From NCBI RefSeq assembly GCF_964204645.1, contig NC_134027.1, positions 12,246,485 to 12,310,484 of the forward strand: a DNA stretch of 64,000 nt, read 5' to 3'. Numbering within the stretch: the first letter of the stretch is position 1; the number at the start of each line of letters is the position of its first letter. Position numbers and translations under genes: made by a program. The stretch is from Tubulanus polymorphus (Eukaryota > Animalia > Nemertea). Positions 1-64,000 of this stretch are shown here, one piece after another. The notes under the pieces are model-generated. The model was not told the origin of the DNA and did no database searches. It saw only the letters and a program-made list of their open reading frames with translations.

Positions 1-630
1 CTCATAACGTGTTCTATGATTGTGGTGAGTTTCAAGGTCATTGGATTTTGTATATGGCCACCAGGGGGCGTTGAATGATACAATATCTTAGCATTTCTTT
101 ATTATATTCGTACCTATGCATATTTTGTAACCACAATCAATTGGAAAGTTGTAGCTCATGACATCATCTATGATTTTTGCGAGTTTTAAGGACATTAGTT
201 ATTCTATATGGTCACCAGGGGGCGTTGAATAGTAGAATAACTTAGTATTTCCTTATTATATTGGTACCTAGGCATATTTTGTTACCATGATCAATTGCAA
301 AGTTGTAGTTCATGACATGTTCTATGATTGTGGTGAGTTTCGAGGTCATTGGGTTTTGAATATGGTCACCAGGGGTCGTTGAATAGTAGAATAACTTAGT
401 ATTTCAATATTAAATTGGTAACGAGGCATATTTTGTTATCACAATCAATTACAAAATCGTAGCTGCTGACATGTTCTATGATTGTGGTCAGTGACATGTT
501 CTATGATTGTGGTCAGTTTCAAGGTCATTGGTTTTTGTCACCAGGGAGCGTTGAATTTTGAAATTGTTAGATTGTTGAGCATTTGAAACCACTTCCCACG
601 TGGGCATGGTGTCCCTGGACCCCTAGTATT
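1..630 (+). repeat. 3' part of a Helentron/HINE-like non-autonomous element with a 154-bp tandem array
   Basis: The unit (C/T)TCATGACATGTTCTATGATTGTGGTGAGTTT... recurs at 1, 155, 309 and 463. It ends in a short hairpin GTCC-CT-GGAC followed by CTAGT (about 612-626). Related units lie at 57900-58055 and 58985-59115. Confidence 0.6.
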
Positions 631-703
631 GGGTTTAGGGTTAGGGTTTCGGTAGGGTAAGTGCACAGGGGCTCGTATTTAAGTTTGGGGGTGAACTGTA
701 TCT

Positions 704-762
704 TAGATCATCCAGTATCCCTGGTATGTATATGTATAGTATAAGGGATACTGGATGATCTA
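704..762. repeat. Perfect 19-bp inverted repeat with 21-nt spacer (mini-MITE or hairpin)
   Basis: TAGATCATCCAGTATCCCT (704-722) is the exact reverse complement of AGGGATACTGGATGATCTA (744-762). Confidence 0.8.
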
Positions 763-1218
763 CTGTCTGTCACACCTGCTCTCCGTGCGACGTTTTGGTC
801 CGTAATTTCGTTAATAATCGGTTTATCTCTGAATATTATGCATCAATTTGTTCAGTAAGGAATTTGCATTCAGAAATAAATCGGAGAGCGTTGTTTTCTA
901 TCTGCCACAGCATATCGCCTCCACAGCGCATGTGCAGCGGAAGTAAACAAACACACGTGTCTGCTCTGGTGGATAGAAAATACCGACTTGATGTCGATTT
1001 CTATCCGTCAGAGCAGAATCCTTCAACTGCTCTGGTGGATAGAAAATACCAACAAGATGTCGATTTCTATCAGTCAGAGCAGAATCCTTCAACTGCTGTG
1101 GTGGATAGAAAATACCCACAATCACGATAGGTAAAACACAATATCCGTGTTGACGCGATGAGGAGAGAATCCCACAATGATAATAAAAAGTCCGAAAATG
1201 AAACTTCGAGATAGTAGT

Positions 1219-1264
1219 TTATTCAACGTTTCGACTATATCCTAATAGTCATCTTCAGGAATAA
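1219..1264 (-). ncRNA. Second copy of the hammerhead motif in the inverted pLTR
   Basis: Exact reverse complement of 3295-3340. Confidence 0.8.
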
Positions 1265-1529
1265 TGAGATACTACAGAAATTATGAGATATATATACAAT
1301 CCAGGGACAAAGAGACTAATTCAAGTAATCAGAGATGATACAAACTAAAGGAAAATTAACGTAGAAACAGTTACACGCTAAAATAGATTAAAGGGAAGCA
1401 AACTAAGGGGTGATTATAAACAACAATAGTGAGTATAAATATAAATGAAACTTAAAGTCAGTAGTAAAAAGAAAGACAAACTAGGGGGCACTTAAATTAA
1501 AACAAAGGTGAATACAAGTTAAGTCAGAG

Positions 1530-1722
1530 ACGTTCAAGTAAGTGTTGATTATGGCGAAGGTGCGACGGAGAGAACGAACCGAGCACCGGAGATAACTGTT
1601 TCGCGAGAAATTTAGATAACCGGTATGTAGGAGAATTACAATTGGAGACTATAGGGCGCAGTGGAACATTATCTTTATGAATTTTAGGCAATCCATAGAT
1701 ATATGGTAAAGAGGGAAGACGT
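1530..1722 (-). pseudogene. Inverted upstream RT segment of the same Penelope element
   Basis: Minus strand reads YGLPKIHKDNVPLRPIVS...HLLER, the RT region that normally precedes the plus-strand RIKNIIPGNDKFISFDV. Confidence 0.85.
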
Positions 1723-2985
1723 ATTAAGAATATTATCCCTGGCAACGACAAATTTATATCATTTGATGTTACTTCCCTTTTTACCAATGTTCCTCTTGGA
1801 CCTACTCTTGATTTCTTAAAACGCAGATTACCATCACTTAACATTAACTTCGGCATTCCTACGGATTGTATCATCGACCTTATCTCTATTTGTACGACGG
1901 ACTCCTTTTTTGAATTCAACAATTGTTTTTACGAGCAGACATTCGGTATCGCTATGGGAAATCCTCTAAGTCCTATTCTAGCTAATTTATTCCTAGAACA
2001 TGTTGAATCTGAAATATTGCCTCTTTACACTGATATTCACCCTAAAATCTGGCTCAGATATGTTGACGATGTTCTGGCTTTGGTTCCCTTTGACTTCAAT
2101 GTTGATAACTTTCTTATATATTTAAACTCCCTTTACCCGTCTCTGGCTTTTACGTATGAATGGGAATCTAATAGTAAAATACCTTTTCTGGATGTTTTGA
2201 TTTTTAACTGTGGATCCTTTTTGAAATTCGCGGTTTATAGGAAACCTACCAACGCTGAATCCTACCTCCATTACTTCTCTTTTACTTCTCCGGATATTAA
2301 ACTCGGTTTAGCTCAAGGATTATTTCTTCGCGCTTTGAGAATTTGCGACCCCTCATTTCTACCCGATGAAATTCACCATATTAACCAATCTCTCAAAAAA
2401 CTTGCCTACCCCGATTTCCTATTGAAAAAAGCTCTACTTAAAGCTCGTACTACGCATTTTAGAAATAACAACCTTAGAACTCCTACGTTGGCTACCGATA
2501 AACAGCCTATCATTGTACCGTATGTACCTTTCCTCGAGAATTCTAAAGTTTCTCTTCGGTCACTAAATAAACAACTCATCTTTAAATACAATAATAAACT
2601 TAGTAACATATTGATTAACAACAAACCGAAAACCGAATCCCTAAACTGTGGAATTTATAAAATACCTTGTAAAGTTTGCGACAAAGTATATATAGGAGAA
2701 ACAGGTCGGAATCTTAATCAACGCATAAAAGAGCATAAATTAGATGTAAAAAACTTTAAACCTGAAAGCGGAGTTGCTAGTCATGTTTTTCAGACTTCAC
2801 ACAATTTTGATTTTGCTAATGCTGAATTAGTTTACCCTTGCAGCGATAAAACTAGAAGACATATTTTGGAATCTGCATTAATTATTGAAAATTCGAACAA
2901 CGTTGTAAACCTTAACAATGGTTTTTCACCCCATAATAAACTTATATCAAAATTCCTCTGTAAACTGGTTAAACTCAACACTTGA
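1720..2985 (+). CDS. Penelope RT + GIY-YIG endonuclease (5'-truncated; frame open from 1720, first ATG 1954)
   Basis: Motifs SFDVTSLFTNVP, GIAMGNPLSP, WLRYVDD, IPFLDV, VYRKPT; GIYKIPCKVCDKVYIGETGRNLNQRIKEH, with ESALI near the C-terminus. Confidence 0.93.
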   Translation, partial: RIKNIIPGNDKFISFDVTSLFTNVPLGPTLDFLKRRLPSLNINFGIPTDCIIDLISICTTDSFFEFNNCFYEQTFGIAMGNPLSPILANLFLEHVESEILPLYTDIHPKIWLRYVDDVLALVPFDFNVDNFLIYLNSLYPSLAFTYEWESNSKIPFLDVLIFNCGSFLKFAVYRKPTNAESYLHYFSFTSPDIKLGLAQGLFLRALRICDPSFLPDEIHHINQSLKKLAYPDFLLKKALLKARTTHFRNNNLRTPTLATDKQPIIVPYVPFLENSKVSLRSLNKQLIFKYNNKLSNILINNKPKTESLNCGIYKIPCKVCDKVYIGETGRNLNQRIKEHKLDVKNFKPESGVASHVFQTSHNFDFANAELVYPCSDKTRRHILESALIIENSNNVVNLNNGFSPHNKLISKFLCKLVKLNT

Positions 2986-3294
2986 TTTCCCCTTTAATTA
3001 TTTGTTATTTGTTCTCTCATCAATTTCGTCTCTGACTTAACTTGTATTCACCTTTGTTTTAATTTAAGTGCCCCCTAGTTTGTCTTTCTTTTTACTACTG
3101 ACTTTAAGTTTCATTTATATTTATACTCACTATTGTTGTTTATAATCACCCCTTAGTTTGCTTCCCTTTAATCTATTTTAGCGTGTAACTGTTTCTACGT
3201 TAATTTTCCTTTAGTTTGTATCATCTCTGATTACTTGAATTAGTCTCTTTGTCCCTGGATTGTATATATATCTCATAATTTCTGTAGTATCTCA

Positions 3295-3340
3295 TTATTC
3301 CTGAAGATGACTATTAGGATATAGTCGAAACGTTGAATAA
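3295..3340 (+). ncRNA. Minimal type I hammerhead ribozyme motif in the Penelope pLTR
   Basis: TTATTC-CTGAAGA-T-GACTAT(TAGGAT)ATAGTC-GAAA-C-GTT-GAATAA: 6-bp stem I, CUGANGA and GAAA cores, 6-bp stem II, GUU cleavage triplet. Confidence 0.8.
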
Positions 3341-4281
3341 ACTACTATCTCGAAGTTTCATTTTCGGACTTTTTATTATCATTGTGGGATTCTCTCCTCA
3401 AAATACCCACAAGATGTTGATTTCTATCCGTCAGAGCAGAATACTTCAACTGGTGGATAGAAAATACCGACTCAATGTCGATTTCTATCCATCAGAGCGG
3501 AATACTTCAACTGCTGTGGTGCATAGAAAATACCCACAAGATGTCGAGCACAAATCATGTTCACTCATACTGCGCAACACATATCGAACACTGATAATCC
3601 CCGCTGGCTGGGGATTTAATCCCAACGCAAAAGAAATGGCACCATCTTCCATAGACATCTCACTTTACCCAAGGAGCATGTTTTGCTTGTTTTTTGCAGC
3701 CAACCATGTCACATACTGTGCGCTGCGCGTGTGGAAGCTTCTTAGCCGCTATCAGTTTAGCCCTGACGTACGCTCTCATGAGAATGGCATCATTTTAGAA
3801 TAGGCATGTTGGCTGGACCCCATTAGTAAGAGCTAGAGCATTCTATAAGATAAAACATGATACAATATAATGAGAGCCAGAAACATTTTCATAAAATCAT
3901 CATTCATAAACTTATTGTCCATAAAAATGTTATTTCAACTAAGGGTTTTAGGCACCGTTATGTTGACATAATAAGGGCTAAGGACGCAAGCATTTCCTAT
4001 CTTAAGCTTTTAAGTCTTTTATGCAACTTACCAACAACACAAATGGGCCACAACTGCTCCCATCCGATTGCCTCGCAGACTTTAAAGAACCAGTTTTCCA
4101 ATCACCAGGTAGTTCTCCAATTGTATCCGTTCGACATTTCATGAATTTTCTAAGAGGATGAAATTAAGGGAAGACATGGTATAAATGAATTTTGTGCTCA
4201 TCATTTCGTGTAAGCAAACTAAATGTATTACAGAATGTTTGATTCGACTCATCAGAATGAGGACATTTGAACATACCGGTA

Positions 4282-4776
4282 CTACATGCATAGTAATTTT
4301 ATTCTAAGGAAATACTTCCATTTGTTGATTAATGTTAAATTCTGTCGTGATGTCATTGAGTCAAGCACCGACACAGTCATATTTCGCACATCAGCAGCCA
4401 GCAAAACCCAATGGTTTCCTCGGATGTTAACTGGCATGAATGTCCATTGATACAATGACATCTTAATCTGCAACATAAAAAAATACATATTCAAAGTTAG
4501 TTATAACTCTGTGCTAATAATTTAACACCAAGATTTTTCAGAGAAATACAATTTATATGATACTTTTAAAGAATCATATTTCTCATCAGTCCATTCCATA
4601 TATATACCTACGCACACACAGTCTTCATTCAATTGTCTGGGCATTACCTTTTTGAAAAGCCAAAGCTTGAAATCATTTCTCTGCCAGAGAACCCCCAAGT
4701 AGGATGAAAGGACGAAGATGTGGTTTCCATCCTTCATATTTTGCTCTTCCATTAACTGTCTTAAATAGGAGTTCAT
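4282..4776 (-). pseudogene. Ulp1/SENP-family (C48) peptidase exons
   Basis: MNSYLRQL...HIFVLSSYL and FMPVNIRGNHWVLLAADVRNMTVSVLDSM, with the catalytic His (HW) and Asp (DS) in typical context. Confidence 0.75.
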
Positions 4777-5439
4777 TGCCTACAGATAAATGTTTAGATG
4801 ACAAAATGATAGGCCTACATCATAAAGTAGTTTTATAGACACAACTCTAGAACAACCAACAACCCTACCTTGTCGTTTAGCCAAGTGTTGCCTTCTAAGA
4901 AAGGAACTCGGTGTATATATATGTGGTGAAGTCTTACAAGTCTTACACACAAGGCTATGGCCATAATGACACATACCAATTTTACTTAACAATATCGAGG
5001 ATAGCCTTCGTTTTTGTGTGAATGACAACACTCTTGGGGCTAACTTCGAAATGTTGCGCACCAACTTTACTTGAGCATCTTCATCTCAAGTCGTCAATAA
5101 GTGAAAATGCCAAACGCTCCATCAAGTCAACAGTGCAGGCAGCCGTGTTAATAGCAGATTGAACTACCTGCTCCCATTGGCTTGATTCCTTCATTTCACT
5201 GACCAATCCTTTAAAAAAGATTTGCTGCTTATTAACACAACATCTCATAATAAGTAATAAAGTACATTTCTTTTTTTTTATACAAAATATATTTACCTTT
5301 AACTAACTTCAGCACTTTAGCACATTTCCAGGAGCTGTCAAACTCTTCTGTAAAAGTAAGTTTGTAGTCCTAATCCATTCCATACATAGCAGTTGGTCAG
5401 GGATATGACAAAAACTTTTTAAAGAATTATGTCCTATAC

Positions 5440-5550
5440 CTAATTGATCGTTGCATTCTTCATTGGACGAGAGCTTACACCATGAGCACAGCCACTTTTC
5501 AGGTATATTAGTCAGTCCTATGTAGCTCAAATGACATATCACTGAACAAA
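5440..5550 (-). pseudogene. PHD-finger-like fragment
   Basis: CHLSYIGLTNIPEKWLCSWC resembles the PHD C-terminal H-x2-C...W-x-C-x2-C pattern. Confidence 0.5.
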
Positions 5551-6961
5551 TCTTACAAGTAACGTAATTGCTAAAATTAATATAAAATATGGTGACATAT
5601 AAATATAGATCTCATATTTAAACGTGACAATTCTTAGTAAGGCTTGATATAAAATAACTTACCAGATTTTAAAGGAACATCATCATTGAAAATTATAGTC
5701 TGAATATTTCGAAAGATATTACATCGGGTTAAAAAGGATCATAAAAAATAATTTTCAACATTCTCACCTGTCTTTAGGATGTTTCTGACAATGCTGACAA
5801 ACTTCAACGACTTCATCTGCAGTTCCATTTTTTACATCATTAACAGCAGCCGGATATCCGATATCTGATTCGTTCTCAATGAAAATAAAAATTCAGAGCA
5901 TTGATTCATAAAATGTAATTCATCCAAGGAATTGATTTCAATCACATGCCAGTTTGAAATACTTACGAATTCTTGGTTGATTAGCGTTGGTATTTGATCT
6001 TTAGTAGAAATGAAATCCGACTCTATACCAGAAGGAACTTCATTCTTGTCACTTCCAGACACTTCATTTAATGGCAGATCAACCTTGAAAAACTTCCTCA
6101 TCTTCTCAGCAGATGTTCCTACTCGATCGGCAAAAGGATGCTTTCTTTTTCGAGCAACCGGACGACTGGCAGATTTTTCGGTTCATTCAGCTGGAATTTT
6201 TGTTTCTTCACGGATTTATCATCGCCAATTGAATTAACAATAAGCCCATTTTCACGCGAAGCACATGCTTGGAATTTATCAAGTAAACTGCACAGGCCTG
6301 ATTCCAATTCGAGTAAGTCTTCATTGTCGCCGACTAAATATGTCAATGATGTTATCTGCTTTAACATATCTCGGCAATGTGAAGCAACAGCATGGAATGA
6401 ACGTTTTCTAACAGGTAACTCATTCAATTCAGGCTCTTCACTCACAGTCACATCATCACATAATTCAGGAAATATTTCTCCATTTGGGGCTTCATGAGTT
6501 AGAGTCTCTGTTGCAACATGTTTTTGAACATCTAAGGTGAGAAATGGGCTTCTCCAATATGCATCAGGTAGATCATCAAAGCCCTTACCAGATATGGAAA
6601 GGGCTAAAGAAATGACGATGTGCCTCACCGTAGTCCATTTCAAAAGAAAATTTCTGGAAATGAAATGGTAAAAAAAATGTAATGAATTAATTCAAATTCT
6701 AATACGTTTTTTAATATCTGAAAGAATACCACCACAGTAATTTAGTACAAACAAAACTACCATTAACAAAAGAAACAATATTTCATAGTTAAGAGACAAC
6801 ATTTTTCTATAATTTATATATGTGGAGATTAGCAGAACACAGAAGAATCAAACCAACCAAGTGATTGATGTTTTAGCAGGTACAAAGCTAAAGTAAGGAT
6901 ATGAAAAATAAACCACAGCTATTTAGATAATCAGGGAAGCAGGAGCATACCATTACATTCC

Positions 6962-9900
6962 TGTGACGTCCAACTGATTAAACACTGACAACAGAGTTAG
7001 ACAATACTACAAAGTCTCTTTATTCAGCCACGTAACTACATCCGGCCTACACTAGGTTACATAAACAACCTAACACTAATACACTGATGTAAGACACTAC
7101 AATCCCTCCTTTTACCAGATTTTGAATGAACTTACAAAACTAAAAATCTATAATACGAATAATTTGTATTTCCCGTTAACCACAAGTATCTAAATTAAAC
7201 ATTATTAAGTCCAAACACCGTCCTAGTGACTAAACTACTCTCGTAACCCAACTATCGTTAAACTTATAACTTGACTTAGGGTCCTACTAATTGGAACTTC
7301 ATATAAGCAAATATCAAACTCAGACATCATCCAAAATTCCGTTAACTAATTAAGATACAGCTGCTACGAATTAATTCATCACTACACGTAATCTTTATAT
7401 CTAGCCGGTACGCATACGTTTCGACCTGATCTCGTTTGTACCGGTTGATCGTCAGCCTGCAACTCCGAATCGAGCAAGCCAGAATCGGTGACTATACCGT
7501 CGGGCCTGGACTCGATGTCAGAATCGGAATTAGATTTCTCGTCAGCATCATCCGCCTCTACAAATTTCTTTAGGTGAGCGGGATTTCTGACGTACTGGTT
7601 TCCGCTCTCAGATTGAACCGTTACGCCTTTATCGTCCCTGCTAACTACTACTAAGGGCTTATCCGCGTAACGCGTACACAGTTTATTCTCTTTCCTCTGT
7701 TCGATCAGTACGCGATCACCAGATTTCAGATCGCTTGGTTTAGCTCGACGACGCGTATCTGCGTAATCTTTGCCTTTTTGTTTCTCCTCCCTATCGCGAT
7801 CTCTGACGGCCAGATCTGAGACATATTCTCGATCGCCGAACTCAGGCAATTTTGTACGCATTTCCCACCCAAACATAATCTTGGATGGCGATACACCGGT
7901 CGTTTCTCGCGGAGTGGAGTGGTAAGCTAATAAGAACTTATGCAGTTCTCCCTGCCAGTCCTTACCCTCCGCTTGCGCAATCCGCATGCTCTTTAGTAAT
8001 GTCCTATTTTGCCGTTCTATCTCCCCATTAGCCTGTGGCCAGATGGGGGGCTTAACCTGTGCTCGATATTATTCTCGGCCAGGTAATGTTCGAATTCTTC
8101 CGAGATGGATTGCCTCCCGTTGTCAGTTTTCAGCGACCTTGGTAACCCAAACGCTGCGAATATCTTATCTAAACAACGTATTATCTCGCGGGACCTTACA
8201 TCCCTGATTATCTCGACTCCCAAGAATCGCCTATAATAATCGATAATTGCCAATACGTATTCCCCTCCCGGCATCGGGCCAAGGAGGTCTGCGGCGGTAT
8301 CCTGCCATGGCCCAGCCGGCAGCTCGTACCTATTCAACGGTTCCGGTCTAGACGGCAGACTAACAAGTTGGCAACCCCGGCATGGGTTCACAACTCTCTC
8401 TGCATCACGATCTATGCCCGGCCTCCATACTTTCGCTCTCAACCGACGCTTCGTTTTCACGATCCCTTGATGGCACTCATGCGCGAGGTTCACGACGCGT
8501 TTCCGTAGTGATTCGGGGATAACGATACGGCAGCCCCGTAAGATCAGGTTATCGACAGCGCAAAGTTTAGTCTGAACGTTCTTATACCCCGGCAGACAGT
8601 CGTGCCACTTATCCGTCTCGATGCACTCTCTGACGATTCGTAGCTTCTCGTCAGACTCGGATGCTCTGCCGATCTCTGAAACCGTCAGCGCGACTGGCGT
8701 AGCGTGAGCTACGATAAACCGCACATACTCCTCACCCATATTGTCATCGTTTCCGTCTGACGGATTAATCAGCCGCGAAAGCGCGTCTGCGGCCATTTCT
8801 TTACCGGGAATATGCTTGACGGTGAAGTCATAGGGTTGCAAACGTAATACCCACCTCTCAATCCGCGCGCATGGTTTAGACCTTGGCGAATAAATGAAAG
8901 TCCTTGTCCTGCGTTTGCACTAACATTGCCCCCAGACCGACTGGGCTGGCGTCGACTATAATTTCAGTCCGGGCACCCTTTTCGAAATACGCTAGTGTAT
9001 CTGCTTTACCGAGCTCTAGTTTCAGCTTATCAAACGCACGGTCGTGTTCTTTACCCCAGTGGAACGATACGCCGTTTGGGTGAGCTGTCTCAACGGATCC
9101 GCGATTGTCGACAAATTATTAATGAATCGACTACTCAAATTCACCAAGCCCAGGAAGCTCCGGACTTCAGATGCGGAATTCGGCTTCCTTGCCTCGAGAA
9201 CAGCTTTCATGCGATCTTTTGTCGGAGATATACCATTGGCTCCGAGAATATGACCAACATACTCTATCTCGGGTAAACGTATGTGGCATTTCGGCAGATT
9301 CACAGTGAGTCCGTTTTTTGCTAAAGTTTCCAGCACTTTGATAAGACGAGCATCGTGCTCATCGTCCCCTTTCCCGTGAATAATCAAGTCATCTGAAATG
9401 TTCGCGACGCCCGGACAATCAGCAAGAACCTGCTTAACGACATGTTGGAAGAGTTCCGGGGCTGAACTTATACCGAACATAAGTCTTTTATAACGGAAAA
9501 GACCAAGATGACACGAAAACGTTGTTATACTGCGCGATTCCTCTTCAAGTTCTAACTGGTGAAATCCACTCTTCAGATCTATCTTATTAAAGACAGTACT
9601 GCCATTCATGCTCTGAATTACCTCGTCAACCGTCGGAATCGGGTGACGCTCATGTATGACGGCTGTGTTTGCTTGCTGCATATCTACACAGACGCGAATA
9701 TCCCCCGACGGTTTTGGCGCAATTACAAGTGGAGAGACCCAGGGCGTCGGTCCTTCCACCTTTTCGATTATGTCTTCCTCAAGGAGCTGATTAATCTTCG
9801 TTTCTAATGTGTCACGCAAGGCGAATGGAATTCTCCGAGAATTCTGCGCTACCGGTTTGATATTCTCATCCACATGGATTTTAGCTTGGTAGCCCTTTAG

Positions 9901-11328
9901 TTTACTGACCCCCGAACAAATTTCAGGATATCGTTTCTCAATATCGCTTATCGTTATGCGTTTGTCGCTAATTGTATTAATGCCCAATCTGACCTTGAGA
10001 ACGCCCAGTTTCTCAGCAGTAGATTTTCCAATCAGCGATCTACCTTTACTGCTAATAACGAGGAACTCCCCCTCCACAGAACGGTCGCCAACTCCGAGGG
10101 TTGTGACGAATTTACCGACTGTAGATAACGGTTCTACTGAGCCGTATGGGTAGAGTTTTTTCGATACCCGCACCGCAGTGCAGCTGATTGTCTGCTTTTT
10201 CAAATAATTCCACGTATCGGAGTCAATCACATTCACGGTTGAACCCGAGTCAACCAACGCTCGTATAAGTATACCGCCTACTTTTAAATCGATGACGCCA
10301 TCGCGCATCTCGTGACGCAACGAAAACAAGCTCTCTCCGACTGTGAATGGATATTCGGCCTCGTCATCGGAATCTCCCGCCACTGCGTTTGTTTTGTTTC
10401 TGTGTCTCGGCTCCCGGCCACCAGTGAACTTACTCTTACAGCATTTTGCAAAGTGACCCACTTTTCCACATTTCTTGCAGGAAGCTGACTGAACAGGACA
10501 TGATTTATCTTTTGAAATATGTCCCTGTTTCCCGCAACGGTAACACGGAATATCTGACTTCGCGCCAGAACGATAATTTCTACAGTAAACATTCGGCTTC
10601 GGTTTCCTCCTATCTACCTGATTAACCTCACTTCTCGGTTTAACTTCCTCCATCAGCCTAGACTGTATATCGACGGCTTCCATAGCTCTTGCTAGACTCA
10701 AAACAGTATTCAAATCGAGGGCTTCGCCTTTCTGAAGAAGTTTCCTTCGTAGCTGCGAGGACCTACATGATTCAACGACATGTTCGCAAATCTGTTCCTC
10801 CTCGTCGGCAAACTCACATTTTTTCGCCTGATTGCGTAATCTGGCAACAAACTGGTCTACCGTTTCCGAACCCTCCTGTTTCACGGAACGAAAAATGTCT
10901 TTCGAAAGTTTTATTTAATTTCGGGACGAAATAATTATCTAACTTACGAACCGCCTTTTTGAACTCATCATTTTGCTCGCCTGGGACTTCAGGAACGAAA
11001 CCTACTTCTGGTAGTGTTTCAAACATTTCCTGTACATCCATTCCGGCTGAGTGGAGTAACAGGGCTCTCTTCTGGCCCGCGTCCCGTATACCCTTTCCTT
11101 CGACGTAATAAAGAAACCCTTTCATCCACCGTTTCCATCTGGGTCCCACGCTCGAAGCATCCCCAGCACAGTCAAACTTTACCATCGGAGCGACATCCAT
11201 TTTGCAAATATACGTTTCTAATATGTCAAGGAAAGTCTATACCAACTTTAGTTTATCCTCGTCGCCATTTGTGACGTCCAACTGATTAAACACGGACAAC
11301 AGGAGTTAGACAATACTACAAAGTCTCT
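6962..11328 (-). mobile_element. Ty3/Gypsy (Mag-like) LTR retrotransposon, decayed
   Basis: 3' LTR 6962-7101 (TG...CA) preceded by the PPT AAAAGGAGGGAT (7102-7113). Truncated 5' LTR 11270-11328. PBS TGGCGACGAGGAT (11255-11267), complementary to a tRNA-Ser(GCU)-type 3' end. Confidence 0.93.
7382..11200 (-). pseudogene. Gypsy gag-pol (two CCHC knuckles, protease, RT, partial RNase H, integrase), frameshifted
   Basis: CYRCGKQGH..C, CKKCGKVGHFAKC, LVDSGS, KIDLKSGFHQ, FGISSAP, ISDD, HECHQG..C..C, IIDYY, LKTDNG; split across ORFs 10814-11200, 9022-10884, 8017-8841 and 7382-7987. Confidence 0.92.
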
Positions 11329-14229
11329 CGAATCAAAATAAATTTTCCTCAAATCAAGGTTAATATTTTTGATAGATTGACTTGGTGGAGCATGATTTGG
11401 TGTGCAAGTACGTGGTTATATGTGTACATTTAGTTAAAGCAAAGCCAAAGATTTTTAATGGAGATATCCAAGACGACAGACTAGGAAATCCTTCTGGTAT
11501 TTCAAGAATTACCTTAGATCACTAGAAATCTGAAAATATAAGTCAAAATAATTCAAGACATACTAAATATGAGCAAATGAGTATTCTTAGTCAGAATAGC
11601 CACTAGATGGTGACTAGATAGCATTATAAAAACCCCTATGAACCAATTAAAACATGTAAAGTAAGGTCAAAGATTAAAATAACTAAAAGAAATTATGTTT
11701 CAGACTCTCACTCTTTATCTCCTTTACCTGCAAGATGAGATAAACAGCATGTATGATTCTTCTTGCTAACTTTGTATCTCGAATCAAAAAGCCTGTTTGA
11801 TAAAGATAATATTATGTGCATTAGGATGGGCTTACTCATTGTACTTGTCAGGAAGAAAATACTTACCAGGATACCAATCATATCACTGATCTTCTTATCC
11901 TTATGATTTTGGAGATAGGAGTGCTTGAATTCCTTGTTCTGACAATACCATTGTTTGTGTTCACACTTATCAAGAAACGGTTTTGCCGAAAAGCATGGAC
12001 CCAGTGCTATAAAAGATAGTTCATACAGCTAAGATGTAAAGAAAAAACCTGAACAAATAATAACTTACTTATATAATCTAAGATTATTTACCTGATGATG
12101 TTTTAGCCAATACGTATCCAGCCAATGCTGCAATTTTCCCTGCCAAAAATCACTTTGTTTTAGACTATCTATGGCCATTTCAAATTCGTCTTGGGAAACT
12201 GCCTGAGCCAATCTGCGTAGTTTACTTAACACAGCTTCTTTCATGGCTGTAACGCCATTTTCTTTTTTAGACACCCATCTTTCCCATGCTTGTTCGCATT
12301 GGAAATTGCAGATGAATGTCTGACAACCTGAAGTTGATATTTGAAAACATTTATCACTGAACCTAGACACTCAATTTACCTTTGAGAATTTAAATAGTTA
12401 TGAAAATATTCACCAGGAAACACTTCTTCTGTAGCTTGAATCTCTTCTTCACGGAAGTCAGTCATGAAGTAACGGGGATTGAATGATGGGTTTCATTGTT
12501 TAATTATACCAAGAGCCTCAGCTATGTTTTGTTTCATCTTCGGTAACAAATGATGCCACCACAACATAATTGATGATAAACAAAGGTACCGCGTACTTGG
12601 TTGTTCGGTATGTTGCGTCCAATAAAACAAGTTCATTTCCGTAGCGAGCCAGCAAAGTTTGCTGCCACAATGTTTGTTGGACAAACAAAAATTTTCGTTT
12701 CAAGTCATTAGAATCAGTTTTAGATGTCCGACAAAAAAATCGATCTTCGGGAAAATCGTTTTTCCAAGTAGTCACTTTGCCAATAAGGTTTTCAACATCG
12801 AACCGTGAGTTTCGTTGTTCATTACGAAAGCAATTTACTTGCCAACGAATTTGGTTCAATGTAGGGTAGAACCTCTTGTTAGTTTTTTCTGGTAACTCTT
12901 TGCCCGCAAAAAGTACATTGCTGACAAGGAATCGAAGGTAATGCCTCGCTTATCAGTAACACCCTCCTGCACCAAATTTCCGATATCATCGATTGTTTGA
13001 GAAATTCCTCCACACTTAAAATATAATGTCAACACAAATATTTATCTGTCGGTTTAGATTTACAGGTACAAGTTGTGACAACCATAAATGATACACACCT
13101 TATCGGAAACATGGTTTGTATGTCTTAACCATTGATCCCACAGACAAATCACTTCTCAGGTTTGCTGACATCGAATCCATCTTGTTCTTACTATATTCAT
13201 CTGTAACCTGTATCAAATAATAATATGGTATGTGTTCTCTGACTATCATAAACAACTCATTTTTATAAAATATTATACCCTACCTCATAACCAGGAAATC
13301 TTATTTATTTCTTTCAATAAAATTTTAGCCTGGCAACCAAGCTTTTTACAATTTTGGATCTGAAATTTCCTTTTTATCGTTTTGTGATCATCCATGCTTG
13401 TTTGCTGCAATAAAGAGAAAATGATGGGATTAAAAAGCAATGGATTTAAATCGAAACCACAATTGCTAAAATGACCACCAGCTCACATGTTTTTTTTCAT
13501 GATAATTCTTTTTAAAAGTGGTTTTCGTATCCTTTAAATGATGACAATCCATTATCAGTGACCCAGCAATCACAAAAGGGGTGCCATCAAAACCGATCTT
13601 GTTTTTCCACTTGCTGTTTGTGACTGTCATTTCCTTCCACATAATCTTGTACTTATGTCCGCTGAATGGATCTGATAAAGAAGCAAAATGTTTATGTTAT
13701 ATTTCATTCTCTATAAAAGTGCAGATACGCATCTTAATTCATATCCACCAGGGCAGAGTGGATCAGTGAGGAAACCTGCCCTGGTGTACAGAATCTTCAA
13801 TTGGTGTAAAGAATCTTTAAAGGGTAACTGACACTTTTTTAAAGATTTTCTACTTTTTACACTAAACGATATATTATAGTATACAATAAGGCTAGGTGAT
13901 TTCATAATTGGAAAAATCTTTTCAATCTAGTCAGAATTGATGATTTTGATGTTCGCGCACCTGTTCAGTGTATACACTCCTTCTGCTGAACGCGTGGTAC
14001 TGTGTCTATTAATAGAACTACGTCACTAAAGTGACGGATCGGAAATGATGTCTATAGAAATGAATAGGAAATAAGCTACAAGAGCAATTCAACTTAATTT
14101 TATACCTATTTGGCACTCGAATTGAGACAAAATGCCTCTTGATTTTGAAAGTCTACACATAAGCGCAAAAATAGGATTTGAATAGCAATCCATTGCATTT
14201 TCTAGTAGACAGCAAGGAACGAGGATGTT

Positions 14230-15421
14230 TAAATCATCGTTTTGTATTAACATTTAGTAATAAGTAAGATCATGGTTAGATCTAAGAATATTTTGACTTA
14301 TGAACTGATGAATTTTAGACAGAATTAGCTGCAAGAACAATTTCAATTCTTTTCTTGAAATATACCTCGTATTGGTAGCGGCTTTGGTCACAAAATTAGA
14401 ATATTTCCTCATCCATCCTATTTTAAAACTTAGAAATAATATTTGTGAAAGATTTGTGATGTAATCTATCAAAACTCTTCTGCAGCGTGAAACTTTAATC
14501 GAAAAACATTATTCCTTTGAATATATGTTGTAACGCGCTATTTGTGATTTTGTAACAAGATTTTTGACCTCATTTCATTGCTTACATCGCTTGCTGTTCA
14601 GCGTCGGCTAAATCAGCAGGTGCACGCTGCAACGTCATTATAGGCAGAGCTGAGAAATAGCGTCTATAGAAATGCGTTGAATTATGAGGAAACTGCGTGT
14701 ATTTTCTGTTATATCTCAATGCCAGATTGTTTTTCAGCTTTGAAACTGGCCAGGGAGGTAAAAGGATCTATTGTCTATTGCATAAACCTAGTTCAAAGAA
14801 TCAATGAGTAATTTGAATAGGCTAAATCGATCAAATTGAAGATGCAGATTTCAATCCGCTGCTATGAAGCTATTAAAGTACACTATGCTAAGCTCTCAGC
14901 ACTGTTACTGCTGCTCCATAGTTCACCTATAGTTCAGCACCACAAGCATACTATACAGTGTCTTATAAGCGATCACAGATTTTGATCTCGCTGAAGAATT
15001 AATAGATTCATATTCGTTTACTATTTACTATTTTTCATAGTCATTTAAAACTTGGTAGTTTGAAAACTAACACTTCAAAACTCTACAAAAACTTTCAATA
15101 AATTTCTACAGCCTTTACAACAACTATTCAAAAGAATAATGTTTTTTGATTAAAGTTTCACGCTGCAGAAGAGTTTTGATAGATTACATCACAAATCTTT
15201 CACAAATATTATTTCTAAGTTTTAAAATAGGATGGATGAGGAAATATTCTAATTTTGTGACCAAAGCCGCTACCAATACGAGGTATATTTCAAGAAAAGA
15301 ATTGAAATTGTTCTTGCAGCTAATTCTGTCTAAAATTCATCAGTTCATAAGTCAAAATATTCTTAGATCTAACCATGATCTTACTTACTATCAATAAATG
15401 ATAATACAAAATGATGATTTT
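14230..15421. mobile_element. Element with about 295-bp near-perfect terminal inverted repeats (MITE/fold-back)
   Basis: 14230-14524 is the reverse complement of 15125-15421, which is why the same peptide appears in ORFs 14254-14472 (-) and 15146-15397 (+). About 600-bp non-coding core; no TSD identified. Confidence 0.7.
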
Positions 15422-15635
15422 AGAGGGTTTTAGTGTTCAGAGGGTTAGGGTTTAGAGGGTTAGGGTATAGCGTTTAGAGGGTTAGGTTTTAATGGGGGTT
15501 TAGGGATAAGGTTTGAGAGAGAATTTAGAGGGTTTAGTGTTTAGAGAGTTAGAGTTTACAGGGTTAGGTTTTTTTTTTTGGTGGGTGGTTATGCTTGAGA
15601 GTACCATAGTTTATAAGGTTAGGGTTTAGAATGTT
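15422..15635 (+). repeat. Degenerate TTAGGG/TTTAGAGGG low-complexity tract
   Basis: Runs such as AGGGTTAGGGTTTAGAGGGTTAGGG; a shorter similar tract lies at 631-660. Confidence 0.7.
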
Positions 15636-15818
15636 AGAATCCTAGTTGGTTTCTGTTATGTGGGTTTCTTACAAGTATATGTAATGTTAACATGCACTCA
15701 ATGTGAAATGTAGCAGGAGATCAGTAGCCTATAGCTTTCTTGTCAACATTGTGGAACGATTTTCAAAGACTCACCGGCCACGCTTGTTTGCAAATTGCAT
15801 CTAAATCGATGTGTCCAT

Positions 15819-18800
15819 TCACTGAACCACTCGAACGTGCACGTCTTTCCCTGGAAAGATCTCTAACACGCGCCCTAAAGGCCATTTACCCCCTGGTGTA
15901 TCTGACGATATTGCTAAAACGACATCCCCGACTTTAAAATCTCGTTTAGTATCTGTCCATTTTTTGCGCGAATTCAACTGTGGTAACCATTCTCTCATCC
16001 ATCTTTGCCAAAAATGTTTCATGAGTTCTTGGACATGTCGCCATCTTCTTCGTGGACTGAAATCCTTTTCATCTACAGTATCTGTCGCGAACTGACCTTC
16101 CATTTGACTGAACAAGAAATGATTTGGTGTCAACGGAACGTCATCATCTGGGCTAGCCGACTGGTATGTTAACGGCCTGGAGTTAATCAGTGCTTCAGCT
16201 CCAGTAAATGCCGACATTAACTCTTCATCGTTCACGTCTGCGTTCTTCAGTATAGCGTATATAGCTCGTTTCGCTGACTTGATCATCGTCTCGTGGACTC
16301 CTCCAAAGTGGGGTGCGAGTGGCGGATTGAAGTACCATTTCACACCTTGGTTTGCCGTTGTATGTCTCATCTTTTCTTTGTCTAAAAGTTTCACCAATTC
16401 TTTGAGTTCGTTGTTGGCTCCAACAAAATTTGTTCCGTTGTCTGAGTTCATCTCTATTGGCAGCCCTCGTCGATTAACCATTCGGTAGAATGCATTCAAA
16501 AACGCATCTGTGTCCAAACCGAATGCGAGTTCTAAATGGACTGCTCTGCTTGACAAACACACACCTGCCAACCATTACGTTTTTGCCGTATTCCGTTCCG
16601 GTGCTACCCGCGGTAATACGGCGTTACTGGCACAGGCAATGGAATACGCTTTTTTCCGATATCGTTCCGATGTTACGCGAATGAGCAAATAAATACGGCC
16701 TCAATAAAAATCTCCTTATATTATGTCAATAAAGGTAATTTTGCAGTACATAATCGGTATTTTAATGGTTTATTAACATTTATTACGGGGAAATTTGGTT
16801 TTTATTTGAGTAATTGTCACGAAGTTTCCATACAGCCGGGAACCAGTCTAGCGAATTTTCGGTTACAACGAGTAATACCGGGAACCAGTCTAGCGAATTT
16901 TTGGTTACAACGAGTAATTTTCATCGCTCAAATTGTCATGAATGTTGCAAATGGCGGACGAAGTTCACGACGTTTTGTCAAATCTGGAAAATTCGGAGGG
17001 TTCTCCGTCTTCTTCGTTAAAATTAATTTCTTTAGTAGTTTTAATATTCTATAGTAGTTTTAATATTCTATATTCTGATTTTAATCCAAAAATTCGTTAC
17101 TGGCCATATTGAAAATGTTACTGGCAAAGGTCACATCAAGTCTAGTGGGTCACTGGCAAAATCTAAAAAATACTGGCAAATTTGAAAAATGTTACTATCT
17201 TGAAAAATTCAATGTTGGCAGGTCTGCAAACATGTGAAAAGACACAAGTAACGCTTTTCTCTGCTCTTTCCGCGACCCTGTTTCGTGATGAATGGTCCAC
17301 CAAAATCCACTGCTGTTCTTGCGAATGCGCGTATAGGCATCTTTACCCTAAGTCGTGGCAACGGTGCCATGACCTGTGTTGCAGCCTTAGCTTTTCGTTT
17401 CTTACATGTGCAGCATTCACGTTCAACATCTCGGATCGCTTCTCTGGCGCTGATCATCCAGTATCGCGAGGATAAACTTGCCAACACTTGATTTGTACCA
17501 CCAACATGATGGTATTTCTCGTGGTGGTGTCTTACTATCAACTTTGTTACGTGGTGATGCCTTGGTAATATGATCGGATTCTTCACATCGTAAGCTAAGA
17601 ATTCTACATATTTTAATCTTCCTTCACATCTTATCAAACCTTCCTCGTCTAATCTTGGCTTTAAACTGAGGAGTTTGGTGTTTGATTGTAAACTCTTTCC
17701 TTTAACCAGCAAGGAGTATTCTTCTTTGAATCCTTCGATCTGACATCTTCGAATTATCTCTTCTTCGATGTTTAGTAACTCATCTGCAGACAGCTCGCCT
17801 TCACTCCTCTCAGTTTTCGGTACTCTACAATTGTCGATGAATCTGTGTACCCACGCATGAACGCGCAATAGACGATTCCATTGTGAATATCGTTCTGGAT
17901 TCAAACGCCAATCTTCGTCAGTTTCTTTAAGTTTGATAAGCATCGTGAATTCTGTCTCCCTGGAGATGAATTCTTTCTTCAGTTCTTGTTTGGCTACCTG
18001 GCTTGTCTGGACTCGATTCACTGGCCACTCGTCTTCATTCTTCACGAGAAATCTTGAAACAGTCCACCATATACTATTCTCATCCGCCAGTTCATCTGCG
18101 GTTATACCCCTCGATGCTAAATCGGCAGGATTAGCTTTCTTAGGTACGTATCTCCATTGTGTTGGTCTGGTCTTACTTTGAATTTCGCCGACTCTGTGTG
18201 CTATAAACGCCTTCAGAGTTCTTCTTCGGTTTCTAATCCACCATAACACATTCAAACTGTCCGACCAAAAGATGACTTCTTTCATATTCATTTCGTATAC
18301 CTCAGTAATTCTTTCAACCAGTCGCAATCCTAGAATGGCTCCCATCATTTGAAGTCTTGGTATGCTACTAGAGATTAAAGGAGCGACGCTAGACTTAGCT
18401 GCGATCATTCGGCTTGAAACTTCGTCTGTACCCTTGTACGTGCACACCGCGTATACAACTGCACCGTAACCATCTTGTGATGCGTCTACAAATGGGTGTT
18501 GTTGCACCTTCTTTGGTGTTGCCTCCGATGCGACTCGTATGCACCTAGGTATTCTTATCTTCTGCAGATCTTCTAGTTCTGCAAACCATTTCTTTATCTT
18601 CTTCTCGAGATCTGGATTCTGCTCTTCGTCCCATTCTACACCGTCCACCCACATCTCTTGCATGATTATCTTAGACCATAAGATAAATGGAGTGAGAAAT
18701 CCGAGTGGATCAAACAATGAGGATATCTTTGATAAAACCTTTCTTTTGGTGTACGCAAATCCTTCATCTTGACTCGTAGCTTGGAATTGAAATGTATCTT

Positions 18801-21800
18801 TCTCTGCTTGCCATGTTACACCCAACGTCTTAATCTTAGGAAGATTCCCATCATCTAGATTGATCTCCGCTACTCTATTTTCTTCAGGTATTTGTCGTAA
18901 TACCTCTAAAGAATTCGACATCCACTTTCTTGCGTGCATGCCTGCCTTGCTCCACAACTGAACTAACTGAGAATATAGTTCGATGGCCGTTTCGATATCT
19001 TCAACTGAATCCATACTATCATCCATATACGTCGAGTTGTGTACAGTCCTCGCTGCCAATGGATATCTATCTTCGTACTTCTCAGCATTCTTTCAAGATA
19101 CATATTGAGCAAGGAATGGCGATGAATTTACCCCAAACACGACTCGATTAAACTCGTATACATCGGGTGGCTTGTTTGTCTGCAGGTCCTGCCATATGAA
19201 TCTGTGGTATGGCCTATCTTCAGGTGCTATAGATATTTGAAGATACATCTCTGCGATGTCACACACAAAAGCTATCGGATATCTTCTGAATCTCAACAAC
19301 ACGTCAAACAAGTCTCGCTGTAGCTTCGGCCCTTGATAGATCGTATTATTGAGTGATGTGCCTGCAAACTTCGCTGAAGCATCAAAAACTATTCTTGTTT
19401 TTATCGTTGACCTATCTGGACGAATCACTGGAAAATGTGGTAATTACCAATGACCTCTGCTGGTGTCTTCTCTTTTATGTCAGCGACTCTTCCACTGTCT
19501 TGAGCGCCTGTCGATCTTCTTGACTTAGGATTTCTTTTGTGGACCCAAAGTTCTCTATTTCCCAGAACTTCTGAACTGATGAACTAAGTTCTTGATCGGC
19601 TTTGCTGAAGTATTTACTTACAAAGTTCGTCTGAATATTTGTTGTTCCATCCGTTTTCCCGATGGACAACCAATACAAGTCCACCCAAGTGGTGTTAATC
19701 TTGCCACTGGCTCTTTCGGTCTTCCGCGTATATCTCTATACGAATAATGTAGTTCAATGTTGTCTATACCTATTAACATGTCTACAATAGGTCGCCTGGA
19801 CGTGGGAACTGTATGCCTTTCAGATGATTCCACTTATCTCTATAGCCGTTCCAGTCAACTGCTTTCATCTGGCCTGTTACTCTATCTGTGGTGTATACAC
19901 TGACTAGGGTATCTACCTGTCCGTTCACACTCTCTAACTGTACTTCTACTGGTGTAGTAATAAACGTCTCCGTTTGTCCGTTGATAACGTTTACTGTTAC
20001 TTTTTCCATCGACCCTCTCAGCCCTAGTTCTGCAGCTACGTCACTGTTCAGGTATGTTTTGGTGCTTGCATCGTCTAGTAAGGCGTTTATTCGAAGTTTC
20101 TTCTCGCCATTTTTCAAATCACTGGTACTGTTCTCATGGTTATGAAGTTGCATCTGGTGTTCTGAGTTATCGAGCCTACGTCTTCTGATGGCTGTGTGTT
20201 ACAACGCTCCCCTTCCGTGGCAGCGCTCTCGCAGTAGCTCGCTCTAGGTGCGTCGCCGTTTATTAGCTTTTCTCTATGCAACAATCGGTTGTGTGTTTCT
20301 TTACATTTGTTGACTCCGCAAATCCGGGTCACTTTACAACTTGTTCCCAGGTGACCTTCTACAAGACATCTGAAACATAGTCTGCTTTTCTTCGCATGGT
20401 TCCATCTATCATCAATATTCATCTTTTTGAAATCTTCACATTGCCATATGGGATGATTCGTCCCACAAACACGGCATCCTCTTCCTGGATCACTGTTACC
20501 AACAAACATCGTGTGCGGCTTTCTACTGACATTTGAGTTATACTGATTTTCAGCAGTCACACCTTTGACAGTTTCGTGTGCTATTGTTTGAAAGTCCGCT
20601 TCTTGGTTGATCCATGTTCGCAGTGTTTCTACTGACTCTGGTTTAGACTTCTCGAACACCCATCTATGGTATCTCGATACCATTTGCTCTGGTAATTTTC
20701 TTTGTAGACTGTGGTACAGAGAACCTTCGCCCAGTTCTGATTCTTTTCCGGCTTCTTTTAGGTTTACCACGGCAACATCTAGTAAGTCCGCGAGCTTCTC
20801 TAGATCCCGGGCGTTTCCGTACCTGATTGGACGGAAGTTATTGAGTTCTTCTATGTATATTGCTACCTGCCGCCTTTTTCTTCCAAACTTTCTTTCTAGA
20901 CATTCTTTCGCTCTCTGGTAAGCTGCTGCTGAATGTCCTAAACTTTCTATGCATTTCAATGCATCTCCTGATAAGTACTGACGCAGCTGTAGTAACTTAT
21001 ACTCAGCTGTGGCAGGTGCGCTGTCAATACACGCCATAAATGCCGCTTTCTTATTAGCATATGTTTTTCTATCGCCATTGAATACAGGGATAGAAACTCT
21101 CTTGAGTTGCTTCCACATATCATGGCCCAAAGTAACTACTTGCCCTGCGGCAACGGATTGAATATCGCTCGCCGTGGTTTGCTGGCTTAAAACTTCATCA
21201 TCGTCCCCATCCATAACCTCTTCTCGGCTCAGGGCTATCATACTCGATGGCTCATTTTCTCTGATGTAGATGACGTGTTACCATATCTAACATTTCTTCT
21301 GCGTAGACTTCTATTTCTTTCGACATTTTCATCACACTTTGTTGATCTCTGCTGACCACATATTTTTCACTTAACTCCATCATGACTCCTAGAACATCTT
21401 CCCGCTTCTCGTCGTAATTTTAGAGGAGTTCTCGTATTCTGGTCCGCTCTCTGTTGTTATGGACAGCCTCTTCAATGTTGTGCCGAATCCGTGTTACGGC
21501 AGCCTTTCCTCTTGATTTCTTCTGCTTCAGAAGTTCGATCTCTGGTAGTAAAGTTTCGTTCACTTCACTTGTTTCTGCTACTGTATTTTCTTGACTTGAC
21601 ATCTTTTTCTTCTTTGTCTTCTGTACTTCGGTTCAACTACGCTCTGCTACCAGTTTCTTATGGCTATGCGATAAACTAACCACAAGAAGATTTCTGTTTT
21701 CTGCTTCTTTATTGCTGTTTCTGATGTGTCTAAATTTCGACTTTTGAACTGCTCTAATATACTAAATTCTTATCATTTTATCTTCAAAACCTATTACCGA

Positions 21801-21929
21801 TTATTATATTAAACATTCATCATCATGTGAATTCGTCAGAAAGTCTAGATAAAGCATAGCGCAGGCATTAAAATGTCATTAGTCTAATCTATGAAAGTTT
21901 TACTTTTTACACTTGTTCGCTTCTCAACA
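15819..21929 (-). mobile_element. BEL/Pao LTR retrotransposon, 3'-truncated and decayed
   Basis: Probable 5' LTR 21653-21929 (starts TG, contains AATAAA). PBS TGGTAGCAGAG (iMet type) at 21642-21652. Gag with BEL-type three-knuckle region (CRVCGTNH..C, CFRCLVEGH..C, CGVNKCKETHNRLLH), protease LLDDAS, RT CDIAEMY/TYMDD, RNase H FVDAS..SIPRL..WSDS, integrase VDFGGP..SDNGTNF..GGVHE. No 3' LTR found. Confidence 0.92.
16560..17226. mobile_element. 667-bp non-autonomous DNA transposon (hAT-like, 6-bp TSD) inside the BEL integrase
   Basis: TIRs CACACCTGCCAAC and GTTGGCAGGTCTG. TSD CAAACA at 16554-16559 and 17227-17232. Removing it restores LFTCL-SSRAVHLE. Confidence 0.88.
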
Positions 21930-24566
21930 GTAACCACAGGGAAAAACTTCTTGGGAATTTCAAAATAATAATTCCAGGCTTGGAAATATTTGGGATTTTG
22001 AAAAATTTTCCTAAAATCAGGCAAATATTTGGGAAATTCATTTACATTTCTATGTAAATGAATCAGCCATTCGCAGATCGCAGCCCAGATCCTATCAGCC
22101 CAGCTTACGTCGACTGAGCCAGATACGATATCTGCCAGGTTGCTTGCCTACTTATGTTGGTTATGATTACTTGAAACTGCACCAGCTCAGATGGTCACAC
22201 TATAAGCACTTTGAGAATAAATTCAAGGTACTTTGAATTATTGGGATTATATTTGAAAAGCTATTTCTTTAAGATCTTTATCTTTCTGATTCGTTTTTGA
22301 ATACAATTTGCCAGCGACATCATGTAAAGAGGGTCGCTCACATCATGATTCTACCAATTTTGTTTCTAGATCTTCTGTCAATCATTTGCCGTGCTGAAGG
22401 TTTGGTTTGCGTTTGAAACTACTTGAATTTTAAAGTTAGTGACAAGATACTTATGATGCTAACTTGCTAACTAGTGGTCAAAATTTGTAACTAGGCCTAT
22501 GTTTATTCAGTCTCTGATTGGCTGAAGTTCCTGCGATCAGTTCCATCGCATTGCAGATGAGCATATATCAGGTGCGATCGAAAGCAACTGTCCGCCTACT
22601 GTAGGCCGGAGTAGAACATGGGCAATCAGCTGGATACAGCTTGTGACGAGTCGGTAGTGCAGCTTTCAATCTGCTGTCTGTACCCACACCCCTTAGACTA
22701 TTGATGTCGACCTTGTCGATGCCTTGATAATCAGTTTTTGTAAGGATGGCGAAAGCCTGTCAATGCATAAGGGTGCGTTGTTTGGATGTCGAATGCCTGG
22801 CATTATGAACTAGGGCAGAATGGCGTATGTCTGTCGATTAAACTGCCATTGAAATGATGATCTGTCTGTATGATTTGTAAAATTTTATATTAGTGTCAAT
22901 CAATTTTTGAATTTGATTATGTACAGGATACGAACCATACATGTGATAACTACGGTACTATGGAGTGCTGAAAAATACACAATTATGCAAATGAGTGTGA
23001 AATCAAATTAGGTATTTATGTAATCGCACTTGCCTAAAATAAAAACTGTGCCACCGTGCGGGCATGAGTCCAGAACAGCAAATAAAAAAACTAGTAATTT
23101 GGAGATTATATATATATATATATATGGAAGATAAGTTATTTATTAAGTCTATAATTCAAAAAACAAAACAACTAAGGTACTTAGAAAAAAAAATGAAAAT
23201 AAACAGGGCCCTTTTTACGAAACTTAGATCAGAAAAATAAAAATAAAATAAAATTAAATTAGCTTAAATGTAAGTCAATGATCAATTAAAGTTTTTTTTC
23301 TTCAAAAGTTTATAAATTTTAACTTAGCGTCACTCCAAAAAGATCACTCTGCCGCTCCTCGAAATTGTTCGCTGCGCTGCTCCCGAAATAGTTCGCTGTG
23401 GTTCCTGTTGCTGTCCAAAATCTGTAGTAATTGTTGATCTGTGGTTCCAAAATTTTTAAACGTTTGCTGAATGCGTCGTATCTGTCGAATTTATAATTTG
23501 CACATCACGCAAATATCACTGATGATGAAAGTCCACTGGTGGTACGCGGAGTTTGGTACGCGGAAAAAAACAGTTTTACTTAACAATGTTTTTTATCACC
23601 AAGCTGGTTAAACTCCTGTGGCCGTAAAACTTTAACTACCACTAATATTAAGTGTCCTTCCGAATCACTTTCGAATCACGAACACAACTCCGTAATGATT
23701 AAAATCCAATCCCGTTAGAAGTTCTCCAACAGTAAAAAAGTTGCAGGAGAACTCCAGTTGAGCTTCCTCCTTTCTCGAAATCTCAAAAGCGTCTTTTCTC
23801 TCTCTAAACTATCCACGCCCAACTTCCTGCAGGGGCTCCCTTAAAAATAAACTCTCAAAGATCCATTCAAGTCAAAAATTAGATAGTTAATCCCCTAAAA
23901 TGGTGAAAAAGAACTTACCCAAAATATGACTAATGTATTTAACTCCCGCCACATAATTGTGAAATCCTAATATTCATCTTCATTTAAGAAAAATGAATTC
24001 TTTATGAGATTAAAATAATTGAAAATCTTGTGAACCCCATAGCTTCCGGTAAAAATTGCATCAGCAAATACGTGTCAAAATTCACATCACATAATAATTA
24101 ACACCAAGGCTACATGAGCCAGCGACCTCATAAAACTTGAATATGTTTAAACTAGTGAACTAAATTCAGCAAATGCCTGTTATGAAAACTAGACAACACG
24201 AACCAACAGATTTTACATTTAACTTTAAGATCAAACATTTATTGATAAAAAAATTAGATATAACATAAGGACTTTAAGGAAATATATATAAAACCGACTA
24301 CAGGCTGTTCCAACTAAAATGATGGGACCCCCCATAGTAGTGGCTACATTTAACAGAATGTTTGTTGATGTTATGTACTTCGATTTTTGGAAAGCCTCTG
24401 ATGGCACTCCTAATTCAAGACTCCTAATGAAAGTGAAGAGTCTAGGTTTCCCATGCAAGATCGTTGAGCGGATAAGATCGTTTCTGATAGGATGAATGTA
24501 GATGATGTTTCCAAACTTGTACCTGTCCTAAGTGGGGTATGACAAGGCTCTGTTTTGGAACCCTTT

Positions 24567-27500
24567 TGGGCCGAGCATTGAGTACATACGCTTGACTTCC
24601 TGGTATTTTAACCCCCCATGTATGCTCTCTGTACATTTTTTTATAACCCCCTTGCGTTCGTACCGAAGTAGTTCCGGAGTACTTTATGATTTACCCCCTT
24701 CCTCTAAAAGTGAATTTTTGAGGATCTGTGGTTTAAAAAAAGCAAAATTCACCAGCATTCATCAGAGCTCCGATGACGATGTGTGAATTGACAAAGTGAA
24801 AGACCAAGGGTGGGGAATTCCCAGGAAATCCCACTCTAATATAGGGGATATTTGTAAAAATCACATTGTGTTTCGTGCACGATGTATGTACTTTAATGTT
24901 GCATGAAGGCCTTAATCTATAGATATTCACTTGCAATTGGGATTATAAACTACTTAGGGATCCATAAGAGTGATCATCCTTTTGAGATTTTCAAATTCAA
25001 TTAATTTTGGCATTTTTGTTCCACTCACAATTGTGACCAGCATGCACACTGAGAACTAACAAAATGACTTCTGACAGAACACTATTTCTTTTATTATAAA
25101 ATGCTTCAAGAACTAGATTTTACATAATGGTTCATCAATTATATACAAAATATACTTGATATTACATCTACTCTGTCATTTTTAGTTAGTTACATGGAAG
25201 TCATAAAAGCAATCGCTGTGTTTGTCGATGCACAAATATACGTTGCATTTCATACAGAAGAATCTGGTACGTCGATTACAAGTAGGGTTTTTGCAGCTTT
25301 TAGGGACCTCAGCTAACCGTTTTGGCAAATGCCCATGACCATCAAGGCGTATGTGGTCAGGCACAAAGTTTGCACTGCGTACATCCTTTTCAGATTCGAT
25401 TCTCTGCACAGGTTCAGGATTGGGAACACCCAAAATTAGGCAGTGGGCAATGGCAAGTTTGAATCTGTATAACTTGTTACTCTTGGCTTGAATACTTCCA
25501 TTTTTTTCTGCCAATAGTCCAGGCATTTACACAACTCATATCTAATAAGTGGAAGATAATGCGTTAGTACCACTTCTTGCTTTTCATTCTAATCCGATAA
25601 AAGGACAATAACATGTAACAACGGTCAACAACGCCCATGTTTTTGTTATAGGTTTTTATAATACCTGGGCACTCAATTTCTACATGTTTTTTTTCTTTGG
25701 CATTATATCGACGTACATACTGGGTTGGCGTGACTGAACACAAGTTTCATCCAACTGTAACAACCTTATTGTCAAACCAGGCTATTATAACGATTCCTTC
25801 GGCTTATTGGTAGTCAAAGGAACCCCTACCCTGTTTTTTTAATTCCTTTTCACTTTTTAAGGGACATTTAGCACGCCTATTTTTACGCATCGTACAAGTC
25901 GCATGATAGCCTCGGCGTTTAAGCTCTAGGAGTAGTTCCAGGGATGCAAAATAGTTGTCAAAGACAATGTGAGTGCCTTGAGGAAGGAGACGTTCCAAAT
26001 TCAAAACAACTTCACCACTCTTACCTATGCCTGGTTCTGAATCAGGGATATGTTGAACAAGGTTATCACCCTGTATGTAAAATTTGTGCATATAGCCGGA
26101 TTGACCAGCTAGTCCCCATATTTTATAGCCCCATTTTTTTGGCTTTTTTCCATATAGACTTTGAGACTATGGTGTCCCTTAATGGAACAATTTGCTCATC
26201 TACAGACATGAACCTTTCAGGCTCAGCATTTTTATCAAAATTTGTCTGGATTATTTTCAGCAGTGGCCTGACATTATGGAGCCTGTCATAACCGGGTTGA
26301 CCATGTTTCACTTCTAAATCATTGTCGCTAACATGGAAAACTGCAAGTTTTTGTTCAAAACGATTAACCGACATGGCATTTTTTACAAGTTCTTGTTGAA
26401 TATCTTGTGACCAGTAATCTCTTCGACCAGCAAATGAACAACTGACTTGTAAATAACGATTCCAAGAACTATACGCATCTCCTGTTCACTAATTACTGGT
26501 GTTTTGTCCTTTTTTTGTTGTAACCTAAATCGGTTAGTTTCCAGTGTTATCAGTTCTATAGCCTCCTGGCCAAACATCAATAAGAAATAGTCAATTTCTG
26601 ATTTGCAGTTTTTCATCTCACCCTTAGGCAATAATTCATTTTCTGGTAGGTCACCTGGATCTTTTATATCGGCATGCGTCCACTTCCAAACTTTTCTCTT
26701 CGGTCTGAAAGACACAAGTCAAAGTTTAGGTTATACCCCCTGGCTAGAATAAAATAAATTTAGCTGTAATTAGGCCCCCAAAAACACATGTAAAGCTCAA
26801 ACTTACTTGTTTGAAGTCGCTGCATGCCTAGCACGTTTAGCGGGTTGAGTCAGCACATCATCAGTGTTATCATCGTCTGTCTCATTGCTTTCATCGCCAT
26901 CAACAGAACCTTCAGAATTCTCATCCTCACTATATGCAGGGTCTTCATCACTATCATATCTTTCATCAGCTGAAGAGCCACTTTCTTACCGTTCGTCTTC
27001 ACTTCCAGATGGTATATCGCCGTCATCGTCATCATAACTGTTGATAATGTTCTGAACTACATCATTTGTAGAAAGGCGCTGCCGTTGAGGACTCAATCTG
27101 GAACATAAACAACATAGTATAGAGTAAACTCAATCTAGGTGTGCTATAAAAAAAGCTATATAGGAGAAAGGAGACATATCAGTACTAATTTTAGAATGTA
27201 ATCTATTGATATACAGGTGCTGAGAAAATACACAATAAGTCCTAGTGCATGGCTATCACAATTGTAACCATTACTTAATGCGGCTCGTGTGCATGAACGA
27301 CACAATTGTGACCAAACCATAAAACAGCTCCCCTGTTCAAATTTTTAGTTTCAAATATACATTACATGCATTCTGCATTGTCTTTGTGTTCCTAATAACA
27401 CATTTATTTGGATATTGACACAATTCCTGGCCTTATCAAAATTTTAGGGGACTTTAAATATGTAGAATTTTCAACTCACCTTCCTAACATGGGCGCCGCC

Positions 27501-27790
27501 ATCTTGGATTTCCAAAGTAGACTACCTACGCCATCTATCCATTGATACATAAACTACCAAATGTCACAATTGTGATATATATGCAAACAAACATATTCTG
27601 TTCACTGAAAATTATTTTTGGCCCCCCAAAAAAAAGGATACAATTGTAACCCATATGCAACAAAGGGTTTAAAGATTACCCCCCTTAGGAAAGTATGTAC
27701 ACCTTGAGCTCACCCCTCCTCCTGTGTGCCTTTGTACGGATTTCTAAACCCCCCTCCCCCTACGTGTGTATGTACTTTATGCACAGCCCC
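24567..27790. mobile_element. PIF/Harbinger-like MITE (about 450 bp of its own sequence) containing the piggyBac
   Basis: Degenerate TIRs TGGGCCGAGCATTGAGTACATACGC and GTGTATGTACTTTATGCACAGCCCC. Flanks TTT/TTA. It splits the CR1 frame between ...VLEP and LLFVMFIN. Confidence 0.65.
24897..27667 (-). mobile_element. piggyBac transposon, decayed
   Basis: SVDEQ, VFDNYF and NKNMGVVD catalytic contexts; C-terminal CKNPTC..CMKC..LC..CF..FH domain. Right end TGCAACAAAGGG-T-TTAA; left end TTAA-TGTTGCAT (eroded). Subterminal CACAATTGT(G/A)ACC repeats at both ends. Confidence 0.88.
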
Positions 27791-27985
27791 TTACTCTTTG
27801 TGATGTTTATTAATGAATGACCTCTGTTACTGGTGATGTTATTATGTTCGCTGATGATTGTAACCTTTTCAAAACTATTGTAACTAGGCATGACTGTGAA
27901 ATCATACAAAGGGACCTAAATGCCCTTGCTGACTGGAGCCAGTTATGGCAATTAGACTTCAACCCTGACAAATGCCATGTTTTGA

Positions 27986-28965
27986 GGAGTGTAGGAAAAA
28001 AATGGCCAAGGAAAAAATGGCCTAAAAAAAGGCCAAGGAAAATTTATGAGAACTACTGCCAATGTTAATAAAACATTGAATTTTCAATTTAATGACATCA
28101 TATATTTTTCATGGGGTTTGAAACAATCAAAATCGGTATTAATGAGTTCAGAAATGTGATGAACTTACATTTCATTTCATTACATATGATGAATATATCA
28201 AGAACTATCATGCAAGTGTTTAATGAATAAACTTGATAGTGATAAACTTAAACCTAATAGATTAACTAAATTAATATTTCAAAACATCTAAAGCTGGGCG
28301 TAGGTCGGCCTTGCGAAGTGCGAGATCGTTGCGTTGCGTCGCGTCACAAGTGGCGGTTGTCAGCGACTGTGTGCGAGTAGTTGCAGCCAGTCGCTGCCAG
28401 TTGCAACAGCACGCAGGTCGGTTGCGTCGCATGGCAGAAAGTAGAACATGTGCGACTGGCGTCGCTGGCAGTCGCAACCCGTCGCTGGCAGTCGCAAGGT
28501 AGCGTATGTCGGTGAGTCGTTGGGATGTGATCGTCGCTGGCGGTCGCACCGAGTCGCGTCGCAGTGAGTCGCAAGCGGTCGCAAGGCCGACCTACGCCCG
28601 CCTTAACTAAACTATTAAGGCAAGGTCTTAAATCATCAAAGGTAAATGCTTTGAAATTGTGTGGTAATTTATATAGCAAACTAGTGCAGTGTCTGATAAC
28701 ATCAAAGTGAGATATGATCATCAAATTTACCTAAACTAATTCAGGAATTGGTCTCTAATAATCTCAAAAAGTTACATGCCAAAACATCGGAAAACATCAA
28801 TGCATTTGATTTCGTTTTAGTTAATAATATGACAGTCAGTTTTCCATTCAATCTTCCTTGGCCTTTTTTTCCGTGGCCATTTTTCCTTGGCCATTTTTTC
28901 CTAGGCAAATACCTTGGCCATTCTTTCCTTCGCCATTTTTTCCTTGGCCATTTTTTTCGTTCACC
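27986..28965. mobile_element. Mutator-like fold-back element with modular TIRs and 9-bp TSD
   Basis: TIRs are built of GGAAAAAATGGCCAA modules. TSD ATGTTTTGA at 27977-27985 and 28966-28974 (boundary ambiguous by up to 3 nt). Confidence 0.75.
28292..28603. mobile_element. GC-rich PIF/Harbinger-type MITE
   Basis: TIR AG(CT/GC)GGGCGTAGGTCGGCCTTGCGA; TAA TSD at 28289-28291 and 28604-28606; internal GTCGC repeats. Confidence 0.85.
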
Positions 28966-29788
28966 ATGTTTTGAGACCAGGTACTATCGATAATTCCTAT
29001 ACAATGAGAACCAAAAATGGAAGACTCCAATTCTCTACTAGCGAAAGGGACTTAAGAGTGATGATACAATCACTTGAAATATCATCTCCTCCTTATTAAT
29101 AACATTACTAACTATTATTCTTATACTCAATTATACTATGATTCTTATACTCAATACGTAGATCCTTAAAATTTTGGATAAAGATATGAATGAAATATAA
29201 GGGTGCGGCGAAGTCTCGAACTTTCAGTACCCAGCTGGAACCCATCCCTCGGTGTAAACATAATATGAGCAATTTAAAATGAATGATGACTAATCATAAA
29301 CATTTGTCTTACAGAGAGTGCCTGCAGCACCTAAGGTGACCCAGTCTTTACATACGTCGATGACCTTGCTGAAGTCTACAGACCCACTCATAATTTCTAC
29401 AGTCTTCAGTATCCTATTGTACAACAAGATAACCATATCGGAATGAGAGGAAATTCATATATGCTACTATAAGTGCAAACAAACTATGTGTAGAACCTAA
29501 GATCATCATTTTCTTGCAAACACAATAGTCTGGGAATAAAACGGTTTACCTAAACAAGGCGTCAACGCTACTCTGTTGGACTGTTATAAAGCTAGACTGG
29601 ACAGTCACTGGAAAGTCATTGAAAAGGATTTACACCAGTTAGAAATCAATTTCATTTATTGTGAGCTACTGATCTGTACTATATTTCTATATTTTACCGT
29701 GGATACATGTGCCTTCGTATCTATTCATGATAGCATAATATTCGTGCACCCTCTCAAAGTCTGAGATTAGTGAACTTTTCGAGCCGCT

Positions 29789-31702
29789 ATGGAGTCAGAA
29801 ACTGTCAGTGATGCCATTGAAAATGAAATGTTTGAGAATTTGAGTGGACGGTTTTTAGATGTTGATGATATTTATAGTGTGCTCTCTTCTGAGAGAACTG
29901 TATGGGAGCAAATACCTATGGGAAAAAAAGAAAATGTGTTTTTCTTGGTTGATAATACGCAAAATAGTGAAAATCGTTCCCGCGGTAAACGCAGCTCATT
30001 TCCTGACGATTGTGGAGTATGGGACTCCAAAAGTGCCTCATCGAATATCAGGTATTTCATATTACGAAACAATCATTTAGAGTCGGTTGTTCTTAAAGAC
30101 GGACTCTACGGCAAACAGGGTAGAAAGACATTTACATCTATCAATCCACAGCCCAATGAGGAATGTCTATTTGGTCTGCACAGGGCGTATGTATCTCTTA
30201 AGAGGTGCCCGTCTTATAAAAAGCGCGTGTCTTGGTGTTCGAAAGGCCCAGCTGAGTTGCTGAATCGTGCATTAGTGGAATATATCGGTAATTATCCTGA
30301 TTCTGTAAGTGTTCACGGGAACAATAAAAACAATGACGGAGAGTATATACGGAAGCATCCGGTTATTCTAGATTCAGTAAAACAAGCAGTTAGATTTGGA
30401 AAGAAATGCAGACAGATATATTCAGACACGTTAACAGAGAACACTGAAATGGCTCCTCGAGATCTGAAGCAAGTTCAAAGTATAAAGTACGCGTTAGAGA
30501 GTAAGACGAGAAACAAAGCAGTTGGGCGTAATAACAGCCGGAATGCTGCTGATGATATACAAACCCTGATACATAACGTTCATGAGCATCCTTTAATTCA
30601 GGAGATCATTCACACCAAAGGGAAAGCTCCATCAATAATCTTGTACACTGAAAATCAAATGACCGACTTGGTGAATACATGCAAAATCGGCAGAGCGATT
30701 ATTGGAGTTGACAGGACAGTTAATTTAGGTCCCTGTTACTTAACAATTCTCGTATTTAAACAACCCAAATTGCGCCGTAAAAAGTCACAGAGTTCTCCGA
30801 TCATATTGGGACCGATTTTATTGCACTATGATGGGGATTTTCGCACCTATCATTCTTTCTTTTCACACATTCGCGGACGATTTGATGATATTGCAATATT
30901 GGATATTGAGATTGGTGTGGATGACATGATCATTGGTTCTGATGAAGAGGCAGCTCTTGTAAAAGCAATAAAACTTGTATTTTGTGATTCTGAAATAATA
31001 TTTTGTACTAGACACTTGAAAGAAAACGTTAGACGCCGACTCGGGAACACGACAGGTGTAGACAAAAAGATGATGCGACATATACTTGATGATATTTTTG
31101 GAAAAAATGGTCTAATTGAATCAGATGATATGTTTAGTTTTGATGAGAAAACTGTGACTGTTGCCGCAAAAATTGAAAATGAACAATCATCTTTCATAAG
31201 ATATTTCAAAACTAAGTTGGTACCAATTTTAAAGGATTTTGTTTTGAACCCACATTTTTCTAAAACGGAGTTTTTGCCACTAGCCTGGACAAATAAAACT
31301 TGTGAATCATTAGATTATATCCTCAAGTTATCAGTGTATAGAAAACCAAATCTAATTATCAATTTAGTCGACAAAATACATAAAATTGTTCAATTGCATT
31401 ACGCAAATACTCGACTCGCATTTTATGGGGAGGGAACTTTCCAATTGGCAGAATCCCTCATTTCATTTAGGATGCCAAAAGTGGTGTGGGTCTCAAAAAC
31501 AAGTGCAGAACAGAACGACCATTTTCAGAAATTTCTGGATCATATAGAAACAAGAATTGACAAATATTTGTTATCGACAGATGGGAAGTTGACGATTATA
31601 ACAAGGACGCCAAAAACAGTGAAAAAACTCGGAAAATTAAAACGTATGAGGAAAGCCAAGGCTAAAACCATACCTGAAAAGAGAAGAAAGGTATTAGATT
31701 AA
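29789..31702 (+). CDS. MULE/Mutator-family transposase-like protein, 637 aa, uninterrupted and intronless
   Basis: IIGVDRTVNLG (D1), IGSDEEAALVKAI..VF (D2), CTRH (CxxH), WTNKTCES (E); basic C-terminal tail. Confidence 0.8.
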   Translation: MESETVSDAIENEMFENLSGRFLDVDDIYSVLSSERTVWEQIPMGKKENVFFLVDNTQNSENRSRGKRSSFPDDCGVWDSKSASSNIRYFILRNNHLESVVLKDGLYGKQGRKTFTSINPQPNEECLFGLHRAYVSLKRCPSYKKRVSWCSKGPAELLNRALVEYIGNYPDSVSVHGNNKNNDGEYIRKHPVILDSVKQAVRFGKKCRQIYSDTLTENTEMAPRDLKQVQSIKYALESKTRNKAVGRNNSRNAADDIQTLIHNVHEHPLIQEIIHTKGKAPSIILYTENQMTDLVNTCKIGRAIIGVDRTVNLGPCYLTILVFKQPKLRRKKSQSSPIILGPILLHYDGDFRTYHSFFSHIRGRFDDIAILDIEIGVDDMIIGSDEEAALVKAIKLVFCDSEIIFCTRHLKENVRRRLGNTTGVDKKMMRHILDDIFGKNGLIESDDMFSFDEKTVTVAAKIENEQSSFIRYFKTKLVPILKDFVLNPHFSKTEFLPLAWTNKTCESLDYILKLSVYRKPNLIINLVDKIHKIVQLHYANTRLAFYGEGTFQLAESLISFRMPKVVWVSKTSAEQNDHFQKFLDHIETRIDKYLLSTDGKLTIITRTPKTVKKLGKLKRMRKAKAKTIPEKRRKVLD

Positions 31703-31822
31703 TCTGTTACACTCATTAGTTTATTGCTTGTGCACACGATGTGTGACAAGTTTATTTACCTGGGTACGGAATGTATCTTGTGTATGGTGGGCTCTGTTGA
31801 CTTTCTTGATTGTTGTATAATA

Positions 31823-31977
31823 CAGCAGACTCCTCTTAACTGGAATCAATTGGGACCAGTGACAAACGATGATTGGAGTAAGACTAATGAATTTAATTCA
31901 CATTATGGTTCTAAGATTTGTGTTCGAGGTAGGAGATAATTCGACTTGAAAGCATTTGATTTAAGAGGAGTCTACTG
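31823..31977. mobile_element. 155-bp Tc1/mariner (pogo/Tigger-like) MITE
   Basis: TIRs CAGCAGACTCCTCTTAA and TTAAGAGGAGTCTACTG, flanked by TA on both sides. Confidence 0.8.
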
Positions 31978-32258
31978 TAATTAGGCTTTCCTGATCCTAT
32001 TGTAATTGGTTGTATTATTATGGTTTTCTGCTTCTTCAATGAAAAACCCTTTTGTTCTGAACAGTATTATTACTATTCACACGTCTTACTGAAAGAATAT
32101 AACTTACCACAATTCACTCCCTATCTCGGTGAAGTCATAATATCCTATGGTGCAAGTACTTGATATTAAAACAACTTTTTTGATCCTTTTGTATTCCAAT
32201 GGATTAATAGGGTTTTCTGCTGCTTTTGTGGAAAACCCTTTTGTTCTGCAGAGTATTA

Positions 32259-32754
32259 TAGTAGATTCCGCCTAATAACCGGTACTGGCCTATCCGGTAA
32301 TCTGTTCAAATCAGTAAAATGAAAATATGATATTCCGTTTGCTACTGCTTTTCTATACAATAATATCACCTAGCCCGCTATGGGTCTATTCGATAATCCA
32401 CCTTATCCAGAAAACGTCATTTCTGTTCATTCTGCGCTTAAACTGGTGAACCATAATGGCTTTTTACCTACAAACTGTATTTTACAATACTATCAATCAT
32501 CTTTCGCTATTGGTGAATCATATGAGGCCTTGTTACTATTACTGCCCACTCGTGACCTAACTTAGCCATAGTTGCCATTACGAAAGTGCATCAAGAGTGA
32601 ACCAGAATGGCGTAGTTTCAGGAATTGAAGAGAACGCAACACGCCAAGTCTATAAAAGGACTTGTTTGGATGTTGTGCTTGTTCAAACCAGTAATCGCCT
32701 AATTCGGTGGAAAGATTAAGGTAACAACTTTACCGGTTTAGCCAGAGTCTACTG
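32259..32754. mobile_element. Degenerate pogo/Tigger-like MITE
   Basis: TAGTAGATTCCGCCTAATAACCGGTA versus TACCGGTTTAGCCAGAGTCTACTG; it interrupts the second copy of a local duplication of about 190 bp. Confidence 0.5.
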
Positions 32755-35700
32755 CATTATAATTCTCTTTTTCACACGAAATCAATGTCCTATGGTCCTC
32801 GTACCTGATAGGCCATATTAAAAAAAAACTTGCGCTCTACACAAGTTCTTACTCTTACTACTAGGGAGATGTAAATCTTGAAAAAATCATTTCAGCATTG
32901 GTTTTTCGCATGTAATTTATTCAGTTTATCATTCTCCATTCCTTTTTGAATGATAAACCGGTATAAACCTACCGGTATATTGATTTTAGTTCAATGTATA
33001 GAAATATATAAACTAAAGGTCAAGTACATGTACATACTCATTTTGAAGCCTTGTATCATAAATGTATAAGTATCTTACAATAAGAAATAATAGTGTAAAC
33101 ATTTATTTGAAAAAATAAAAATTTAAAAATAAGACATAACCACCTCATTTTTGCCCACTTGGGACTTAAATCCTGGCAGGCTATTGCATTTTGCTTTTGG
33201 CCTGTCAACCATCCATCTGTAGCTGGAATTTATTTTGGGGAGTTTTGAAGACACTTCAATATATTGTCTTGATATATGGTCTGTACAATGTTTGTATCAA
33301 CCCTAAACATCACTGCAGCCCCAAAACTGGCTTAAAGTCTTATATTCCAGCCATTGTTGTTAGCCAAAATCAACACTTTTTACACCTGTTTTACCTTTGT
33401 TAGGGATAGTGGAGTTGGCGTTTAGCCAATTTTGTAAAATCTCGGTACGTTTTTTTAAGTAAGCATTTGTTTCATTGGTTCTTGGCCTAAACGACGTATA
33501 ATTAATGCTATTGAAGACGTATATAAAATTGCAATGACCTTGATTGTGGGCGTCATCTCTACTAGGGAATGGGATTGGCTGTATTTTGGGATATACAGGA
33601 AATTCTGCAAATTCCGGTGCTACTTATGTAATTATGGAAAAGCCACAAAATGGCGGGCGTTTCGTTGGACTAGGTACCGTACATGTGCAAATTCCAAATG
33701 ATCAGCTTGCGAGAATATATTTTATATATATCTGCAGTCGGTAATGTTTCATTTGATACCCTTACCGGTAGTTTGTTTTGATTGACCATAAAGTGTAAGC
33801 AAACGTTCACCCTGGTGTGATGAAACACAAACCAACTAGTTTCATTGGAGTAGGCCTATTATTTAAGTATAAATGTTGTCGGCGCTAATTGACAATGGTA
33901 AACTATGAAATGAAATATAAATTTAAAGCAAATTCAGATATGCTCTCTGTTAACTTTTAGTGGCAAATACATTTGTTGGACACATGAGTCCCTCCCAGGG
34001 GATGCGATGGAGTGAAATGAATGTCAAGGAAATGAATGTAACAACTGCAAATTGTTTCACTCGGTGTATAAGTCGAGGTCAATATATTTTTGTGGTAAAA
34101 TCAAGGGTTTAAAACAATCCATACATCAATCTTTACGGTACCAGTATGTTAGGCCCTACATTTGAAGAGGTGCCAAGACGTTTAATATTCAGCAACCCTC
34201 TGATTGATGATATGTGAATTTTTTTTCTCTAAATATTTTTTATATTGTAAAAAGTATTTTTTCAAAATATAAAATAGTTTCCCTACCTACCTGAACCCTA
34301 CCAAATATTTGTACATGGACCGTCAACAAGACTTTTTTGTTCCCAAAAAGTCATTTTTGCCCTGAATTCTATAAGCGCTAGTTTCCTAATGGTTTGTCAT
34401 TTTTCATAGAAGTTTGTGACTGTCATATTTTGAAAAGGGATCTTCAACATATCAGATCAGTCACTTTTCTGACATTTGACAGCTGTCTTGATGTTCCTAG
34501 CCAGGCTTCAATTGGGCAAACCTGACCCACAGCAATAGTATCATAGATTACTGTGGGTAGCCACAGCGACCTACAACATATTTGAATGTCAAATTTGTCG
34601 TAGCACATTAGTAATTCATAGTACAAATCACCATCACTGAATTTTTTTACGCCTTATAAAACGTTACCATTATGAAACCTAAACAATGTTAACCATTCAG
34701 CGTCATTTTACAAACGACAACCGTAAATCGATGTGCAAAACGTCACAGGTCTATGTGAACACATCCAAGCTATTTGGCAAAATATTATTGACAAAGATGT
34801 AGATTGTCTTCCTGTGATTATATAATGAGCTCTATTTGAACGTCGAAATGTTATATTTCATTGAATATCATAAGAAGATGTATTGTAATAGTAATGGATG
34901 TATGATTATATCAGAAGTGGCAGGCATAAATCGAAATGATAAGTAAATCGGATTATTCGGTCGAAATGGCGGATGTATACACGATTTGGAAGTCTGATAT
35001 AAAATTAAGACCCTGACATGGGGATGCCGGTGGAATGACGAAGCTATCTACGATGTGTGTAGGACCGGCGTGAATTTCATCGGCGGCTACAAGCGGTCAA
35101 TATAAAAATGTATAAACATACAATTTCAATATTCAAATGTTTTAGAAAATATGTTCGATATTAGGGGTATGCAGGTTTCATGCGATAAGCAATTTATAAT
35201 AGCATAGCTGTCATATACGACTCCGCGTCCTCTGATGGCATGTGTATTAGGTAACAATTCAATTCAATTCTTTATTGATCCTTATTACATATAAAATTCC
35301 CGAATTCAATAAAGTTACAATTTTAAAATAAGAAAATACAACATACAAAACACATGCGTAATTCATACAGAATAACATAAACATGTTATTTAAAATGACA
35401 TTGTCTACTTCAACCCAGACTCATGAAGATATCGAGTGACTGAGCCAAACCGCGCCGACACGGGCCGGATGGCTAGGTCACACGATATGCTCCAAAGTTA
35501 CGATAAAGCAGACATCAGACAAGCTCTTTCCTCAACTATGGAGGCAATGAAGACCTCGGAAGACCTCGCATCACCTACCCAAATCGCCAAATCTCATAAT
35601 TCCCCAAATTTCTTAAAACTTCGATTTCAAATTTGCAATTCCACATCAGCTTATCCCAAAAATTCTACATTTTTTTCGCATGCGTCAAATAATTCATTAA

Positions 35701-36699
35701 AATTAATTTTCTTGTTCTCATTGTCATTGAGACAAAGAGAGCTATATTATCAACAACAATCATATAATTTTATGAGAACTTATCACAAATAACAAACAAA
35801 CATTATTCAACCACTTTATTATACTGGGTGTCTCAGATTACCTATTCATCAACTATACCAGTAATGATGATTAATTTCATTTGGGGTAAGGTTGGTAGAC
35901 ACGGATATTTACTTGATGATGAAATGTTGAAATGCAATGATAAGCCAAGCATGACTGAGCACTGGCGTATTTTGATATGGTCAATAAAATGGAGTCGAAA
36001 CCAAAGACTACAGACAAATCCACTATAATTGTGTACGTTAATTGTTAAATGACCAGCTGCCAGTTGAAAAATTGATAAAAACCACAAAATCACCGCATTC
36101 ACTTCTTGTGAAATTTTCTTGTGGGGAATCGTAAAAACAAAGATATCAAAAGCGCCGCCAGCGGGAATTAAGGACAGATAACTGGTGGATGAATACCATA
36201 GCAACAGTTAACTTGTAGTAGTCACTATATCAACTGTCCACTGGTTAACTCTAACCAACTTTTGAGCAACTGGTCCAAGAAAGTAACAGATTTTGAAAAA
36301 TGCTGAATCTGATGTATCAAAATTCTGCGAGGGAAATGAGACATCGAGCTCAACTGTGCATTGGTAAAAATGGTTGACATTGAACAATTCTGGCGGGGGA
36401 TCTATGATTTTGGTAGGGAAGTAAAAAGGGACCATGTGAACTTTAACTGCGAGGACGATGCAAGCAGCATAGCCCTCATGACCATCGACTGTGAGGGGAA
36501 TTTTGAAATTTTTAAAATTTTGATGATAATTTGGTGTGATTGTTGAACAATGAAATCTATGAAATTGATCATAAATATTACACTATACTAATACCATAAT
36601 CCCAATACCATAGCATATTCATCATTTTGCATGAGAAAATACAACTTTTGTTTGTTTTACATTCACCTTTATTGGAAAAACTGGATTTTTTGGATCCTG

Positions 36700-37085
36700 T
36701 AGGTCCCAGGTAGCCATTTTGTAATTCTCGTTCCGGGCTCTAACTCATTAACTGTTTGAGATAATCTAATGAAATATGATGGATGGGTTATCATAGAGAC
36801 TGTAGGTAACTGATCAGATTTCAGGTCCTGTAGGTCAAAAGTAAAGGCCAAAGGAAGCCTTTCTGTAAATTTCATTTTAAGGGCTCAAACCCATAAATGG
36901 TACCGAGATAACTTGGTGAAATTTTGTGGATGGGTTACCCTAGAGATCATGGGTAATTGATTGGATTTCAGGTCCTATATGTCAAAATGTCAAGGTCACC
37001 GGACGCTATTTTGTATTTTTAATTTCCGGGCTCCAACTAATAGATGGTTCGGTGACATTTGATGGATGGGTAATCCTAGATGTAT
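36700..37085 (+). repeat. Degenerate Helentron-type internal tandem units
   Basis: TTCCGGGCTC(T/C)AACT, GATGGGT(T/A)A(T/C)C(A/C)TAGA and GATTTCAGGTCCT..(A/T)GTCAAAA motifs recur 2-3 times at about 145-bp spacing. Confidence 0.5.
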
Positions 37086-37274
37086 TCTATCCTTAACTAA
37101 TACCGCTTGCCCCAGACTGATTTTACCAGTTTCAGTCGGTTCGAGTTAAATGAGGTTCATTGTAATTAGGGAAATATGGGAAAAAACTTTTTGCTTGTTC
37201 CTTGAGAAGAAAGATTGCCACTGGCTAGTTTGTAGAGCATTAGTAATTTAGTTTTTTTCTTTAGCTTGGCACTT

Positions 37275-37433
37275 ATGAGTCAGACCATAACTCCAATTGT
37301 TGGACCACCCACAATGGAAAATGTGAACACCAGTGACACTTTCTATTATTTTGGGTTCGGAAGCAACATGCTGATCCAAAGACTCCAAATGGGTTCTCCA
37401 TCAGCCAAGAAATTTGCTGTCGGAAAACTTCTG
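37275..37433 (+). CDS. GGCT: Gamma-glutamylcyclotransferase, first coding exon
   Basis: Acceptor TTTTTTCTTTAG ends at 37264. Reads MSQTITP...TFYYFGFGSNMLIQRL...AVGKLL (YFAYGSN-type motif). Donor GTAGGT at 37434, phase 0. Confidence 0.88.
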
Positions 37434-37953
37434 GTAGGTGTAATGGTTATAAACAATTATATAGTTTAGTTTTAGAATGGATTATTTGATGACGGTAGTC
37501 ATGTCATAGTTTTTTTTGAAGGTTTTGTTTTAACTCTACATTCTTCGGTTTTTATTAGGCCAGCCGTAGGCTGAGCCTATTACTATACAAATGGAGCGAA
37601 TTTAAATGACATGGTTTCCACACAAAAGGCTCTTTTGCTTGCCAAGTGAGGGCATATTCGAACAAATCACGTATTTAAGCGTAATCCATTCTCGGAATCG
37701 TAGCGAGCAGAATTTTGAAATAGGGTCTCATAAAAATGTTTTCTGCATTTTTCACGAAAGTTAAATCGGGAAAATTTCAATTTTTATCAGCCAATCAGGA
37801 AGTTGTGTCTTCCCTGTGATTGGTTTATCTGAAAATATCAGCAGCTGTTCACGTGAATTATCGCGATTTCATTACTGGCGCTTTTGCGCATGACGTCATG
37901 TATCAACACGTGACAATACTTCCGCGTTCGCTACGTGTTCGCTGATTGGCCCA

Positions 37954-38529
37954 AGTAATAGGGGTAATAGGCTTTCATACCAAAGGTCGAACGGTCGAGC
38001 CCATTAAAAAACAAAATATTAAAAGTAATTAAAAACTATAATATATTTTCATAACCGCGTGCATTTTATATCAAAACTAAATATTTATTCTAAGATATCA
38101 ATAATATAAAAAGCATATTGTATTAAATCAATTGGTCGCTCCGCTTCGCCACCGCTCCGCTCCGCGACCAATTGATTTAATTACAATACACAAATTCAAA
38201 TAATCAAATATATTCAAATGATAATAATTATTCTATTATTCAACTGAAATGCACGCGGTTATGAAAATATATTATAGTTTTTTAATTACTTTTAATATAT
38301 GTTATTAATGAACTCGATCATTAAACCTTTGATATGAAAGCCTATTACCCCTATTACTCTTAAAATATTCATATATATATGAATAAAATATAAATCATTG
38401 AACTTCTAAAATCAATTTTAATAAAAAATATAGTATTAAAATGGAAGCAAATAAATACTACTGCCCAACATGTAATATCGATATAGATAAATCCCAAAAA
38501 GCAAGACACAATAAAACTATAACACATTT
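37954..38529 (+). repeat. Polinton left TIR (about 576 bp), containing a 405-bp internal palindrome
   Basis: Reverse complement of 55780-56356; 37954-38358 folds back on itself. Confidence 0.95.
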
Positions 38530-41500
38530 AGAGAATAAATTGAAACTAGAATATAAAGATGATATATTAGAAACTAAATTAGAAGAATTAAAGAATGAAA
38601 AAGAAACATACAAATGTGATACATGTAATCAATCATTCAGTGATAAAAGATATTATAAAGAACATTTAAAATCTATAAGTCATATTAGAAATAAGAATAA
38701 TGATATTTTAGGTGAAGATTATTTTGATAATGATAACGATAAGAAACAGAAGACAATTAAAAGAATAAAAAATAAATTAAACAATAAAAGACCATACATG
38801 GAAGATGTAAGAAATTATATTAATTCATTAGATAATAAAAAAGATATAGAGATAACCGAAGCATTTAAAAGTGATATTGGTCCAGCAGCTATCGAGTTTA
38901 AATTTCATAAAGGTAAAACATTAGAAGAAAATAAAAAACATTTAGAAAATATGAAAGAAATAATAAAAATAATTACAGATGTTGAATATCCTAAAATTAG
39001 TATATCAGTTAAAGTAAAGTTTATAAAATCTGAAGATAAACCAATATATAATATAAATTCTCATTCACAACATATTATATCTAAACAACATATAGATGAT
39101 AAATTAAATAAATGTTATAATGAAATAAAAACTAAAATAGAAGAGAAATATTTTGAAGGCTCTGGTTTAATATTTGATGAGATAATATTTATAACTTTAC
39201 ATGTTTATAACACAAAATATAATAAGTTAACTAAATCAAAACCAATTGATGAAAATAATTTATCATATGATAAAGATGATAGTATAAATGGAATAAGTTA
39301 TATTAAACTACCATTTAAAACTAATGGTGTAATAAATATACAAAATTTTGATAATAAATGTTTTATATGGGCTATAATAAGTTTTTTACATCCAACAGAA
39401 GAAATTACACATAGTTTTAGATTAACTCATTATAAACAATTTGAAAATAATTATAAGATAGATAAGTATCCTGTTAGAATTAAAAATATTCCAAAAATAG
39501 AAAGAGATAATAATCTTAAAATAAATGTATTTGATTTGATTAAATTACCAAATACAAAAGGAAATAATATTAAACATTATACATTAGAACCTTTATACCT
39601 ATCAAAAGATTATGATTCAAATAATGTTATAGATATACTATATTATGAGAATCATTATATGTGGATTAAACAAATCGATTTATTTTTTAGAACAGAAAGT
39701 GATCACCATAATAAAATATATCTATGTAGAAAATGTTTACATAAATTTAGTAATGAAAGTACATTATTAAATCATAAACAACTATGTGATAATCATGATT
39801 ATTGTAAATTAGTTTTACCAAATGAAAAAGATAAAATATTAGAATTCAAAAAATATGATTACAAAAATAAAGTACCATTTGTAATATATGGAGATTTTGA
39901 ATCATTAAATAAAGAATTAACAGATAAAGATAGAAAAGATATATATTATAAAAGAAAGAAATTAAATTCTAATGAAAGTGATTATTCAGAAGAACCACCA
40001 AAAACAAATACTATTAAAAAGATTCATCAATCAGCTGCAGCTTTCGGGTTATATATAAAATCTGATTATCCAGAACTAATTGAAAGTGAATATTATCATT
40101 GTAGAAATGAAAATGTTATCAATCATTTTTGTGACTTATTAATTGAATATGAAATAAGATTTAGTAAATTATTGAATACAAATAAAGAAATAATTATGAC
40201 AGAAGAAGATAAAGAAGTATTTGAGTTTGCAGATAAATGTTATTATTGTGAAAAGATATTTAATTATAAAGATAAAAAAGTAAGAGACCATGATCATTTG
40301 AATGGAAAGTTTAGAGGCGCTGCACATGAGAATTGTAATTTGCAAGCCAAAAAAGTAAATTTTGTCCCCATTATATTTCACAATTTATCGGGGTATGACG
40401 CGCATTTATTCATTAAGCAACTGTGTCATAAAATAGAAGAAATTAATAATGAAATAGAAATATTAAATTCAAATAAATCAAAAGATAAAATACCAACTTA
40501 TAAATTTAGAATGTTAGCTAAAACATCTGAGAATTATATATCATTCCAATTTGGTTGTCTAAGATTTATAGATTCATATAGATTTTTAAATAGTTCATTA
40601 GATAACTTATCAAAATCATTAGTTGATGATGAATTAAAGATATTAAAAGAATATTACCCAAATTATGATGATTTTAAATTAATGAGATATAAAGGCGCAA
40701 TTCCATATTCTTTCTATAAAAATCATAATGATTTTAAAATAACTGAATTATTGAAAGAACAATTCTATGATGAATTAAAAAATGAATATGTTAAAGATGA
40801 AGTATATAATAGAACATTGAATATTTGGAATCATTTTGAAATTAAAAATCATGGACAATTAGTAGATTTATATTTAAAATCAGATGTATTATTATTAACC
40901 GATATATTCGAAAGGTTTAGAGATGTAAACCTAAAATATTTCAATATTGATCCTTGTCATTGTTATTCATCTCCAGGATTAACATGGGATTGTGGATTAA
41001 AATTTACAGATATAAAAATGGATTTGTTAACAAATATAGATCAATTACTATTATTTGAAAAATCTATAAGAGGAGGTGTTTCAGGTGTATTGGGTGATAG
41101 ATATTTCAATGTAAATGATAATCCTGGATATAAATTATTATACATAGATGCAAATAATCTTTATGGTTGGGCAATGATGGAACCACAACCTTATGGGATG
41201 TTTGAAATAACTGAAGTTTTACAAATTGATAAATTTGATTGGAAGAAAAGAATCCTAGATATTGCAGATGATTCAGATACTGGTTACTTCTTCGTTGTAG
41301 ATTTAGAATACCCTGAAAATATTAAATTCAAATCTAGAAATCTAGCATATTGTCCCGAACATAAAATTGTTAAACATGAAGAATTATCAAATTATCAAAA
41401 AAGAATTAAACCTGAAAATCATATTCATACTGAAAAGTTAATGGTAACTCAAGAAGATAAATATAATTATGTAGTACATTATAGAATGTTGAAGTTTTAT

Positions 41501-42472
41501 TTGAATCAAGGAATGATATTAAAAAAAGTACATAGATATATTTCATTTAATCAATCTAAGTGGTTAGAAAAATATATAGATTTTAATACTACACAGAGAA
41601 CTAAATCTAAAACTGATTTTGAGAAGGATTTTTTTAAGTTAATGAATAATGCATTTTATGGAAAAAACATGTGAAAATATTAGAAATAGAAATGATATTG
41701 AGTTAGTTAGTAATAGCAAAAGAATTAGACATTTGCAATCGTATCCGAAATTCATAGGTAATAGAATATTCGATGAAAATTTAGCAGCAGTTAAGATGAA
41801 GAGAACGTCTATTAAATTCAATAAACCTATTTATGTTGGCGCATCGGTTTTAGAGTTATCAAAGCTATTGATGTATGAATTCTATTATAATGTATTGCAA
41901 CCCCATTTTGGGGAAAAAATATAGAAATCTTATATCTAGATACAGATTCTTACATATTAAAGATAAAAAGTGATAACATAACTGATGATTTAAAAATATT
42001 AAATCATCATTTTGATTTCAGTAACTATCCTAAAGATCATGAATTGTTTAGCAATGATAATAAAAAAGTTCCTGGGAAGTTTAAGGATGAATTAGGCGGT
42101 GAAGAAATGATAGAGTTCATTGGTATTAGATCTAAAATGTATAGTTATAAAACTAAAGAACATGAAGCTAAAAAGTTAAAAGGAATAACCAAAAATGTAG
42201 TAGAAAAGAATATTCATTTTAAAGATTACATCAATTGTATATTTAATGAAGAAGTTAGAAAACATAAAATGAAATGTTTAAGATCTGAAGATCATGAAAT
42301 GTATATTGAAGAGATAGAGAAGATAAGTCTAAACCCATTTGATGATAAAAGATATATTTTAGATGATGGAATCCACACAGTCGCCTATGGTTGCAATTTA
42401 GATGAATATATAAAATTCAAAAGAGAAGAAACAAAAGAAAATGAGATTATGAAAAGGATTCTAACGTGTTAA
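38441..42472 (+). CDS. Protein-primed family B DNA polymerase with N-terminal C2H2 fingers and inserted endonuclease VII-like domain; two frameshifts
   Basis: YGDFES (ExoI), RDHDHLNGKFRGAAHENCN (EndoVII-like), FHNLSGYDAH (ExoII), YLKSDV (ExoIII), YIDANNLYG (A), KLMNNAFYGK (B), YLDTDS (C, at about 41932), PGKFKDE, KLKGI. Frameshifts in A-runs at about 41665 and 41916. Confidence 0.95.
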
Positions 42473-42500
42473 TAAATTTCAATAAAAATTTGTATAATAA

Positions 42501-42842
42501 ATGGAGAGTAAACAAGTACACAATGAATTCTTAGATAGAATTAAAGATACTTCAAGCGTCAAATCTGTAGATTATAAATTTAAAAAGTTAACAGAATTAA
42601 CAATTCACAAGAAATATTTAATTACAAATATTGTTACAGTTACTAACAAATATGGAGATAAATTAGTAATTCATTTAGAATATGAAGGATTAAAAGGAAA
42701 TAAATATAAATTCAGAACTTATTTACCAGATAGATTTCATAGATTATCAAGTGAAGATCTAGAAGAATTATGTTCTGGAGATTTCTATTTCGTATACAAA
42801 GGTAAGAATGAAAAAGGGCACCATGAAATAGATTTCGAATAA
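42501..42842 (+). CDS. Small Polinton protein of unknown function (113 aa, beta-rich)
   Basis: Intact ORF with TAAATG start, directly downstream of pPolB. Confidence 0.75.
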   Translation: MESKQVHNEFLDRIKDTSSVKSVDYKFKKLTELTIHKKYLITNIVTVTNKYGDKLVIHLEYEGLKGNKYKFRTYLPDRFHRLSSEDLEELCSGDFYFVYKGKNEKGHHEIDFE

Positions 42843-42859
42843 GAAAATATATAAAATAA

Positions 42860-43615
42860 ATGGTAGAATTAAAAGAATATAGAATATATGTTGATTCTAG
42901 AAAACTTACAAATTATAAATCTCATAATTTATTAGTACAATTAGATAGAGAATTCAAAAATTGTGTTGATTTAAAATTAGTTAATATAAGTTTATGTAAT
43001 TCTTTTTACAATGTATCGGATAAAACTTTTGAACATAGAGGGTTTATGATTTATATGAGAAATAAAGATAAATGGTTTCATATATTTTTAAAACCAGGAT
43101 TATATAATTTAGAATCATTAGCGCAGGAAATTAATAGAAGAGCTCGGTTGAAAATCGGGGGCACTTCTGTATTTGAAATTAAATTTAATAAAATTGATAG
43201 TACTAATAAAATAAGAATAAAGATAACTAATGAACAACATAAATTCATGGTAAACAAACCAATGGCTAAAATGTTAGGAATTAAACCTCTTACAGTTACT
43301 GGAAACGCAGAAGGCAGCTCAAATATAATACCTTTTACACACTTTTATATTTATTGCAATTTAATCGAGCCTACAAAAACTTTCGAAGCAACTAAAGATA
43401 CAATTTGTAGTTCTAGTATACTAAATATTTTACCGCTAAAAAATGTTAAACAATTTGGAACTCAAATAAATTATAATTTAACAGAATGTGATTTTAAACC
43501 TTGCATTCCTAAATTTAATAATTTTAAATTAGAAATAAGAAATCATAATGGATACTTAATTGATTTAAATAACTTTCCTGTGATATATGAATTAGTTATA
43601 AGATGTAGAGAGTAA
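42860..43615 (+). CDS. Minor capsid protein (penton, single jelly roll)
   Basis: L..ISL.NSFYNV, PGLYNL, FYIYCNLIE...ILNILPL, and C-terminal LEIRNHNGYLIDLNNFPVIYELVI, the pattern of Polinton/virophage pentons. Confidence 0.75.
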   Translation: MVELKEYRIYVDSRKLTNYKSHNLLVQLDREFKNCVDLKLVNISLCNSFYNVSDKTFEHRGFMIYMRNKDKWFHIFLKPGLYNLESLAQEINRRARLKIGGTSVFEIKFNKIDSTNKIRIKITNEQHKFMVNKPMAKMLGIKPLTVTGNAEGSSNIIPFTHFYIYCNLIEPTKTFEATKDTICSSSILNILPLKNVKQFGTQINYNLTECDFKPCIPKFNNFKLEIRNHNGYLIDLNNFPVIYELVIRCRE

Positions 43616-43631
43616 TTTTTTTGATATATAA

Positions 43632-43988
43632 ATGAATATAACTGTTGGACCGAGTATATGTTTTGGATTTGATTTTAAACGTGAGAAAGAAATGAAATTT
43701 AATATTAATGATGTAATAACACATATCAAAAATATTACATTTTCTAATGAAACAACATTTGAGTATGAAACAACAATAGATAAAGAAACTTTAAATGTAG
43801 AAAAGATTACTAATTTAATTAGAGAATCTTTAAGATTTTATGAATTAGATGAAGATTTTATAATCGATGATATTAAAAAAATAATAATTGAAATATATAC
43901 AAATGAAACTAGTAATGAAATAAATGTTGAAATAATCATAAATAAGATAACTAAATATTTTGAAGATAGTAATTTTTTTGATAAATAA
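43632..43988 (+). CDS. Hypothetical acidic protein (118 aa)
   Basis: Intact ORF preceded by the TAATTTTTTT-N6-TAAATG motif. Confidence 0.7.
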   Translation: MNITVGPSICFGFDFKREKEMKFNINDVITHIKNITFSNETTFEYETTIDKETLNVEKITNLIRESLRFYELDEDFIIDDIKKIIIEIYTNETSNEINVEIIINKITKYFEDSNFFDK

Positions 43989-44210
43989 ATGAGTGATAAT
44001 AAGTGGATAATAACTGGATTATATAATGGCGCATTACTATCAGTTGGAACTGTTGGTTATTCAATGGTATTAAAAAAAGTATTCAAAATGGGAAGTGTTA
44101 ATGTTGATAGATTTGATATCAATGATATTTTGAAATTAACGTTAGCAGTTACTTTATCTAATTTAACTATTGATTATTTGGAAAAACAAAAATATATTCC
44201 TCCCATATAA
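43989..44210 (+). CDS. Small hydrophobic/membrane-associated protein (73 aa)
   Basis: Hydrophobic segments GALLSVGTVGYSMVL and ILKLTLAVTLSNL; motif-preceded start. Confidence 0.7.
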   Translation: MSDNKWIITGLYNGALLSVGTVGYSMVLKKVFKMGSVNVDRFDINDILKLTLAVTLSNLTIDYLEKQKYIPPI

Positions 44211-44234
44211 ATGCATAATTTTTTTGCTAAATAA

Positions 44235-44657
44235 ATGGCTTCTGCAATTATAACTATTATAGGATCGGCAATTGTTAACGCTTTAGCATTTACTGGTGGT
44301 GGTTATTTATTTAAACATATTGATAAAAATAGTTCATTAGGAGAACAAAGAAGACATAACTTAGCGTTAGAGAAATATAATAAAGCTGCAGAAGAATATA
44401 GAGAAAAGAGACAAAACTATATGGATTACATCAATAAAGAATTATATGATCAGAAGATTTCACACAGAGATTTTCAATCAGTTGATGATACAATGAGTTT
44501 ATATAACGCAGTAACCAATAAAGAAAAATTACATCTATACAAACCTAAATTATCAGATTATTATACCCCAAGTAAAGAACAACAGAAATATGAAATAATA
44601 TGGATTTTAGGTGGAACTGTTATTGTTATATTTGTTGCTTATAAATTTACTAATTAG
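44235..44657 (+). CDS. Membrane protein (140 aa) with Gly/Ala-rich hydrophobic N-terminus, helical middle and C-terminal TM
   Basis: ASAIITIIGSAIVNALAFTGGGYLF; IIWILGGTVIVIFVAY. Confidence 0.75.
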   Translation: MASAIITIIGSAIVNALAFTGGGYLFKHIDKNSSLGEQRRHNLALEKYNKAAEEYREKRQNYMDYINKELYDQKISHRDFQSVDDTMSLYNAVTNKEKLHLYKPKLSDYYTPSKEQQKYEIIWILGGTVIVIFVAYKFTN

Positions 44658-44676
44658 TAATTTTTATTCTAAATAA

Positions 44677-45111
44677 ATGGAAGATAAAGTTGATAGTATT
44701 GATATTATTCCTCATGATATAAATAAAACTAAATTAAAAACATATTTAGAAAAACAAATATTAGAATTTGAAAGTGACTTAAAGATAAAAAAGAAAAAAT
44801 ATTTAAAAAGTAAAATTATATATTATTTGATTATAAGTGGTTCGGTTACAATTAGTTCTGTAATAACATTTCTAGCAATATTCAGCCCATTAACAACTTT
44901 AGCTATATCAATTGGTGTGTTAGGATTAAGTTCAAGTGTTTTAACTGGTATAAGTTCAAAATTAAATATAAAAAGTAATAAAGAAAAAATAAAATCTAAT
45001 ATAAAAGAAATTAATAAATTAAAGAACACACTAGATTATATAATAAGTTTAAATGGTCATATAACAGTTGAAGAACAAGATAAATTATTAAAAGAATTAA
45101 TAAATTATTAA
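44677..45111 (+). CDS. Two-TM hairpin membrane protein (144 aa)
   Basis: About 45-aa hydrophobic stretch IIYYLIISGSVTISSVITFLAIFSPLTTLAISIGVLGLSSSVLTGI flanked by Lys-rich helices. Confidence 0.75.
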   Translation: MEDKVDSIDIIPHDINKTKLKTYLEKQILEFESDLKIKKKKYLKSKIIYYLIISGSVTISSVITFLAIFSPLTTLAISIGVLGLSSSVLTGISSKLNIKSNKEKIKSNIKEINKLKNTLDYIISLNGHITVEEQDKLLKELINY

Positions 45112-45127
45112 TTTTTTAATTATATAA

Positions 45128-46516
45128 ATGGTAGATAGTTTTCCAAAAGCTTTCCGATATAATAAATCAATTTAATATAATATTCCAGCAATAGATTTTA
45201 ATAAAGATATTACATATAGAAATGAAGTTTTAGATTCATTAACTAATTTAGAAATTTATGTTAATGAAACTAATAATTTTAATGCAAAGATGGAAAATAT
45301 ATTTCATGTATATTTAATTAATTTTAAAAAATTGAAAGATGAAAAACAATGGTTATTAAAATCTAATATGAAGTATTGGCAGAACCAATTAAATTTTGCT
45401 GTTTATTGTGCAACAACAGGTTGTGGAATTAGTTGGAATGATCATTTGAATAATTCTAAATATAAACTAATTCAAAGTTTATTTAGATTTCATACATACT
45501 TTCAAATCAGAATAATATTAAATGAATTAGAGTGCACTTTACCAGGATCTAGGTATTTTAAAGAATTAGATAATAATATTAATTTATCTAAGTTTTATAA
45601 AATTTGCAATGAATTTAATATAGATATAAATAATTCTGATTTTAGAACAAAAATTGGAACAATAAGATCACTTCCATGCCCTAAAAAGATTGCAGAATAT
45701 TGTGCACTTCCCATACCATCTAATAGTTTTTATAATATCTATAATAATAAATTAGGTTATGGTAAAATAGAAACAAAGGATTTAGAAACATTAAATTTCA
45801 ATAAATTACCGAAATTTTATGATAATTTAAAACAAGAAAACAATAATGGTTGGGTTTATTTTATTTTAGAAAATAGTAAAGGTTTTACTAAATCAGGTAT
45901 AGAAAGAATAAATCAATCTATTAGAACTTATTTGATTTGTATTCTAGGTGCGCAAGTTGAAACAAGATCACCGATAATTGGAAATTTGAATACATCATTC
46001 GATACACAAAAACAATTTAAAGTTTTATTTGAAGATTCAATTCATAATGATAAAAATAGATCGATTCCAGAAAACATTATTAGATATCAAAATTATTTAG
46101 ATAAATCTCATGTAAGACTTAATTATTGTATAGGCCCTAATCTATTAATTATTTCTAATGATTTAGTATTGAAGATGGGAAATATAATTGGTTATAATAA
46201 TCTAATTAAAACTGCAACAATAAATAATTCATTTGGATTGAATGATATAAATAAAAAGATTATTACTGCTCCAAAATTAATGGAAGGTGAAAAAAATAAA
46301 AAACATATTCAATCAACTGAAACTAAAACTAAGAATATTAAATTAAATAATGATTCTAAAATAAAAGATTGCAATACATCAGAAAATATTAAAACTGATA
46401 ATATTCAACATGATATAATTAAACTAAATGATGATAATAAATCACATGAAAATACTAAATTAGCTATAACTTGTATAGGAATTGTAATCGGAGGAATATT
46501 ATATTTTAAATTTTAA
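45128..46516 (+). CDS. Hypothetical protein (about 460 aa) with C-terminal TM; likely start 45128 with a frameshift near 45170
   Basis: The motif-preceded ATG at 45128 opens a short frame; the frame of ORF 45290 is open from about 45176. Contains YWQNQLNFAVYCATTGCGIS; ends LAITCIGIVIGGILYFKF. Confidence 0.7.
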
Positions 46517-46532
46517 TTTTTTTATTATGTAA

Positions 46533-48140
46533 ATGGATGTAGAAGGTGGAGAAGATTATGAAATGGGAGAAATGGGAAATAATAATGAAGGATATATTGA
46601 TGATGATTATAATGATGCAGAAACTAATATTGATAATGATGATGAATCAGCATATGATTCTAATTTAGCAGATAGTGGTTCTAAAATCCCATCAACAGAT
46701 GAATTTGATAGAACAAATAGAAAGAGAATAAATACTGAAAATGAAAATCCAGATTTAGCAAGACAAGAATTAGAATATAATGAATTTATATGATTTTAAA
46801 CCTTTATTTGAAGAATCTGGTTATAATATAAATGATAGAGGCGCTAGACTTTTAGTAAAAGATTTAAAATATTTAGATGGTGAATATTATTATTATTTGG
46901 ATGGTGATAATATTAATGGTGAATATTATATTAATATCTCTTATAAAAATCAAGACAAAATATTGGCAGAATCAACTTTGAAAAAATTAGAACCAGATAG
47001 AATTAAGAAAATTATTTATAATAGTAATAAACTAGAAGATGTAACAAAAGAAGAAATAGATCACTATAAAAAATTATTTAAAATAAGAATTAATGAGTTA
47101 TTTGACAAAATCTATGATAATTTAGAACCAGAAATGGAAGAGAATAGAGATCGATTAGATAGATTAAGATCTTCAACACCCGAAACATCGAGAAGAGATA
47201 TTCAACAAATTGATAATGATTCAAATCAATTACAATTAGGAAAACATTTTGATAGCATGTTAGATGCAATTCATTCATTTGACGAAGAGATGAATAGTAT
47301 TTTAGATACACCCGGTACTGAAACTGGTATAAATCGAATACAATCTTTACTAGAAAAAGGATTATTTGATTTAACTGATGATGAATTAGAAGCATTTCCT
47401 GAACAAGCACGTAGAGAAATTAAAGGTATGCAAGAATCAGCTGATAAAATTGCGCATGAAAAAAGTAAAAGAGATATTAAAATTAGATTTTTAGAAAAAG
47501 ATAGAACTGATAAAATAAAGAAATAGAACAACTAAAATTAGATAGAGATAATAAAGTTATTGAAGAAATTGAATTTAAAAAAAGAAATGCATATTTAGAA
47601 AAAGAAATTGATGATTTAGAATATAACATAGAATTACAAAAAGAAGAAATTAAATTATTATAAAAATCATATGATTATAATATTAATAGATTAAAAGTTA
47701 TTTTTAAAGATTTGTTGATTAAACCAAATTCTGAAATATCATTAAAAGACAGAATAAAGTTATTATGTAAATTAGAAGGAATAACAATTCTTTCAATTCT
47801 AACAGCTGTTACTATGGTATTTACAACAATTGGTTTAGCTATATCAAATGCTTTGAAATCTACTCCTACTCCCAATAAACCAGATAAACCTCCAGGCAAT
47901 AATTCTATACAAGATAAAGTTAAAGATGGTTTAAAGAAATTAGCAAAATATTTATGGGAACTATCTAAAAAATCTGCTGCAGCTTTACCAGGAGTTATTG
48001 CATCAATTGTTGGTTTTGTTTTAAAATCTGCAGGAAACATTATTAACTTTGCTGCTGAACATATTATTTTATTTTTAATTACAGTTGTAAGTGCTATTAT
48101 TTTTGGTTTAGTAAATATGATATCAAAAAATATCAAGTAA
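46533..48140 (+). pseudogene. Long acidic/coiled-coil protein with C-terminal hydrophobic helices, broken by several frameshifts or stops
   Basis: Overlapping pieces 46533-46793, 46780-47526 and 47712-48140 behind a single motif-preceded start. C-terminus EGITILSILTAVTMVFTTIGLAI...AAALPGVIASIVGFVL...IILFLITVVSAIIFGL. Confidence 0.7.
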
Positions 48141-48183
48141 ACCATGATATCAAAAATAAATAATTAATTTTTTTGTTAAATAA

Positions 48184-49428
48184 ATGAGTGGGAGTTATAT
48201 CAATCCTAAGAATCATAGAATATCTAATGCTATTAAAGCAGAAAGATCACATCATATAATTACTCATAACCCTTCAAATATTAATCCCGATGAAACTTTA
48301 TACGTTAGAATCCCTCGATTAACACAAAATACTTTTTATGTTCCAAATAGTATTTATTTATCAGCTGATATAAAAGTAATCGGTAATAATAATAATTATG
48401 TTGTTGATAATGTTGGAAGATATTTGATTAAAAAGTTAACAATAAAGATTGGTCCAGAAACAGTTTTCTCATTAGATGATTATAATTTATTTATGTATTA
48501 TAAAGATTTATGGTTAACTAAAGAAAATAGAAATAATATGATATTTCAAGGAATCCAATCAGAAAACCAAAATAAATTAAGATCAGAAGCTAATAGCGCA
48601 ATATTAACAAATGATGTAGATAAATTGATAAAAAGTATATATGGAAGCAAATATAAAATTCCATAAGACTTTGAATTGATAAATAATAATGCACCTTTAT
48701 ATAAATACGCAATTCAAGAAGATATTATATTCGAGATAACATTTGCTCCTGTAAATGAAATTGTAATATCTAGCGTTAATAAAGATATGAGTTATAAATT
48801 ATCGAATATATGTTTAGAATATGATACAGTAACTGATGAAAATATTTCAAGTATAATTCAAACTAAATACAATCAAGGATTTTCATTATTATATGATTAT
48901 ATTGATAAATTTAAAACTGTAACTATTAATGCAAATGATGAAATAATAAATGAGAATATTAACTTCCCTAGAAGATCTATTAAAGGTATATTAATATTTT
49001 TTACCATTGGAACGTATACTAATGGCGCAATAAATGTTGATAATTATTATAATCCTGAAATAACAAAAGTAGAAATAACTATCGAAGGATTAGCAAATAA
49101 AATATTTTGTCAAGGAATGAGGATGATAGATCAATGGGTAGAAATTAAAAAACATTTTATGAATGAAAAAGTAAAATCATTTGAAAATTGTAACATTAAT
49201 CAAATTGATTATTATACCGGTAATAAATATGCATCATGGTTAGATTTTAGAACAACTGAAGATAATTCATTACATGGTTCTGGAAAAAAACTACAAAATA
49301 CAAAAGATGGAATACAATTATTCATAACAAAGAAAAAAGGAATCAAAAATTTTAAAATGCACATTTATATTATATCTGACGCACAATTAAATATTATAAA
49401 TTCACAATTAGATAGTGTTATGTATTAG
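48184..49428 (+). CDS. Major capsid protein (double jelly roll), about 414 codons, with one in-frame TAA at 48664
   Basis: THNPSNINPDETLYVRIPRL, NVGRYLIKKLTIKIG, YKLSNICLEYD, NINFPRRSIKGILIFF, YNPEITKVEITIEG, WLDFRT..DNSLHGSG, YIISDAQLNI. ORFs 48184-48666 and 48676-49428 are in the same frame. Confidence 0.82.
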
Positions 49429-49460
49429 AATTTTAACTTTAATAAAAATATATATAATAA

Positions 49461-50216
49461 ATGGAAGGAGGTAAAGTATATAAACATATTCCATACATCG
49501 ATACACATGAAAATAATGATGGTTTATATTATGTAATACCTTGTAATATAGCTTTGATATTTGATCCTATTTTTAAAAATTATAAAACTAAACTGATAGA
49601 AATCGATAATAATAAAAGTGGTGTTGTTGATAATTTAAGTAATGTAATTGATAATAATGTAATACCTTCTACATCTAATAACGTAATACCTTCTACATCT
49701 AATAACGTAATACCTTATACATCTAATAACATAATACCTTCTACATCTGTAATACCCTCTACATCAAATAATATAATACCTTCTACATATAATAATACAA
49801 TAATATTAGATGTTAGTGAAAATAGAAATTATTGTGGTTATTGTAATGGTGAATTTTCAAACGCTCCATCAAATTGGAATAAACATATGATTACAAATTC
49901 ACATATTACTAATGTTATAGAACGTGTTGGCAAAAAAGAATTTATAGAACACCCATTTAGATATGTTACAAAATTTGTTTCAAATAAAAAAGTAAATGGT
50001 GAAAAAATATATGAAGATTTATTATTAGCAACACCTTATAAAGATGAATTAGATTTAACCGATGCTAATGAAATATTAGGATCAAACACTGTAAATGAAA
50101 TATTAGGATCAAACACTAATAAAGATGATAATGATAATGATGCCATAAAGCACCCACATGATGATATAGTTACAGTTAAACATATTGATAATAAAGATTC
50201 TATAAAACTTAAATAG
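49461..50216 (+). CDS. Hypothetical protein with NNVIPSTS repeats and a C2H2-type finger
   Basis: About five 24-bp repeats at 49650-49795; CGYC...HMITNSH; two NEILGSNT repeats. Confidence 0.75.
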   Translation: MEGGKVYKHIPYIDTHENNDGLYYVIPCNIALIFDPIFKNYKTKLIEIDNNKSGVVDNLSNVIDNNVIPSTSNNVIPSTSNNVIPYTSNNIIPSTSVIPSTSNNIIPSTYNNTIILDVSENRNYCGYCNGEFSNAPSNWNKHMITNSHITNVIERVGKKEFIEHPFRYVTKFVSNKKVNGEKIYEDLLLATPYKDELDLTDANEILGSNTVNEILGSNTNKDDNDNDAIKHPHDDIVTVKHIDNKDSIKLK

Positions 50217-50239
50217 AAAATAATAATAAATTTGATTGG

Positions 50240-50428
50240 ATGAATAAGCATAACAATGAAACAACTATTGATGATTTAGTAAAAAATGTGAAAAAGGTGA
50301 AAAAGGTGAAAAAGGTGAAAAAAAATTATAAAGATGTTGATGTAGATTCGGTAGAGCATTTAAATATGTTGTTAGAGCCGTCTGATAGTGAAAGTGATTC
50401 AGAAATTGATTATCTAAAACTCGAATAA
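50240..50428 (+). CDS. Small hypothetical protein with KKV repeats and acidic tail
   Basis: GTGAAAAA(G) x4; lacks the TAAATG start and may be a detached C-terminus of the upstream ORF. Confidence 0.4.
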   Translation: MNKHNNETTIDDLVKNVKKVKKVKKVKKNYKDVDVDSVEHLNMLLEPSDSESDSEIDYLKLE

Positions 50429-50584
50429 TAAAGGTTGAAAATTGTATAAAATAATAGTAAATAAAAAAGGGGGTTTAAATTATTTAAGGTATCTAATAGG
50501 GTATCAGGTATTAGGGTATCAGGTATTAGGGTATCAGGTATTGGGGTATATAATAGGGTATCTAATACATAGGTATACAAATAG

Positions 50585-51199
50585 TTATTTTATAAATTTA
50601 TATTCATATGGAAATTGTAATCTCAGTAATAATTTTGAACCTTTATTATTTTTTAATTTATTCATATATTCATCATGTAATTCAGGAGGTATAATTTGAT
50701 TTTCTTCCAATGATTGTTGCGTAGATTTTCTATCTTTGTTGTAGAATAAAACTAGAAATCTTATATTCTCTCTAAAATCTTTAACAATTGAATTATATTT
50801 TTGATTTAAAACCCAAGTTGTTATCCCAAAATGTCTACCAGAGAAAGCTAAATAACATAACTCGCTTTCTCTAATTTTAGAATCATGTAAATTTGCGCAA
50901 TCATCGATAATAAATAATGTATTAGATCCTTTATAAATATCTAATGCAATTTTTATACAATTATCTAAATTTTCTTTTACTGTTTTAGAATTTAATATAA
51001 TAAACTTTTTATCTTTAAAAACTATATCTCTATTATACGTTTCATTCATTTCATAAGTAGGACAGAATAATATTATATTATCAAAATGATTCTTATAAAT
51101 AGTTTCTAATAAATCTAATATGAAATGTGTTTTACCACAATTTGTAACTCCAGTAACTAACATATTATGTGGTTCAAATATAAATAAATCTTTATTCAT
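50585..51199 (-). CDS. A32-like (FtsK/HerA) genome-packaging ATPase
   Basis: Walker A GVTNCGKT, Walker B FIIDDC, SGRHFGITTWVLNQ, R.N motif. Confidence 0.93.
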   Translation of the reverse strand: MNKDLFIFEPHNMLVTGVTNCGKTHFILDLLETIYKNHFDNIILFCPTYEMNETYNRDIVFKDKKFIILNSKTVKENLDNCIKIALDIYKGSNTLFIIDDCANLHDSKIRESELCYLAFSGRHFGITTWVLNQKYNSIVKDFRENIRFLVLFYNKDRKSTQQSLEENQIIPPELHDEYMNKLKNNKGSKLLLRLQFPYEYKFIK

Positions 51200-52280
51200 T
51201 TATTCTTTTAATTTTACTAGATAAAATCCATTCATTAAATTTATCATCATATCCTTTATATTTCACCAAAGAATACTTTTTTCCTTTAAGAGTTTTTGTT
51301 TTCAATACTTTTTCTATTTTGTATTCTATTTCATCTGGATTTGGTACTAATGATAATTCTTGTTCATAAAAATAACCTAATATTTCTTCATCTTTTAAAT
51401 CAAACAATTTATAAACAAAAGGTTTAGTTAATATTATCTTTTTAATCTTGCATATTTCTTCTGTAAAATTAGGGGTATAACCTTTATAAAATATTTTTCG
51501 ATATTTAGAAATTCTAACATGTTGTCCTATTTTAAATTTAGGTTCTCCAAAATCGTGTGTAACAAATGCTCCATATAAATTATTCCAAACTATTTCTGAA
51601 TTATCTTCTTTTCTAGCTTGTATAGGTTTCATATTTATAGAACTATGTTTAGAATTATTATAACCTTTAACTAAATCATCTAACACATCGATATATTTAT
51701 ATGTTTCATTAGCGGTGAAATATTTCCACATTCTAGTTTTCAATGTTTTATTAAATCTTTCTATAATAGATGCTTTTTTATCTGAATGTGTTGAAAAATA
51801 TTCTACATCGTTATCAGATAATAGTTTTTTAAAATGTTTGTTATAAAATTCCTAACCTTCATCAAATTGTATTTTATCTGGGATAGCTTCTTTAAATATT
51901 AATTTGAAAGAATTTGTAACTTCTATACCAGTTTTATTTTTAATCGGGATACTCCATGCGTATCTACTGAATATATCTATAACATTTAATATCCAGAAAT
52001 ATCCTTTGTTATATTCTTCTAAGTTTTTCATATCAATTAAATCAGCTTGCCATTGCTGATCGATATATGAAACCATAACTTTTCTTGTTAAATATTTTTT
52101 ATCCATCTTTTTATGAATTTGATATGTGGGTTGATTTTGTAACCATGATTTTAATTCACTATATTTTATTTTTTCTTTATCAGATTTAATTTTATCCCAT
52201 AATTCCGAAACACTTGAATATGAAACTTCACTTTCTGGGTTGTAATATAAATCTCTTAAATATTGTTCTTTTTTCATCAT
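51192..52280 (-). CDS. Retroviral-like (RVE) integrase with C-terminal chromodomain; in-frame TAG at 51852-51854
   Basis: QWQADLIDM, VIDIFSRYAW, IQFDEG*EF, KASIIERFNKTLK, YNNSKHSSI..KP, KGYTPNFTEE, YKIEKVL...LVKYKGYDDKFNEWI. Confidence 0.95.
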
Positions 52281-52283
52281 ATT

Positions 52284-52679
52284 TTAATCCATTAATAATA
52301 TTTTAGATTTATTTTCATTTGATTTATTTTCTGGTGGTTTATTGTCTGTACATGGATAACTAAGTTTCCGATCATCTTTATCATCAGATTTGAATTTTGA
52401 TTTATATATTACACCAGATAATATAATAACTGTTACTAATCCAATTGTAATATATAATTTATAATTACTTCCAGCATTAGAAGAATTAGATGGATTATCA
52501 TTTGAATCAATACCACCGTGTGGGTGCCGTACGGCATCATCAGATAATTTCTGTGATTCATTTATATCAGTTAATTTCTTTTTCTTAGCTTTTTTTAATT
52601 CTGAAGATCTTTTACCTAATTCTCTTGCCCATTTAATTTGTTTCTCGGATCTAGCCTTTTTCTTAACTCCATCACTCAT
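52284..52679 (-). CDS. Basic single-pass membrane protein (131 aa)
   Basis: K/R-rich N-terminus; TM segment LYITIGLVTVIILSGVIY. Confidence 0.75.
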   Translation of the reverse strand: MSDGVKKKARSEKQIKWARELGKRSSELKKAKKKKLTDINESQKLSDDAVRHPHGGIDSNDNPSNSSNAGSNYKLYITIGLVTVIILSGVIYKSKFKSDDKDDRKLSYPCTDNKPPENKSNENKSKILLMD

Positions 52680-53277
52680 TTATTTTAGTTAATTTTTGTT
52701 CTGATTCATTTTCTGTTTCGACGTTTTGTTGTAGTACATCTGTTTCGTTCTTACCTGATTTATATTCCATAGGTTTGATGTTCGAAAATGTTATAACTCC
52801 AGTAGAAATCAACGTCATAACCGATCCTAATTGGAATGAAGCATATCCAACCCATTTTTGTAATTCAGTCATAACTAAATAGTCATTTTTCAAATCATTA
52901 TATAATTTATTTTCATCATCAATTGGTATTAACTGGTTACATAATTTTGAATAACATTTGATAATACCATCTGAAATAGAATCATTTATTCTAGCTAATC
53001 TTGACTCTTCATAAATCTTAAAATATTTAATTACTTTTTCTTTGTTCATATTATCTAATTCTTGAAAAGTGATTGTTTTACCAATAAACTCTTTAGTTTT
53101 TCCACTCGCAATCAATAGTTCTAGATGATGCTTACAATATAAATAGTATTCATAATCAATATTACTATCAATTTTATTATCACATTTAGTTGCCACATTA
53201 TCATTATCATCTGTTAGACCTAAATCTTCCAAAGTTTTTTCAACTTTAACATTATTCTTATTCGATTTCTTAGACAT
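52672..53277 (-). CDS. Hypothetical protein (201 aa)
   Basis: Intact ORF with TAAATG start, overlapping the next gene by 8 nt. Confidence 0.75.
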   Translation of the reverse strand: MSKKSNKNNVKVEKTLEDLGLTDDNDNVATKCDNKIDSNIDYEYYLYCKHHLELLIASGKTKEFIGKTITFQELDNMNKEKVIKYFKIYEESRLARINDSISDGIIKCYSKLCNQLIPIDDENKLYNDLKNDYLVMTELQKWVGYASFQLGSVMTLISTGVITFSNIKPMEYKSGKNETDVLQQNVETENESEQKLTKINE

Positions 53278-53502
53278 TTATATTAGAGAAATTTAATAAG
53301 AATAGTATTATAAGTATTCTTCAAATGATACTAGCTAGTTAAAGTTAAAGAATTCTAGTATTAGTTATTGTTTTTTTATTATTTTTTATTTGTGATATAA
53401 AGTATTCTTTTTTGAAAAGAAAATATTAAAAATTAAAATAGAAATAATAGATAGTTGAAGGTATGTAATTTTTATTATATTTTATTTGAGATATATTAAT
53501 CT

Positions 53503-54168
53503 TTAACCACTCATTAAAGACTCAACGTATTGTTCATTATTTGGATTATTATTCCATTGATCAATAAATTTCTTTGCTTTTGTTAACTGTTCTAAATATA
53601 ACTGTAAATCTAGTTTATTAGATTTGATTTGATTTTCTTTCTTTTCTAAAGGCCTTAAATTTTTCCAACCCCAAATAAGTTTTTTATTATATTCATCATT
53701 CATGTTAAATTTAGATATTGGTAACACGTGATCAATGTGGTAATAATCCCCATAATTATCTATATTCATTTTATCATCGAATTGAAATATAATCCATGAT
53801 TTGAGAAATTCATCTGAACAACCCAACAAATTAGTTAATGTTTCTGAATGTGTTTCTTTGTTGAATAATTGTGTTAATCTAGTCCTTAAGCATTGTTTCA
53901 ATCTAAAATTAAGATCTGTTTGATATCTTTCTCTCATATATTTTGTCATATAATAATTATAATGTTTTATATTATCTTCTCGATATTGTTTGGTGTATAG
54001 TTTAGTACAAGTTTTACAACAATATTGAAAACCATCTTTGCTAATCTTACGCTTACTAAATTCTGTTAATGATTTATCTAATTCACATTTAGAACATTTC
54101 TTGTAATATATGTTTATAACGCCAGTGTTATTTGTAATATTGATAGTTTGTGGTTGTTCTGGTTCCAT
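53503..54168 (-). CDS. Zn-binding / HNH-like endonuclease (221 aa)
   Basis: CSKC...EF...DG...CKTC; NYGDYYHIDHVLPI...WKNLRPL..KEN..KS. Confidence 0.75.
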   Translation of the reverse strand: MEPEQPQTINITNNTGVINIYYKKCSKCELDKSLTEFSKRKISKDGFQYCCKTCTKLYTKQYREDNIKHYNYYMTKYMRERYQTDLNFRLKQCLRTRLTQLFNKETHSETLTNLLGCSDEFLKSWIIFQFDDKMNIDNYGDYYHIDHVLPISKFNMNDEYNKKLIWGWKNLRPLEKKENQIKSNKLDLQLYLEQLTKAKKFIDQWNNNPNNEQYVESLMSG

Positions 54169-54304
54169 TTATTATACGTATTTTTTTACTAAATTGGTTA
54201 ATAATTTATAATCCTCTTCCATTTCTTCGACCAACGTTATCCTTTTTCATTCTTCGTTGCTTTTGATAAGTTGTTTCGATTCCTTGATATCTAAATAATA
54301 CAAG

Positions 54305-54770
54305 CGGCTGGCCATTTGTGGCCGGTTTTGTTTAATGCGCATGCGTTAAACATAATTATAAATTCATTCTATAAATTATGTAAAATAGAAATGACCGACA
54401 TAAAATATCAAAACGTGTTCGCACTAGGTAAAACCGCTCTTATTGAAGCGTTTTTGCTTAATGCGCATGCGTTAATCATAATTATATATTCATTCTATAA
54501 ATTCTGTAAAATAGAAACAACACATGTGTTACATGCGTCACATGCGGCCATTTATGGCCGGTTTTGCTTAATGTATATGTGTTAATCATAATTATATATT
54601 CATTCTATAAATTCTGTAAAATAGAAACAACTGAACATAGAAAATTCAAACGCATTCATGTCCGCGTCACATGCGTTACATGCGTCACATGCGGCCATTT
54701 GTGGCCGGTTTTGCTTAATGCGTATGTGTTAATCATAATAGAAACGACTGAACATAAAAATTCACAAATC
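54305..54770. repeat. Four degenerate 100-150-bp tandem units with short palindromes inside the Polinton
   Basis: GGCCATTT(G/A)TGGCCGGTTTTG(C/T)TTAATG...GTTAA..CATAATTATA.ATTCATTCTATAAATT.TGTAAAATAGAAA at about 54310, 54445 (partial), 54545 and 54692. Confidence 0.85.
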
Positions 54771-55694
54771 AGATTTACACAATACATTATACAAGTTGTT
54801 CAGTCATTTCTTCCAATACATCATTTGATTTCTATAAATACAATTTATAATTACAAACATTTTTTCAATTGCTGGTAAATATTTAACTACATCAACAAAT
54901 GTTAAACTTAATCATTGGAGTCTTAATGTTTTTGAAATTCTTATATAGTTTCTTCGTCGATCTTTTGGTGATTCTATTGGTTCGATATCCATTGCTGTTG
55001 ATTCCTCAGTCAGAAAGAGTATCTTGAGTTTCTCTATCGCTTCTTGATGCGTATGACTTTTTATTAATCTAAAAGATATTAGCGGTAACTCTAGCTATCT
55101 AAAAGATATACTAAACACACTTAAATATATCTAAAGGTTTCATATTTAATAGTCTTAATAACTACAACAAACAGTACTTACATTTAGATTTATAATTGTA
55201 AACTATAAACTCCTTATTTTGTTTCGAAAGATAGAATATCCTGAGCACAATATTACAGCGTATATCCATTTCCGGGGTGATTTCTAGAATGACACGTCGT
55301 TGATTATGCCACGTCATCTAGTTCCGGTTCTAGAATATTCTACACGTTTCTGATTATGACGTGTCATAATGTCTCGTCGTTATAGTAACAACTGTAACAG
55401 CTGTGAATTTATAGATTTATTCTATAGCTCTGTACATTGAATGTATATAGGTTAAAATAGAATCATTTTCTAGTATAAACATCTAGAACAAGCGTGTTGA
55501 GACTTGTAAATTATGAGATTTGTGATTCGCTAACGTTCGCCGTATACACAACGCGTTGAAGTTGAAAAAAAATCAATAATAAAAGCATTTAGATCAATGA
55601 AATTAATTAACTCTTTACAATTGAAATATAAGCTGGTAACATATGTTTACTAGAGCTAATACAACCAACTATATAGCTGAGTATTATCGGGTGT

Positions 55695-55868
55695 TTATAA
55701 CGATTCAACATATTTTTCACTATGTGTTGAGTTCCTTAATTCGATAAATGTTTTTGCTTTAACCAACTGGACTAAAAACAAATGTGTTTTAGTTTTATTG
55801 TGTCTTGCTTTTTGGGATTTATCTATATCGATATTACATGTTGGGCAGTAGTATTTATTTGCTTCCAT
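55695..55868 (-). CDS. 57-aa ORF created by the right TIR: pPolB N-terminal zinc finger plus a novel tail
   Basis: MEANKYYCPTCNIDIDKSQKARHNKTKTHL-FLVQLVK...ESL*; 29 of the first 30 residues match pPolB. Expression unknown. Confidence 0.45.
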   Translation of the reverse strand: MEANKYYCPTCNIDIDKSQKARHNKTKTHLFLVQLVKAKTFIELRNSTHSEKYVESL

Positions 55869-56356
55869 TTTTATACTATATTTTTTATTAAAATTGATTT
55901 TAGAAGTTCAATGATTTATATTTTATTCATATATATATGAATATTTTAAGAGTAAAAGGGATAATGGGCTTTCGGGTTAAAGGTTTAATGATCGAGTTCA
56001 TTAATAACATATATTAAAAGTAATTAAAAAACTATAATATATTTTCATAACCGCGTGCATTTCAGTTGAATAATAGAATAATTATTATCATTTGAATATA
56101 TTTGATTATTTGAATTTGTGTATTGTAATTAAATCAATTGGTCGCGGAGCGGAGCGGTGGCGAAGCGGAGCGACCAATTGATTTAATACAATATGCTTTT
56201 TATATTATTGATATCTTAGAATAAATATTTAGTTTTGATATAAAATGCACGCGGTTATGAAAATATATTATAGTTTTTTAATTACTTTTAATATTTTGTT
56301 TTTTAATGGGCTCGACCGTTCGACCTTTGGTATGAAAGCCTATTACCCCTATTACT
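55780..56356 (-). repeat. Polinton right TIR (about 577 bp)
   Basis: Matches the left TIR except for clustered differences at about 55955-55980 and a few single changes. Confidence 0.95.
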
Positions 56357-58730
56357 GGCCCATTTACTGGGAAATTCCACAGAAGCCTAATGTGGTTTGT
56401 TACAAGCGCTGTGATTGGCCCAATCCGATTCTGGCATGGCTTTAGCTTAGTGGGTTCGAATCCCTTGACGGGTGAAGATGATGGATCCTATCAATATCTA
56501 TTGAAACAAATAAGTTTCCCGGTTGGGCAGCCGCGGATATCTACAGTACCGGATGTGTTCCGGTTCGATATTTCGAGGTTTCTTTGAATTTTGGAGTGAT
56601 ATTGAAATCCGGTAAATACCAGCGGTAGATTGTGAAAACCCATTGCATGATATTTGTATTACTTAGTCAACGAAAAGCGTCGGGGCCGCGCCAGGAGTTT
56701 TCAAGTAGCGCAATAGCCTACTTCTTCGAGTTCGTCCACCTCAATTTTCACTCCGCCGATCTCTGACACGGCTCTGTCCCCGTCGGCGCTGTGATTGCAC
56801 TTTCGTACCACCAAAATTTTTTATTTCTATATCAGGGAGGTCTGGAGAATAAAAAAGTCAAAATTTGGATATCACATAGGCCTGATTTCATCGAATAAGT
56901 CGACCATGGTCGTTACGTTTCCGTACTTATTACCACCTAAAACCGTCTGAACAATTTTGTCACAACCAACATTTCGTTTACAGAAATCAGGTGTTCACGT
57001 GAATCCGTGGTATCGTCTACTGTCTTACTTCCGGGTTTTATTTTAAGGTTTAAAATTGTATTTCAAGATCGATTTCTATGAAATCTTTAGTTGATTTGGT
57101 GTTTGGGAGGAATTTTTATTTGCTCTACAGAAAATTCATCCTTGACAATTGCGCAAGGTTCGCGAAAAAAAGGTTTTACCAAATCGGGTGTATGACCTTG
57201 ATATGCTAATTAGCCATGTGCCCGAATTGCAAATTCAATCAAATTTTATTCTGCCAAAAAATGTTAAATACAATTCGCTTTCCGAGAGTTTATGGTATGC
57301 TGCATGGAACAAAGTTGTTTTGAGATGGGTCTTGAAGCTATTGAGGTCGAGAGATAACCATCTAGATAGTTCGTGAGAGTTCCAAAGTTTTGAAGACGCT
57401 TCAAGGTAATGTCTTGATATTTGTTTTATACGTGTATCTACCCTAGACACATCTTCAGGCCAAAAACTGGCCCTGTCAGATTCAAGATGGCCGCTGGCAG
57501 CCATTGTTGTTCGCCAAAATCAGCACTTTTTACACATTTTTGAAGTTTTCGAGGGAAATTTTGAAGACACTTTTATCAATAACCTTGATCATTCGTATAT
57601 ATTTGTATCCCCCGAGGGCCCATCGGCATGTGAAAAATTGAGTTGATCGGACTCAAGATGGCCGTACTGTGACCTTTTTTGTTCCCAAAAATGTCAATTT
57701 TGGCCTGAATTCTGAGTACTGTAGCTTTCTAATGGTGCGCCATGTTTCATTGCAATTTGTAATGGGTATTCTTTGGAAAGGGATCTTTTATATCCGAGAG
57801 GGTATTTTTGACCAGGCAATTATGACGCACTTGGCGGCCATCTTGGGGTCATCAGTACTCATTCGTAGGTGGAAAAAAAGTTTTTCCACATCATAATTGA
57901 TACTTAAGCATATTTTGCTACTATAATCAATTGGAAAGTTGTAGCTCATGACATGTTCTATGATCGAGGTGAGTTTTAAGCTCATTGGTTTTTTTTATGG
58001 CCACCAGGGGGTGTTGCACAATACAATAACTTAGTATTTCTATATTACATTCGTTCTTGCTGTCTGTGTTAACACACTATTTTACTATGTAAATGATATT
58101 GAGCAGGGAGTGTATATTGATAAATATAACCCACAGATTACATCATTTATAAAAAGCAAATCTGACAGGCTGGCCATTGTGCCCCTTGGGGCTCTTGTTG
58201 ATTTTCTTTTGACTTGGAATATAGTGGGAGAAGGATGAACCCTATTCTTTTTGATTTATGTAGGGTAGGTTATCAAAGTTGGTCGTTTTGGTGTGCGTGA
58301 AATAGCCATTTCGGAGCTTGTTCTAGCTCTACAGTCTACGGTTTTGTATTGATTTTCTTATGACTTTTCTTATGGCCATGACTATGGTCATCTTAGATGG
58401 TCGCCACAGTTATATCGACATCTCAAATAGCCAATTTGGAGCTTGTTTGACCGATTTCCTTCAATCTGATCTTTAGTTTCATGAGGAGGATGGGCCCTAT
58501 TATTTTGACATATAAAGGTCATCCAAGATGGCTGCAGCAACAAAATTCCTGTGTGGAATAAGCATTGGACCAGAACTATAGATAGCAAACAATATGTCTA
58601 TGAATTAAGTATGATAATTTTATCATGTGTGAATATTGTGTGGTGAGCTCTAATTATGTGGCTGTGGAAACGGCGGGTAACAGAACTATACCTAGTAGAT
58701 AGCAAATGTGTTTTATCTGAAGAACACAAT

Positions 58731-58803
58731 TCCCCACACAGGAATCGAACCTCTGGCCTTCACCTCTGATCTGTTAGTTGTTGTACCAACTACGTACGCT
58801 AAC
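58731..58803 (-). mobile_element. tRNA-derived SINE head or tRNA pseudogene
   Basis: A-box-like TAGCGTACGTAGTTGG and B-box GGTTCGATTCC on the minus strand; no intact cloverleaf. Confidence 0.45.
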
Positions 58804-60434
58804 AATGCTCACATCGTGTGTGTGCTGTGTGACTGTATATACATTCACATGAAAACTGTCAGTGTTGCAGCAGTTCTTGCTTATCGTACTTGAGTTAGAA
58901 AGCCCTGCCATCACGCAGTATGTTTGTAGTGATCATTTAGAAAAAAATGGGGTAGAAATCTATCTCGCCTTGGGGCAAAAAGTCACTATTATTATTTTGT
59001 TGAATACCACAATCATTTACAAAGTTAAGGTGGTAGCTCACGACCTGTTCTTGTTAAATTGTGCTTGAGTTTCAAGGTCAGTTTTGTATAAAGGGGCAAG
59101 TAGAATTACAAAGTATTGTCATATGGTTACAATTGAATATTACGTTGCTCTCACCACGAGTAGTTCATGGATTTTCTGGCTTCTAACGATGTCTCTCATC
59201 CAGCTACTTAATGGCCTCTGCCATCTTTTCCCCTGGTGGTTACATGTTAACACCTGCTTGGTAATGCGAGTGTATTGGTTTTTTCCCAAAATATGACCAA
59301 TCCATCGCCACCATTGTCCCGTTATCTCAACTTCAATTGGTTTTTGACCAGCTATATTCCAGAGATCTCTGTGCATGACTATTGATAGTTGTGTTGCTTG
59401 CTATGTTTAACGACCATAGAATAACTGACAGAACATTAGAAGATCGTTAGTTTTGTCTTCTTAGAGATCTTAGGTGTAGTCCATGTATTCTTCATATTCA
59501 AGAACACAACTTATGCATTCTGGATCGATGCCTTGATATTATCGTCATTACTACTTTACCAATTACACTTGTTAGACCGATTTTCTTCACTTTGATCTAT
59601 GGTTTTATGATGGGAGGAGGATAAAAAGATGTCAACTTGTCTCTTAAGCAGGATAGGGTCTGCTTTGTCCATGACCTTCGTTTTTCCACCATGCACATTC
59701 AGACCAGTATATACTGGGGTGGTGTGCAATGTCGTTATCTTATATTGCATCTGATCCAGCTGGATGAGCAGGATAGTCCTCTGCCAAGTCAAACTGCCTG
59801 AAGACAGTCCACTGGATTCCATTTACTTTGTTGTTTGTTGTCTCTATCATGATCCAGTCAATTGCTGTTAGAAAGAATGGAGGAGGTATGCGTTCTTGTC
59901 TTATACTATCTTGCATCTGATCCAACCCGATGGGCAGTAAAGTGAGGTCTTCTTGCAAGTCAACGTCTTCAAACTGCCTGAAGACAGTCCACTGGATTCT
60001 ATTTGCTTTGCTGTTTGTTGTCTCTATCATGATCCAGTCAATTGCTATGAGAAAGCATGATGGGAGTAAACATAATTGTCTTATACCAGTCTTTTCCTCA
60101 AATGGATCACCAGGCCTTTATCCCATGAAGATTCAGAGCCTGATAAGTTTTCTGGACAAGCAGAACAACTTTTCTAGTGAACCGTAGTACAGTGAACCCC
60201 GCATAAGTAATAGTCTTTTACGTCATGTCCGAGTTACGTGTAAGTCGTATTTTTACGAGTTATCTATAAGTTATCTATTCCGCGAATAACCCGTGAAAAT
60301 ACGATATATCAGCATGGTTCGTCATGTGCCCGGTCGTATCATGAGCAGATCCTATATCGCTCAATCAATCAATTAAAGCTGCTAAGTGCACCACGCTGCT
60401 TTACGATGTAACTTTCTGAACACTTACACTGACA

Positions 60435-61280
60435 GTACGATAACCACACTCAAACGTGGTGAACAGATGATAAGATAAAAAACCCACTACATGTATTTAT
60501 AAATTAAAAGAAATCTAAAATCGAGAATTTATTTATTGAAACAATCTAAAATGTAAAAACACCACTTTTCAATCTCACCCTTGAGATCATCGTCAGGTGT
60601 AAGTCGATGTGCCGCGCAAAGATTCTTGATGCCTGAATGAAGAGAGTGCCAGAGGAAACTATCAGGTATATGGTGTCTGAGAAAGCGTTCTGCTTGGTGC
60701 ATTTTATAGAAATTGGAGTTGGTAGTTTCTTTAGCTTCCAAAATGCAATGTCTGAGATGAGATGCCTCTTCATGAGAAAATGGTTGATCAGATTTGAATT
60801 TATTCAACCAGTTCAGAGATTTTGGAATAACCTGTTCTTGGAGACATTTTTGAAGAAATAAGACGTTTTCTTTTGATCTGTGAGCTTTATAAGCAGCAAA
60901 TTCGTATTTTCGAAAGGCAAGGATCAAATGAGGAAAGGTTATAAATAAGAATTTCAAAGCCAAATTAAAAACCGTGGGTAACATAATAGTACGATAACCA
61001 CACTCAAACGTGGTGAACAGATGATAAGATAAAAAGACCCACTATTTACAAATTAAAAGAAATCTAAAATCGAGAATTTATTTAATGAAACAATCTGAAA
61101 TGTAAAAACACGACGGTTCGATCTCACCCTCGATATCATCGTCAGGTGTGATCATGGTCCTGACGATGATCTCTAGGGTGAGATCGAAACGTTGCGTTTT
61201 TACATTTTAGATTGTTTCAATAAATAAATTCTCGACTTTAGATTTCTTTTAATTTGTAAATAGTGAGTTTTTTTATCTTA
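60435..61280 (-). mobile_element. Non-autonomous Penelope derivative: inverted pLTR + pLTR + 5' ORF fragment + pLTR
   Basis: Direct copies 60435-60600 and 60989-61149; inverted copy 61159-61280. ORF 60529-60984 contains FLQKCLQEQVIPKSL (Penelope N-terminal motif). 9-bp TSD ACACTGACA at 60426-60434 and 61281-61289. Confidence 0.82.
61160..61197 (+). ncRNA. Hammerhead core motif (one of three copies; others at about 61107-61149 and 60558-60600 on minus)
   Basis: CTGACGA-T-GATCTC(TAGGGT)GAGATC-GAAA-C-GTT. The minus copies retain stem I ACAC/GTGT, but each carries a core or cleavage-site substitution. Confidence 0.65.
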
Positions 61281-61302
61281 ACACTGACAATATTGTAGCG
61301 TA

Positions 61303-61745
61303 TTTTAGGCCAGCCGTAGGCTGAGCCTATTACTATACAAATGGAGCGAATTTAAATGACATGGTTTCCAGAGTAAAGGCTGTGTGACTGTGCAACTGAG
61401 CAATATATTCATACAAATCATTCATTAGAGCATTATCCATTCTCCAACCTCTATGAAGCTGAATTTTGAAAGAGGGCCTTGTCAAAATTTATATGAGCTT
61501 TTCCACAAAAATCTGATCGCAAAAAATATCTGTTTTAAAAAGCCAATCAGAAAGCAAAGACTCCTCTATGATTGGCTTAACCGCAGGGATCAGCAGGTGT
61601 TCACGTGAACCCGCGGTATTGTCTACCATTTTACTTCCCGGTTTTATCTTAAGATCTAAAATTGTATTTCAATATCAATTTCTGTGAAATCTTTAGTTGA
61701 TTTGGTTTTTGGGAGGAATATCTTTATTTGCACAACAGAAAATAT
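61303..61745 (+). mobile_element. Second, shortened copy of the HINE-like element
   Basis: 61306-61370 nearly identical to 37556-37620; 61590-61745 similar to 56985-57135. Confidence 0.75.
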
Positions 61746-62703
61746 TGATTCAAGGTTTAAAGAAGAAAATCGGGACCAAATTAATTATATGAGATATGTG
61801 ATGATACGACTAATTCGATGACGACTTATGCGGAGTTGACTAATACCTGAGTTGTCTCCATAGGGTTTCTCTGTCTAGGCTGTTGAACGTCTTCTCCTTA
61901 CCCACTAAACTGATATCAAGTGGACTGTTCCATTCAAGAAACCGTTAGATGATTATCGTGGGAGTTGCCATTTAGTTGATGGACTTGTTCTGGACGTCTA
62001 GTGCAGCTTTTGATCTCACAAAGATTCAATAGTTTTGCCTTTTCCCTCGTGCTAACAGTAACATTATGCCCTAAAGTTGTTGCATTGCTAGAGGTCTTCT
62101 TTTTTCGTTGCTTTCACCAGGAATCCCGTTTTTGAAATTCTTTTTTTGTTTTGTTTGATGCGGTTCTTTACTACTTCGTTGGATTTGGTGTAGCACTCAT
62201 GAGCTTGAAGGCTTTGTGCTGCTCAGTCTTCTATTTCCCAATGGTAAGCTCATATGCCTCAGTCCAGACTGTTCCAATCAGTTTCCAGTTCAAGATTTTG
62301 GTACTCAATTTCCTGTGTCAATACTTGAAACTGGTTTGACATTGTCACACCAAATTATTCTGCTGCATTTCCTTGAGGTAGTCCACATTATACCTGTGGT
62401 ATTTGCAGAGGAATTTCAATCTTCTTTAGTGCCTCTTTCTAAGCATGAGTGCAACACCTGCTGTATATGGAGCATCGTCATTTTCAGGTCCAGAATGCAA
62501 AGTTAACTCTCAAGAATGTAGTTTTCTCCGTCCAGACTGGCAAAGTTAACATACTTGACATATGACTTATATTGGCACCATAACAAATGTTGTTTTAATT
62601 GAATTAATTCTCGTTTAGAAAAATCTTAGAACAGAATGAGCAGTGATATTAATAAGGATGACATTGTGATTAACTTTTACTGTTATTTGTATTGATATTT
62701 CAG

Positions 62704-62849
62704 AATTACAAGTTAAGCTTTATGAATATTGAGGGATCAACTAAGTCCAGTTGGAAAGGTGCAGCTGCAACAATTGTTGAGTCTAGGGGAAGTTATGTCT
62801 ATGGTGTGGTCTATGAGATTTCATTGAAGGAGCAAAAAAATTTAGACAT
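62704..62849 (+). CDS. GGCT: Gamma-glutamylcyclotransferase, second coding exon
   Basis: TTTCAG acceptor. Reads NYKLSF...SSWKGAAATIVESRGSYVYGVVYEI...NLD. Donor GTATGT at 62850, phase 2. Confidence 0.9.
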
Positions 62850-63278
62850 GTATGTAATATACAACGGTAACTGTAAACATCGTTAATTCAGGTCCACTGA
62901 AAAAACAGCCATTTTTTGTTGTCATCATTCCGAGGACCAATCCATCGCAAGTTTCTTGTCACCACATATGCATGAGAGGTTTGGTATATTTCCAAATAAT
63001 CGAATATCTGTATGACAATAAAGATATTCGATGTTCAATGTTGAAAAGAGATTTTTTATAATGATTCTATTAAGTTAAAGTATAATTACATAGCTAAAAT
63101 TCATAATGACTATGTACATCATTCTGAGCTGATGTAGTATTTGATTGACTTGACCTAAACCCCGATTTACCGCCACACTGATTACCGCCAAAATCAGGGA
63201 TCCCCACGGGTGGCATTAAATTGAGGTATGACTATAGTCTTACTTCAATAAAGTAATTGACGTACTCTGTCGTTACAG

Positions 63279-63558
63279 CCAAGAGTTAGTCGCTGTTGGC
63301 AGATATCATCGAATAGAAGTTGAAGTTTTAGTCGACGACGGCGTTCCTCTGAAGTGTTGGTGTTACCAAATATGTCACCCACAGGCTGTGATCGGTGCAC
63401 CATCACCGCAGTACAAAGATGTCATAGTTCGTGGAGCAGTACAGAATAATTTACCACATGATTACTTGACATTTTTACACAACATTGAAGACAATAAATA
63501 CGATGGGGAATGCGAACTGTACGATACTGTGATGAAATTTTATGCTGACAATCAGTAG
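63279..63558 (+). CDS. GGCT: Gamma-glutamylcyclotransferase, last coding exon
   Basis: TTACAG acceptor; the phase-2 join gives LD-I-QE with the catalytic Glu retained. Reads QELVAVGRYHRIEVEV...CWCY...PSPQYKDVIVRGAVQNNLPHDY...IEDNKYDG; TAG at 63556-63558. Confidence 0.9.
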
Positions 63559-64000
63559 ACTGGTTTTCTAGATAAAACCCTTCCTCGTCATACATTTTAA
63601 TATTATCCATTTTGAATTTAAATGATGCCATGCATTGAAAACAAGGGACAAAGTGGTGATTTAATAGTGAATTGTTTCAATAATCTTAATTATCCAATAT
63701 CAATTGTCTATCGCTGCAATCAAAATATTATATTGATTGCAGCAATTTGCATATAAAAGCCAAGCCGGGCAAGACATGAATTTGAGATGGAAACACTTTT
63801 CTAGCTTATTTCTTGAAGAATAGTTTAACCAATCAGAGTTTTGCTTAGCACTTAAGCGGGCAGACCCATTGGTCGAAACAAAGTAGCAAAAATGTGCCGT
63901 TTTATTTCTTAGAGAATCACAAGCAAAATTGAGGACTGCACCTAAAAGTTAAGTGTGTCTCCGGTGTTTAGAAAAAATGTACTCTATTGGAAATGGGACC

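What the first reader, a model, noticed from the sequence alone, without database searches (positions are those of the whole stretch)
38415..54190. Polinton genes carry two fixed-spacing promoter-like motif classes resembling poxvirus late and intermediate promoters: a candidate poxvirus-dependent virophage in an animal genome
Seen: 14 of 17 Polinton gene starts read exactly TAAATG (42501, 42860, 43632, 43989, 44235, 44677, 45128, 46533, 48184, 49461 on +; 51199, 52679, 53277, 54168 on -). pPolB reads TAAAATG; only the integrase and ORF 50240 lack it. Seven consecutive genes (the membrane-protein cluster and MCP) share TAATTTTT(T/A)(T/A)-N6-TAAATG starting exactly 19 nt before the ATG. pPolB, 42501 and 49461 instead have AATAAAAA starting exactly 17 nt before the TAAA, with similar A-tracts before the penton and HNH genes. 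Known: T at -3 runs against the animal Kozak preference. Vaccinia late promoters have a T-run about 10 nt upstream of a TAAAT(G) initiator; intermediate promoters have an A-tract core plus TAAA. Virophages such as mavirus copy their helper virus's late promoter. Inference: this element may be transcribed in temporal classes by a co-infecting poxvirus-like cytoplasmic virus rather than by host Pol II. It encodes no RNA polymerase and has no introns.
Basis: partly seen in the sequence, partly recalled or inferred. Interest (0 to 1): 0.9.

Follow-up and report, generated by a model that had tools for sequence, protein, structure and literature searches.

The report
Polinton with poxvirus-style gene promoters
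A virus-like jumping element starts almost every gene with the short signal that poxviruses use for their late genes, a signal kept in its close relatives and nearly absent from sister elements, so it likely borrows the transcription machinery of a co-infecting cytoplasmic large DNA virus that has not yet been found.

Summary
The element is a decayed, high-copy, 18,403-bp Polinton (37954-56356, 6-bp target duplication). 14 of 17 starts read TAAATG against 25 of 383 other ATGs (p 3e-13). Nine relatives keep it at 43 of 48 starts; sister Polintons have it at 3 of 285, AT-rich ones at 3 of 54. It persists in divergent gene pairs, so it is not stop-start packing. The upstream profile (no G/C at -13..-11, T at -9 in 95%) resembles 38 poxvirus loci (T peak at -10), and the exact T-class motif retrieves poxvirus A14 promoters. 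Best reading: promoters for a helper virus's cytoplasmic, pox-type late machinery (about 0.6; a true poxvirus about 0.4). Against: no helper and no RNA data were found; an uncultured lineage with an iridovirus-like capsid also uses TAAATG (20% of starts); the key T is one base off vaccinia; and the two 'temporal classes' are not tied to genes across orthologs (20 of 30, p 0.12). Polinton-like viruses packaged with entomopoxviruses are published, without promoter analysis.

The parts
37954..56356 (.). Whole Polinton/Maverick element, 18,403 bp, GC 0.24, ends AGTA...TACT
37948..37953 (.). Left 6-bp target-site duplication GGCCCA (repeated at 56357-56362)
37954..38529 (+). Left terminal inverted repeat (about 576 bp), includes the pPolB promoter and first codons
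37954..38358 (.). Imperfect 405-nt palindrome at the start of the TIR; predicted hairpin -112 kcal/mol, z -21.7
55780..56356 (-). Right terminal inverted repeat
38420..38443 (+). A-flavour promoter-like site of pPolB (AATAAAAA-N9-TAAAATG)
38441..42472 (+). Protein-primed DNA polymerase B with EndoVII insert and zinc fingers; in three pieces (frame changes). Polymerase identity rests on recalled motifs and matches to relatives
42481..42842 (+). A-flavour site and 113-aa ORF (start 42501)
42840..43615 (+). A-like site and 251-aa ORF (start 42860); minor-capsid label inferred, only a weak DUF5901 hit
43613..43988 (+). T-flavour site and 118-aa ORF (start 43632)
43970..44210 (+). T-flavour site lying inside the upstream coding sequence, and 73-aa hydrophobic ORF (start 43989)
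44216..44657 (+). T-flavour site and 140-aa hydrophobic ORF (start 44235)
44658..45111 (+). T-flavour site and 144-aa two-helix membrane-type ORF (start 44677; weak SLATT hit)
45109..46516 (+). T-flavour site and conserved gene of about 440 aa (start 45128, confirmed by the relative's N-terminus; interrupted); no fold match for an intact relative
46514..48140 (+). T-flavour site and gene in three pieces (start 46533; 485 aa in L002)
48165..49428 (+). T-flavour site and major capsid protein gene (start 48184; interrupted; about 415 aa in relatives; weak Capsid_N hit)
49441..50216 (+). A-flavour site and 251-aa ORF with 24-nt repeats (start 49461)
50585..51219 (-). A32-type packaging ATPase (start 51199); its TAAATG site lies inside the integrase coding end
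51192..52280 (-). rve integrase with chromodomain, interrupted; TAAAAT directly before the ATG
52284..52699 (-). 131-aa ORF (start 52679); its TAAATG site lies inside the upstream coding end
52672..53297 (-). 201-aa conserved ORF (start 53277), mixed A/T site
53503..54188 (-). HNH/EndoVII-type endonuclease (start 54168), first gene of the minus-strand block, A-like site with no upstream gene

Best explanation
Almost every gene of this Polinton lineage has the same compact signal fused to its start codon, and the signal is likely a promoter read by the cytoplasmic transcription machinery of a co-infecting large DNA virus of poxvirus type. Shown: an A/T-only tract 15 to 9 bases upstream, a near-invariant T at the ninth base, and TAAAT overlapping the ATG, kept under divergence in sequence, gene order and GC content. 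Inferred: a helper polymerase with post-replicative factors would start in the AAA and slip to make a poly(A) leader, which would allow translation without a templated 5' UTR. The element would then replicate with its own pPolB and package in or near the helper's factory, as mavirus does. No early-type promoter was found, so all genes would wait for the helper's post-replicative phase. T-rich sites (capsid gene in 9 of 10 clade members) may be stronger or later than A-rich ones; this is untested. How a chromosomal copy reaches cytoplasmic machinery is unexplained; this copy is decayed and may be a dead end.
For: Enrichment p 3.5e-13. Relatives: capsid start TAAATG in 9 of 9 loci at 52-84% identity, including a 44% GC locus; 43 of 48 starts overall; T at -9 in 95% of 57 start sites against 38% of 104 internal TAAATG. 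Sister Polintons 3 of 285 ORF starts, AT-rich subset 3 of 54. TAA is an upstream stop codon in 2 of 69 cases; 8 divergent pairs 8-31 nt apart carry the initiator both ways, two with the 8-nt spacing seen in the poxvirus loci. An IMG/VR scan for the T-flavour motif gave 49 hits, 9 at ORFs of 80 aa or more; 5 are poxvirus A14 genes and 1 more is in salmon gill poxvirus. In 38 poxvirus loci: T peak at -10 (0.75), A at -13, G/C trough at -13..-10. A matrix from poxvirus positions -16..-4 separates window starts from internal TAAATG with AUC 0.95. Four further Polinton loci (19 of 21 starts) peak at A-13 and T-11/-10 like poxviruses. Vaccinia consensus from PMC11980589 and PMC12917281: the G8R-based scaffold has AATAA 17 nt before TAAA, as in the three A-flavour sites. 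Precedent: EMALE types carry distinct helper-matched promoters (PMC10945749); Polinton-like viruses in entomopoxvirus occlusion bodies (PMC11296320).
Against: No helper virus was identified. The conserved T is at -9, one base off vaccinia's -10. An uncultured lineage with an iridovirus/marseillevirus-like capsid has TAAATG at 103 of 506 starts (6 of 7 in one locus) and a weak T rise at -10/-9; profile correlation with the window's clade is 0.74 for poxviruses but 0.58-0.66 for this lineage. Part of the AUC reflects intergenic versus coding DNA: giant-virus bins reach 0.72. The A-flavour scan was unspecific: 14 of 120 loci at ORFs of 60 aa or more, none recognisably poxvirus. The family is high-copy in the host (median depth about 580x from 1,934 million letters), which is easier to explain if some expression needs no helper. 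Coral Polintons are transcribed without a known helper (PMC11131425). The poxvirus set is about 22 orthologous genes in 38 genomes, not independent sites, and holds no entomopoxvirus.
Confidence: 0.6

Rival explanations
1. Same virophage-like mechanism, but the helper is not a poxvirus: an iridovirus-related, asfarvirus-related or undescribed nucleocytovirus with an AAAT slippage initiator. This is contained in the 0.6 above; a true poxvirus is put at about 0.4.
For: One-base offset of the conserved T. TAAATG in 20% and AAATG in 59% of starts of a non-pox lineage, with A at -1 like the Polinton. Two of the 9 gene-start hits of the T-flavour scan were giant-virus bins. Earlier scan notes describe other giant viruses with AAAATG starts (unchecked).
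Against: That lineage's capsid gene has TAAATG in only 2 of 46 promoters against 10 of 10 in the window's clade. ASFV late initiator is TATA with variable spacing (PMC7163114); pacmanvirus late motif is TATATA (PMC11788076).
Confidence: 0.2
2. The signal is read by the host: an unusual RNA polymerase II initiator, or a translation start context on longer or polycistronic transcripts, possibly with an element-encoded cofactor among the unidentified ORFs.
For: High copy number. Several ORFs have no identified function. Polinton genes are expressed in coral.
Against: Gaps between genes are mostly 16-43 nt and divergent starts lie 8-31 nt apart, too little for a TATA box at -25 to -30 plus a 5' UTR (PMC5294985). 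T at -3 is a poor start context (established knowledge). A YAG acceptor lies within 10 nt of 1 of 17 starts. Coding strands hold about 5 AATAAA per kb with no depletion, but neither are they depleted in sister Polintons, so this test does not discriminate.
Confidence: 0.25
3. The motif is punctuation for the upstream gene: stop codon, AATAAA poly(A) signal or T-run terminator, pushed against the next ATG by compaction.
For: AATAAA overlaps the ATG in 26 of 57 starts (19 of 104 internal). Three T-flavour sites begin with the upstream stop codon. TTTTT[ACG]T is under-represented in relatives' ORFs (7 observed, 24 expected; share test p 0.008), though not in the window.
Against: Spacing is fixed to the downstream ATG, not to the upstream stop. 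The motif persists at first genes (pPolB, 54168), in divergent pairs and inside upstream coding sequence. TAA is a real stop in 2 of 69.
Confidence: 0.08
4. AT-richness and ORF-calling bias create the pattern.
For: The element is 24% GC.
Against: Composition-matched internal controls; AT-rich sisters lack it; 39-44% GC members keep it; starts match relatives' N-termini.
Confidence: 0.01

Closest known systems
Vaccinia/orthopoxvirus late and intermediate promoters (PMC11980589, PMC12917281; passages read)
   Same: TAAAT(G) overlapping the start codon; T-rich tract about 10 nt upstream (late); AT-rich core 12 bp from TAAA (intermediate). Exact match to chordopoxvirus A14 promoters.
   Different: Conserved T at -9 rather than -10; found on an integrated 18-kb element with no polymerase; no early-class promoter; function untested.
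Mavirus and type-4 EMALEs of Cafeteria (PMC10945749; passages read)
   Same: Integrating rve + pPolB element whose genes carry a compact motif matching a large virus's late promoter; different lineages carry different motifs.
   Different: Protist host, Lavidaviridae capsid, CroV helper and shown reactivation; here a Polinton-type element in an animal-type genome, with no helper known.
Entomopoxvirus-associated Polinton-like viruses (Barth et al. 2024, PMC11296320; parts 1-3 of 8 read, plus term counts)
   Same: First link between Polinton-like viruses and poxviruses.
   Different: About 12 kb, encode a cysteine protease, no rve integrase detected; the main text has no occurrence of 'promoter', 'transcription' or 'motif'. 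I did not compare capsids directly.
Yeast cytoplasmic virus-like elements pGKL (PMC6211774; passages read)
   Same: AT-rich linear elements with a TAAAN initiator that yields 5' poly(A) leaders by slippage.
   Different: They encode their own RNA polymerase and use an upstream conserved sequence related to poxvirus early promoters.
Polinton/Maverick elements of animals
   Same: TIRs, 6-bp target duplication, pPolB, rve integrase, ATPase, capsid genes.
   Different: No cysteine protease found; TIR opens with a 405-nt imperfect palindrome; pox-type start signal, which my searches did not find described.

Membership tests
Polinton/Maverick | Long TIRs, AG...CT ends, 6-bp target duplication (definition recalled) | tested here: met
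Polinton/Maverick | Protein-primed PolB and rve integrase | tested here: met
   rve E 1.8e-4, below cut-off, on a fragment; PolB motifs (recalled) and matches to relatives' long ORFs; both genes interrupted
Polinton/Maverick | A32-type ATPase | tested here: met
   Pox_A32 E 1.4e-12
Polinton/Maverick | Double jelly-roll major capsid protein | tested here: inconclusive
   Capsid_N E 0.002 on the first piece; no PDB sequence match for the family profile; not folded
Polinton/Maverick | Adenovirus-type cysteine protease (many, not all, members) | tested here: not met
   no hit among 23 ORFs in Pfam
Poxvirus late promoter | TAAAT(G) overlapping the start codon | tested here: met
Poxvirus late promoter | Conserved T at the tenth base upstream, among other T residues | tested here: inconclusive
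   T at -10 in 74%, peak at -9 (95%)
Poxvirus late promoter | [quoted passage not shown] | not testable with these tools
   no RNA holder listed
Poxvirus intermediate promoter | AT-rich core 12 bp from TAAA, no T at -10 | tested here: met
   three window sites against the G8R-based scaffold; the core has no strict consensus, so the test is lenient
Poxvirus intermediate promoter | Class is a stable property of the gene | tested here: not met
   20 of 30 ortholog pairs agree, p 0.12
Poxvirus early promoter | AAAANTGAAAA core (PMC5294985) | tested here: not met
   0 exact matches in the element; 3 in host flanks, as expected by chance
Virophage lifestyle (works like mavirus) | Promoters match those of an identified co-infecting virus | tested here: inconclusive
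   match to poxviruses in general; no helper from this host
Virophage lifestyle (works like mavirus) | Silent alone, induced and replicating on helper infection | not testable with these tools
   needs experiments
Lavidaviridae | Virophage-type capsid and protease | not tested
   no direct capsid comparison; protease not found; not filed here

The most novel reading that the evidence does not exclude
A widespread family of animal Polintons consists of endogenous virophages that have repeatedly re-tuned their promoters to different cytoplasmic helpers: several separate lineages carry the poxvirus late code (TAAATG with a T-tract), sister lineages carry a TATA initiator 2-15 nt before the ATG like asfarvirus late genes. 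The promoter code of this element would then predict an undiscovered poxvirus of its invertebrate host and supply a motif (T at -9) to find it.
Probability: 0.3. Interest if true: 0.9.

Novelty: new variant of a known kind. Interest (0 to 1): 0.72.

Why it matters
Whether animal Polintons are autonomous viruses, transposons or parasites of larger viruses is an open question. A lineage-specific promoter code makes it directly testable, with sharp predictions: poly(A) leaders starting in the AAA, silence without infection, and response of short reporters to a poxvirus. It also offers a way to infer unseen helper viruses from host genomes. If the lineages differ in helper type, one Polinton family records host-switching between classes of large DNA viruses.

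Tried and rejected
No whole genome is held, so copies in this assembly and endogenous helper genes could not be searched. Sequencing runs: no RNA holder listed; this is no evidence on expression. Reads were laid on 38360-50250 only; run X1's kind is unknown and its summed depth was not interpreted; X5's small share was not used for habitat. No capsid relatives in IMG/VR. AATAAA and splice-donor depletion do not discriminate nuclear from cytoplasmic expression here. Baculovirus-type DTAAG lies within 40 nt of 2 of 17 starts. The A-flavour scan of IMG/VR was unspecific. The fold of an intact relative of the 45128 gene (pLDDT 76) matched nothing in BFVD or PDB, PDB sequences or the Atlas. The deoxynucleoside kinase of L002 gave 4 unnamed hits and no donor. 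A VETF search returned mostly named poxviruses, plus three unnamed divergent ones; it is word-limited and found no entomopoxvirus. The wider profile search for divergent poxviruses was never run. The recalled poxvirus resolution-site pattern is not in the TIRs. In one search the label of L005 was wrong (script error; true context TAA); the tree was rebuilt, where L076 is labelled 'no' although 2 of its 5 ORFs have TAAATG. The host taxon was not determined; 'animal' rests on BEL/Pao-like and other transposon translations in the flanks (identified from recall).
Full report
Anatomy. The finding lies in a Polinton at 37954-56356 (18,403 bp, GC 0.24 in a host background near 0.36), with ends AGTA...TACT, a GGCCCA duplication on both sides and TIRs of about 576 bp. 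It carries pPolB, an rve-chromodomain integrase, an A32-type ATPase, a capsid gene, an HNH/EndoVII gene and several small hydrophobic ORFs. No protease or RNA polymerase hit was found. Five genes are interrupted; against intact relatives there are no intron-sized gaps where they align. A whole-genome run of the same organism covers the element at a median of about 580x from 1,934 million letters, mostly at 90-99% identity, so this is one decayed member of a large family.

Observation. TAAATG stands at 14 of 17 starts against 25 of 383 other ATGs (p 3.5e-13). The 22-nt T-flavour motif occurs 7 times, always 19 nt before a start; the A-flavour motif 3 times, always at a start. Shuffles give 0.01 T-flavour hits. 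All 14 sites and pPolB share a T 12 nt before the ATG.

Conservation. A capsid search returned the best 80 of 210 confirmed metagenome loci. The nine closest (52-84% identity, one clade at 100/98 support) all have TAAATG at the capsid start and at 43 of 48 ORF starts. Over 57 sites, positions -13..-11 hold no G or C and -9 is T in 95%, against 38% at 104 internal TAAATG. In 29 sister loci only 3 of 285 ORF starts have TAAATG, and 3 of 54 in the 11 AT-rich ones (ORF calls in GC-rich loci include spurious ones). Four more distant loci have it at 19 of 21 starts and do not form one clade with the nine (AU p 6e-9; 29 loci in the tree, window piece left out). Many sister loci have TATA next to the ATG instead.

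Not packing. The TAA is the stop of an upstream ORF in 2 of 69 cases. Eight divergent pairs carry the initiator in both directions 8-31 nt apart (one partner ORF is only 66 aa). Three window sites lie inside upstream coding sequence, and two first genes have the site with nothing upstream.

Comparison with large DNA viruses. Scanning IMG/VR for TAATTTTTTT-N6-TAAATGG gave 49 hits, 9 at ORFs of 80 aa or more: five poxvirus A14 genes (orthologs, not independent), one salmon gill poxvirus gene, two giant-virus bins and one unidentified. In 38 poxvirus loci 421 of 705 unique starts read TAAATG, with T peaking at -10, A at -13 and a G/C trough at -13..-10, in line with the published consensus (PMC11980589). 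A matrix built from those upstream positions alone ranks window starts over internal sites with AUC 0.95, relatives 0.86-0.87, the distant four 0.73, giant-virus bins 0.72. The three A-flavour sites have AATAA 17 nt before TAAA, as in the G8R-based intermediate scaffold (PMC12917281). Against exclusivity: a lineage whose capsid best matches PDB 6OJN/8HIF and 7YJL (iridovirus and marseillevirus capsids, names recalled) has TAAATG at 103 of 506 starts; its profile correlates 0.58-0.66 with the window's clade, poxviruses 0.74. Its capsid gene, however, has TAAATG in 2 of 46 promoters. Entomopoxviruses, true iridoviruses and asfarviruses were not sampled.

Two classes. Within the window the split is clear: seven sites with four T at -13..-10, six TAAATG sites with none or one. 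Across orthologs the class agrees in 20 of 30 pairs (p 0.12); the capsid gene is T-flavour in 9 of 10. In divergent pairs an A-tract is the other gene's T-tract. Temporal classes are possible but unsupported. No exact poxvirus early core is in the element.

Mechanism. Shown: a fixed, conserved, lineage-specific start signal with almost no room for a 5' UTR. Inferred: recognition by a helper's post-replicative machinery, slippage to a poly(A) leader, and replication by the element's own pPolB, as for mavirus. I put this at 0.6, a true poxvirus at about 0.4, host-read signals at 0.25. Open: the helper, any transcript, and how nuclear copies would meet cytoplasmic machinery.

Literature. Seven full-text searches bearing on novelty found no paper describing this motif in a Polinton; the library lacks most subscription papers and I read no supplements, which could hold promoter analyses. 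Seen: PMC11296320, parts 1-3 of 8 and term counts; passages only of PMC6211774, PMC5294985, PMC12917281, PMC11980589, 10.1101/2025.04.19.649669 (45), 10.1101/2024.03.23.586382 (46), 10.1101/2025.10.09.676808 (47), PMC7163114, PMC11788076, PMC11131425, 10.64898/2026.10.13.758929 (65), PMC10945749. Earlier scan notes hold none on this motif in a Polinton; unchecked notes on AAAATG in other giant viruses reinforced the non-pox rival.

Verdict. A real, conserved feature and a new variant of a known strategy, helper-matched promoters, here of poxvirus type in an integrated animal-type Polinton. Interest 0.72: surprising and directly testable, but resting on sequence resemblance alone.

Noticed in passing
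window 37954-38358 and 55953-56356: Each TIR opens with an imperfect palindrome of about 405 nt (arms 158 of 214 alike; z -21.7). In the left TIR the inner arm matches the outer end at seven positions where the right TIR differs, as if copied by fold-back.
   Followed up: partly
L011 (several starts); L020, L024, L032, L033, L036, L051, L060: Sister Polintons have TATA within 18 nt of the ATG instead: 5 of 6 starts in 49% GC L011 (TTTTC-N10-TATAGA-like) and 13 of 15 in AT-rich sisters, too close for a polymerase II TATA box and like the ASFV late initiator.
   Followed up: partly
L049, L080, L063, L077: More distant Polintons with TAAATG at 19 of 21 starts; with the window's clade they do not form one capsid clade (AU p 6e-9, 3-4 changes).
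   Followed up: partly
L001-L009 coding strands: TTTTT[ACG]T, the form of the poxvirus early terminator (recalled), is under-represented (7 against 24 expected) more than other T5 runs (34 against 44); not seen in the window or AT-rich sisters.
   Followed up: partly
L002:10343-10981 (-): A close relative carries a deoxynucleoside kinase gene (Pfam dNK, E 1.7e-31) with no named close homolog.
   Followed up: partly
window 54310-54781: Four copies of an 89-nt repeat in the 1.6-kb non-coding stretch between the last gene and the right TIR.
   Followed up: no
window 45109-46516; L002:2996-4321: A conserved family-wide protein of about 440 aa with a C-terminal hydrophobic helix folds with fair confidence and matches no known structure.
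   Followed up: partly
L373-L452: Capsid promoters of an uncultured iridovirus-like lineage often read TCTTG-N-TATAA shortly before the ATG (46 unique sites).
   Followed up: no
window 1159-3400: A reverse-transcriptase-like ORF (1699-2985) between perfect 374-nt inverted repeats.
   Followed up: no
window 38360-50250, run X6: Median depth about 580x from 1,934 million letters, most reads 90-99% alike: about 60-450 copies if the genome is 0.2-1.5 Gb (size unknown); joints show rearranged gene orders among copies.
   Followed up: partly
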